Below are positions 1 through 64,000 of a stretch of DNA of 64,000 bases, in pieces. The notes under the pieces were generated by a model. The model saw only the letters and a list, made by a program, of their open reading frames with translations, was not told the DNA's origin and searched no databases. How positions within the stretch are numbered: the first letter of the stretch is position 1; each line of letters starts with the position of its first letter. The position numbers and the translations under genes were made by a program. The DNA is from Yuukianura sp. NJ FZ-2021 (Eukaryota): NCBI GenBank assembly GCA_046563655.1, contig CM102285.1, forward strand, positions 12,152,001-12,216,000. Direction: 5' to 3'.

Positions 1-356
1 TATTGGAATTTTTTTTTGATACTTTCAGTTTTAAGAAATATGAGTATCGTCAAACTGTTTTACCAATGTTGGATTTTAAGCTTAAGTCAAATACCCGAAA
101 ACCCCTTCACTCACTAACACTTTTATAACAATTCTTTAGTTATTTTAAAAATAAAGAATCTATTCAAACAAAGAATATTGTCAACAAGAAGTTAAGTTAG
201 GACTAACAAAGAAGAGTTATTAGAGTTGTAGTTTAGATTGATGATGCTTTGGATTCGCTGTGATTGATTAAGTATTTGGGGTTTTTAAATTGCACCAATA
301 AAGTTGTTGTTATGCTTCCTCTGGTTGCATTATTCCGGGGAATATGTTAGATCAGT

Positions 357-1586
357 TTATAATTCGTCGTGTTTTGGACCAGAGAATTCGTCATGTGTGA
401 TAAACCCGTTCTTGTCTTGGTCCTCATGTTGGAAGATCTCTTCAACTAATTTATCGTGATCTTGGAGAGCCTTCTGAACTTCATCGTTCAACTTGTTCTC
501 GTCGGTGTCCATTGAATTCATTTGTTTCTTCAGGTAGTCACTAACCTGTAAACATTAACAACAAAAATTGGTCAATTCATTCCTAGCGATTAGCTAAGCT
601 ACACCAACCAACGCGGTAAATCATGGCTGGGCTTCTACTCTTAAGTTTTTTAAACTGATGAGATTTCATACCTCGTCTCTGGATAATTGAGAATCGTCAT
701 TGGTATCAATTTCTTTGAATACGTTTACAACTGGTGGAGCAGTACTGAAATTTAGAATGAAACAACATCAGTAACACAGACCTTACGACAAATTTAAGTA
801 TTTAGGTTAAATTCTGAACGTCTTACTCGATTTTGAGCAATTCAGTTTCGAAGTAAAGTGTGGCATGTGGGGGAATGACTTCTCCGGCACCATGATCACC
901 TGAAAAGTGAACAATTAATCAGTAATTCACGTCAAGTTCGGTTGTGAGACCATGTGCGTTCATGTTAGGCATTGACATGGTAAATATTATCAACAAATTA
1001 CCGTAGCCTAGATGAGGTGGAACGATTAATTTGCGCTTCTCGCCAACGCACATGTCGAGTAAACCTTGGTCCCAACCTTTGACAACTTGACCAACACCAA
1101 TTTGAAAACTGAAAGGCTGATTCCGATCGTAACTGTGTAAATATAAATCAATTACCTAAGCCAACGCATCATCAGTAATTAAATTCTGTAATTTGGTCCG
1201 AAAGCTAGGATATTGTTCTCAATAAAAATAGATTCCACAACTGGAGTACATCCGAAAAATGAAAACTAATTAAATTCTGTAGTCTTTCTTGCAAATTATT
1301 TATACCTAGAATCAAATTGCTTCCCATCTTCAAATGTTCCCTTGTAGTGCATACTTAGCAGTGCGCCTGCAATTTCAAAAACGTAAAATCAAGATCGTTA
1401 CGCCAAATATACGTTCAGTCAATTATAATAATACGCACCTTTCTGAGATTTGACATCACAGTTATCAGGTTTGAACAATACTTCAATTTTGAGTTCTGGT
1501 AAATCCTTGTCAGCCGTGTCTTCATTTGCTTGGACAAGCGCTAAGGCCACGACACATATGAAACCAAAAACAGCTGGAAGATTCAT
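357..1586 (-). CDS. FKBP14: ER-luminal FKBP-type peptidyl-prolyl isomerase with EF-hands (FKBP14/FKBP7-like), ~224 aa, 6 exons
   Basis: Exons 1586-1439, 1366-1306, 1132-1002, 899-827, 744-672 and 545-357 join in frame (675 nt) via GT-AG introns. The product has a signal peptide ([20 protein letters not shown]), FKBP motifs ([55 protein letters not shown]), two EF-hand-like loops ([24 protein letters not shown]) and a C-terminal HDEL-stop. Confidence 0.93.
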
Positions 1587-2036
1587 TGTTGGATATGACA
1601 GTTTTACAACCTGTGAAAGTAAACAAACCAGATTTAATCATTTTGGTGCCAATGAATGTTCTCAAAAGTTTCTTAACCAATCAATCCTTGCTATTTAGAT
1701 ATCACATCAACGCATAAACATACCCCGTACCAAATTGCTATACACTTTACACATGCTTTGACAGCCGGTAGAGCAGTACCAACTTTAATTGAACTTTTAT
1801 TACCTTCTGAAGACCCGGTAAATGGAAGCTCTTTGATATCGAGAGACCAGACTTTAACTAACCACTTTTTGGTTTAATTGTGAGTTTCACTATGATGGAT
1901 TAACTAATCTAACGATTGATATAACCCCACCAGATCTCAGCTTCCAATTGTTTTGAGGTGTGAAAAGTGAATGACACTCAAGCCAGGAGTCGCGTTCTGA
2001 TTGGCCAACAACAGATTTTCCTTCAGCTGGGTTCTT

Positions 2037-2305
2037 CCACGTCAAAGTCAAAGTGGATCTTCCTGTGCAGCAACCTACATGGTCAAAAATCCAACCAAAT
2101 GGAACACGAGTCCTCCTAAATCCACGAAAGATGGACACACAATCGATTTAGCTAATCTAAAACATAAACACTTCAACTTTAACTTCATCGTCAGTTTATC
2201 TTGCATTATTCTCTTACAGGATTTAACCCTTGGTAGAAATCGGTTAAAACACTAAATTCTAGACGATACATAAAAATTCAGTGGGACATGGAGAGATTGA
2301 CGTGG
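2037..2305. promoter_or_regulatory. Two UPRE-like (TGACGTGG) elements in the divergent FKBP/NDRG promoter region
   Basis: CCACGTCA at 2037-2044 and TGACGTGG at 2298-2305 are exact matches to the XBP1/ATF6-type UPRE core. ATTGG (CCAAT) boxes lie nearby at ~2000 and ~2383. Confidence 0.45.
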
Positions 2306-5283
2306 ATTTTAAATGAAATGCAGTAACAGGACCCGTAAAAAACGAGTAACTACTAACACAGAGTGATGAATCATCACTGATGATTGGCAGATGACTACAA
2401 TAAATCAATGACAATTAAACTTAATTATTGATTTGATTAGCGTTAATTTTCATGTGCATAAGGAATGAAGACGCTTATTTAATTTTTAATGTTTATGTTT
2501 TTGAAATTGCGGGACTTAAGCCCCGCCCCTTTTCGGTCAGGTGACTCATCGGGTGAAAAGGAGAGTGGAACTTTTCACTTCTTTCTCTTTCTCCTTTGGT
2601 ATTTCTTATCTCTGGAGTACCGTTAATTGTTAATCTTCACACAGTTACGTAATAATTCAACACTAACGTCACCATTGTTTACCTAAGTAAACAAATAGTA
2701 ATCTCTTAAGTTACGTAAGTCTCGTAATAGTTACCTGGATCGGATCTCATCTACTTCTCTCAACTTACCCCTCTTTTGTTTATCATCTTCTCATCATCTC
2801 ATAAGATTCCTACCGTTTTTGGGTCATCAAACTGCAAGAATCGCTGAATAGAAGATGTTTCAAGTGACTCATTAAAGTTAATCAACGAACCTGTAAGTCC
2901 TTACATTATACTAATCTAAGTTCTGTAAGATGTAATAACGGTAACAATACACCTTGCTTGTAGTGAAATTGAGTTCTAATTTGGATTGTGACGGGCTTTT
3001 GAGTCTTGACCTTTTACTTTCACAAACATTTCTAAATCGTTTTCTTTTCGTAAACAAACAACAGTATACCCAGTTTTCATCTTGGCATCTATGTTATGTT
3101 ATGTCCTAATTGTAACCAGCCTTTAGCATAGCCATATACCAAGGCCAAGATTCGCTACGCAAATTCGGAATAATAAGCTTAAGAACCTTTCGTGATCTAA
3201 GGAAGTGTTCAACTTCAAGGCTAAGATTCTAATTTCGCCATTAGTTTCAGTCCTAACATACGCTAACGACAAACAATCAGCAATAGCTATAGCTTCTGTG
3301 TCCAGTACGAACTAGAGAGTGGCTAATAACTTTTCGCACGAAACTGATCTCTTTAATTCCTTGCAGGTTCATTCCAAAACATTGGTTCTACAGCAGCTTT
3401 ACACAACCACGGTACAACTTAAGCTCGTCACTACGACCGGAACTTGGACATCCGTCAATTCCAAATAGCAAATACTAACTAGCTTCTCTGTTCGTCCGGA
3501 TTCATCGCTCATTAACTAACGTCATAACAAATGTAAGTCCACGATCTCAGTTTTTCACGTTTCATCTTTCATCGTCATTCGTTTGATTTCTACCTGGCGA
3601 TTCTTCTCCTTGGGAAATTCTGAACAATTTTGAACATTCTGGTTTGAACTTTTCTAATTAAGAGTGTAAATCGTGACTTTCACTGATTGTTAACTCACGT
3701 TTGTTTGTTAAAGTTCCAGAATGCAATTTTTGTCAGGAATAACCTGTTTTTATGCCAGACGAAAATTTTTAAATTTTGTCATTGCACTTTGCGACTGTAT
3801 TTTAACAGTTCTCTTTCGATAGATGCGGAGATCAAGTTGAGTGGCGTGTTACTTATGCAATTGACATATGACACACTTTCGGAAAAAAATTTGGCGACCA
3901 AGCATTCTTTACTTGCTAAGCAAAAACAAACTAATTAACACATTAGGTTTTGGTTTACCGTTGTTTGCAATTGTGTCGCAGTGGTATAAATTATGGAAGT
4001 AGACTTCTATTTGGAGAGATGATGTTAGTTCTATGCTGGTTACTTCCTAAAAATGAAGTTAATGCACAAACAACGGACGGAAAAGGCTTTAGAAGATGGA
4101 TATTTAGTCCACCTCACCGAGGTCCCCGTACCAGTCTACGTCAGTCAGTCATCTTCTCTTAATTATCATGCTTTCCTGCCTTAGTCCAAGGTGAATTCAT
4201 CTTCTTCAAGTGAACAGAACCTTATGGTGCTTGGAACGAAGTTAGCAATTCACTCTGATTATCGACCGCTTCCTTTAGCAGTTACAGGCATCTACTTTGG
4301 TACTAGTTTGTAGTTTGAAATTGTAATTCGATCCGAGAAGTTGTTAGTTGGTATGGGATTGTCAATCATCTACATCTTCTGTAATTCCATTTCAAGTGAA
4401 CCGAATTTCGAATTTTTGGTCACCGGTTTTTAGGAAGTGCTTCTTGGATTATAACCTTGCAAAGTGATTTTTTGCTTTCTGCTTTTTTTATCTCCGTTGT
4501 AGTTAGGATAGCTAACTTTCACTTCGATTTTTTGATATGGAAAATATTCAATGTGAATGTGATGCTTTTGAATAGTGGGTTGCTTAAGGGCGTTAAAAAG
4601 CTACGGGTTTGGCAAACAGTTGACTAGAGCGTTTTACTATTTGTTCTTCATCTCTAGTGAATTCTCGAACTACTTTAGTAATTTCGCCATTGGAGCAGGA
4701 AGCTGCATTTAGTTTGCCAATTTAGAGTTTTATAGAATCCAATTTCAGAGTTGTAAACCTTCGTTTTATTTGTTTGTGCTAAGGGTGCTCAAAATTGTAA
4801 TTTCATTGTGCTTTTTATAAAACTGGACCGTTAAAGTGTAACTAACTTTGTTACACGAAAGGAGCTCTCCGGTTTCTTTAAGTGCAAATTCGAATAGTAA
4901 AAACACGACTTTATACTAACTTGCAAGGTGACCGCAATATATCTAACGCTCTAAACACTTTTCGGATTCGTAAATTACCGATTCAACCACAAGGATCGCA
5001 TAGACAAGGCTACAGTGTGAACCACTTCAGTAGCACTCCCAGTGCATTCTGAGACTTTCGATGTCCTACATTTGCAATGTTATTTAAATCGTAACCTTGT
5101 AAAATATTGCTAAAGTGTTTGTTATTTTGTTTAAGATTTCAGCTTTGCGACATCTTTAGAGATTTGCCGATTTACGCCTGCCTGCATCTTGTAGCTACTC
5201 CTGCATCCTGTTTTCAGAAATATTTAACACTTCGTTTTGTTTTTGTTGTGTATTGTTACCGGGCAACATAAGTATCTGTGAAG

Positions 5284-5624
5284 ATGAGATCAGTATTTAG
5301 TGGTTCCTACTCAGCATTGAATAATCCTAGCAATGGGATTGATGAAAATGAAGGACTAAGTCAAGATGTGTACCGTACGACGACGCGTGCCTCGGTGGAT
5401 TGCGGAGACGTTCGGCTGGCTCCAGCAGAGAAGAAGTTCAACGTAATGAACTCCGTTAGGAAATTCTTTGGCGGGAATGGGCGTGGTCGTCTTACGGCTT
5501 CTCAAAGTGTTTACGTCCTACCGAATATTCATGAAGATTCCGTGCCGAGTGGCCATTCCGGAACTTCTCGGCACCGTACTTCGGGTTCCGGAGGAGTCAA
5601 TTACAGTCGTTTGCAGCAGTCCAG
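5284..5624 (+). CDS. Alternative first coding exon of the NDRG gene (~113 aa N-terminal extension)
   Basis: The open frame MRSVFSGSYS...SRLQQS ends AG|GTAAAA in phase 2, which matches the phase-2 acceptors at 6537 and 7923. It is more GC-rich than the flanking intron. Confidence 0.65.
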
Positions 5625-6552
5625 GTAAAAATACTGCTGACAAACAGCATTCAGAGGCACTCGACGCACAATCTTACAGAAATTTTTGCAATTTTTTCTA
5701 GTTAGCAATGCTTGAACGCTTTGGCTTCATAACTAATGCGAGCTCTTGATTTCATCTCGATTAATGGTTTCGGTTTCACTAAGGTTTTTGGAGGCTTAGC
5801 AAAAATTGTAGTTTCTGATGGCTTGAATTTTGGATTCTGGTGATATTTTCTTGTTATTTATTTAGGATTGTTGCTCTTTTGAGGTGTGGATATCATAAAG
5901 TGATTCAATTTTGTGATTGATGAAAAATCATTGACTGACGGACGATAGCAATCATGCATAATGGAACGAGGTCGATGAAGGTGCTTCTTTTCTTGGAGTT
6001 TCTGTGTACTTTGTTTGTTGTGGATTTCTGTTCCCTGCCTAACGCTTGGATTTTATTGATTTCTGGAAAGTAACAGTGGACTGGAGGTCTCTTTAAGGAA
6101 GACGTAATTTCCGGTGGAAACGACGGACACTTGGGCACTGCGGATTCTATTAAACGTGGACATCTTTTTTTTGTGCGGGAATTTGCGAAAGTTGTTGGGC
6201 TGGGTGGGTTCTTAACCTATTTCCGAAAACGGTTTTTCGGTTCTTTTCATTTGAAAAGTGGATTTGGGCTGAACAGCTTCGGTTTTTCCCTTGGTTTCGT
6301 ATAAAAAACTTACGGACACTTTGTACAGAAGCCGGGTTCTTATGGGTATTGGTTTTCGGTTTTTTATGCAACACTGGTCACTATTCATCTTCCGAAAATG
6401 TTGAAAGTTAGGGAAATCAGGTGATGGTTGTTTGGTTTAAAAAATTTCACGCACTTCACGCTGCGACCACAAATGTTTCAAAATTTTCTGTTTTCGAAAT
6501 GTGTATTTAATATTTTCAATTTTAAATTGTGCACAGGGATAGAACCAAGAGA

Positions 6553-9500
6553 ATGCCGACGTCAATTTCAATGGAGGAGGCTGCACTCCTGGGGTAAGAT
6601 GTTTTTTGAAATGCTTGATCCAGTTTTCTGCCGATGTTTCTTTTTGAAAATACTGCTGTGACAAGTTTTGAATAATTTTCGAGTTAATCCATCTGGATTG
6701 TTTTTGGCTTTGAGCTTTTGCAGACTGACGATGAGTTCCTTACTACTGTTTTCCATTATCATTGTTCCAAGTTGTAGAATCTGCTTTCACCCTGAATTTT
6801 AGACAATCTGAATTTGGATTTGGTCCAGAAGGGGATGATAATCAAAAGATGCGTTTTGAACAAGGGGAAAGTCAGATATTGATTATTTTCAGCCCCTTCC
6901 TGCTGCTGAATCTTCGTTAAACTGAATTTGAGTCACTCGATTCTTTTTAACTTATTTACTTTTTCGTGAGTTATTTTAACCTTGATTTTAATTGGAAGGA
7001 TTTTCTGTAAAGTTGTAAAAACTTCCCAGTTCCCACAATAGTTATTTTCCCAGTTTCCTGGAAGTTAAGCTTTCAGTTTCAACTAAAAGTAGAGAATGAG
7101 ATTTTAACTGTACCTACCTTTAGAAGATACTGGCTGTAATTTTCCAGAGATTTTCTATTTCGGTTTGTTCAGGAACGTCTGAGATAACGTTAAGACTAAC
7201 GTAGTGATTTTTAAATTCAGGGCACTTCTAGACTATTTTAGGATTCTTGTAAATCATTCCCTCTGACTCTCTCTCTCTGACTGGGGACTGTTTAACCAGT
7301 TTCAAGTACTTCACAGATTACTTAACTTTACACTTTTACTGATATCAACTAACTGCAGTTGAATTGCTGGAATTGATTTTCCTATTTAGTACTTGTCAGT
7401 ATTGTGATGGAAGTGGTGGTGATGGTGATGCGGAATACTGTTGCTTAATTTGCGGCTTTCAGTTGAATAATTTGTAATTTGAGGAAATTCTTACGAATTG
7501 TTCTTTTCTTTTGTCATTTCGTTTCATATCTTCTTCACACTTCAACTAATCCACTTGGTTTTTCGGGTGTTGGTTCTTCGCAAATTCAATTTCTCATTAT
7601 GGCCAACGACGTTACTCACAGCACTCAAGCTTTTCGGTGATTTTTCATGTTTTCTTGATTAATCAATTTGCTTTATAGAAACTTAGCATTTTTAACTCTT
7701 GATTTAGTAAATTCCTGAAATTATGAGGTGAGGGCGTTCCCGCAAGAAGTTGTAAAACTCAAAATTTCGTTTCTAAGGAAAGCAAATAAAATGCGTATCT
7801 CGGAGTTTGTTAGAAAATTGGTAGATGAGAGTATCAAATCCACAATTTTGAGTTTGCAACTTCTTACTCGAACGCATTCATTTGATTCTTGTGATTAATT
7901 TTTTTGCTGTGTAATTTTGAAGGTGCAACCCGTCTGAGAGTATGGACGAAGTGGAACTGAAGAATATCCAGTTGTCATTTGCATCGGCAAGGACACTGTG
8001 TCGTGGACAAGGACTGGCAACTGAAGAAAGAGTTGAAACGAAGTTTGGCTCAGTTCTGGTCGGAATTCAAGGAGATCGATCTAAACCAGCGATTGTGACC
8101 TACCATGACCTCGGTCTTAACTGTAAGAAAAATTTAAATCCAAATGATGAATTGAATTCAAAAACCTGTTTAAGAAGTCACTGACTAACTACTTTCTTTT
8201 GTGCTAATAGATGTTTCCAACTTCCAAGCATTCTTCAATTTTGTGGACATGAGATTACTCCTGCAAAACTTTTGTGTGTACCACATCACTGCGCCTGGAC
8301 AAGAAGAAGGAGCAGCAACTTTAGCTGAATCGTAAGAGACTTAAAACTGCAAAAATAATATTGACTGAGCTTTTCAATCCAACGAAGATAACAATGAGCA
8401 TGTGGAAAAATTTGCACAAGATAAAGTGGTTTTACAACAGACAAACAGAGATTCTCAAAGTCCTCGAAAAATGAAAATTCCTGTGAAACTGCATTTTGAT
8501 TTGATCAATTTTTGAATTTTGCTGCAGATATGTCTACCCAACGATGGATGAATTGGCTGAACAAGTTTATGAAGTGGTCACTCATTATGGAATCAGACGC
8601 ATAATTGGATTTGGGGTTGGAGCTGGAGCAAATATTCTTTGTCGATTTGCCTTGACCTACCCGGACAAGGTGTGTTTTTTGAAAGCATTTTTCAAAATTT
8701 TGAGTTTTAAGTTATAATTTGCTTTGATTTTGTTAGATCGATGCACTCTGTGTGATCAATTGCCTGTCAACAGCAACTGGCTGGATAGAGTGGGGATATC
8801 AGAAGTTGAACGCAAGACACTTACGAACCAAAGGAACTATGACGCAAGGCGTCAACGACTATTTGATGTGGCATCACTTTGGAAATGTAAGATTTAGAAC
8901 TAGAAAGTATTGATGAAAGTTTTGAAAAGTTAGATGTAGATTCTGACGTTTCCTCTTTTCTTGAATGATTTTCGTAGATGACTGAAGAACGAAATCACGA
9001 TTTGACTCACGTTTATCGTCAATACTTCGAAACGCAAGTGAATCCAGTCAATTTGGGTTTGTTCATTGACAGCTACATTCGTCGAACAGATCTTGACATA
9101 ACTGTAATAAGAGATCTTACGAGAAAATTGATGCTTCCCGAACGAGAATCTAACAAATTGAAACTTTTCATAGCGCGAGTTGGACCCAATGAGAAAGAGC
9201 GATGTCCGTACGATTCGCTGTGCGGTTCTCAATGTCACTGGAGCGCTGTCTCCCCATGTCGATGACACTGTCACTTTCAACGGACGACTAGACCCTGTCA
9301 ACTCCACTTGGATGAAGGTATGATTTTAAGATTTTGGAGCAGACATTTCTAAAATTGACCAATTTCAGATTCAAGATTGCGGAATGGTCCTGGAAGAACA
9401 ACCTGCAAAACTCTCGGAAGCGTTTCGTTTGTTTCTCCAGGGCCAGGGATACGGTATGAAAACATTTAAATTCTACCAAGCTTACATTTAGTTTCATTGA

Positions 9501-10616
9501 CTTTTTCGTCTGGTGATGCCTTTGTAAAGTGAATTTTGTATTCAAAAGTTAAAACCGATTTTAGGATTCTCATAGTTACTTTTTTCCACTAAAAACGGTA
9601 AAAATTGATCTTAGGTTTTAATTTTCTGTTCTTTTTTCTCGATTCTTCTATTTCTTCTGCGATTCTCGAAAAAAAATGTACAGCTATAAAACTATTCCGG
9701 AAGAATTCCTTACCAGAAGGTAAATGCTTCTAAAGACAGCCAACGGGATAATGGGAGAGACACTGCTACTAAAGTTTAAAAAAGTTAAATTCTACAACAA
9801 ATTTTGCATTCATTATGTTGTGTAAGTCTTTGATTTGCAAAATATTCACATTGAATTTGTTGAATTATTCTCTGTGCTAAAAAACGTTTGCTGCTGGGGA
9901 TAAAGCTCAAGTTTTCTTTTTGGGTAAAAACTTTCAACTGCTTTTTGAGAGGTTTTGGGTTTTGGCTTTGTCTGAAAATTACATTACATAATGGATGCGT
10001 GAGTTTGGAAAGCTAGTGATCTTCTTTTTAAATTAGATTCAATATTTTGAATTTTAAAGGCTTTTGCTATGTTATGTGCTTACGGCAATCTCGTTTTGCA
10101 ATTTTTTTAAAAATTGAACTCGCTATTTTAGAAAAATTGAAACAATGGACAATCGCTTCTTGTCTGCTGCTTCATTTCACTGCTCTTTTCTGTCTGTTGT
10201 CACTCACGAATGAAATGTAATTTGAATTTAAGTGAAAGGAAAACTAATATTTTGTTTTTTGATTTCTAGTTCCGTGCCTTTCAAGTCAAAAAATTGCAAT
10301 GAATCGTAAGATGTCTGTTGACAGTGGAGCTGGAAGTAGTTCCACGGCTGGATCTTCTGGAAGTCTTAATGCATTTTCAGCCCCAAAGTTACAACCTGCA
10401 AGTGGAATCCTCATTCACTTGAACAGTGACACGCGTAGTGACCCCATTCTGGAATCTGGCAATGGATCTCCAGGAAGTTCAGATTCTGGACTCACGAATG
10501 AACCGGACACGACTCTTCTGGATCAAGGAATCAAGAACATTCATATTACGGAGAACCCAATTTCAGAATCCAAAGAACAGTTAGATGTGGACGCTCAAAA
10601 TAATCCAAAGTGTTAA
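6553..10616 (+). CDS. NDRG: NDRG-family alpha/beta-hydrolase-fold protein (NDRG3 / Drosophila MESK2-like)
   Basis: Exons 6553-6593, 7923-8122, 8211-8331, 8528-8669, 8737-8886, 8978-9103, 9174-9317, 9369-9453, [9684-9719] and 10270-10616 are frame-consistent (1392 nt). Motifs include PAIVTYHDLGLN, APGQEEGA, YPTMDELAEQV, IGFGVGAGANIL, GWIEWGY, WHHFG, RRTDL and DCGMVLEEQPAKLSEAFRLFLQGQGY, followed by a Ser-rich tail. Confidence 0.92.
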
Positions 10617-11394
10617 TCGCAATTTGAATTCCAATTTCAAACGTGGAAGGTAAGCTCCAAATTTAACTCACATAAAGTCTCCCAGTGAAGATCCTGCTGA
10701 AACGTACGAACAAATTCCAAAGTTACTTTAGGCATCTTTAAGTGTAGGCTAGGCTTTGCTCCGCTCCTTTGTCAACAAATATCATCTCTAGTGCTAAAAT
10801 TCGGTAAGTTGTTGTTCTTGCAAGTTTTTAGAAGTTTTAGCATGAAGGCAGAGGAAACTTTAGTCTGTTTTAGTTTTTAGAATTTTAGATGTTTTAAGCA
10901 ATTTTAAATTAGAAACAAGGCAAAGTTGTAACAGTAGGTTGTTATTAGGTTGAACAGTACAAGGGTATGTATTGCCCTACGTAACTTTTAGCAGCGTACT
11001 AATACAATTAGTTAACTATATGACTACAGTAGATTTGTAAAAGTCGTTGCGCTGTGGTGTGGTCAATAATTTAGTGTTAATTCCTAGAGTAATTGGACTT
11101 TTTAGAAAGACTGAGTGAGCGGTAGGAGTAGCACATCTTTAGGTTTGGCAAGATGAGGATACTTGGTAAATACTTCCTAAAAAACTGTTGTTGTTGATAG
11201 CTTTAGTTTTCCTTATAGATGCACTCTCCGCGGCTTGGGTGACGACAGGACTTTTTGCAACATTTCTAAAAGTTACGAACAAATGCAAAATTTTAAACTT
11301 CTACTAAAAACGGAAGTAAATTATGGGTTGTTCGACTTACCATTTTTCTAAATTCAGTCCATGCTCGAGTCCTGTCCTGTCCAGCTTGTTTCGG

Positions 11395-14108
11395 TCATGT
11401 CACAAGGACTGCTGTCAGTAACCGCGGTGCGGGCGGTGGTTCTGGAGTACTGCAGTATGTGTCGATGTAGTGTTGCAGTAGGAGAACGACACGGATGACC
11501 GTGGTAGCGTGACCTTTGTTGCCACCAACATGAATCCCCTTGTCGAATATCCCGAAGTATCTCAGCAGTCCAGCTAGCTTCTCTATTCTACTTTTGCATT
11601 TAGTCAGTAGCTTAATCTCCCAGGGATCATCTTCGGTTAGCTTGGCTGGAGTAATTTCTTGTGGAAAAACTAAGAGTTGAACTTGTTTAGCTAAGCATTC
11701 GTTTCCTACATCAAATTGTTGTTCAACAAAGACTTCTGAGCCTTCTGGAATGATATCCAACACCTTGCTGTCCAAAATTACGTCTCGATCAGAAGTAGTT
11801 CCAGGAAATACTGATGATATGAAAAATATTGATCCAGTAGGTGAGCACAGGAAGAGGATCTTGTACGTTGGAGATGAAGATTTAGTTGGATTTGTCTTGA
11901 CATGAGATTTTGAAGTAACAAAAGTTACGTGATTCTCTAATCGGATTTCAACGACACGAAGTGCTGCATATAATTTAGTGTAATGTGTTTGTACAATCTC
12001 TGGTAATTCGGCAAATTCTTGTACATAGTCGTATTTCTTCAGAAAGAGATCCACAAGATCATTTTCCATCAGTTTAGAAAATGTTATGAAGAGGCAGGAA
12101 ATGTAGGTTGGATCACAGTTGTAGAAAAATCCAAGTTCTTTGGTAGCAAATCCACGTCGGTAGCGTGCAAGAGTTAGAAACAGTCGATTCTTGATATCAA
12201 TTCTACTTGATTTGACTTTCTTTTGTCCAGGAGGATTGGCTGTCCATGACTTTCCATTCCAGTAACTCATTTTCTTGGCATTTGGTTCCAGAAGGGAGTA
12301 GAATTGATTAAAGTCTTGTACAGTTGGAATTCCTGTGAAATATTTTATCCATTCGTTAGATTCGGAGCAGGTTTCAAATCGTAAAGTTTTAGACAGAAAG
12401 TCTGAAGGAAGCGACGCTTCTGGAGGCGGTGGAACTGCTGAAATTCCGGCTTGTGATGAGGAACAGGCGGAAATGACTGAACACATAAACTCGGCTTGGA
12501 GTTCATTGAGGTGCTCGAGTTCACCGTTGCAAAGTTTAGCAAGAGATGAATTGGCTTCCATCAGAACTCGTTTTTCCTCGGTCCATCTTGTTTGCAGAAG
12601 AGATAAGTTTGAGTTGGCTTCGTCCAGAATATTTTTAATGTCGGCTTTCCGATGCTCGTCGTATTCTGCTCGGATTTTCTTTTCCAGCTCAAGACTAATA
12701 GCATGCTGGGATTTTTCGTTTCCCTTGATTTCCTTAATCTCCTTCTTCAGTTCTTCAATCGCCTGATTCTTGACTTGGTTGTTTTTAATCATCTCCAGCA
12801 CTATAATTACAAAATACATAGTAAAAACCTAATGGAAGTTGTTTTAGAGCGAAGCATTTATGTATTTTATGTAGGTTACCCATTCTCTTCTCTTCAGCTT
12901 TATGCTTTTTGACAAGCATCCTCTCACGCCGTCTCCATTCTACTTCTAGCAGTGAGTTTGGATCGTCGACCGGAAGTGTTTGGGACTCCGGCTGATTGCC
13001 TTCATTTTGTTGTGGGTTGCTTGCTGTGGTGTTATTGGGGTCATTTAGTACAAAATGTTGATTTGTATCAATTACATAAGCTTCTACGAAACCCTCACAG
13101 TCGGGATCGGGAGCAGTACTAGTATGGGCAGAGTGATCTAAAGAGCCGGGTTCAGCGGTCGTGGGCGTGATACTGGTTTCGGTTTGACATTCCATTTCGA
13201 TTTCGATGACGTTGTAGTCCTCCTGGAACAGTTCTTGCTCAGGTTCTTGAAATACTGCTGGTTCTTCGAAAGAGGTTTTCCGATATTGGCGCAGTAGGAT
13301 ATCTTCTCCAACAGTGTCTTCCCCACGAACACAAGAATCAATTATTTCGTCGACATTAGTTCTTTCCACGACTCGAGGGAGAGGGATAACCACGTCTATG
13401 GGTGATGTATAGGATTCTAAATTCGCCGAATCACAGTCTGGCTCAGTAGCATCGGTATGAATACAGTCTTCCTCTTCGTCCAAAAATGAAGCAGTGATAG
13501 CATTAGGGTCGTCTGGAAGAGTGTTGTCTTCGCCTTCCACAACATTGGTGCTAGTGTCAATATCTGAAAAGAAAATCGACACAGTTATACTGTTTTAGAG
13601 AATAGATTGTGCTTCCATTATGTTTGTACAGTTAGACGAGCCCACCTTCAGCTTCTAGTTCAACAGTTTCAGCTTCGATCGTTTCTAACAGTTGATACAT
13701 GTCCGTCTCGCTGAATTCAACATAAGTGGAAGTTGCGGGTTCAGTACTTTCTTGCTCTTTGACCTCACATTTACAGACTTTTCGCCTACAGCCGGAACAG
13801 AACTCGCTGTTTTTGGCAGTGTTATACCAAAAGATATTTGGAATGTAATCCACATGTGATGGTTTGTAATTCCTCCTTCCTGTCTGAAAATGCTTGGAGC
13901 AGATTCTTGTTCTCTCAATGGGAATAAAATTAGGTCCTCGTCCAATCTGTGCCACCCATTTTCTCATCAGTGGTTTATCGGCTGGGAATTTGTACAGCTT
14001 GACTCCGTCATTATTATCATCTTCTCCGAACGATTGTTTTTCAGTGCTGTCGCAATGCGGTACGCAGCATCTTAAAACTCTCCTCTTCCTCTTCTTTACA
14101 GGCGGCAT
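11395..14108 (-). CDS. THAP zinc finger + acidic linker + coiled coil + HTH + degenerate Harbinger/ISL2EU-type DDE (DDE_Tnp_4-like) protein, ~850 aa, 3 coding exons; probable domesticated transposase
   Basis: Exons 14108-13646, 13563-12880 and 12800-11395 join in frame (2553 nt; both introns GT-AG, phase 1). THAP signature: CCVPHC...LYKFP...W...ICSKHF...IPNIF. The C-terminus follows the ISL2EU/Harbinger transposase pattern (YFTGIP, RLFLTLARYR, ELGFFY, TYKILFLCSPTGSIFFISSVFPGTTSD, RIEK). Confidence 0.85.
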
Positions 14109-15747
14109 GATAGAGATCGAACCAAGTGGCCTGACATAAGATAACAATAATATTTTATTTGCAAATCATCTAACCAGGATTTTCGGATTTGCCACATCTA
14201 AAAATAATTAGTGTAATGTGTAGTTTGCCCAGCAATTACCGGAAAGGTTGTTATTTCGTTCGCCAGTACTATTTCTGTTAACAATTTAGCTTGATTTTCT
14301 TTACGTTTACTTAGGTAAGTAATTGTTTTGTATGTAAAAGTTAAATTTTTGTTTTTGCTTTTTTAGTTTTTGTTTTTTAGAAACCAAAATATGTACTACT
14401 AATTTTGAACTACGCGGGAGAGGATTTTGCACATTCATATGAAAAAAGGTGAACAAAAGTTTAATTCATTTGGTACGAGAGAGATGTGATTGGTTGATTT
14501 GATTGATTTGTGGTATTGTGGTAAACTGTTTTGAAAAATCTGTTTTATGACTCATTGTTGTTGTTTTTAGTGATAAAATTTTAGTGAGTGAAGAGTTTTA
14601 AACGAAGGGTAGGCAATTTGCTTGACCTACTTCTGTGTCTGTGTTCCGAAAAGGGAAAAGCTAGTCATTTCAGATTTCAATTCCTATTGTGTTGTCTTGT
14701 AGAAATCGTTTGAAGTATTGAAGATCCTCGCGTACAAAGTTCATTTTCGACTGTTGGCTGGGGTTCTCATATCGTGATATCGTATGGGACTATGGGAGTC
14801 TGACAGACAATCGTGTATTACTGAGTGAGTCTGTACAGTAGTCAGACCGCCAGGAGAACTTATGTTGTAACATAGTTGTCCTGTCACGTCACCACCATCT
14901 TTAACTTCACCGCTAGTAGGGAAGTCATCATCTGGTGATTGGTGGATGACTGTTGTCCAGTCGTCTCCGCGATCGGGACAAGAGAGGTCAAAGGTAACAT
15001 TTCATAAACCTTGTCAGCAAGGTTTCTATAGCAACGGTTGCTTCATAAGGTTAAGCAATAAGTCTTGTTTTCCAAAAATCTCGCTCCAAACTTTTTTTTC
15101 ACCCAAGTTTCACCCAGAGTGAATCAGAGTGAATGTCTTGCCGTGATGTCTTTTCATTTTTGCAATTTTGGAAGGAAAAATATAAAAACCGAGGTATTGC
15201 TTAACCTTATGAACCAAGAACTATTCCGTTGCTATAGAAACCTTGCTTGTCAGTGTCATTACGCTAAATACTTAGTGCAATGTGTACTTTATCTTTAAGG
15301 ATATGTGAAAACTAATTTTACTTTGTTTTTATTCTAGCAGCCAAGAGAAGACTTTCCTCAGTTCTAGTTGCTCGCTGGATGTCGTAAACCTGCTGATGCT
15401 GGTGGCAGTTTAAGAAGTGAAAGTCGCTGGAGACTGTGCAGAAGACCAATCGATATTGTACTACTTTCGTGGTGCCTCGGTAAGAATTTTAGTCCCGCAT
15501 TGCTGTAGTACGCCGCTGCATACTGAGGGCGAGACCAGTTCGTCGGTCTTCGTGTCTTCGCTCTCAAATATTCTTACCAAAGCTGTAATACCAGTTTCGT
15601 TTTCTTTTCTCAAGATTTTGCTTCTACTATTCATTCAAATTTACGGTACACCTACACCAGAGCCTAGGACCAAGGGCGTTGTCTTACTCTTGAGACAAGA
15701 AGGGTTATCGTCGTCTTCAACGATCACTGGCTTCTAAATCATAGACG

Positions 15748-18700
15748 ATGGGGTCAATGTTTCGAAGCGAGGAAATGGCTCTCTGCCAGCTCTTTCTGCA
15801 AAGCGAAGCTGCCTATGCCTGTGTTTCAGAATTGGGAGAGCTGGGATTGGCTCAATTCAGAGATGTAAGTTCAAAATTCAACAAACATAATGCTTTTTAG
15901 ATTTAAGCTTATGTTTTGTTTAATTTAGCTAAACCCGGATGTCAATATATTCCAACGGAAGTTTGTCAATGAAGTGCGGCGGTGTGACGAAATGGAAAGG
16001 AAACTTCGGTATTTGGAAAAGGAAATTAAAAAGGATGGGATTCCGATGATGGACTCCGGAGAAAACGTAGAAGCTCCGCAGCCAAGAGAAATGATCGACT
16101 TGGAGGTGAATTATCAATAATAACTCCCGTTTAATAGTTTGATGATACGTACTAAAGGAATATCTCAAGCATTCACTTTGTTCTAGGCAACTTTTGAGCG
16201 TTTGGAGAACGAGCTGAGAGAAGTCAATGAAAACTCGGTGGCCCTGAAAAGAAATTTTCTAGAGCTTACTGAACTCAAGCACATTTTGAGGAGAACGCAA
16301 GTATTCTTTGATGAGGTAAGTACGCTGATGAAACTATCTTCTCCCTGCGATGACATATTGGTCGTGGTCTACCTCTGCTTGGCTTTGCTTCATTCTTTGC
16401 TCACCACAATTATGGTTTTCGTAGAATGGGCGGACTTTATTCAATATTATTGCTTATTATCACCTCTTTAATTGCATTTTGATTTCACTTTGTTTGTATT
16501 TTTTATGTTTCTTCCATATTCTTTATTTCCTTGTTTCTGAATATTGGATTTTGATGCCTGGCCTGCAATTTCCTGTGATCCTGTCTGATGCATTGTATAA
16601 TTGGTTCCACTGAACTAATTAAAATGGAGTTAGGTTGATTATAATTACTGTCATAACGCCTACTCGTACGCTCAGATGGCTGATCCCAGTCGGGAAGACG
16701 AGCAACAACAATTGCTTGGGGAAGAAGGGCTTCGAGCTGGTGGGCAATCGCTAAAGCTGGGGTAAACTTTCTTCAAGCTTAACTAACAGCAAACTAATTA
16801 TTCTAACTAATTTAATAATTAATCACTTGAACTTCTGCTAATTAAGATATTTCGTCAATTAACCTTTTGTCATTTAGAGGCTTTGGTTTTCTTGTGCTGG
16901 GTTATCTGAGGCACATGGTGAATTAAGTCATTGAGTGTGAATGAGAAACCAAAAAGCAACGATGTTCATCAACTAACACTATGTTTCGCTGCATGAATGT
17001 TATACGTTTTGTAATCAGACTATCCTATCCATGATTTATTTTTATTCGTTTTCTTAAAAATATGATTCATGAAGCGAGTTACTGAAAACGGAGACCATAA
17101 CCTGATTGAAGACGAAGTTATGTTCACAAGGCTGGGACTAAGCACTCTCACATCAGTCCGTGGTCTCGGGTAACAGATTAAGATTCTTCGTTGCCTTATA
17201 TAACCCAAGAGCACAAGGAAAACCAAAGTCGCTGATTCGCACTTAGCATGTAACTTACGCAAGCGTTTAGAAACTAATTTTGAATTACTCGTTTCAGGTT
17301 TGTGGCCGGCGTCATTTTGAGAGAGAGGATTCCAGCGTTCGAACGTCTTCTCTGGAGAGCTTGTCGTGGAAATGTGTTTCTCCGGCAAGCGGAAATTGAC
17401 ACTCCATTGGAAGATCCCACGACTGTAAGTACAGAAACAGGAATATGAATAACAGATTTACTTGCTGCGGATTTGTGAGATCTTGTGATTTGTAATTTCA
17501 GGGGGATCAAGTGTACAAATCGGTATTCATCATCTTTTTCCAAGGAGATCAACTGAAGACAAGAGTGAAGAAGATCTGTGAAGGATTCCGAGCGACATTG
17601 TATCCTTGCCCGGAGACACCAAATGATCGACGTGAAATGGCTGTCGGCGTCATGACTCGTATTGAAGACTTGAACACTGTAAGATGGTGCTATATTTTTT
17701 CGTGTTAGTTTTGCTCATGCTCAAGCGATGACTCATTCTAAAATCTGCCCTTTCTCTACTGCAGGTCCTAAGTCAAACTCAAGATCATCGACACCGGGTA
17801 CTTGTCGCTGCGGCAAAGAATATCAAAATCTGGTTCACGAAAGTTCGGAAAATCAAAGCAATCTACCATACTCTGAATTTGTTCAACTTGGACGTGACCC
17901 AGAAGTGTTTGATTGCGGAGTGCTGGGTTCCAGTGTCGGATTTGGAAGCAATACATTTGTCCCTCCGCCGTGGCACTGTACGTGTTCTAAAAAACTAGCA
18001 TTATCGAAGAGTCGAACCTCGGAAAATAATTATTTTTGTTTGTCCGGTTTACAGGAGAGGTCTGGAAGCAGTGTGCCGCCAATTCTGAATCGAATGGAAA
18101 CTCGAGAGACGCCACCAACGTATTTTCGGCTAAACAAATTCACCAAGGGGTTCCAAAATCTTGTGGACGCTTACGGAGTGGCAAATTACCGGGAAATCAA
18201 CCCTGCTCCTTATGCAATAATAACGTTTCCATTCTTGTTTGCCGTGATGTTTGGAGATTTTGGACATGGACTCATCATGACACTCTTTTCTGGTTGGATG
18301 GTTCTCAACGAGAAGCCGCTGATTGCGAGAAAGTCTGGTGGAGAGGTATGCTTCCTGGCAATATTAGTTTAGTACTTGAGTCAACTTTCAGGACATTTCG
18401 TTTGCTAGATCTGGAACATATTTTTCGGCGGACGATACATCATTCTGCTGATGGGATTCTTCTCGATGTACACGGGTATCATCTACAACGACTTCTTTTC
18501 GAAGTCCCTGAATCTCTTTGGCTCTCAGTGGTCTGCAAATATATTCGATGGAACCTATTTGGAAAAGCAAACTCAGGGAGTCATGTTGGATCCTAATGGC
18601 ACGTACGCTGGAACTCCTTATTTCATCGGACTTGATCCAGTTTGGCAGGTTTGCAGTTAGTTTTACTCTCATCAGTCAGTTCTATTAGCACTTAACTCCT

Positions 18701-20028
18701 TCAACACGGAAAAGTTTACTTTTGTTTTCATTTTGTTGGTAGGTGGCTGAAAACAAGATCCAGTTTCTCAACGCCTACAAAATGAAGGTGTCCATCATCA
18801 TCGGAGTCATTCACATGCTGTTTGGAGTCGCAATAAGTTACTGGAATCATAAATTCTTCCAAAAGAAAATCAACATCATTTGCGACTTCATCCCTCAATT
18901 GATCTTCATGATATTCATTTTCTTCTATCTCATCATTCTGATTTTTCACAAATGGACCTCGTATCATGCTAAGGGGGGTAAGTAGTGAATTTGAAACTTT
19001 CCATGTTGAAAATTAAATTTTGCTGTTAACTGTTTGAATTACTTTCAGGAGTGGAAGCTGGACCGCACTGTGCTCCCTCAGTTCTCATTCTTTTCATCAA
19101 CATGGTCCTGTTCAAGACGACAGAGAAAGTCGGCGACTGTGAACCATACATGTATGCGGGACAAAATGGATTCCAAAAATTTCTTGTAGTTGTTGCATTC
19201 GCTTGCATTCCTTGGCTTATGTTTGGAAAGCCATACCTAATCTACAAGCATCGGCAGTTGGCGCACATGAAGGTAAGCAATACTTTGAAATTGAAGAGTA
19301 GAAGCATACTAAAACTAGGAGTTTCATATTCATTTTCAACCTGTTTTTCTCCTCGTTTCAGATGAATCTGGCTGACGGAATTAACAATGATGGAGATCAC
19401 TCTCAGATACAAATGAGCGACGGAGGAATTCCATCAGCGTCGGAACATGACAATGAAGAGTTCAGCGAAATCATGATTCACCAAGGGATTCATACCATTG
19501 AGTACATTCTGGGCTGTGTCTCCAATACTGCATCTTACCTACGGTTGTGGGCCCTGAGCTTGGCTCATGCGCGTCAGTTTCAATTGGGAATCAGAACAAA
19601 TTAGCGTTGTTTTAATTCGAAGTTCGAACCTAATTTTGTGTTTCGGATCTTGCAGAATTGTCAGAAGTATTGTGGTCTATGGTGATGCGAATTGGACTTG
19701 TACAGCCGGAATGGTATGGTGGAATTGCACTGTACTTCATCTTTGCAGCATGGGCAGGTCTCACTGTCGGAATTTTGGTGCTAATGGAAGGACTGTCTGC
19801 GTTCTTACACACGCTACGTTTGCATTGGTAAGGAAAACCGGGTTTATACTCTAAAATTGTGTTCATCCTATCTAACCATTTCACCTTCTTCGTAACTTCT
19901 TCATAACTATTTGATTCTTGGACAGGGTTGAATTTCAAAACAAGTTCTATTGCGGACAAGGCTATCCCTTTGCACCATTTTCATTCGAGACAATTCTGGA
20001 AGCAATTGGAAGCGCTGAAGGGGAGTAG
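15748..20028 (+). CDS. ATP6V0A1: V-type proton ATPase V0 subunit a (116 kDa; Vha100-1/ATP6V0A1-like), ~833 aa, 14 exons
   Basis: Exons 15748-15864, 15929-16105, 16187-16315, 16676-16761, 17298-17424, 17502-17678, 17765-17977, 18055-18345, 18409-18648, 18743-18977, 19049-19272, 19362-19572, 19656-19827 and 19926-20028 total 2502 nt. Hallmarks are [61 protein letters not shown] and [15 protein letters not shown]. Confidence 0.97.
17075..17169 (+). CDS. Candidate mutually exclusive alternative exon of V-ATPase subunit a
   Basis: AAG|CGAGTT...CTCGG|GTAACA, 95 nt, open ([32 protein letters not shown]). It has the same 0-to-2 phase and the same LG ending as exon 16676-16761. Confidence 0.6.
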
Positions 20029-20678
20029 AAAGAATCTCACTTCGTAGTTGTTGCAAAGTATGGTTGTCGTTGTATTGAAATTGTTGTCGTGGGGTAATAC
20101 TCTAAAATAACTTTGAAGCTCTCTTGAATAGTATTATTATCGTCAAAAGTCACAATAACACGATCAAACTCACAACAATAAACACCCCAAGCAGCTCTCC
20201 CATTTTACAAATTGTGTTTTATGGTATGAAATTATTCATTAACTTGGGATTTTACGTACCAATTTCCCCTCCAGTTTATGAGTTTTTCTTCTACAGATTC
20301 ATTAGTGGTCGTAAACAACTGGAATACTTGCAAGTACATTCGAAAACGCAAGTAAATAAGCCAAACATCCATTTAAAATTTTTATTAATTTGTAGCAAGG
20401 ACTCTAACAGGAGGTTATACGGAATCAGAGGTTCCGTTTGTGTTGATATTTCAGGCGGGAAACACACTTTTTGAATTTAGAAATTTCAGTTTCATTTTTT
20501 GTTTTTGTTTTTTTCATGTCACCTGATTTGTTGATTGAATTTGATTTTCCTTCTCTTCGATTTTAATTAACCTATCATTTCACACAGGTGTGATTTCTAA
20601 TTAACTCAATACTAAAGTAAGAGAAGTAGTGTATAGCTTTACAGTCCTACGTAGTTTAGTTGCTTTATACGCTTAAAT

Positions 20679-22278
20679 ATGGGGTCAAACATGGAAATCG
20701 ACGCCTATGTCCGGGAAACACTGATCTCAGCAAATGTAAGATTTACTTTAGTATCGTATATTCTTTCATGTTGACTCTTAAGTTAAGAGTCTTAACTGGA
20801 GATAGTTTTTATGTTGTTTCATTGTTTCACTGTGAAGCTAATTTGGCATATCAATTTTGTAGTATAGGGACGTGGAACGTGTCCGGCAAGATGTACTGGA
20901 AGCAATTGCCCAATATCCTGGTCTCCAGCCTCAAAGGGATACGTACAGTAAGTTGTTGACCGATTGATTGTTATTAAGCATTCTAATTAATTGAAATTGG
21001 AGTTGTGACTTTATTTATTGGTATCTTGTAGTTTACATGGATGGGACTGAACAGCTACTGCTAAAACTGACTGGGACGTTACCTGTTAAATATAAAGGTT
21101 GGTTTTTGCGTAACTAACAAGCGTAATGTCAGCAGTATTAACGAAGCATGACCAGTTTCAGGAGTTCTTACACAGTATTGTAATTCCGTACAAATTGATG
21201 TTCTAGGAAATGTGTACAACATCCCTCTTGACATGTGGCTCCTGACTACATATCCGTACAATGCGCCCATGGTTTTACTGTGCCCGACACCAGAAATGCG
21301 GATAAAAGTTTCACAGAACGTTGGGCCTGATGGTCGTGTGAAGTTGCCTTACATGCAAGAATGGAATCATGTAATCTTGACGTTCATCAATTGATCATCA
21401 TCGCATTGTTTTAAACTAGAGTCCTCTAAAACTAAAGTGTTCAAACTTGTTGTATTGCAGAATTCGTCGGAATTACTTTTGCTGATTCAAGTTCTCATAA
21501 TCACATTCCAAGAGGAACCTCCAGTATACTCAGTTCAACTAAGTCCACCGTATCCGTTGTCTCCGTATAATTTACATTCCGAAACCGAACAAGTCTTCGC
21601 ACAAGAAGCTCAAGCCAGTTCTAACACTGGGGGACTCTCTTCAGAACGCTTCGAGTTACTGCAAACCGCAGCGGGTCGGCTGTTGCGTAGACTGCATCAA
21701 CTTTACGGTGCGTCTTGTGTAGAACAATGGGTAAGTACCATTTAAACTTAAAGACTTGATGACATTCATACAGAAAGTGTGTATTGTTAATTTCTTATGT
21801 TTATAGAACTACGAGCAGCTACAGAGGGGAAGTGAAAAGCTAACGCGGTTGTCGGAACGGCTAAAAGAAGAGAAAGAGCAGTTGTTAGAGACGGTGGAGA
21901 CGTCGGAGAAGGAACTCGTAGATCTGTCGTCCAGTCTAATCGTTCACGAGGCTGACATAGAAGATCGTGAAGCAAACATAGAAGATTCAATAGTAGCTCC
22001 ACGACCACTTTTTCGACAGTAATTATTCCAGTTTGAAATGATGACCATTTTTTCGACTAAGTAAAACGGATGATTTACTGTACTTTCTTTTCAGAATCGT
22101 TGAAATACACACGGAGGAAAGCGCCATCCAAGATGCAATTTACTTTGTCAGTGAAGGGTTACGAGCAGGACAAATGGAGTTGGACCAATTTGAAAAGACA
22201 ATTCGGAAGCTAGCCCGAAAACAATTCATGCTTCGATTACTGCTTGTGCAATGTAGGGAGAAAGCTGGCTTGAAATAG
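20679..22278 (+). CDS. TSG101: TSG101/Vps23-like ESCRT-I subunit (UEV + coiled coil + steadiness box), ~345 aa, 7 exons
   Basis: Exons 20679-20735, 20863-20947, 21032-21097, 21207-21370, 21461-21730, 21807-22018 and 22095-22278 total 1038 nt. UEV motifs are LTGTLPVKYKGNVYNIP, WLLTTYPYNAP, GRVKLPYMQEW and FQEEPPVYS. The C-terminal SB region reads PLFRQIVE..EESAIQDAIYF..IRKLARKQFMLR..CREKAGL. Confidence 0.88.
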
Positions 22279-23281
22279 ACCATGACCAACCTCTAATTGC
22301 AGACTACGACGTTATTCGTAATTGGGTAGTTACCATTACTTACGGCTACAGAATCGCAAAAACCGAAATGGTCAAATTAGGCTTTAAGAAGAAGTTCCAA
22401 CTCATATTTATTTAGGCTACTACTAATTAAGCTTAAGCGTCACGGGAATATCGATTCTAGGTTAATTTAAAATACAATATGTTTCATTGTAAGCCTAATC
22501 GCTTATCATTTTCGGGCGATAGAGCAATGAACGAAGTAACATTAAGTACATGCATGCTGACGAAACTATTTCTGACTTATTGTTTAGCATTAAAAATTGT
22601 TGAGTTAATTGTAAATTAAATTACATTCGTGACTGTGATGACAAAAATTAAAAGTGCAGATTACTGAACTTAATTTTTGTGGTGTTGATGTGAAGTCATG
22701 TGCTGTTCCACGCGTTCCTGAACTTTGACATGAATTGAATAAAAATGTCTTTGAACAATTTCGGTTTTTGATTTTCAATGTAGAGGGATTCGCGTTTTCC
22801 GCGTTTTAGTAACGATCTGGCAGCGATAGAACATGCATTAATTAAAAAAAAAGCGTTTGAGAAGAAGCAGGCTGGGCGGTGATTCGGTGATGTTTTGGTG
22901 TCGATTTCGTGGCGAATTTTGAAATTTACGTAATACAGTCGAGGCTAGTTTTGCTTTAGCATCTTTAAATTTGACGTGGAGGAAATTGTTGAAGTGAATT
23001 AAGAAACATTTAATAAATAAATTTCGAAATAAATTGATTGTATATTTTACTTGATTTATTATTGATAACAAAGAATTTAGAATAATAATTAGAGCTCTCG
23101 TCAGCTTCCGAACACTGATCAGCCATTTTTCTTAAAGTGGTTTTCATTTGAAATTTGAATTTGTAAGTGAGGAAACAAGTAGTTAACGATTTGATATACT
23201 TTGCGTTGAAAGGAAACTAAGTGCTCGTTGCACCTCTCATGGGCAGCAATTTGCGAATTTAGGAAGTAAATATTAAGGGAA

Positions 23282-25019
23282 AGATGCAAGGAATAAATTG
23301 CGAATTTTTGGAGCCTATTTGATTCCCATAAGACAAGGGAAGACGCCGCTGGTAGCGTGGAAGAACCGACAGGATATTCTATTCTAAAGCCCTCTCCCTT
23401 TGGAAAGAAAGTTTTGCAAGAGAGATGTTCGAGAAAGAGAAATTGAGATCGGAGATTATACGGAGCAGAGAGGCAGATAGGAAAGTTCCTCATGTATTGC
23501 TTTTTGTATGGGAGTTTGAGTTGCGGGAAAAAGTAGAGGGAGGGCGAGGAACCTTTCTGGGTCGCATAATCTCCTGTCAGCTCGGATGGTTTCCCAGCAG
23601 CTTCCTTCACAAACCAATACAAAATCTCTCCCCAAAAAATTTAAATTTCCAAAACTTTAAAAATTCATAACTTTTTAACGGAAAGAGATAGAGAATTAAG
23701 CTTTTCACACCTGAATTCAGAAAAATGTGTAGAATTTTAAAAAAATTCTAAAAAGCACCCTAAAGCTGTCAAAATTTTGATGCTGTGTTTTTTTTCTATA
23801 CTTCTTGTTTTTTGTTTTTTAAAATTTTTGCATCAAATTGTTTAGGACGATGTCGGATGACTAGATCCGAGCGCTGGAGCCACAGAAATCGCTGCAAAGT
23901 TGAAATTTTTCGAAGTTAAAAACGACTAAAAAATGAGTGTTTGTAGGGCGGTGAAAAAGTTGAGTCGAAAACTGATGACTTTTGAATGGGCTAATCCCTC
24001 AACTTTTTCGTCCATTCAAACTTAATTTCAAAATTCAAAAAACTTTAAAAATTCATAACTTTTTAACGGAAAGAGATAGAGAATTAAGCTTTTCACACCT
24101 GAATTCAGAAAAATGTGTAGAATTTTTAAAAAATTCTAAAAAGCACCCTAAAGCTGTCAAAATTTTGATGCTGAGTTTTTTTTCTATACTTCTTGTTTTT
24201 TGTTTTTTAAAATTTTTGCATCAAATTGTTTAGGACGATGTCGGATGACTAGATCCGAGCGCTGGAGCCACAGAAATCGCTGCAAAGTTGAAATTTTTCG
24301 AAGTCAAAAACGACCGAAAAATGAGGGTGTTTGTGTGGGAGTGAAAAAGTTGAGTCGAAAAGTGATGCCTTTTGAATGGATTAATCCCTCAACTTTTTCG
24401 TCCATTCAAACTTATTTCCATACAAAACATTTCAAAAATCAAAAAGTTTCAAAATTCATATCTCGGGAAGGTAATGTATTATTTGCGAGATCTCTTCACT
24501 GCTGAATTCAGAACAACGTACAGTAGGTATTTTTTAAGTTTTAAAAGAGTTTAAAAGCGAACAATAAGTTTCCGGCGAATTTCTGAAATTTTTTTTTCGA
24601 ATTTTTTTTTTTAATTTTGTAAAATTTTAAACTATTCTTTACATTTTTTAAAGTTGACTCGCGAGGAGATTAGCTTTTTATCGCTTTCCGTTCGCGAAAA
24701 ATGAATTTTTAAACTTTTTGATTTATTAAAATTTTCTGAGAGAGATTTAACATGGAGAAGTAGAAGAGTCAGTTTTGAAAGTGACAGAAGCTGCAAGGGG
24801 ATCGTACGGCTCAAAAAGGCTACCCTGCCCACCTCAATTTTTATATTTTATTTTCCCGCACTCGCTTCTCTCGTTGGCAAAGGAGGGATAGGACTCCTAT
24901 CATAGGAGCCTTCTCGTGCTGTGTCATATCCTGTCACTTCTTCCACGCAAAGAGCGGCGTCTTCCCTTGTCTTATGGGAATCAAATGCTCCAAAAATTCG
25001 CAATTTATTTCTTGCATCT
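23282..25019. mobile_element. Non-autonomous foldback/MITE-like element with ~68-bp terminal inverted repeats and internal ~388-bp tandem units
   Basis: 23282-23350 is the reverse complement of ~24953-25019 (1 mismatch, 2-nt indel). Degenerate inverted homology continues inward (~23510-23700 vs ~24640-24860). GAATTCAGAAAAATG recurs at 23713 and 24101 (period 388). There is no recognisable transposase ORF. Confidence 0.75.
23651..24500 (+). repeat. Tandem array of ~388-bp units (about 2.2 copies) inside the element
   Basis: The blocks starting at 23651 and 24039 are near-identical, and a diverged partial third unit starts at ~24430. Confidence 0.9.
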
Positions 25020-25090
25020 CTTTTGTCAAATTATTATTGAGTTAATTCCTTAACCCGGCCCACACGCCATTCTCATAATGTACACTGAAA

Positions 25091-25107
25091 CAGCGCCACC
25101 TAACGGT
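25091..25107 (+). promoter_or_regulatory. CTCF-like motif upstream of RpL29
   Basis: CAGCGCCACCTAACGGT resembles the CTCF core (AGCGCCACCTAGCGG) with one mismatch, judged from the recalled consensus. Confidence 0.35.
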
Positions 25108-25364
25108 GCTCCACAAGTTTAGACCTTGTTTGATTTTTGCAAAAATTCACAAGGCGGACAGTTTCAACATTAGAAAAAGTGAATATCGGAGGCGGGGCTG
25201 TCGCTTTTATATTTTTTTGTCATCTGCTCCCTTTTATACATTGCATTTTGCTTTGACAGGCGTGCTATTGTGGAAATTATTACCAATTTATTGAAGAGAC
25301 AGCAGAAGTTAATTGGTTTTGAAGAGGATTTCGATTAATTTGGGAAGAGAATCAAGTATCCAGT

Positions 25365-25810
25365 ATGGCCAAGTCTAAAAATCATACGGCACACAACCAA
25401 CGTAAGAAATTCAGATCGATTTGCCTAAAATGAAGCAATCCTGCTTCCTTCAAGTGGACTTGGATTCTTAAAACTAAATCGTAATTCATTAGGTAAAAGT
25501 AATTGTCTATTCTAACGTTGATTTTTAATTACAGACAAGAAGGCTCACCGAAATGGGATCAAGAGGCCAAAGCCAACTCTGTCCACGCGCGGAGTTGACC
25601 CGAAATTCCTCAAGTAAGTCTTCTCTTCACCGTCCGCAGTCTGTAATCGATGACACTGACACATCGTCGTCCTTTGGTTAACTGTTTGCTTATTATTTTG
25701 TTTCGTTGTTTTGTAGGAACCTTAAGTTTGCTCGCAAGCACAACCTCAAGCCCCATCTACAGAAGAAGCGCTTCGAGCAAAGGCAATTGAAGAAAGCCGA
25801 GAAGAAATAG
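25365..25810 (+). CDS. RPL29: 60S ribosomal protein L29 (eL29), 69 aa, 3 exons (absent from the ORF track)
   Basis: Exons 25365-25401, 25535-25613 and 25717-25810 give [69 protein letters not shown], the classic eL29 N-terminus. Confidence 0.95.
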
Positions 25811-26079
25811 GAAGGCCACTCCATCTTATTCTTATCCTATTCTGCCTCTGCTGTTCTTATTAATTTCTATGGATATTAAAATCTAAGAACATGTTTTTAG
25901 AACGTTTTAATGAGAATATAACAGTGAATTTATTTAAAAATTTGAGTGAGAGAGTCCATTAGATAAAACAGGGTAAGGGTCTAACTTCTAATAAGAGAAT
26001 TTGGAAAACTAAGAATTTGGAAGTGAGTTAGGTCAGTGAAGCTAAGAATTTAAATTAATTTGATTGTGTCGTTCGCAAG

Positions 26080-29018
26080 TTACTTGAGCTGGAACTCAGC
26101 TAAAAGAGGGTAGTGGTCCGATGGTGACGCAAAGTTAGGAAGGTGTCCCAATTCTTTGCATTCATTTTTGCTCAAAAGTCGGAGACGTCGAATGAGTTTT
26201 AAGCTGCCTTCAACCCGTTGTCCATCGGCAGGATTGGATTGCATCCCTTGAAAAATGTAGTCAACGCACTTCCAGTTCACTTGACGTGTCGTGGCTACGC
26301 TTTCTCTGGTCTCCTTCCGGTCCAAATGTTGTTCATAGACGCTTCTGAGTTTGAGGTCATGCGTCAACGTACCAGTTCCAAAGGAGGAAGCAATTCCCAG
26401 TTTCCGGATTTCATTCATCGCTTCTTCATGGTTATCTGTGTCGGAGTTTTGGATTGTATTCGGCCGTGGAGTTTCTTGATCCTCGTCGACGGTTTTGGAT
26501 GGGGCAGACTTTGGTGGACCGGTGACACCTTCAGATTGCACATTGATCAGGGCTAATTGAGTCTTCCTGTCCAGTTCAGCTGGACCACGATTCTGTGATT
26601 TCCACTGCTTCACGCGTTCCAGGTGAAGCTTGTAGTGTCGACATTGGTCATCAATACCAACGGTCATAGGGAGAAAATTATCCATGTTTTTGTTGCTGAA
26701 CACAAAGTACACTGATGTGAAACAGCAGCATGCCTTTCAATTAATTAATCATAAGATCTTACTGAAACACTTTAGGCGCAGTTCCTCCATGCTTATCCAA
26801 ATACCGTAAGCTTCCATCTGTGATGAGAGTTGCGACTGGCGAATGCGGTTCTGCATTGAAATCACCACACAACAGTGTTGGCAAGTAAAGTGATTCTCCC
26901 TGACGTCCGAAACCGGCAAAACTGAATCGATCCAGTTCGGCCAGTAAAAGCTGCACCTGAGCCAACCTTATGTCCTGGAACACACAAGTTATATCAAAAA
27001 CTAATGAAACGAACTTCCTAGTCAGATCGGAAAAATTCACGTACGGTTCGCTTAGGATTGTAGAGCAGATGAGTGGTTGCGACGACGAGACGTTGTCGAC
27101 TTCTACCGGACTTTGGTTCGAGTTTGAGCATGAGGGCGACATTGTCCCTGTTCAACAGGGGAGCATGACCCTGACGAAGATCCAACGCTAGCTTACCAAC
27201 CAGACTGAACATGGATCCGTTCCAGAAAATGGCACAGCCATCAGGTTTACCCCCTGAACGTCGTTTGAAGGCACCGCGATACCCTGTTATTACAGAGGCA
27301 ATACACATCATGAGTCCTCAGTCAACTAGTAACAACACCTTTATATGACCAATTCCAGCTTACCGGAACGACTGAAGGCGGGTGTGAAGTTTTGATGAAA
27401 TTCAGACTCCTCCACTTCCTGGAGGCAAATGATATCCGGAGTCATATCACTGATTTCCTTCAGCAGAAGGTGAAATCGCTCGCTCCACTTTAAACTATCA
27501 GGATCACAATTTCTACAAACAAAAGAATCGTCAATTACAATTTCTGTAGGAAGAGGGTAAGAACTTGCTGGAGTTACTTACTTGTACAGATTCATATGAT
27601 GTTCCAAATGCTCTTGTGCCAAAATATTGTAGCTGAGAATACTAAAACGAGTTCCGCCTGTTGCGTGATCACGATCCGATTCACTTCCAACAAGTCGTCC
27701 AAGTGTCGTGTACTCCCAAGTTCGTAACTCACGCAAACGATTCTTCAACGTCTTCGCATCAGCTACACTCCAAAGTAAAAATGTTCGCTCAATGTTTGGA
27801 TTTTACAGTTTGGATTTTTGCTCAAACGTACCAGCCGTCGTCACGCTCGTGTCACTTGACGAAGCAGTCGGAGTAAGAGCTGGACTCTGGTCGTTGTCGT
27901 ACTCGTAGATCACACGATCACGTGGGTTTTCCCAGCCTCTGTCCTCTTTTCTTGTAATGAAAGCCGTTGAGAATTGAGTGGCCAACTGATTAGGCGTTAC
28001 GGCTCCCATTGTTACTCGGGACGGTGGATAGGGATACGCTGTATTTGGAGCCTGGTATAAAACTCGAGTTGCCTGAGAGTACGAAGTGTGGAGCGATCGA
28101 GATTCTTGGAATCCGTAACTTTGGCTTTCTGATTGCATTGAGCGAAGTAAGTGGCTCGGAGCATCCAACAGTCGGGAATTCGCTGAAATCAACAACATGC
28201 CAGAATCAGTTTAAACTAGTGCTTACGTCAGCAAAACAAATAAATTCAGCTGATCAGCCGTAATGATTTTTTTGCAATCTCAAGTACGATAATCTCTTTA
28301 ACTTACTGAGAGGCCGATGATATCTAGGAGGATTGGAAAGCATGGTTGTATTGTCGTAGGGGTACGGCTTGTGAGTCGGTCGTTTGTAAGTTGTACTTGG
28401 CTCCCGTCTGTAGAATGGTCGCGTTTCGTTCCCGTAAGTTCTGCTTATTAGAAACGGAGTAGCTATTGGCCGATTTTCAAAAGAACTCCAGTTTCCGCCT
28501 GGGACTAGTTGACCTTGGCCTCTGCTTCCAGTAGCTACCCGTGGCGGGGACGGTGGTCGTGCTTGTACTACAGTGTTTCCTTGCTTGATTAGGAATAACA
28601 TTCCATCTTCTCTCACGTCTCTCAAGACTTGTCGTTCCCGTCCAGCAGGACCAGCATCACGTTCCCGACGTAATGCACTCTTTAGTCGGCCACCATTTCC
28701 ACTCCGTTGAGCAATTGGAGGGGATGCAGGTCGTGGTGAAGCGTTGCCTTTCCGGCTCGTCAACACGTCGTCGTTTATACTGTCTTCGTAGATCGGTCCT
28801 CTTTCACTGTAGGTACGTTCGTCTCGGTTAAATGAACTCATGAGTTTGGTTTTCTTCCGAAACCGAAGTGGTGGACTTGATCTAGCTCTTCCGGAATCCA
28901 TAAAAGATGAATAGGGACGCCGGAAAGCAGGGTACGAGGTATGGCGATGTAACGAGATCACAGATGACCAGACTACTTTTGATTTTGTACTGTACGCGAC
29001 GATTTTCTGTTGGATCAT
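26080..29018 (-). CDS. angel: Angel-family (CCR4/nocturnin-like EEP) RNA 2',3'-cyclic phosphatase with long N-terminal extension, ~819 aa, 7 exons
   Basis: Exons 29018-28307, 28182-27832, 27762-27582, 27512-27364, 27283-27045, 26974-26763 and 26695-26080 total 2460 nt. EEP motifs are SYNILAQ, DIICLQEV, KPDGCAIFW, RDNVAL, VVATTHLLYNPKRTDIRLAQ, LCGDFNAEP, VDYIF and PSDHYPL. Confidence 0.9.
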
Positions 29019-29601
29019 GCCATTTGAAACCTCCCTTCTACCCTGAAATTAAGAATACGACAAAATCTTGTTAATTTTGCAGTTTAATTTAGAGATTTAG
29101 TATTTTGATAACCTCTCAGACCATATTTAATTTTGCTTACGCAATCTTTGACGACGAGATCACTGATGAAACGCTTATGCCAATACTAATGCAATTTGGA
29201 CTTTAAATTGAGTAATTCAAATCATTTTCTCACCTCTCGTTCCGCTTCCTGTTGTCCTCAGTCGATTGGCTATGCTCTATAAGTTCTCCTTCGTCATTTG
29301 TGCCCTCATTTCGGCAAGGTGTTGTTTATGTTTACATTGGGGGCTTTCACCGTTGCGAAAATCAATTCAGTATCCCGGCCGACACATTAGCCCGAGTCAT
29401 CTTCGTCTAAAATATTAAAATGTTATTGCTGAACAAACAATTAAATTTTGATTGACATATGAGTACCTGAGAGCGTTTTAAAAACGATTGGAAGCGTTTA
29501 CAACACGAACAAATTAGAAAAGAAATCGTTTAAAAAGTAACTTGTTTCTATTGGTTTACAGTGCCTGCTGATTTGGGTTTGGTTCCGTGTTGAAAATTTG
29601 T

Positions 29602-30960
29602 AAGAAGTTGACAGGAGATTACAAAGCACGAGAAGGCTCCTCTCGCACCTTTGCCAACGAGGGAAGCGAGTGCGGGAAAAAAAAATTTTAGTCGGCCAGA
29701 GAGCCTTTCTGGGCCGTATGATCCCCTTGCAGCTCCGGTCACTTTCAAACCAGACTCCCCAACTTCTCTATGTTAAATCTCTCTCAGAAAATTTTGAAAA
29801 ATCAAAAACTTTAAAAATTCACAACTTTGGAATGGAAAGCGATAAAAAGCTAATCTCTTCGCGAGTAATTTTTTAAAAACATGAAGAATTGTTTACAATT
29901 TAAAAAATTTAAAAAACAAAAATAAAATTTTGAACAAAATTTTTAGCAATTCGCCAAAAACTTCTTGTTAGCTTATGTACTCTTTTAAAACTTAAAGAAT
30001 ACTGTTGGTGGCTCTGAATTTAGCAGTAGAGAGATCTCCTGAATAATGCATTCAGTTTCCGGGAAATGAATTTTCAAACTTTTTTGATTTTTGAAATATT
30101 TTGTATGGAAGTAAGTTTGAATGGACGAAAAAGTTGAGGGATTAATCCATTCAAAAGTCATCACTTTTCGACTCAACTTTTTCACTCTCCTACAAACACA
30201 CTCATTTTTTGGCAGTTTTTCACTTCAAAAAATTTCCACTTTGCAGCGATTTCTGTGGCTCCAGCGCTAGGATCTAGTTATACGACATGGTCCTAAACAA
30301 TTTGATGCCAAAATTTTAAAAAATAAAAAACAGGAAGTACAGAAAAAAAGCACACCATCAAAATTTTGACAGCTTGAGGGTGCTTTTTAGAATTTTTTAA
30401 AAATTCTACACATTTTTCTGAATTCAGGCGTGTAGAGTAAAATTCTCTATGTCTTTCCGTTCAAAAGTTATGATTTTTTAAAGTTTTTTGAATTTTGAAA
30501 TTAAGTTTGAATGGAGGAAAAGTTGAGGGATTAGCCCATTCAAAAGTCATCACTTTTCGATTCAACTTTTTCATCCCCCTCCAAACACTCATTTTTAGCA
30601 GTTTTTCACTTCGAAAAATTTCCACTTTGCAGCGATTTCTGTGGCTCCAGCGCTAGGATCTAGTCATCCGACATCGTCCTAAACAATTTGATGCAAAAAT
30701 TTTAAAAAACAAAAAACAAGAAGTATAGAAAAAAAACACAGCATCAAAATTTTGACAGCTTTAGGGTGCTTTTTAGAATTTTTTTTAAAATTCTACACAT
30801 TTTTCTGAATTCAGGTGTGAAAAGCTTAATTCTCTATCTCTTTCCGTTAAAAAGTTATGAATTTTTAAAGTTTTTTGAATTTTGAAATTAAGTTTGAATG
30901 GACGAAAAAGTTGAGGGATTAATCCATTCAAAAGTGTTCACTTTTCTGGTTAACTTTTTC
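29602..30960 (-). mobile_element. Second, inverted copy of the same repeat family (lacks the outer TIR at its left end)
   Basis: 29602-29640 is the reverse complement of ~24905-24945, and homology continues through 29650-30960. Tandem units recur (CTGAATTC at 30418 and 30805, period ~387). The right boundary is uncertain and may extend to ~31450. Confidence 0.8.
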
Positions 30961-32184
30961 ACGTCCTCAAAAACAAATCATTTATTTTTGTGGACAATTC
31001 CGTTTTTAGAAATTTCTAAAAAAAATCAATTTGCAGTTATTTCACCGATTAAATCTGTCGGCTCACACTGCAAAACTTTATTTCACTTAATTTGTTGCAA
31101 AATTAAAAAAAAAACAGCAGACGGGCCAAGAAATTTTTCACCAATGAAATCCAAAGGGTATGCAGCCTTCATTTTTTTTCTCGAAAAAATACGAAGGGTT
31201 CTTAACAATCTTAGAAAATCGAAAATCCAACATCAAGTTTTTCATCAAATTTTGGAAAAATTCTAAAGCCGCCTTTCCATCTGCCCAGATTTCGTCAAAA
31301 TTTGGAAGGTGTTTTTGGAAAAATTTTGCACCAAAGCACGCCAAATTTTGTTGAGCCTTGTAAACCGGGCGATGGAGCTTCAGAAGTCGTTAGAAAATTG
31401 AAATTTTTAAAATGAAAATGAAATGAAAAAATGAAAGGCATTTTTTTACTTTGTGTATATACCAGTTGAAATTTAAAATAATCCAATTTAGTGATTTCAC
31501 CCATTTCTACTAGCGCAGAAACTAATAATTCTTCATGTGGTGTCAATGTTGTCAATTTTATTTTTTTTTGTTCTTTAGTTTTAGTTTTTTTTAATATTTT
31601 TTTTTTATTTGTGAAACTGCTAAAAGAAATAACGACATGAACTATACTTTTTTAAACAATTACTTGCAAATTGGTGATGATTTATTTTTGGTTAATACCC
31701 AACACAATCACAAACGAAAGCACTTTCTCTACCGATTCCAGTTTTTTTCAAATTGATGCTGACAATCATCAATCAATGAGTTACAAAACACTTACAAGTT
31801 ACAACCGAATTTAATATTTAAAACTTAGCTAAAACTTAAACAGCAGTATTTTGAACATTTTCGAATCCTATGATCCTTTGAATTGCAAATGTCTAAAACC
31901 CAAATTTTCTTTTGTCTAAACTCGTTTTCGAATAATTTATCGCTTAACTAATTTGAAATCTTCAATGCATAGAATATATTCATTAAAAAACAACAACAAC
32001 GCAAGAGAACTGACTAGTGAAGTCTCAGGAAGGCAATTTTCGATTATAAATTAAAAACATTATGAAGCTTGAAGCACAATTCATCTCGTTCCTGACCGAT
32101 TGTTGTTCCGTATTCTAACAAAATCTGGCCATGTTGATTCTAAACTTCAGACTTCTTCGCAATTCAACAAATCCAAGATTTTTG

Positions 32185-35100
32185 TTAAGTATAAGCAGGT
32201 TCTGGTGAGAAAGAGTGTCCATTTGCCATAAAAGATGCAAGCAGATTCCTTTCTTCATCGGTAAGTCCATGACGAAGTGTTCTCCTCACTGTCAAAATAA
32301 AATAAATTAGTTAGTTTGATAATAAATTAATTAATTTAAACCCAACTTAAGTTATTTTTTAAATCAACCCTCACAAAAATCAGTTAGACAGCCCGAGTTA
32401 TGTGATTCTACGACTAACTAGAACATTCCGGCGTTAAAAACGATCATGCAACAACAAAAATGCGACAAAACAGTTGCTTTCACGTTATTTCACACGTAAA
32501 CCACGTCAATTCAACGAAAGTGAAAATTCAAATACCAGAGTTCTTATGACATTTCATTTTAAAATGGCAGCATAAAGAGCAGCTTCAGCAGCATTATTTT
32601 CTCTCGTTCGTGATCTCTTCACTTGTCAAAGACAAATGATCGTTTGGAATCATAAACATGGAGGACAAAAGACAATATTTCTGATAAGCATATAATTAAA
32701 CTTGGGAATGATATGAAAAGTTAATTTTAAATCGAACTTACAGGACTTTCGGTCCGCGTAGCGTGAATTATTTCGTTTTCGTTCTCTAGGAGCCATGCGA
32801 GTGGCTGGAGTAGAAGTGGCAGTCTTTACAAGGCTCTCCAGGATTTCATCGTGTCCATCCCCCGCAAGTCCTCCAGTTCGGCTAAGAGTAGCAGCCTTAT
32901 TTTGAAAATTGTTTTGAATCACGTTACTGGTATTTGAAATTGGCGTTTTGGATCTTCTTGTCCAAGTGAGAGAGGATCCTTTAGCAAGTTCATCTCCAGC
33001 ATCGTTCGAAGTATTCAGAACTTGGCGCAACTCGGCATCAGCTCGGTCTTCCTTTGTTTTGTAGATTATTTGCTAAATAGAATAATTTTTAGGTTTAATT
33101 TCCCATATTCACTTCGATAATGTGTTTAAAATTTAAAGCCATGGACATTCTGGACTAACCTCAGTGATTAATTTTCCACGGGTCTTGTTCCTTTCTCTAT
33201 GATTTGCTTTCTTTTGTAGCTGCTGAAGAACGCGTTCTCGAGTAGTTCGATACTCCAAAGCAAATTCCGAAATAATTTTGAAGAGGTAGTGAGGTTTGGT
33301 TGTTGGAACTTGATGTGCAGAAACTCCAAGCCATAGTAAAAATTTATGAAATCTGTGATACAAAATAATTCAAGGTAACTTTTTAGTTCATGTGCTGATG
33401 TTTGCATTATGAGAATAGTATACTGTAATTTTGCTTTTATCAGCAAATAGTACATATTAGTTGAACGCTCACTTTACCTATTCATAACACGACGATTGAT
33501 AATTCCTAGCACAATTATTCTCTCAGCACAATCCGCCAAAAATTCAGACATCCTGAAATTCAGAAACATTTAAGATCCAAGATTCTTAGACTTTAAAGTT
33601 CAAAACAGTATGCCCAACTTACTTCAATTTCATATTCGTTGGTCCATCATGTTTGGCAATGAGCTTCAAGTAGTCCCACGATGCTTTACAATCTGCTTCC
33701 ATTTTTACCAAGTTTCCTGCAAGTTCTTCAAAATCTACTCGAGATGCTCGTGTGACTGGTCCGATCTGAAGGAAAGCAAAAGTGCGATTAATTGTTTAGC
33801 CACTTGATTTAATTGGCGTTTGATTCCGCCAACTCACTTCTGAGTAGAGATCAGTAGATTCTGGGAACTTTTCAATGACGGTGTGACAAAGGTGATGAAG
33901 TAGTGAGTGCTTGTGAACAGTGTCCTTGACCTCGGGGACTTTTGCGAGATACTCAATTTGAAATCCCTTGGCATCTCCTCCGTTGAGAAAGTTTCCAATG
34001 CAGAGAAGCGTCGTCAGAATGCATCGGAATGTTTTATTCGATTGCAAAGCCTCGATTCCTAACTTTAAATCCATGAGCGGTTCTCCAACTTCCTGGAAGA
34101 TCAATTTATAAGTTAATAATTATTGTGTCTTGTAATGCCCCAATTGTTTTTCCATTTTTGTACAAACCTTTTCTAAATTCTCATAATCCAGTTTGAAGGC
34201 CCAGAGCTTCAATCTTGCAGTCAGTTCAGAAATTGAAGCTAGAGTGAGTAGGAACTGTTCAGCGCTTCCCAACGGCGTATCAGGCTGAAATTAAACGAAA
34301 AAATTTGAAAAGTTTCTGCAAACTTCCGAAAATTCAAAATTGAAAAAAAAAACTCACATTCGCAAATTGAGCCTCTTGGATTTTCGCCCTCTCTTCATCC
34401 GTCGGTAACATTGTGAGGAGTTTCTGAAAGTTGAGTGGAAAAACACAACTTCTTAAATTAAGATTTCTTAAAAAAGGAACATTTTTGAAATTAATGAACA
34501 CATTCACACCTCAATTCCTTCACGGTTGATAATTGTGGAATCCATCTTCATGATCGCAGTCTTGATGGTTCTCGGGGGAGCGAGTTTGGTCATTCCAATG
34601 TTAATGGCATTTGATCGCTTGGGGTCCAGCACAACTACTTCCTTGAACTTGTTCACATCTTGCTGCTTCTGTAGATCAAATTAATTTCAAAATTAAACCA
34701 AGGAAAGTAACCTTACAGGAAGAAAAAAGCTCCAAGTTAACACAGAATAAGGCTGACACTGACAAGTGACACTTAGCGACGAGGATTCATATTTTTTACG
34801 GAGATTAATTTAAGTTTGCTCGTAAATTACATAGAATCACTTTTGTTGTAAAACTGAAATCCACATTTGGGTAGGTGTAAGACACGGTTATTTAAGGAGG
34901 ACAAACAGACGACACAGGGGGAACTTCCCGTTACCCGTTAAAAAACGTATAAAGTTCAGTTAGACACGATTTGGACAACTTTAATTTGAGCAAACTTTGT
35001 CACATTGTTTTGATTTACTCACCTCCTAAGAAATTGTCGCAAATGTGTCGGCATTATTAAAAATTTTCCCAGAAGAAATCCAGAGAAGCATTTTTTGAAG

Positions 35101-38100
35101 AGAAAGCAATAAATCAAAAATATAATGTCAAAAATGAGCAATTCCTTGCATTATTAGACTAAAAAGTTTGTTTTAGATTTCTAAAACAGAAAAATGCTTT
35201 TGAAAAATGCATCAAATGCTTGTTCAAAAACATCTTTTTGTTTTGCTGTTAATTCTAGTATACCAAGACCCACTTCCACCAACTAAAGTGTTTAAAAAGC
35301 AAGTAAAAGAAACCACTAGCGAGATTTTTCAGTTGCTCTAATTTGAGAACTAAAAGTTGAAGATTGCAAAGTTAGTTCAGCTTGGATTTTGCAATTACTC
35401 AACCCAAATGTTTGTTTAAATTGCTACCCATTTCCCATGACCGAATTTAAAAGTATTCTCAACATACCTTTGTTATAACATCTTTGGCTCTTGACTCGAA
35501 TAAATGTTCCAGTTTTTGTGTGTCCAGTGGTATTGGTTGCAGTTCTTCCCAAATTGACCCAATGTCCTTGACCTTGAGAACTGGCACTGGATCCTCCCTC
35601 ACCTCTTTCCAAAATAGTTTCACTGTTTTCTTCGTTTTCTTTGAATTGTGCTTTGAGACTAAGGCTTCAGTAGAATTGAGACTAGGTTGAGACTTCAGTG
35701 CAATTCCAAAAACAGGCGGAACTGGTGGATTCTTCGGTGGAGCAGGGAATTTCATACCACTAGGAGGCGGAGGTGGTGGGCCAAAACCATTTGGCAATGG
35801 AGGGGGTGGACCAGCAGGAATTCCTTGGTTCATACTCATGTTACAAAGTTGAGAAATTGTATGAGGAGAGATGACATCCAGATCATCCTCTGACTTAAGT
35901 TCAGTGAAATCCAAATCACAGATTTCCAAAGGCCGATTGAGATTACTGACTAGAAAGTCCCAATGGAGCTCATTGTCCGATTTTTTAGTGTCGATAGAGT
36001 GAGCATTGGCAGTAGACGGACCATTGGAGTCTGAAGATGGAGTTGGTTTGATGTCAGCTTTGGACTTGGATTTGGCCAAGCCTTCCTTGGCTTTTGAAAT
36101 TATACCGGAGAGATCTCCTGTTCTGGAAAAGGCTTTGACTTCTTCTGGTGGACTCATCAGACTCTGACTGGCCAGTTTGGTCGTGATGTCTTTCACGGTG
36201 TTCTCCCGTTTGAGTTGTAGTAGATCCCTCTCACTGTCTTCCTTGGACAAGCCACTTGAGAGGTCACTTGATTTACCGTTGACGGCATTTGGGTAAACAG
36301 GGAGAGCCCACGGTCTAGTCTTGATTTCAGGACTGCCAATGGTGCTGTTGATGACATTGTGAACATCTCTCTTCAAACTGGGTGAGCGTCCTAAGGGAAT
36401 CAGCGGTGGGTCTGAATTGATCGGTTCATGACTACTATTGGATCCAAGGTTAAGGTGCTCAAAACCTTGAAATTCACGAGACTGACTTCGTTGGTACTCG
36501 GCTTGTTCTCGTCGTTTCCTCAGTCCCGGCGTTATTCCAACATCATTTGTATCTAGGGCATTCAAAACATAAAATTCATAGATTTTCCAAAAAAAAAATC
36601 TTAGAAAAAATCCTAATAAAAATTGAATCTTACAAGTCTCTTGAGAAAAACCATTGAGGATAATAGGAGAGGACATGACAGATCCAGTGACGCTTGGTGC
36701 TGGAGATGCTGAATGCGTAGAGGACACATCGGAGCTACTCCACTCATCCGAATCTCTCCGAGAGTCATCTGCAGATGAAAGACGTCGAACCATTGGGTTG
36801 TGAAAAGATGATGTGACTGGTGACCCTGACCCGGTTGGGGTCGTTGGCGGGGTCAAATTGAGACTATTAGACGAATGTCGCCTTGACTTCCGCCTGCCTT
36901 TCTTTCCATTTCTTCCGTCGAGTTCAATGTAGCCTTTTCGATTCATCAGTTTTTGCCTAAAAATCAACCACAACAAATTGACTTACAGTTCCGAAGATTT
37001 TAAATTTTTCAAATACGAATCAGTGCATTTTTAGTCTGAAACTCACCTCATACTTTCATCCAGTTCCAACATTATACCCTGCTCACCATCTTCGTGCTTT
37101 AGGACTACTTCGTAGATTTGCAATTGTTGCAACAAGTCTAAATCAGCACATTGTTTCCCCATGTACCTGCCAAGGAAAAATCAATTCAATTAAATATTCT
37201 GTTTACAATGCGAACACAATCGTACCAAAACGCCCATCATATTAGGAAATGCTTTGTGTACTCTTGACCTTTGTGACTTTAATGAATCAATTAAAGCCTC
37301 AAGGCTTCCAAGGGTTGGTATTTCACGCACTAATCGTAACTGCTCTGCACAAATCACAACTTTGTATAATTTATATGTACAAAAAAGGTGTTATTTGCAA
37401 TAGTACTAACCAAATAAATATATTTCGCAATGATGCAGAGAAGTTAAAACCATTTTCATTAGTTTTAAAACGTTTTCTAATTCACAGACACGAATTCTGT
37501 GCAAAGACGCTATCATCCTGAGAAAGCAATTTTCCCTTCATTGTTCTCCTACCCGTTTAGCTTGTCAACTTTTAAATGATTTTCGCACATAAGATTTAAG
37601 TAATTTTTACAATTTGCAGCAAAGTGGTCTCATCTTTACGACTCTAAGAAAATGAGCAATTTAAATAAACTTTTACAAAGTGCTAAAAGTTTCCATTTAA
37701 AGTTTTCACAAGAAGGCCATGAACTTTTGTGTCCTTTAATTCCTAGGCAATCCACGTGTAATTTCTTATTATGGTGTCACTGCTTACGGAAGTATTTCCA
37801 GTATAAGACGATGACTTTCTGTCGACAATTTTGTTGTCACAAGACAATGGAACTTACGTCAGGACAAAAATTCCGACTTTAATTGTTTTAAAACACACTC
37901 TCAGTTTCAAATTAACCAAGTTAGCACAAGGAAATGGTTATGCATTATGATTTTGTGACGACGCTTTACACTGTTTACTTTCGTTCTGAAAACTGACTGA
38001 TGATGACTTGTACTTAAGTTTCAAATGGATCTTCTTACTACTGTTGTTGACACTCCATCATCATCTTCTTGGTATTTTGAACCCAAAAAGATCCATTCCT

Positions 38101-41100
38101 CCCTAAGTAAATAGCATTGTCTTAGTCAAGTCTCAACAAAGTCTACGTTGTCTACTAAATTAGTACTGATGGTGTCACTTTTTTAGAAGATCTAACTTTA
38201 AGGGGAGTGACGAAGGGCCTGTAGGCCACCAATTTATTCAAGAGAGCTCTCTACCTAAATTACTTTATTTCAAGAACTTGAGAGGACTTGGTCCTCCTCT
38301 CGAGATGGTGGCAATTGTTGGCCAAACAAGTTTAGATTATCAAGTACTTTGGACTCCTTCCCTCCCTACTTCATGGCCTGCAGTTGTCGACCAAACGAAA
38401 AGCGCATCTTCAAAACAGTTTTCTAATTTTAAAACTCAAGACTTTACAACACTTGACCATGCGCCATGAATTTTTCCTCCTTCATTTAAAACTAGACTAG
38501 CTAATTGCAGTTCCCTCATTAAGTGCCTTCGTTTTCATTCATTTTCATTGCAGGCAGGTTGCATTCTTATGAGGCTCTTAACACCTAAGGACATGGGTGT
38601 GATTTATGCACTTCCAAACCTTGGTTTTTCCAATCTGCAACTTAGGTTAAGGTGTACCTTGGTTTTCAAAAATTTGTTCCAAATTGTGCTTACTTTTGAA
38701 CAAGCGTTGCCATTCCTTGTTCTTCCAAGGCATCCACATTGTCGTAGTAAGTGTCGATGTCAGGAATTCCGTTGAGGACTTTATTGACTAGCGTCATGGC
38801 ATAGACGAGCAGTTCCGTGTCACCCGAATCATCATGAAGCAGGCTCATGACGTTTGCCCACGGTGGGACTCCTGTAACAATTCAAAGGGAGAAAATATTA
38901 GCAAAACATTTGACATAAGTTTCAGGATGAGCAGGGTCATTTAGTTTGTATGGAAGTGGGTTTTGGTCTGCGTGTGGCTTCAATTCAATTGTTCTTGGCT
39001 CTGTGCCTACCTACTTAAGACTAAACTTTTGGGCTTGATTAAGTAATTGTCATTATGAATTTTTCATATTGTTTGGTACCTCTGACAGAATCCACAGTAG
39101 AAATGGCTTCAACTAAAAGTAGGCAATTTGTTTCAACGTAATCGACGAAAACTAGGAGAAGTTTGAGAGCTGTTTTCTGGACTAATCGAAATTTGCTAGC
39201 CACTAAAGCGTAAAGCCATTGAACTGTTTCGTTGTGCCTCATGACCCCATACATCCCATCAATGTACAGCATAATCTGTCCCAAAGCTGAAAAAGAAACA
39301 ATCAAAATTTCAAAAATTAGAATCCTACATCAAAATTTCAAAAATACTAGATTCAAAAATATCGCAAAAGTATTTCAAAAATTAACCACAACAGAGTATC
39401 AGGCAAGAGTACTGACCTAAAATCTCCCAAGACATTGATTTTACAATTTCATAATGTATTTCACTGCTGTTGTTTCAATTTTCGGAATTTCTAAAAATCC
39501 AATGCGATACTACTTCCAAAATACTAAATTGGTTGTCAAAAAAAAAGTTCAGAAAAAAAGTTGTGTCAACTAAAATTCAACATCATCGTTTCGTTTTTAG
39601 ATTCTAGTCAAGATTTGACCGGCAACTTGACAGTTCTTAGTACATCAAAACTGTGTGACAACAGATCACGACTGTCCTCTTTGTCCTTTGATGGTTTTTC
39701 TCAGGGCAAAGGACCTTGTCAGTATTCTTACGACAACATAAAAATGTTTGCGCTGAACATAGCCTTCACCACTGCATAACACATTGTTCTCTAAACACTA
39801 AAAAGTTCAATCTTTTAAAAAGTTACCTCTGAGAATGTAATTTTGATAGTTTTGATCCGCCTCTGAGCCAACCTTGATGAGACAAGAGAGTCCCCCGTTC
39901 TCAACAAACTCATGAACCAAGTCTTTGTCCTCCTAAAAACAACAATTCATAAATTACATTTCATAAATTAAACACAAAGTTCATTGCTTGCAAGCACATT
40001 CAATTCCATTATTGTCAAATTTCAATTTTGTAAGCAATTCCATTCCTCCTTTCATCCTTCTTGGAACTTAAGCCGCCAGGATATTGCCAAATTGAAATTC
40101 ATTTTTGTCAAGAGCCCTTGAAAAAGGAAGTTGCGCTTCATTTTTTACAGGTCCATTGCACCTTTTAAGTCATAAATTGCATGCACACAAGTCAGCAAGA
40201 AATGAAACAAAGGAATTGCAAAGTGCAGATTGACATGATATCCTCCTGTGCCTGGAAGTCGCCGAAGTTGTGTGGAGAAGCCAAAATTGTTTTCGTGGCC
40301 CTGAGAGCTTACTTTTCGCTAAAAAAAATTTTAAGGGCTCTTCGTTCTCTATAATTGAAAACCTTCCAAGAACTTTTTGTTGCAGATCTTACCAAGAAGA
40401 AAGGGTTGTAAAACCTTGTTAAGTATAGCCTTTACGCGCAGAGACGCATCACATCTTAAATTATTCCTTCCAAGAACAATGGAATAGCCAAAATCTATCC
40501 TTCTCGTCTTAAAGACAAAAGAGTTTGCACGGAAAAGGCCAAATCAAAGGCGCAAGACGCTTTTCAACTTTTGCCAAGTTCTTAAACCCCTTTGCCGGAG
40601 CCCTTACAAAAGAATGGACTGTTTAAGTATTAAGTTCTCACCTGGAAAATTTGTTTGAGTGAAAACAGGGCCCTTCGCAGTTCTCGTCCATCGGCCGTAA
40701 GGAGTTTTTCTAAACAAGAAAAAAAATAAGCATCTTTAGACTTTTAGAAGGAAGTTGACCATATTTTACAAAAAGACAAACAATGAACAATGGATACTTC
40801 CAAAAAGTGGGTCCATTGGACACACAACTTAAAATGACTTTCCGTTTCCTTTTGATTCAAAGAATCAGAAAAAAATTAAATTTAAATCCGAACCCGGCCT
40901 ATTGTAGACACGTCCGTGTCAAATTGTTACCAAGTTTCTTGTGACACGGACTTAGGGCGGTGGTTGTTAGTCTTTTGACGGAATCAGGATTTAACAAGGC
41001 AAAAAATTGGAAACCAACAAAATTTTAGATACAAAAAAAAATTGTCGAAATTGGCAATTTGTAATATCGACTGATTGTTATAGAGAGTGCTAAAGAGTCA

Positions 41101-44100
41101 CTTCCGTGAACAGTTCTCAAGACCGTTTGAAATTGAAAAGTGACTTGGTTGTCAACTTTTGTTTATTAAAGCTCGTGTTGATGAACGAACTGACCTTCCA
41201 TTCCACATTGACTTGTATCAACATTTTCAACTTCAGAAAAAATTAAGAGGGGGAGAGGCACTAAAAGTGTCAAACTAATTTATTATTTTACCTTTCTTTT
41301 TGTTCATCCATCCTTAACTTGACTAATTTCTCCAAAAACTTGATTTACTTAATTTATCTTCTAAAGTAATTCATATTGACTTTTTAAACAAAAGAAACAA
41401 TTTTTTGAGTACATTTGATTTACAAAAGTTAATAAAAAGTTTAATAAAGTTAAAAGTAAAAGTGAAACAAGATACAACAAAAGAAAAAGTTTTTCAAAAG
41501 ATAAAGATTTTTTATTCCTCAACTACTTTAGCCTTTTACTTATGTGAAAATAAATTGTAAATGTCAAATGCATTTTGTAGGTCAAGGGAGGTAGACCCTT
41601 GCTCCCTTATCCTGTACGATAAGGGATCAGGATCATGAATTGGCAAATTACTTTCCGTTTTGTTGCAATTTCTACACTGCAAGTTTTTGCACATTTATTT
41701 AATTATTTGCAGTAATATGGCAGTAATTGCACTCTCAATCCTCATTAACTTGTTTGTTATTAAACTTAACCTTTGTCAGTTTTCGCAATTATTCTCCCCT
41801 CATAAATCTAGAAGCCAAATGTCATCCTGTGAGAACTTTTTCTAATAAAATTTTCAAACGTAGTATATAATTTCTGTTTAATCAAAAATTTACTTTGACA
41901 TGTTCACTGTTATAATTTTCATTGCATGTTAAAATCATAACAGAATTTTTTACCTTCCTCTTTTTTTTTTATAACTTTTTCTAAAACTTATTTTCCCATT
42001 TGCAAAATGTTTCATTTTTTCTCACAACAAAATTACTGACTTAAATTTTTCAGAAATGGTTCAATTCCTTTTGTTGATGTTTAGTGTAACACACGACTTG
42101 GAAACTAAATAGCTAATGGAATGTGTTCGTGGAAAGTTTCCCACACAGTGGAATTATATTTTAGACAAAATTGAATTATGAAAGCAAAAGAACTGAAAAC
42201 CCAAAGCACTTTTCCGTGACTACGTTTTTTTGCACTAAATAACCCAATTTTCATGTACGTAATAAGGAACTTACCGATAATTGCATTGACTCGGACAGGA
42301 AGTTGACCACGGAGTACGATAGAGTTTTTCCGGCTAAAAACAATCAAAATCAAATCAAACTTTAGTATTTTTTCACAAACTTTCAGAAAACAGAACTAAC
42401 TTTAAAAGAAATCAAGAATAGCGAACTGAATTTCTTGTAATGCGATTAATCAAGTTTTGACCTTTCAAAATTTTATAATTGATGGGCCCCGTATGTCCAA
42501 ATTGAAACACTTCCTAAGCCAAAATCTCAGATTTTGACAGAAACAAGCCTTAAGGATAAATTAGTTTATTCAATTGTTTTCAAATTCAGAATTTATTTTA
42601 CTCCCATTACGTCCTTAAATAGTAAGTTCAATGTCAAACGAGGTTATGCAACAAACAGGTTTATTGCATCTGCTCCAGTCATTTCAGCCATTTTCCTACA
42701 CAAGTTACCACGTCCCTTAACATGCAATTCCTGCAGTAACAATCCCTTCATCTACTTTATTAGTTTCCTTAAAAAGCAGAAGTAAGATCTTCTGCCCTTG
42801 TCAAACAACAATGCTACCAACTTCTTCCCTAATTCAACAAAAATCCGCAGTTTTTGGGAAGGAAAAGTGCAGATTTGTTCATTTTCTGCGTGGGAAAGAG
42901 ATTATTAGTACAAAAATTTGCTCAAAATTATGCGGGGCCCACTGAAGCTTGATACACCACAACTTCCGAGTGGGTTGAGAAAGATTAATTCCAGTTTTTG
43001 GGCAACACGAGCCTCCACAAACCTCAAAGACCATAAGAACAATGCACTCTACCTTCACCAAAAATTTTTTAGCAGAATGTTTCTTCACCACGACCAGAAG
43101 CACAGCATGAAGTCTTTGCTAAAGGTAACAAAACTTTGGTTTTACAAACTTATTACATAAGACTGCAATTTTCGTAAAAATGTTGAAAAGGAATCTTCCA
43201 GATTCCTCAACGTGCAGTCAAGTTCATGAAAAAGAAGAAGACAGATTCTATATTTCCTTCATAAATTGCACATGAAACTGGTAATCATTTTTCCATTCAT
43301 CAAGGAAACACCTCATTACTCACAACTTCCAAAAAAATATAAATTTTTTAACACAAAATCTTTCGTACCCAAAAAAGCTCGAAAATTTAACAAAAACTCC
43401 CAAGCTTCTTCCAAGTTCGTTGAAAACGAAAGCATTGACCCTAAATTCAAAAATCAGAAGTGCGTATCCACCTACAAAGATTTGGAAGCACGATATGCCG
43501 TTTTTGGTTTTTGCAAAAAAAGGAACGTGCCTCCCCCCATGAAGGTTACGTTTTTCTTGTTTTATACCATAATGCATAAGGAAGGTTCAATTAAAACATG
43601 ATCATTGTAATTAGAAATTGAAATTATATTGTTCCGCCTCTTTACCTAGTTTAAGTTAAAGCAATTTTCTTAATTTAACACAATTAACACATTATAAAAA
43701 ACTCAAAAATGTGTGAAAAGAGAAAAATCAAGGTAAAAGAAAATGAAAGTTAACCCAAGTAGCACAAAAATGTTGAATTTTAGTTACAGTTGCAATTTTT
43801 TCAAGACAATTTTTCCGCGACAATTCTTTCCCCATAATTTTTTCATTGGTGCCACTTTTTCAGTGCAAATGATAAAAAACTGCCTAAGTTCTCGTCAACC
43901 TTGACCCGTGCCTTCATAAATCTTTGACTTTTTGGATCTATCTTCCAAGTCCTCGAGAACATTGACACTTATTCTTCTGTCACGGTCCAGGGAGACAAGG
44001 CTCTCATTATCATAAAAGCTACAGATTCAACGTTAGGCGGAACACCATAGGTGAACCCTCCCTTTCCACCTGTAAACCATCTTGCTTCACTCTATTATGC

Positions 44101-47100
44101 AATATTCTAAGCCCTAAGAAACGAGTACAAAGACTTTGTCTTGCTTTTTGATCTGTAAAAAACAGGATCCAAAGTCCTTGTACACGGAGAAGAAGATACT
44201 TTTTGGAAACCCACGCACAATTTTTCCTGGACGCGGACTGCGGGCAATGGTCTCTTGGAGCCACCACTTTGACTTACAACTTCAGCTCCTGTCTGGTGTC
44301 TTACTTTACAAAAATTTACAAAAGTTGTCACGCAATTTCCTTTCCGAAAGAAAACTAGTTTCAAAGGCTTTACGAAAATCTGTCTTTCCAAAACAGAAAA
44401 AAAACTTGGAATTATGGAAAAATGACCTTCTTCGTGGTTTGTGCTTACATTTTGAGCCTATGACATGCTTCACTTTCCTGCTGTTTTGATGATGCTTGAT
44501 TACCCTTGGCTTGGCACAGAGTGCTACTAGGCACCGCCGCGGTGGTCTGCCTTTTCGTTTGACGCTGTTGACAGGCGGCGACCAAAATCGGAATCCTCGA
44601 TTTCGTACTTCGATTTGGTTTCTTCGCGGCCTGTTTCTCTGGGTTGTTCATGTTCATTTAGGCTCGCTTTGACAGTCTACTTTGTTACAGTGATGGCAAT
44701 TTGATTTGGTTTAGCTCAAAAATGTTGTTACAGCAGTGACCGTGGCGGTTGTGAGGTTAGAGTCCTTTGACCTCGGCGGTTACATCAACTAAACTTTTTT
44801 TTTCATCTTCTTCTGCCAACTCTTTGCCGTATCCTACTTCAATTGTCATATTGCACAAGACCAAGGACACACAAGTTGGTTACACTCTCAAAAACTTGGC
44901 AAAATTGAAATTAAAAAACATTTCCGCTTAAACTCATTGCCTGATTGCCGCTTGTCAATGAAAATTGGAAATGAGAAATTGGGCAATTGGAAAATGTAGG
45001 CAAAAGGCCAGAAACTTAACATTTAAAGACAAAGTGTAGTGGGCTAGGGCAAACAACAAGCCTTCTTAACACCTTTTGAAAATTGAAACTTGTATGTTTT
45101 CTTGTCTCTAAACTTCATTGGACTTGACCACCATGAAGTCTCTAATGCTGTAATGTGTGTAAGAAGGCTTTCCTAAGAAGTATTGTTCCTGACAAGATTA
45201 ATATCTTTGATTTCAATCTGTCACTCACAACAGTCACAGTCACAGTCACGCTGTTCAGAGCCTCTTACGTCAAAAAATTTTTTGAAGATGAAAAAAAAAT
45301 CCATAACCATGAAATCTTGCTCTTAACAAAGGAATTCAAGAATTCAACACTTCCACTTTCCAACAAAAGTTGCAGAAATTTCTGCCAAAAAATCTTCCTT
45401 TCTGTTCTCAAAATGTTGAAGAGATGAGCAGAATGAGTGATGAGTTTTGTAAGGAATTACACGAGGCAAAAGCGAATCACTTTACAGGATTTTGATCTCA
45501 AATCTTCAAAAATCTTCCTAAAATTCAAAAATTTCTCTCACTTTTCTCCACACTTTTAAATCTTCCTTGCAAAATGGGAGCTTTTGAGCCAATAAAAACC
45601 AAAAACCTTGTTAAACAAAGAAGCAAACAGAGGACAGATTAATTAATAGTTAGTTTAACCAATCCGTAAAAGTAGGTTAACTCATAACGCATAAAGCTCC
45701 ATACTTCATTTTTCTTGCGGTTTTTCATGAATCTTTCAAATTCCAAACCCCTTTCCCATTTTTTCCAACACATCTCGTGTTAATTTTCTCAAAGAATTAG
45801 TGTTTTGCTTTGCCTTAAAAGACAATTGAATCCTGCTTATTAGGCAAAAACGGGACTTTGGCTTCACTTCTCTCTGCTTGTGTACATTTTTCTCTGGCTA
45901 TCCTAACAAATAATGTAAGCAGAAAAATTGTCTTGAGAAAATAGGCATGTCAAATTCACATTCACAAGGATGAGCACAAAAAGAGCTTCATGATTCATGA
46001 ACTTAAAGTTCCACTAGTAACCCAATAAGATCCTAACCACTGATTTCACAATTTAAACTCAGCATTTTCTTCCTTTTTCGCACAAATTCCTTCCTAATAG
46101 CCTTGAGAGAGTAAACTTGCAGAGTGCAAAAAGTATTTGCGAGTCAAAAGGTCAATGGTCAACGGTTTGTTCCTTCCGTTCCTGTAACTTTGTGCACAAT
46201 ATTGTGACGCTTGAACATGTATATGACTTGAACTTTTCAAATTCAGCAGAACTTGATTTCAAATGTAAGCCGATAGCCGTAAGAGACAAAACACAAAACA
46301 GCATGACTCTGACTCTTCAAACTGTTTTTTTCAATTTCAATGTATCAATTCCTATTGTTCTTCTTAACTTTACGCTCTCAGAGATCTGAATGTCACCCTA
46401 GGAGGTTTTAGCATTATCCTAATTACAGGAACAACAGGAATCATACAAACTATGTTCTATAACTTATTATAATAATGTATTATAATAACTTTTTCATTGT
46501 CCCATTGACTTTTAGAACCTCAACCCTATGCTATAAACTGCTTTTTGAGCCAGATCGGATGCAGAGTCGTGAACAGGCCATCGCTGTGATCGTGTTGATG
46601 AATTTATTAACTAGAACAAACGCTGAATTTTACAATGAAAAAGGTGACGCTAGGTCCGTGAGTCACAGGGGAAGCTATATCCTTGGGCCACAAAAATCTA
46701 AATAGTCCTCAATGAATTTCAATTAAGTCCAAAATTCATCCTGTACTACACCAATTCCGTTACAAATTTCATCCCCTCTTCAACAATACACCTCTTTCGC
46801 TAATAAAACCTTGGATAGACTGTTCATTACAAAATTCACAAAATATGAAAGAATTCGACTAAATTTGGGAAATTTTCAGCCCCCAAAAGAAAGTTTTAGC
46901 CAAATTATTCCAAAAAGAACTCAAAAGTTGAATAATGTGGGACAGAAAGGAAGCTTTAAGCAGTAGTTTTAAGAAGCACCTTCTCCCTAGTTACAACTTG
47001 TACAAGACTTAATTATGCTTGCACGACATCAGACGAAATGATCCCCCGAAGGAACCTCAAAAAACCACGAAGTTATGACATGATGGAAACTTCGTCTTAA

Positions 47101-50100
47101 ACAACTTGTCTCTCGTAACCTCATGTTATTAAAAACTTGGCCCACTTCATGATTAAAAGCTCCAATTTTTGAATTATCTTCGCAAAAATTCGCTCAAAAT
47201 TTGCTCAACTTTTGTTAATTTTTTCAAAAAGCAACAATTTTTTTACGACCATTTCTCATTTGTGAAACCTCCCTGAGCAAGCCTAGCCTTTTATTCTCTG
47301 ATGATTGAAAATTGAACTGTCCAGAGAAGAATTTCAAGGACGATTTTTTCCTCTAATCTTTGAATTGTGAAATGACTTGTTTAAGGAAGCGGACAAGAAA
47401 TTTCTCCATAGAATTGCACAGAATTGCATTTGAAAACAAGGATAAGAGATGATGATGATGACCCCTTGTTGCATGAGAAGTTAGTGCTTGAGGTTATTAC
47501 TCGTTTGGTGACTTTTTGAACATGGGAGAAACAAGGTATAATAATTTTCAAAACCAAATTCATAAGTGGACAGTGGACATTGTAGTGAATTGGAAGAGAC
47601 ATTTCCATTAAGTGCCACACCCAACGTGTCTAGACAAAAAGATCTTAAAGATCTCTGCTCAAAAAACAACAATTGATTCACACTTCCCTGCATCTTCAAC
47701 AGTTTAATTGAATCAAAATCTGTTAACTCTGACTCCAACATAATCTAATGGGCTCCCTTAATGAATGGGGGGCCCTTAAACTGCAATTAAGGTCAACCTA
47801 AGGTCAAGTATACCTTGAACTTTGCTTCCTACGGAAATAGTTACTCCCTTCCTCTTCAAGTTCGAAATTTCAAAGTATAGCATTAGAGGAGGTCACACTT
47901 CGGTGACCGCCGCCCTATACACTTCCCAGGATTCTAAAAAATTCAATTGAGAACCACAATATCACTGATCTTCAAATGTCATCTTACGAAGATCAGACGT
48001 AATTTGCAACAACAATGCTCATGTTCCTAGCGTTGTCACTTCCTTGACAAGAGTTCATTATCCAACATTTCCCTTAACACAGGCGGCCTTGGTCCAATAA
48101 ACATCAATATTCCTTATTCACTACCTTCATTAACTCCCTAACCAAGAGCTGCAGAGTCATCGACATCCAAAATCCATTGTTCTTTCAAAAAAAAATCATA
48201 AATTCAAAAAATCATTCAAAAATTCAGTAATTTTCGTAAGATCCGTTCCATTTTGGCCCGCTTGACCTTTCAAAAGCTCAAAAAAGCTTACACTTACGCA
48301 TGATCTAACGAGAATGTGCTTATGTCTCTTATGCATTTGGAATTTGGCAGCCTTGGAATTGTCATTGTCATCAAATCACAAGTTGTGATTCACAACTAGA
48401 GCTGCTCAAAAATCGTACGATCATTTCTGGATCAGTTGACACGTCAATTGTTTGCATTGTCTACTTCTATAAAAGTCTGTCACAGAAGATGTCATGTCCC
48501 AAATCAAAAGAATGCGAAAGACGTTAGACATGGAACATTGAGCCAACAAATTGTCAACTACGTTATGAAATCTTTTCGACAAAGGTGATTCGCGTGTTTG
48601 CCCTTTCCAAACTATACTTCGGAGTTCTAAAAACCTGCGTTAAGCTTACGTTCTACAAACTCAGAGTTCATCTTGACGTTTCCGCAGAAAAAGTTGTTCT
48701 AAAAAAACTTTGTTCTAAACAAGTTTCTTAGAAATGAGGCCTGAACATAAAACAACTTCTTGAACCCAGCCTCTCCGCACGCAACTTTAGTCTCAGAATT
48801 AAAAAATTGGCAAAACATCCTTCCTTTCGCACTTGTTTGGCTACTGGCTCCTGACGCTGCTGCTGGATTTATGATCAGGGTTGAACGCAACCAGACGAAA
48901 CGCGCGTACTCAAAAATGTTGTAAGCACAAAACTCGTACTATTGCGGTCACGCACCAAAAGAGATTTGTTATTTGTTTAGCGTAATTTAGACGCATCGGT
49001 ACAGGGAGGTAGGGCTCTTACGAATTAATTTACATTACATTACGACATTACGCCAGGGATATTAACCGGAATTCTACACAGAACAATAGTTTAAGTCTCC
49101 TCTATACTCATTTCCTAAACTCTCTTTTCAAAAACCTGTTTTTTCAAACTTCAAACTCGGAAAAAGTAAATCTTCAAATCCCTACGCAAAGTAGAGAAGA
49201 TTCTTCCTGCTACGAAAAGTTTATTTGTAGGAATTCATCTCTCAAGGCATTTCAAAAAGTTACAATCTAACTCGTTTTGTTTAACCTAACCTAATGGATC
49301 TCATTTAAGTTAAGGTTAATCCACCATCACAAACTTAGTTGTTGGTGGCTCTCCAAAAACCCGCCTTCATTGACGCTCTTGGGCCAAACTAATTAATCAA
49401 CATTTTTGCACAACTTTTTTTCTCTTCCCTTCCATAAAACGTAACTACTGGAAATCATTTCCGCAATTTCCCTCATTACCCCAAGTTGCAAAATTTCAAT
49501 TCTCAAGTTGCAAATTTTTGCAAACTCTCCCCATTAAGATTTCCCATATTAAAACACTATAAAAAATCTCGTTCATTACCACTCTCCAAATGAGCTTGAC
49601 TTTTTAGGGTGCGAAATAATTGCAAAAAATCGCAATCCATGAGCTCCTTGAAAACATTTCGCATTTCGTTTTCAAATTATGATCTGTTGTATATAAAAAT
49701 TCAATTGATTTGTCGAGTACGTTGAACTGGTCAGGTAATAAAGAAGGAAGATTAAAAATTCTCATTAATCTCACCTTGACTTTTCAATGTTCAAAACTTT
49801 TGAATCAAAAGGAACAAGTGAAACAATACACGGCTATTTTATATTATTATCTTTCATAGTAATAACAAGAAGTGCTATGATCAGTGGCACTTATTGGGAT
49901 AATAGAAACTTCAATTAATTCAATTTCCATTTAAATATCATCTTCAAAATGAGTTTATAGCATGTCCAAGGATGCTCAATGATCACTGCTCATTCAGTAG
50001 CATGATTAATCGTTATTTTCAAAATCCATTGACCCATCAATTTTCGAAATTTTGAAATCACACTTCGACAGCGCATCATCATCTCTAAGCTAAATAGTAC

Positions 50101-53100
50101 TTACCTACTTCCCACTTAAGACGTGTTAATATTAGCACAAAAAGTTCACACCTTACCTGGTTAAAAACGATTCAAATTCCTCTTGCTGTTCGTTAATTGA
50201 AGCTTCCAGGTCAAGGTACGGACCGTAGTCTCCATCTCGATAAATCTGCAGCGTAGCATCATCCAACTGTAAAAAAGTACAAAACAAAATGACTCTCACT
50301 TCAAAAATTTCTTCAAAATGTCATTGTCTTAAAAATATTCTGTTATAGCATTATGTAACATAATAGGAATTGTTCTGGATGACAGTTTTTTCTATTCTCC
50401 CAAGCCGAATCTGACAGCATAGTGACAACTATGAACTCCCAAAACTTCTTTATTTTTTGCTTCCGCATCTTACACACTTGACGCCCACAACAAGATGTTA
50501 AAAAATAAGAAGCTAAAAATAGATTCGGAAAAAATGGCAAGAGGGAATTCAGGTTTATAATTCCACTTCCGCAATTTCAAAGAATCTCAAATTTATGTCC
50601 TAGAGAGAGAGAGTGAATTTTGAAAACACAAGACAACTTGGCACCTAAACAACTTCATTAAAATGAGTTCAATTTGGAACCAAAGGGAGCATTACGAATC
50701 AGCAGCAAAGGAATTTCGAAATGATTCAAAAATCTCTCCTATTTCAAAATGGGATTCTTTGTCAGTTTTTTAGCTTCAAGCTGCTGCTAACTGAAGTAGT
50801 GACACCTCAATGGCCACGGGAAAAGGCTTTTAGTACTTCCAAAAAAAAATTCGGATAATACTGTTCTTGAAACAAAAAAAAAAGTTTCAAATTTTTGAGT
50901 GTCATGCTATGGACATTACCGTCCGGATGAGATTCTCTCAAAGGAAATAGCGGAAGGACAACAATGGTTTAGGTCAGAGCCTTCTCCTTCCCATTTCAAA
51001 GCTCGCTCATCTTTACGTCGATGGCAGGATTTCAATTCAAGATCAAAGAACTCGGAACTAATCATGACGAAGTCAAATGAAATCAAATGTGATCTGTGAT
51101 GAAGATGAGCCTGAGAAACAGGAGGCATAAGCGCCTGATCATCTTCATTTCAACCAAAAACTTTAGTCGACGCTTCCTTCACCACCAACCATCATCATCA
51201 ACAATCACTTTCTGAAGAAAAGATCATTGAAGCGCGTGAGAAACACAATTTGTAAAAAACTGAAGAGTACCGCTGCTCTACCGGATATCGACAGCATTTC
51301 CAGTCTACTAGCCTCTCAACGTCAAAAATCTCGACAAAAATTTAGTCGAAAACAAAAAACAACTAATTTCAAACAGTAGAATCGACTAAAACCGTTCAAC
51401 ACCGTACCGTTTTGTTACCGAAAAACAAAGAAAAAAAGTAAAAAGAAACAAACTCGAACCTTTACTTCCGAAACTATATTTCCGAAATTATATTCCTATT
51501 TCCGAAATTATTTTTTCTAAATTATATTTCCGAAATTATATTTGGAAGCTTCTTTGTCAACTGAAATTTCAAAATAGACATTGAAAAATCTAAATCTAAA
51601 AACTACAATCGAGTTTACTGCTTTTTTTAAAAAAAATTTCAACCACAGCAATTACAGAGGATGAAATTGTACTTTATTAGAAAGGGAAAGAACAGTTACA
51701 GAATTAAAAACAAAACAAAAGTTTTCTTTTAATTTCACTTCAAAAGTAATTTAAAAGTCACCTTACGAATCAACACCTTTACGCAGCTTTTTCTTTTGTT
51801 CTAGCCAAAAGTAATTGCTAGACAAAAGCCAAAGACGCAAAAAAGCAACTTGGAGTTGACGGTCTGATTAACCCTAAGAATTAGCGATGTCATTCCTCCT
51901 TCCAAGCAGCGCAAAAAAGCTATGCTTTTAAAAAGAAACGCCTTGCCCTCAAGTCCTCGCGTGATCTGTTACTTCCAAAAGGAATGCAATGCAACAGAAT
52001 TAAATATTACACTTCTAAAGTAAAAGTATACATAAAAAACGGAATTCCAAAGTATAAAACGCTTCTTCATCTCGTAATAAACAATAAAAACAATTCATTA
52101 CGAGACGAATCACGAACAACCAAACACAACGAAAGAATCGCTTCAAGTGAGAAGTGGATTACTTAACCAATTCCAATGAACAAATTTTCACACCACACTA
52201 CAAGTGCTAAAAACCACTTTTATTGATCTCTTTAACCATTATACACTTTTTTGCTGCTCTCCTTAACTTCAAATCTTTCCGACGTTGTCCATTGCTCAAA
52301 AGACGCCGAAACTCACTTCCGACCAAACCCCTTTCTCACTTTAGACAAAAAAATAACAGTTTTTGTTGAAATTAGGAAATCAATGTCGATTTCAATTTCA
52401 TTTTTGCTCAAAATTTTTTCACTTAAATGCCTACCCCTCATCAACTTAACATTTTGCATCTCTTCTGTCTTTAAGCTTTGAAGCATTTATCACCGTCCCT
52501 TAATGGTTTTCAGCAGCTTCAATTAATTGCTCAGTTTTAAGTGACTACCACCGCGGCTACACTTCAATAACTTCAATTTTTTAACTCCGCCCCTTTTTGA
52601 CTGTCGAGGGAAAATTATAACTTGACAGACCTTTTAAAACGTACAAGTAAAAGTCAGTCGCCAAAAGCCATTTCGAAATTCCTGCAATCAATTTTTTTTA
52701 GAAAAATTAAAAGCTATTTTGCACAACCGCTTTTACTGTACCTAATACGCAAGAGACGACAAGTTTTGCTGTAAAATTCCTATGATTTAAAGTGTGAAAA
52801 AAGTGCTTTTGTCCTCTTTAACGTTATGTTATTTTGAATTGTCAATCCATACGTTATTTAACATACCACACAACCAACAAAACGTCAACTTTAAAATGAA
52901 GAATTGCCCAAAAGACTTGTTCAACTGTGACATTTAATCCGTTCGACACGGTTCGAGGTCCTCGTTGAATTGCAAAAACTGCAATTCCATATCCCTTGAC
53001 ACTCACTTTTTTGGCCATACTTCATGTACTGTAAGGGTCACCTTAACAATTTAAGATTTTTTTGGCATCATCATAATAGTAGTTAGTTAAGCCAAAATTC

Positions 53101-56100
53101 ACAATAGCATGATCTGTCAAACGAGTCCGCATGAAATGTCCTCACTTTTTCCCAATTTGTCAATTGTCTCCAGTCCAACAATTACGTAACTTTTTTTTGG
53201 CACAGTCGGAGAGCCTCCCTTTCAACAACAATCAATCCAATTCATACTGGCATTGTTGAGTTGTGCAATTAATTTTGAAAGTACTTCAAAAAACTGTTAA
53301 CTGAATTCTTGGCAAGCAAGAAACTTGGCTTCCCTCTTAATGCTCTGTAAGATTCAATTTCAAAAATTTCGAAAAGAAAAATACGTCAGAAGTTAACAAA
53401 TGACAACAGAAAATGAGCAAATTGAAAACAATTAATTGTTCCAACTTTTTCTGACGTTACATGAGCTAAGCAATTTCGACCATGATGGAATGGCAATGAC
53501 AATGAACTTATCCAGCCCTGTGTATGAACATTCCATTTCCATTGTTTAGAAAAAGTAAAAGGAATTGCCGCTTTTGAAGCGTCTGAAAACGTAATGGATT
53601 TGCGTTGGAGAAGAGAAAATTCGCCAATTGTTGAGAATTATTTGGCACGACAGAGTCTGTCATCATCATTTTCATCAGTGAGTTAACTTATGACTTGGAC
53701 AAAGCACAAAGAACGTACACATTTTTGACACTTACAAAATTTGTAACAAAGAAATTGTTCAACTTACAAAATTCTTGAACAAACTTCCGAGAGTCCAGAT
53801 TTTCACAAATTGTTTCTCATCTGTCTTGATCTTTCAAATAACACACAAACTATTTCTCAATTCCAACCTCTTCTATGAGGGAATGAACTTGAGCAAAATT
53901 CAGTAAACTTAACTGCTTAAAGCTTACAACAATTCTAGCAAAAGACTAATTGAAGACGATTAATCAAAGTGGACAAGGCAGAGATTAAAGGGCTCCTTGG
54001 CATGTTCAGAGACTTTTCGGATTTGTAAAGTTAATAAAGTATAGCATGATTTTTATAAAAAGTGAAAAATGAAAATGAACTTTTCATTTTGTTGAAAAGA
54101 GAAAATAAATGGAAAAATGTCATCTCCAATTTCTCAATCTCGTTTGATCTCCAAAGGTCAAGAATTTCCCCTCCCCTTCAACTTGTCTTTGCTACAAATT
54201 AATAAACCAATCTTCTTGTTTCATTTTTTTTTCGAAAATTCGAAATCCAACTTTTGGAAAAAAAAAGTTGCAAAGCAAAGCCCGTCATAAATATTTCAAA
54301 ATTTCGCATCTTATCCTACCTCTAATAACCAAAGTTTCGTTGTGTGATGAGGTAGAGATTGAGAAAGCTGAAGGTTCACAATTTAAAATTGAAGAATGTT
54401 TTTTTTTTCAAAATTCTTCCAAATTTTTAATTTTAAAAAGTTTTAAAATTTTAGCTTCAAACCAGATACATCGCTTATTTTCATAATGACACTGAGCGAC
54501 TTAGATAAAAACATCACGAGAAAATTTCAAAATTGAAAGTGAAATTTTCCAATTTTGCGTGAGAAAGTTGAACAAAATGTTTTGAAAAATGGAAAATAGA
54601 GGAGGGGGAACTGTGCTAAAACTTTTTATATCAAATTTCCTCATGTCATCATCTTCAGTTAAGCATAGGTAGGGTTTTAAATTTGTTCTGTCGCATGTTC
54701 TACTAAATAGACAGCACAGAGTAGTAGTTATTTCCTCCGTTAGAATACGAAGATGTTCTTGTAAATTTAGGTTAATTGATGAAATTGGTACTAAACGTAA
54801 ATGATCAGTTGGAGATTAGTCAAAGTAATTTCCAAGTTTCCGTTTCACTTTCATCCATAACATACCAAGCCACACAAATGAAAATCATCTTCAAATTCAA
54901 TTAAACTTTCCTTTCAAACGCCACACACTTTCTGATTGACTTAGTTTTTCATTTTCCACATCAGCACAAGATCAGGTTAAATTGAACAAAGCTTTTCAAA
55001 GAAAAACAGACAGAGAAAAAGAAACTTTCTTATTGTTTTGCTCATCTCCGACTGTGATGAATTTTACAAAACAAAAGATAGGCAAGAAGATCATTTACTT
55101 TCTGTCAATTCAAAACCGAAACGAAACATCTAAAGCATTTAAAAAGAAATGTCTAAATCCATGTCCTGTCAAGGTGTTTTAACTGCATTAACTCATCAAA
55201 AACTCCGTTTCAATTTCAAATTCTTAACTTTTTCAACCATTTTTTGAAAGTTTCAAAAATCTAGTCCACCAGGAACGTGCCTGTAATCGATAAATTTGAA
55301 GCATTTCTTTTAAGCTTTCTTCGTGCATGACAACTCCATTTTCCTGAGAGACCAATTTGTGATTGTCACTGGACTCGGATATTAATTTCTCTTGTTTGAA
55401 ACCTTCACGTTTACCGTCCATCTTGTTCCGTACAAAAACCATAAAAAAATTGAGAGCGGCCCTTGAAACTTTACTTTTTGGCCCCTCAAGCGACAGTATT
55501 TTCCAATGTAACAAATTGCATCTGTAGCACTCATCTGTGCCTGTTTCTTTTTAGATTTGGATTTTAGAGTCAAAGATCCACCGACAGATGATCTCTTTAC
55601 CAATCTGATAAAAAGTCTAATGAATCCTATTCACTTCTCCATGAATTATCTCCGACTTCTTTCAAATGACCTGACATCTAAGCACACCTTAGTAGACGGC
55701 TCCATGCCATTGCATCGAATAGAAATGTTTCGAATTGAATTGTTTCGAAATGCTCATTTCTCTATCTAAACCTAAATTATTGTTAATGTAACGTAAAATA
55801 ACCTAACTAATCTAAACTAGCCTAATCTAATACAAATTCCCATAAATTCTTACACCCTAAACAATTTGCGTTTCAAAACAATTCGAATCTGAAATTTTTT
55901 TTTCGAAACAATGGTGTACTCCCCCAAACAGCATCTCTTCTGAGTTTTGTTTACATCGCCAAAAGTAGTGCAATTTGGTCAAAATCAAAAACGTAATTCA
56001 AAATAAGGCTAACAAAAATCCAATTGGTATGTGCCAATCTGGAGAGAGTCGATTTCTAAAGTGGTTCATTATCGCCTTCTGTCCAAAATGACAATAGAAC

Positions 56101-59100
56101 TAAAAATGGATGTGCAAAAAATACAGATAACGCCGATTAGTACTTGGCAACAACCAATTTTTTTTCGAATTGATTGTTGCCAATTTCAAAAAAATTCAAA
56201 TTCTGTTTTCTATACTTAAAACGGAAATTCCTCGTTGACCTAGATCGGAAATTAATGTTGTCAATTTACCAAAATCTCAACAATTCTTAAATTTGAAGTT
56301 CAAAAGGTTACGTAATGAAATTCAATCCATCATTTTCCGGAATAAGAATAACAACCTCAATTTCAAATTCGTGACTTTTGATCACTACTTTTTCACAGGA
56401 AACAAAATTCAAACGCAAAGTTAGTGCAATAATATCCTCTCTAATACAATTCTCGATTAGCTTCAAGTATCATCCCCTGTCTCGTTTTTCTTTTTTCCCT
56501 TCAAAATCTGATCTTTACAGATCATCACAATTCATTACCGTAATAAAATGGGTAAAACAAAAGTCAAAATCATGCGAAAATATTTCAAAAGTTGGATCAT
56601 TCTTCTTCCTTATGATCGGCTTCTCTTATCCACAACTTCCATCAAAATCTGTTACTTTTTTAAAAGAAACTTCACGATTTGAAATACTTTTTCCCCTCTT
56701 CTGTTCTAAAACGCCAACAATAAGTGCCAACATCCTCATGAAACCATAAAGTTTTAAAGTTCTCAAAAAACTCAACTTTGGTTCATTTCCTTCCTTTTTG
56801 TTTTCATTTATCACTTTAGGATTTAAAAAATTAAAGTCATGAGTCATGACGTGACTCTTTGGTTCTACTTTGGAGTGAGAAGATGGACACTTAGCACTTA
56901 ACACTCTCCTGCCATACCCACTTGACATGCCTTGGACTTTTAATAAAAACCATTCACACTTCTCACAAAAGTTCACCATTAGTCTCAATTTTCCAAAATT
57001 ACAAATTAAACTATTATAACTTGGTTCATCAGAGTGTTAATTTTAAATAAAAAGTTTTAATTTAAAAAAAATTATACTTGTATTAAAATTAAATTGCATC
57101 GCTCATCATTTTGCAACGACGTACGTTTCATTCTAACCAGAGCAAGAGGATGTTGGTTTGAAGCGGTAGCACTTGGTGGTGGTTTGACCATCAAAGTGAA
57201 TCAGAGCAGTGACTAAATTTCCTAAATTAGAATTGCAATTTACGATTGACCTTTGGATGACATAAATTCGCAAGGAAAAAATATAACTTCGGTCAAATCC
57301 TGATTTTGAAATTGAAACGGTAAACAACGCCAACAGTAGTATTAGGTACTTCTTGCATAAAGCTTTTCTTTAGGCTGGTAAACGTCAATGTACAACTTTT
57401 CACTATTGAAGAATCGGATTGTCTCACTTGAAAAAAGTTCAACTGGCGTTCAAGTTTTTGACTTCATGACTGGAGACTTGTAGGAGATGTTCAGAGACTG
57501 TTTTTGCCTAATCATACGAGTATGAAAACAATAATTATTCGGATTCTGGACCCTGGGCAGAGGGTGGATCCCTTATGCATATTCCTATTTGATCTCAGTC
57601 TTTTCTTTCATTTCCTTTTCAAGTCCAAAGCTACTTCAAAACCTTTTCACACCTCAGTAAGTAGGAAGAGCCTCAGAACATGGCAAGCCAAGGGCTCTCC
57701 CTGCTCAGCAGTGCATCAAGTACTGGACTTAGCACTGGAACAATGAAGAAATGAAAGGGAAATGATCCCACTTCAAATCATCTTCTTCTCATCCTGCACA
57801 TAATTGATACGTGTGTGTGGATAAGCAGTTAACAAAACCAAAAGCACCTGGAACCATATCCAAGGACGCACTTTCTACTGAAGTGACCATAAACATTTGA
57901 TCTACAACAAAACCATCAACAGTAATGCCCTAAAAATACAAATTATTAACAGCAATACCATAAAAACACAAGAATCAACACGGTAATGCAAATGCAAAAC
58001 TAAAAGCCCAACAAACATAAAGCTGAATTTTTAAGCTCCACTCGAAACTATAGATTTGTATTGGTGCTGCAGGCTTGTTTTAAAATTAAAATAGTTACAG
58101 ATGTGTTATTTGCACGGGGTTAATTAGAAGATTTATTTTTAGATGTATCCTTTGATTTGTTTTCAACAAGTTGTTGAACTTTTGATTTTGATCTTTTTAA
58201 AAGCGCTGCTGAACCCTACACTAAAAAGTCCCTGCCAAAGAAATGGAGGTAGACATCCTGTTTAAAAAATAAAATTTAACCCCCATGAAATTGCAGCAAT
58301 TCATTAGCAAGACTCACTCCAGGGCTCATCCAACCGAAGATTTTTTTTTCAATTTTGAACAAAGGACAAACTAAAAAAAACTTGAAAAGCAAACTAAACA
58401 GCACAACTAGAAACCGTCGCTTCAAAAGTTCAAACTTCGAAATTTTGAAAGTCGTGCTCCGAAAACTACAAAATTAAAGTTTCGTACAACATTCATGCCA
58501 TTTTTAAAATGCTCCGATTTACCCGACATACTTGATTGTTTCTCACGAAAGTTCGTTCGTTAGCATTGTTTCACCGAAATCAAAAACTAGAAAAGTTGAG
58601 GCAGGAATTGAATGAATTTTCAAAAACCGGTCGTGGTACTTTTTTTAGATTTCCAAAAAGGAAACGTTTTACACTTTTTTTTTTCAAAAAAGGGCCCTCA
58701 CTAGGCAGCTGTCATGTAATTTTCTTGACTTGTTGAAAAGTCCTTTGCCCCCTAAAGTCAAAGTCAAACTTCACATCCTGTGCAGTGCACTAAAACTTAG
58801 GATATTTTTAAAAGTGATTCTCAACCTAAGAACAGTTGAAGCACCGTTTCGTCTTTCCAGGTTGTTCATGTTCTTTTTTCTTTTCGAAAAGTCATGGTCT
58901 CCTGTTCCATTGTTCAAAAAATGAATTGTGTCATGTCTCTTTTTTCTTGATGATACAAATTAAATCACAAACTGTACGTCTAAAAGTGTACGGAACTTGA
59001 AAACCCATTGTTAGAACACCCTAGTTCTCAAATTTTAAGAGACTCTAAAAACAATTCCTTGTTTTACAAAAATTATAGTTTTCAAAAAACACCGTCAACT

Positions 59101-60582
59101 TTTCAAAAATGTACTTTTTAGAAACAAACGACCGCATCAATTCAAGTCCTCGAGCGTAACAAAACCGTTAACTTTACTAGTATTTTGTCGTAAGTCGTGT
59201 GTGGGTGAAAGATGAGAAGAAAAGAAGAATTTAAAAGAAAAAGAAGAAGAACTTCTTTTATTTTTGCAATAATCGCCAAATTGTGGGGCCCATTAAAGTG
59301 ACGGTGCAAATAAATTTGCAAATAAGGGCAAAAACATTTTTCTGCCAATTTTGACCGTCTCCTCTTTAAATCTTAACACCTTAAGTTCATTTTCATAAAC
59401 AAAATTTAACAAGTTATGAGAGTCCGAGTACCTTAACAAGTCAAAAAAAATCTCGAAATGCAACATTTTTAATATCAAAAATTCATTTTTTTCTGAAGTC
59501 ATCCTAAATTTTCTCAACTACCAAAAAATCTTGTTTTGCAGTTGTGCTTCTTTACTCTAGTTAATTGTAAAATTCAACTTCACAATAACATACTCTACAA
59601 CACAAACTTTTTTCCTCCTTCAACTTTTGTTTGTCTGAAGTTTTGAACTTTGCCAGAAAAATCGTAACAACTTTGGACTACTCGTAAACTTCCAACAAAA
59701 ATTGGTGAAGAAAAAGAAGGTGAGCAAGGTGAGAAGCTTGTAGCAGCGTCCTATTTTGCCAAAAAATTGCATTATTATTGTTGTTTATTCCCATTGTTAA
59801 TTTATTTGTTGCGAAAAAGGACCCTACAATCGGCTGCTGGTGCAAGTAAAACTCAAAACTCGACCTGCCCTGGCCCTAACGCACACAACAATTTTTTTAG
59901 CAGCTTCTTCTTTTGGTTTGTAAACTTCCCAAGTTTTATGACCTTTTGCTATTGCTAATTTCCTGTTTTTAGGCCATTTCCTATCGACTTTTGACCTTTT
60001 TGTTATTTTGAAACTACCCGAATAACAAGAACATTGCGAAGCCCTTAACCAATTCTTAGAAAACTTTTCCATTTTCAATGGAATTTTCAAAAACTTGAGT
60101 CATAAAAAGGGCAACATTTTCGAAAACCCGGTTCCATTGATTTTGCTTTTGACAAAAAAAAATCAATACGCAAGAAAACACCCCCAAAAACTAACATTTG
60201 ACATTTTCAATTTCTACCTAAACATTGTCACATTCGCGTGCGTCAGCGTTTTAGACACAAAAACGACACATAGTAGTTAAAGTGACAAAAAGATTTGGAC
60301 TTTGATAAGAAAAGTGCAAAATTACGAAGATTAGATTATGTATGAGCAAAAAAGAATGGCAAAAAATGAAAAAAACAATTGAGATCAGTGTCTCACCTTA
60401 TGTGGAGCACCCAGTATGCGATGAATTGATGCAATTTGATTAATCAGTGGAAGATGAATATTGAAAGTGTAAGTAGGAGCTCTTGGTGGTTCTGGAAATA
60501 GTGATGTACATGCAAACGGATCCACATCATTTAGGAATTGAATCCGACACGTAAAAGAATCCATTTCAGTCACTTTTACCAT
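32185..60582 (-). CDS. FHOD: FHOD/Fhos-family formin (GBD/FH3-FH1-FH2-DAD), ~1294 aa, 19 coding exons
   Basis: Exons 60582-60397, 50266-50157, 42333-42275, 40709-40642, 39932-39827, 39286-39080, 38871-38694, 37166-37047, 36956-36634, 36552-35468, 34668-34510, 34423-34358, 34284-34168, 34092-33838, 33765-33623, 33552-33478, 33352-33160, 33072-32742 and 32288-32185 total 3885 nt in frame. Motifs: [35 protein letters not shown], poly-Pro FH1, [34 protein letters not shown] and the DAD region EILESLV...RERKR...RKSLRRTL. Confidence 0.95.
44449..44657 (-). CDS. Candidate alternative first coding exon of FHOD containing an SxIP motif
   Basis: ATG-initiated 209-nt open frame ending AAAAT|GTAAGC (phase 2), in frame with the next downstream exon at 42333. 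It is a GC-richer island in an AT-rich intron. Confidence 0.55.
51465..51545. repeat. Short minisatellite, ~14-15 bp unit (TATTTCCGAAATTA-like), ~5 degenerate copies
   Basis: Repeats of ttccgaaa(c/t)tat are directly visible in an FHOD intron. Confidence 0.75.
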
Positions 60583-62040
60583 TGTTCTTTCCGTTTTTCA
60601 AAAAATGTTACGATTCAAAACTGGTTACAAAAATTTTCAAATTTCGTCACTCCGTTCAACTATCATTGTTCAGTTCACACTACCAATCCATTTGGACATA
60701 TTCTGCAACATTTTCGAAATTTGACGTTTTAATAAATTTTGATTTACAAACTGAGAAAATCGGGGAACAAGAGCAGGAAATGCGTAACAAATTTTAACAA
60801 AAAATTAAGATCAATTCAGATTTAAATTTTCCTAATCCAGATCCAATTAATTCCAGAACACGTTTTCGCTCTTCTCCTTTAACACTGAAAATCTCCAACT
60901 GCAGCTCCAAATTTCTTCAAAATTTTCAAAATTTGACCAATTTTAGTCCACGCACGTCCAGTTCCAAAACCAAACTCCCAAACTTTATCCCTGGCACAAA
61001 TCCATGGTCACTCCAAAAACGTTTTTGTTTTCAAGGGCTCTAATCAGTTGCCCTTTGAACTCTAAAACGAAACTAGATCGTCCCTTTAGTACTGCCACGT
61101 AATTGTCCAAGAATTTTGTTTTGCAAAAGTGATTTAGGATGAGCTATTGTCACTTGGCCTCCCAACACACTACTGAAGCCTCTCTTAGCAGAAGTGGATT
61201 GGACTCGACTCAAAACAAAACTGAAATCGAGAACTCTACACACAAGAGTCCATTCAGACTCACACAGACAGACGTTAGTCTCCTTCCCTTTGAACAATTC
61301 TTGGCTTCGGATTCATCCGAAACAAACGACCCAGGACACACCGCTAACAACGTTTCAAAAAATCTATTTCCGTACTGACGAACTCGAACTGACAGTTGAC
61401 AATGGACAACAGGAAAAGAAAAACGAAAGGGTTCAAAGGAATTTCGAAATTCTAAAAAAGAAAAACATTTTCTAAAAACAAAACTAATTGTAGTTTGGGT
61501 TCACTTCCATTTGAAATGCTTCCAAAATCTTCCTCGGTTCTGAAAAAAAAACCTGGACGGTAGATCAAATAGTTGATTAGATGCCTTATGAACATAAATC
61601 CAAAAAATTCGTCAATTTTTAAAATTTTGAAAACTTCAAAATACGGCAGCATAATTTTCAAAAACATAATGACCCTATGATGAAAGCGCTTTACATGCTG
61701 TTGACCTCACTTCAAAAAAAAGACGGAAACCAGAAACTCAAAAGCAAAACTGGGTCAGTTTCTAAGATTTCCTTTTTGCAACAGACAAAAACTGCCAAAA
61801 ACTTTATGAAAGAACCTACTGTCTAAAAACCGTAAAAAACCGACTTCGAATTTAGTATTTTTAGAACTCTCTTTTTGTTCTTTTTTTAAAAAGTACAAAG
61901 TGTCTGATTCCAGACTGGGAAAACAAAAGGGCTCTTCAGAAGAGGGACACTTAACCACTTCCCTTCTTATATTTTAAGGGCCCATTTACACTGAATAATT
62001 TTCCAGAAGAGGAATAAAACCATGTAGGGACTTATTTCTA

Positions 62041-62127
62041 CCGTAAATTTCCAAATAGTACACACCAATCCCCAATAATACACTGGTGTATCATTTAAAA
62101 ATAGGTGTACTATGTGGAAATCTACGG
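62041..62127. mobile_element. 87-bp MITE with CCGTA termini and TA target-site duplication (Tc2/pogo-like Tc1-mariner derivative)
   Basis: TA|CCGTAAATTTCCAAATAGTACAC ... GTGTACTATGTGGAAATCTACGG|TA: ~23-bp TIRs with 2 mismatches, flanked by TA on both sides. Confidence 0.7.
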
Positions 62128-63114
62128 TAATGCCTGACTAACTGCTGTGCAGAGGATCCCTTAACAATATGGAATTAAATAGCCCCAAGGGTCAACAGTC
62201 AATTCACAAAAAAAGTACTTTGAGAAAAGCACCAAAGCATAAGAAGAATAGTTCACTCTTCTTTTAAAAATTCAAACACAGTTTGAACATCCCAAGATTT
62301 ATGGTACAACCTTGAAGCTAAATTTAAAAAATTCAAATTCAAAACAAGCAAACCCTCTTTGCTTGTTCAATTTAGAAAAGGAAGTTGTGGCTTAATGAAT
62401 CCTCTAGCCGCATGTTATTGTTCAATTATTTTCTAAAAACAGGAACCGAACAACCATGTAAATTTCATTTAAAAAAATTTTCCTTAAAAAAACCCTTAAA
62501 ACAAAACTGACAGCACGGTACTTTTCGTTTCTAAAAATGAATCCCTTGGAATTGAAAAATTAGACCACCAACACTGTATTATTCTCCGTGTTTTAAAATT
62601 TTTCGAAATTTTCTTTTCAAAAAATGAAAATTGATATCTACCTCCCTAAAATATCCCACACGAACAGTACACCAATTAGTCTAAATCAATCTCCCACGTC
62701 AGTTTGAAAAGCCAAGGCTTCAACCCTCAAAAATTCTCGCTTCTCCCTTCAACGTTCTTGAAATTTTCCCTTGAAAAATGTTAGAATTTTTTGAAATCTG
62801 AAGTTATTTCGAAGGATTAATCTCCCGCAAAAACCACAATAAACTCAGATTTTGAACATAACTTTTGCCAAAATGCGTTTCCGGTAGCCTAAACTTGAAT
62901 TGTTTGACTAATGCTGTCTAATGCCTTCTTTTCCTCCCACGAGCACCACAGGATAGTTGGCATTTTTGCAAAAAGTAATTTTGGCTAATTGGTCTCTACG
63001 CATTACCATTTGTTTAGATTCTGACAGTGTTTAGAGTAGGGATTTAAACAGTTTCCACTGTCGGAAGAACTTCATAAAGCAAAAGGTTTATGAAAATTGA
63101 AAAGATTTGCTTAC

Positions 63115-63256
63115 CGTAGTAAGTGCACTTGAAATTCCAGAAGAACACGGAAGAGACTTCGCAGCAGTAGAAGAGGCTGCCGTAGTATTATTGGCAGTCG
63201 AAGTACCAGGCCCTTCGTTTCTCTCAAGATTTATGGGCTCTTGCGGCAGTGAAAGG
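63115..63256 (-). other. Candidate upstream exon (5' UTR or alternative coding) probably belonging to the FHOD locus
   Basis: A pyrimidine-rich acceptor (TTTTCCCGCAG|) and a strong donor (ACG|GTAAGC) flank a GC-richer 142-nt block with an open Ser/Thr/Ala-rich frame. Confidence 0.45.
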
Positions 63257-64000
63257 CTGCGGGAAAACAAACCAAATCATTACATTTTCTTTAATTTCCT
63301 CTCTTTTCTTTGTGGAAATTCACTTCCTTTCAGTAAAATCAAGTCATTTTTCTACAGATCAGCCATAATTGCATTAATGTATCAAAATTGTGTTTTCAAA
63401 AATAAATCGAAATAAAAATACTAAAAAAGCCTAAAAAAGTACACAAAAACCTGTCAATCACTTGCCTCACCAAACAGAACTGCAAATGTAATTCGTAAAT
63501 ACCAGGCAATCTTTGAGAAAAAATTCAACCGGCGTCAAACTAAGCTTTTGTGGCTAAAACTGAAAAATTACAAACTAAAATAATTCTGTTTGTGAAAATT
63601 CACCGCTTTTAGCAATTTATAGTAAACTTTTTTTTCTACAGCTTTTGGCCTACTTGGTCAATATAAGAATAAGAATTTTCATTAATCAAATTTTGAAGCA
63701 CAGCTTCCCAAACCTCCCACTCCCACTTCATATTGTAACTGTATTTTCCTGAATTCATAAATGGGAGGGAGAAATTTCAAAAAAGGTCAACTGGCGTCTT
63801 ACTATAAAATCACTTTTTCAAAAAAAAATCAAAATTACGAAAATACAGTACATGGAACTAAACTTTAGGACGAAGAAACAAAGTTTTTAGACGCGCGTGG
63901 GAGTGAAAAATTCTTGATTTTCTTTAGTATTCGAAATGCAGTAGCTCATAAAATTTATGATTTGTGAGAAAGGTGACGATTTGTTTATTTTTACAAATAA

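Follow-up and report, generated by a model that had tools for sequence, protein, structure and literature searches.

A predicted spliced THAP gene with an altered transposase triad, probably a host gene derived from an ISL2EU-type transposase

Domesticated transposases are a recurrent source of DNA-binding regulators, among them RAG1, HARBI1, ALP1, THAP9 and PGBD5, and the well-documented cases come mostly from vertebrates, flies and plants, with those of the PHIS superfamily (PIF/Harbinger-ISL2EU-Spy) stemming from PIF/Harbinger proper. HARBI1 has kept an intact triad and works with the Myb-like protein NAIF1, and the Drosophila DPLG genes, reportedly described by Casola et al. in 2007 as domesticated PIF-like transposases, illustrate repeated PIF-type domestication in another lineage and from another source group (PIF, not ISL2EU) than the gene considered here; we know of no THAP fusion in a DPLG gene. 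According to passages in PMC5753468, HARBI1 is a domesticated Harbinger transposase gene of vertebrates that is conserved in all jawed vertebrates, while passages in PMC4671723 present Arabidopsis ALP1 as a domesticated PIF/Harbinger transposase and PRC2 accessory protein that has the triad DGA for DDE and is encoded by an immobile gene of one to two copies with a conserved intron. Many THAP proteins are described, in part of PMC13631171, as carrying a coiled coil for dimerisation downstream of the THAP domain.

The protein analysed here, of 850 amino acids (aa), is predicted from the minus strand of a 64,000-nucleotide stretch of the Yuukianura sp. NJ FZ-2021 genome (hereafter the window). 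As passages in PMC4482050 and PMC4122938 describe it, the transposase of ISL2EU (IS4EU), a member of the PHIS superfamily, holds a THAP domain, a helix-turn-helix (HTH) and a DDE_Tnp_4 catalytic domain in a single protein, and this THAP-HTH-DDE_Tnp_4 order is common to it and the 850-aa protein. Unlike ISL2EU, the gene reads R/E/E and not D/D/E at the triad, no TIRs, AT duplication or YqaJ ORF were found with it, and it has two spliceosomal introns (one of them position-conserved), a fixed neighbour, purifying selection, a clade-specific Cys cluster and no [DE]HxY motif. Its likeness to ALP1, as far as the passages on ALP1 go, lies in the descent of a host gene from a transposase of DDE_Tnp_4 type and in non-conservative triad changes, and ALP1, compared by description, is the best functional analogy, in which a dead nuclease domain serves as a protein scaffold; unlike the gene here, ALP1 is a plant protein of PIF/Harbinger proper that has no THAP domain, relies on a separate Myb-type partner to bind DNA and has lost other triad positions. 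An Atlas cluster auto-named 'Protein ALP1-like' scored 0.92, which we treat as a lead only. HARBI1, likewise compared by description, differs from the gene here in having no THAP domain. Cellular THAP proteins (THAP11, THAP1, THAP2) share with exon 1 the N-terminal C2CH THAP domain, but a transposase domain is lacking in human THAP1-8 and THAP10-12, and THAP9, which joins a THAP domain to a transposase-derived RNase H-like domain as the gene here does, derives from the P element rather than from DDE_Tnp_4 and is reported to be catalytically active. We consider it probable that the gene is a single-locus animal host gene derived from an ISL2EU-type (PHIS superfamily) transposase, no longer a transposon, and that it encodes a DNA-binding factor with a dead nuclease.

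Gene structure and neighbours

The initial annotation had joined three ORFs through two canonical introns into one uninterrupted frame of about 850 aa, and the gene model bears this out, as the predicted joined CDS of the three exons measures 2553 nt and encodes 850 aa followed by a single terminal stop. Exon 1 (13646..14108, minus strand; ATG at 14108, 154 codons plus 1 nt, GT donor at 13645-13644) encodes a basic N-terminus, the THAP domain, the Cys cluster and a short acidic helix; exon 2 (12880..13563, minus) encodes an acidic, fast-evolving linker; and exon 3 (11395..12800, minus; 467 full codons plus the stop at 11395-11397) encodes a long helix, the HTH region and an RNase H-like pseudo-transposase domain. 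Intron 1 (13564..13645, minus, 82 nt) and intron 2 (12801..12879, minus, 79 nt) are both GT..AG introns of phase 1 with pyrimidine-rich acceptors. In an alignment of four orthologous exons, the relatives P0154-P0156 share both the start Met and the point at which exon 1 ends.

The gene lies between two housekeeping genes, as first annotated. On one side, tail-to-tail with it, is an NDRG-like gene that serves as a synteny anchor, with the ORF of its last coding exon at 10263..10616 (plus strand) and Ndr-family exons identified by Pfam upstream, at 7921-9262 (plus). On the other side, head-to-head, is the gene for V-ATPase subunit a (15748..19601, plus), whose start Met at 15748 is separated by 1.64 kb from the start codon of the THAP-transposase gene and whose V_ATPase_I exons at 16187-19601 (plus) gave eight matches with E<=0.001 on seven ORFs, one match being under the Pfam cut-off.

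THAP exon, linker and long helix

Pfam places the THAP zinc-finger domain (PF05485) at aa 14-80 (13869..14069, minus) with 50.9 bits against a cut-off of 23.9 (E 2.8e-13), the zinc ligands C14/C15, C19, C70 and H73 are invariant in all four orthologous exons (64-67% identity), and a profile built from these four exons matches solved THAP domains (THAP11, 2lau, with E 3.6e-11; also 2jm3, THAP1 2ko0 and THAP2 2d8r). The intact C2CH THAP domain that had been proposed for this exon is thus well founded. An AlphaFold2 model of exon 1 from the four-row alignment reached a pLDDT of 44, too low to be of use. The domain is followed by a YIPNIFW motif at aa 88-94 and by a clade-specific Cys cluster of the form C104-x2-C107-x4-C112-x-C114 (FCSGCRRKVCKC; 13767..13799, minus), which is invariant in the four aligned sequences and was seen in none of the THAP-bearing transposase relatives when their alignment was checked by eye; it is possibly a second, zinc-binding knuckle. 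Absent from the 850-aa protein is the HCF-1-binding motif typical of THAP proteins, whose [DE]HxY pattern is present in 31 of 96 relatives. A DHSA at aa 297 was rejected as an HCF-1 motif, having no Tyr and lying out of position.

The acidic linker is borne out by its composition, residues 151-385 being 24% Asp/Glu and 6% Lys/Arg. No Pfam family matched exon 2, which shows conserved islands in its alignment with the related locus L001 (34% identity across 151 aa, E 3e-17) and ends in a basic stretch (EWRRRERxLVKxHKxEEKxMG) that is conserved in L001 and in a second related locus, L002.

Exon 3 begins with a long charged helix (exon-3 aa 2-113; 12460..12795, minus) that is 34% charged and contains no Pro, modelled by AlphaFold2 as helices at exon-3 aa 2-24 and, continuously, at 31-113, with a pLDDT mostly of 80-92 in this block. 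Of the coiled coil originally proposed here, the continuous helix stands and the heptad periodicity is weak: Fourier power at a period of 3.5 residues was not above that of shuffles, and windowed occupancy of the a and d positions was modestly above it (fraction of shuffles reaching the observed mean: 0.088, 0.032, 0.008 and 0.066). Because these heptad tests are weak we do not claim a coiled coil as proven, and treat the modelled helix as a weakly supported candidate for a coiled coil or oligomerisation element.

The transposase-derived domain and its triad

An HTH_Tnp_4-like helix-turn-helix occupies exon-3 aa 200-246 (12061..12201, minus). Its own score (E 0.0022, 18 bits) is under the Pfam cut-off of 27, and the call therefore rests on alignment with relatives, 100 of 100 of which have HTH_Tnp_4 at the aligned place, in keeping with the HTH region first noted by eye. 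The RNase H-like, DDE_Tnp_4-derived domain follows at exon-3 aa 276-449 (11452..11973, minus), and Pfam recognises it as DDE_Tnp_4 (PF13359) with E 3.8e-9 and 36.8 bits against a cut-off of 24.8, though the match is partial, running from position 23 to position 142 of the 158 in the profile. The AlphaFold2 model of exon 3 (mean pLDDT 83.4, pTM 0.68) has the RNase H-like order of strands (276-287, 311-318, 324-332, 355-358 and 374-377, in exon-3 aa) and helix (392-414), in agreement with the DDE-like domain of the initial annotation. The best structural matches in VIA-align are DDE transposases (ISCth4 with Z 9.7 over 215 aligned residues, piggyBac with Z 9.5 and Tn5 with Z 8.3), which we take as moderate support for the fold because Z 7-8 is the typical best score for models that have no clear match. 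Helical matches to Ndc80/Nuf2 (Z 8.4) and SYCE3 (Z 7.5) were set aside as non-specific, being drawn by the long helix. Foldseek of the exon-3 model against the PDB returned no match with E<=0.001, its weak top rows being DDE transposases and integrases, and a PDB sequence search with exon 3 returned chance-level rows only (best E 0.18).

The triad columns were read from a 121-row alignment that includes a six-member group, namely the 850-aa protein and five close relatives. The first catalytic Asp position is held by R281 of exon 3 (R664 of the full protein; 11956..11958, minus), in a column that is Asp in 110 of 121 rows and in which Arg occurs in only the six group members, in all six of them, on the model strand 276-287. 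In RNase H-like enzymes this first Asp, on strand 1, is a metal ligand. At the second catalytic Asp position stands E359 (E742; 11722..11724, minus), directly after the model strand 355-358; the column is Asp in 112 of 121 rows and reads E, E, D, N, D, D across the six-member group. The third triad residue is retained as E406 (E789; 11581..11583, minus), within the model helix 392-414, in a column that is Glu in 100 of 121 rows (16 gaps) and in all six group members. The broken triad that had been read by eye, with Asp to Arg, Asp to Glu and the last Glu kept, thus holds on alignment, its three codons being the triad columns, and in place of the intact D-D-E triad of active ISL2EU the gene has R281/E359/E406.

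The protein might conceivably be an active nuclease or recombinase that uses a non-canonical site (with E359, E406, E284 or D337) for programmed cutting or for mobilising a non-autonomous element. Acidic residues stand at two of its three triad positions, the E284 column is Glu in 118 of 121 rows and the D337 column Asp in 120 of 121, and conservation within the protein is highest around the site. Against this, the metal-ligand Asp is replaced by a positively charged Arg in six of six sequences, P0003 has Asn at the second position, a tolerance that speaks against a need for this residue in catalysis, E284 and D337 belong to the structural invariants of the whole family rather than being new acquisitions, and in ALP1 such a pattern accompanies loss of activity; an active enzyme of this kind is very improbable. 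We strongly infer that the protein would be unable to cut or join DNA, and go no further than this because the second position is still Asp in three of six sequences, Glu can bind metal, and the acidic residues E284, D337 and E406 are conserved.

Mean pairwise identity is 0.67 among the six orthologs over exon-3 aa 146-262 and 0.71 over aa 263-450, and peaks near the dead site (0.86 at aa 265-290, 0.85 at aa 388-420), compared with 0.49 for the long helix and 0.25 for the linker. No other part of the protein is as conserved as the DDE_Tnp_4-derived domain.

Relatives, constraint and the status of the locus

A search of 1.84 billion cluster representatives yielded 3 that reach E<=1e-30 and 911 that reach E<=1e-3. 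Homology to transposase-like relatives extends over exon-3 residues ~138-446 with E down to 1e-25, and among the next 100 relatives Pfam finds DDE_Tnp_4 in 100, HTH_Tnp_4 in 100 and THAP in 37. In the tree the six sequences group as a single clade (SH-aLRT 100) whose stem is long, at 1.31 substitutions per site, and whose end branches are short, at 0.10-0.35 against a tree median of 0.59, and this clade sits inside the THAP+HTH+DDE transposases with P0006 as its sister, a protein of 32% identity that has an intact DDE triad and a DDE_Tnp_4 score of 125 bits. No full-length protein of >818 aa was found with E<=0.001 among 7998 candidates, which is weak evidence. In the other species the THAP exons and DDE exons lie on separate contigs, and that they belong to a single gene is deduced from equal divergence and the conserved exon end. 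Among the nearest ESM Atlas clusters is one named 'Putative is4eu-1 dr', a lead only, and assignment to the ISL2EU lineage, to which this name and the architecture described in PMC4482050 both point, rests on the two together. The gene is probably not a HARBI1 ortholog, to judge from the nesting of its clade among THAP-bearing relatives with P0006 as sister; the fusion of THAP to the transposase and the sister position of P0006 argue for an origin independent of HARBI1 and ALP1.

Synteny with NDRG and dN/dS, both named at the outset as checks on domestication, spoke for it. In L002 (51% aa identity) the last NDRG exon lies tail-to-tail downstream, at 3204-3593 on the minus strand (50% identity, E 2e-29), so that the neighbour is shared in the one related locus, of two, whose contig reaches it; the contig of L001 ends 615 nt past the stop, and the upstream V-ATPase side is outside both contigs. 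The position of intron 2 and its phase 1 are the same in both related loci, P0154 has its exon-1 end at the conserved place, and L001 and L002 also have an open frame across exon 3 and the last part of exon 2. These two loci share a collection prefix and might represent paralogues of a single organism instead of two different species. Across three pairs (447-455 codons) dN is 0.26-0.40 and synonymous sites are saturated, such that dS was not computable by NG86 or YN00; LWL85 gave dN/dS of 0.12-0.17 overall and 0.09-0.14 for the HTH+DDE part, ratios that are not near 1 and that are rough because dS is saturated. By these ratios, purifying selection on the intact frame is strong.

The surroundings of the gene were also scanned for signs of a transposon, which the initial annotation had reported as missing. 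An active ISL2EU element has TIRs of 6-259 bp flanked by AT target-site duplications; an inverted-repeat scan of 10600-15200 returned 13 pairs, of 12-21 nt, and no convincing flanking TIRs with AT target-site duplications in that interval, where very short or decayed TIRs are still possible. The sole gene-flanking pair (11174-11185 / 14372-14383) was rejected as TIRs, being 12 nt long and A/T-rich, with one mismatch, and one among 13 comparable pairs. No YqaJ exonuclease match with E<=0.001 was found in 144 of the 147 stop-to-stop ORFs of at least 75 aa in the window (small exons would escape such a scan), the remaining three being the gene's own and scanned separately. The Pfam matches in these 144 ORFs belong to host families only (FKBP_C, Ndr, V_ATPase_I, UEV, Vps23_core, FH2 and FH3_FHOD1-3), with no further transposase ORF among them, and the 64-kb window holds no second copy of the gene. 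The 90% clusters of the close relatives have one to two members each, on one to two contigs, a weak proxy for copy number.

These data leave little room for a functionless immobilised transposon copy or a gene-prediction artefact, that is, an old insertion with a frame open by chance. The degraded DDE_Tnp_4 match (36.8 bits over part of the profile, where P0006 scores 125 bits) speaks for it, but the 850-codon frame is open over three exons, its exon 3 and exon 2 end are open in two relatives with saturated dS, relatives share the neighbour, the start codon and the place of the intron, and the constraint is domain-structured, and we attach next to no weight to this explanation. Domestication is supported, in that every refutation test that could be run favoured it, and the host gene built from an ISL2EU-like transposase that was proposed at the outset gains from the broken triad, the shared neighbour, intron 2, purifying selection and the THAP+HTH+DDE relatives together.

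What the host gene does is a separate matter. As a genome-defence factor, the dead transposase would repress active ISL2EU elements by occupying their ends through THAP and HTH or by forming inactive mixed oligomers through the helix, and would resemble the KP repressor of the P element, which is THAP-only. The retention of DNA-binding modules and helix with loss of catalysis would suit this role, as would the sister lineage P0006 (32% identity), whose intact DDE triad implies that related, possibly active elements were present in the same broad gene pool. A repressor tied to a single transposon family, however, should change quickly or disappear once that family has died out, whereas here the THAP exon is 64-67% and the core 0.71 identical at saturated dS, and conservation is highest in the pseudo-nuclease core, for which a repressor that simply occupies transposon ends would have no need; we therefore consider a defence role unlikely.

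In the reading that we favour, a host DNA-binding factor with a dead nuclease, the whole modular layout of the transposase (THAP, linker, long helix, HTH and RNase H-like DDE_Tnp_4 domain) is kept, the metal-binding Asp of the first strand is Arg in this protein and in all close relatives found, and the second Asp is free to vary (E/D/N). The THAP domain would read the major groove, with the HTH probably helping, to give sequence-specific DNA binding, the long helix may mediate self-association, and the acidic linker and conserved pseudo-nuclease domain may provide interaction surfaces for transcription or chromatin partners, by analogy with ALP1 in PRC2. The protein may act as a THAP-directed chromatin or transcription regulator.

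The birth of a gene from a transposase is of a well-known kind, and the source group, ISL2EU, has no described example in the literature searched: our search found no described domesticated ISL2EU gene, although the lists in PMC4482050 (ISL2EU families) and PMC10027918 could contain relatives. PMC10027918 reports 788 candidate transposon-derived factors, including Hydra THAP+DDE_Tnp_4 and Crassostrea Harbinger-THAP proteins. A bolder proposal, which we advance only tentatively and with more doubt than confidence, is that this is the first described ISL2EU domestication, an old and positionally fixed animal gene that retained all of the transposase (THAP, helix, HTH and RNase H-like core) and whose active site was rebuilt into a pseudo-nuclease pocket with a new, selected biochemical role. 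For rebuilding, and against decay, speak the Arg that all orthologs have at the position of the metal-binding Asp and the strands and helix around it, where conservation within the protein is highest; the pocket might then recognise, without catalysis, a structure in DNA or RNA or else a partner protein, and the changes would include loss of the ancestral HCF-1-type motif and gain of a new Cys knuckle.

In practice the finding is of modest value: the locus should be annotated as a host gene and not as a maskable repeat, and it offers a defined target for ChIP/DAP-seq and for interaction proteomics. The gene would be a natural counterpart, within one protein, of the ALP1/HDP1 arrangement, joining DNA-binding domain and dead nuclease in one chain, which makes the role of the dead RNase H-like domain directly testable. 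If the proposed origin is true, an ISL2EU-derived gene that is fixed in position and under selective constraint would add to the sources of domesticated transposases a branch of the superfamily for which no domestication is described in the literature searched.

Gene structure, domains and source family

The three reverse-strand open frames that the initial annotation had spliced into one gene of about 850 amino acids (13632-14165, 12785-13594 and 11395-12828, all (-)) do join when the DNA is read from the start ATG at 14108 (-), via two phase 1 introns on the same strand, the first with donor G/GTGGGC after 13646 and acceptor TTTTCAG/ before 13563, the second with donor G/GTAACC after 12880 and acceptor ATTATAG/ before 12800 (slashes mark exon borders). 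The joined exons comprise 2553 nt, corresponding to 850 codons and a single terminal stop. Pfam, run exon by exon, recognised THAP in exon 1 (E 2.8e-13, 50.9 bits, cut-off 23.9) and DDE_Tnp_4 in exon 3 (E 3.8e-9, 36.8 bits, cut-off 24.8; profile positions 23-142 of 158), while exon 2 matched no Pfam family. The proposed HTH region is borne out in part: HTH_Tnp_4 scored 18 bits in exon 3 (E 0.0022), under the cut-off of 27, but is present in all of the next 100 relatives (P0006-P0105). The postulated acidic linker, residues 151-385, holds 24% acidic and 6% basic residues. Frames, splice sites, joined coding sequence, Pfam matches and acidic content thus establish that the spliced frame described at 11395-14108 (-) is real.

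The THAP domain is intact, as had been claimed. Three orthologous THAP exons from three different sources (P0154-P0156, 64-67% identity) share with the window exon the start Met, C14/C15, C19, C70, H73, the W of RKWV and an IPxIFW motif, and the exon end (..E-x-x-GG) is kept in P0154. A profile of the four exons matched THAP11 best among solved THAP domains (E 3.6e-11), then 2jm3, THAP1 and THAP2. These THAP exons and the DDE exons of other species lie on different contigs, and we infer that they belong to the same genes. Directly after the domain, at 13767-13799 (-), lies a cluster of four cysteines (C104-x2-C107-x4-C112-x-C114, that is CxxCx4CxC, FCSGCRRKVCKC) that is invariant in all four exons. 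By eye, alignment A1 showed no such cluster in those transposase relatives that carry THAP, and the cluster may represent a further zinc knuckle, specific to the clade and acquired once the gene had been domesticated. Exon 2 is only 34% identical to its counterpart in L001, one of two related metagenome loci, with conserved islands in an otherwise fast-evolving acidic linker. The island RGEDxVxExILRRQYR, shared by 12881-13561 (-) of the window and positions 1-456 of L001, may serve as a short linear motif for interactions.

All of the next 100 relatives also carry DDE_Tnp_4, and 37 carry THAP, a lower bound because many are fragments or single-exon calls. ISL2EU transposases are described in the parts of the literature consulted as combining DDE, HTH and THAP domains, with a second ORF encoding a YqaJ exonuclease domain, AT target-site duplications and TIRs of 6-259 bp (PMC4482050, PMC4122938). 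Look-alikes in the ESM Atlas include clusters auto-named 'Putative is4eu-1 dr' and 'Protein ALP1-like', which serve as leads only. Based on the relatives' domain content, the published architecture and these cluster names, the protein appears ISL2EU-like by lineage and architecture, a label that rests on architecture and Atlas leads.

A conserved core without its first metal ligand

The exon-3 protein, searched against 1.84 billion cluster representatives, returned 911 proteins at E<=1e-3, 130 at E<=1e-10 and only 3 at E<=1e-30, and a word-indexed search found five close relatives (P0001-P0005, 51-67% identity), all unnamed and all beginning at the equivalent of exon 3. Of the 121 aligned rows, made up of the query, P0001-P0005 and the 115 relatives next in line, 110 have Asp in the R281 column (codon 11956-11958) and exactly six have Arg, namely the query plus P0001-P0005. 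The E359 column (11722-11724) holds Asp in 112 of the 121 rows and reads E, E, D, N, D, D in the group of six, whereas the E406 column (11581-11583) holds Glu in 100 rows (16 gaps) and in all six. The triad had been called by eye (D to R, D to E, last Glu kept), and these columns prove the calls correct. The Asp-to-Arg change is therefore common to the whole group, while the second triad position drifts. An enzyme that remains active with a non-canonical site is very improbable, given the Arg at the first position in six of six and the Asn at the second in one ortholog; nuclease or transposase activity would instead be absent.

AlphaFold2, run on the 121-row alignment, gave a model with mean pLDDT 83.4 and pTM 0.68 in which R281 falls on the first strand (276-287), E359 directly follows strand 355-358 and E406 belongs to helix 392-414; PHIS transposases are described as having the same triad arrangement in the part of PMC4482050 consulted. 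Foldseek found no match to the model at E<=0.001; an independent structure search matched the ISCth4 transposase (Z 9.7, 215 residues aligned, rmsd 4.7), piggyBac (Z 9.5), piggyBat and Tn5 (both Z 8.3) and retroviral integrase cores (Z about 7.9). These moderate scores fit a protein that has kept its RNase H-like fold.

Mean pairwise identity among the six orthologs, in exon-3 residues, is 0.49 in the long helix (1-113), 0.25 in the linker that follows (114-145), 0.67 in the HTH region, 0.71 in the RNase H-like domain and 0.14 in the C-terminal tail, and reaches 0.86 around the mutated first position (265-290) and 0.85 in the E406 helix (388-420). Constraint on the protein is thus strongest in the dead catalytic core, which speaks for a role of this core that is under selection and is not catalytic.

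The coiled coil of the initial annotation fared less clearly. AlphaFold2 predicts helices at 2-24 and 31-113 of the exon-3 protein, and the long segment is 34% charged and contains no proline, but a crude test of its heptad periodicity was negative and windowed a/d occupancy exceeds shuffles only modestly (in four sequences, fractions of 0.088, 0.032, 0.008 and 0.066 of the shuffles attained the observed mean). Coiled-coil dimerisation is common among THAP proteins according to the portion of PMC13631171 seen, and a coiled coil is plausible for the modelled helix.

Position, selection and phylogeny of a probable host gene

The gene had been placed between two housekeeping genes, and its neighbours agree: the window ORF 10263-10616, the last coding exon of an Ndr-family gene, lies tail-to-tail with it, and the V-ATPase subunit a gene, with its start Met at 15748 (+), lies head-to-head, 1.64 kb from the ATG at 14108 (-). 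The intervening 14109-15747 may be a bidirectional promoter region that the gene shares with the V-ATPase gene. Between the gene's own stop and that of NDRG, a span of 778 nt, neither strand contains AATAAA or ATTAAA. The wider context is one of ordinary animal housekeeping genes, including an FKBP_C exon (922-1155, (-)), a TSG101-like gene (UEV and Vps23_core, 21152-22275, (+)) and an FHOD-type formin (FH2 and FH3_FHOD1-3, 33799-39329, (-)), all recognised by Pfam. The long ORFs 26083-27317 and 27806-29048 (-) and a 507-aa ORF at 35462-36982 (-) had no Pfam match at E<=0.001, the last probably holding the formin's proline-rich region.

A metagenome scan yielded two related loci, L001 (63% identity) and L002 (51% identity), which share a collection prefix and might be paralogues within one organism. 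Synteny was testable in L002 only, as L001 stops 615 nt past the stop codon. In L002 an opposite-strand ORF 1.36 kb downstream is 50% identical (E 2e-29) to ORF 10263-10616, so the last NDRG exon keeps its tail-to-tail place. The boundary of exons 2 and 3 agrees with that of the window in codon position and phase in both loci, and a conserved peptide, EWRRRERxLVKxHKxEEK, stands just before the intron 2 donor. Over 447-455 aligned codons dN is 0.26 (window-L001), 0.40 (window-L002) and 0.35 (L001-L002), and synonymous sites are saturated (NG86 fails; LWL85 dS about 2.2-2.3). The LWL85 dN/dS ratios of 0.12-0.17 overall and 0.09-0.14 for the HTH and DDE part are rough because dS is saturated; they do not approach the value of 1 named as evidence against domestication.

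A quick IQ-TREE search under LG+G4, using the first 70 alignment rows of 121, grouped the six sequences in a single clade (SH-aLRT 100). The stem of this clade is 1.31 substitutions per site long and its end branches measure 0.10-0.35, compared to a tree-wide median of 0.59, a pattern in which a burst of change gave way to slow evolution. The clade's sister is P0006 (SH-aLRT 100), a 404-aa protein of 32% identity on a single contig of 3132 nt, with an intact D-D-E triad and full matches to DDE_Tnp_4 (125 bits) and HTH_Tnp_4; P0006 may stand for the family of transposons from which the clade arose or for an earlier step towards domestication. A protein that represses related ISL2EU elements, as a dominant negative or by occupying their ends, is an unlikely reading of this gene, weakened by its slow evolution and by the strong constraint on its core.

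Transposon parts are missing, as had been noted: an inverted-repeat scan of 10600-15200 found 13 short pairs only, none a credible TIR, and among 144 of the 147 window ORFs of at least 75 aa (the gene's own three excluded) Pfam found no YqaJ, THAP or DDE match, only host genes (FKBP_C, Ndr, V_ATPase_I, UEV, Vps23_core, FH2, FH3_FHOD). Neither tblastn nor blastn detected a second copy within the 64-kb window, and the 90% clusters of the close relatives each hold 1-2 sequences on 1-2 contigs, weak evidence as a proxy for copy number. Position, structure, selection, phylogeny, missing transposon parts and the copy-number proxy are several independent lines that say the locus is a host gene, upholding the domestication first proposed. 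That it is a functionless relic is scarcely credible, since conserved position, gene structure, selection and phylogeny contradict it.

Proposed function and relation to known domesticated transposases

The gene thus encodes a conserved, positionally fixed THAP-plus-pseudo-transposase protein. Its THAP domain would bind DNA sequence-specifically with a contribution from the HTH, the modelled long helix may mediate self-association, and, by analogy, the acidic linker and pseudo-nuclease domain would recruit partners. The closest functional analogy is ALP1, described in the part of PMC4671723 consulted as Harbinger-derived, with DGA for DDE, present in 1-2 copies and part of PRC2.

Among the 96 transposase-like relatives of P0006-P0153 with at least 60 aa ahead of the HTH-DDE core, 31 contain [DE]HxY, mostly 55-110 aa upstream of that core; shuffled N-termini average 1.5 and never exceed 5 of 96. 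The HCF-1-binding motif known from cellular THAP proteins takes the form [DE]HxY. That motif sits near the coiled coil, according to the portion of PMC13631171 seen. The window protein lacks [DE]HxY and has only DHSA at aa 297 (codon about 13218-13220). ISL2EU-type transposases may recruit HCF-1, a link that the host gene may have lost.

Domestication of PIF/Harbinger transposases is well documented, and the DPLG genes are reportedly examples. So are HARBI1 (PMC5753468) and ALP1 (PMC4671723), as far as the passages seen describe them. The passages seen of PMC10027918 list Hydra proteins with THAP plus DDE_Tnp_4 and Crassostrea proteins of Harbinger-THAP type as 'potentially TE-derived' factors with no one-to-one homologs in the closest species; those passages contain no synteny or catalytic-triad analysis. 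The literature searched yielded no description of a domesticated ISL2EU gene, and the supplements of PMC4482050 and PMC10027918 might list relatives. The gene is best counted as a further domesticated transposase gene, from a branch without an earlier representative in that literature.
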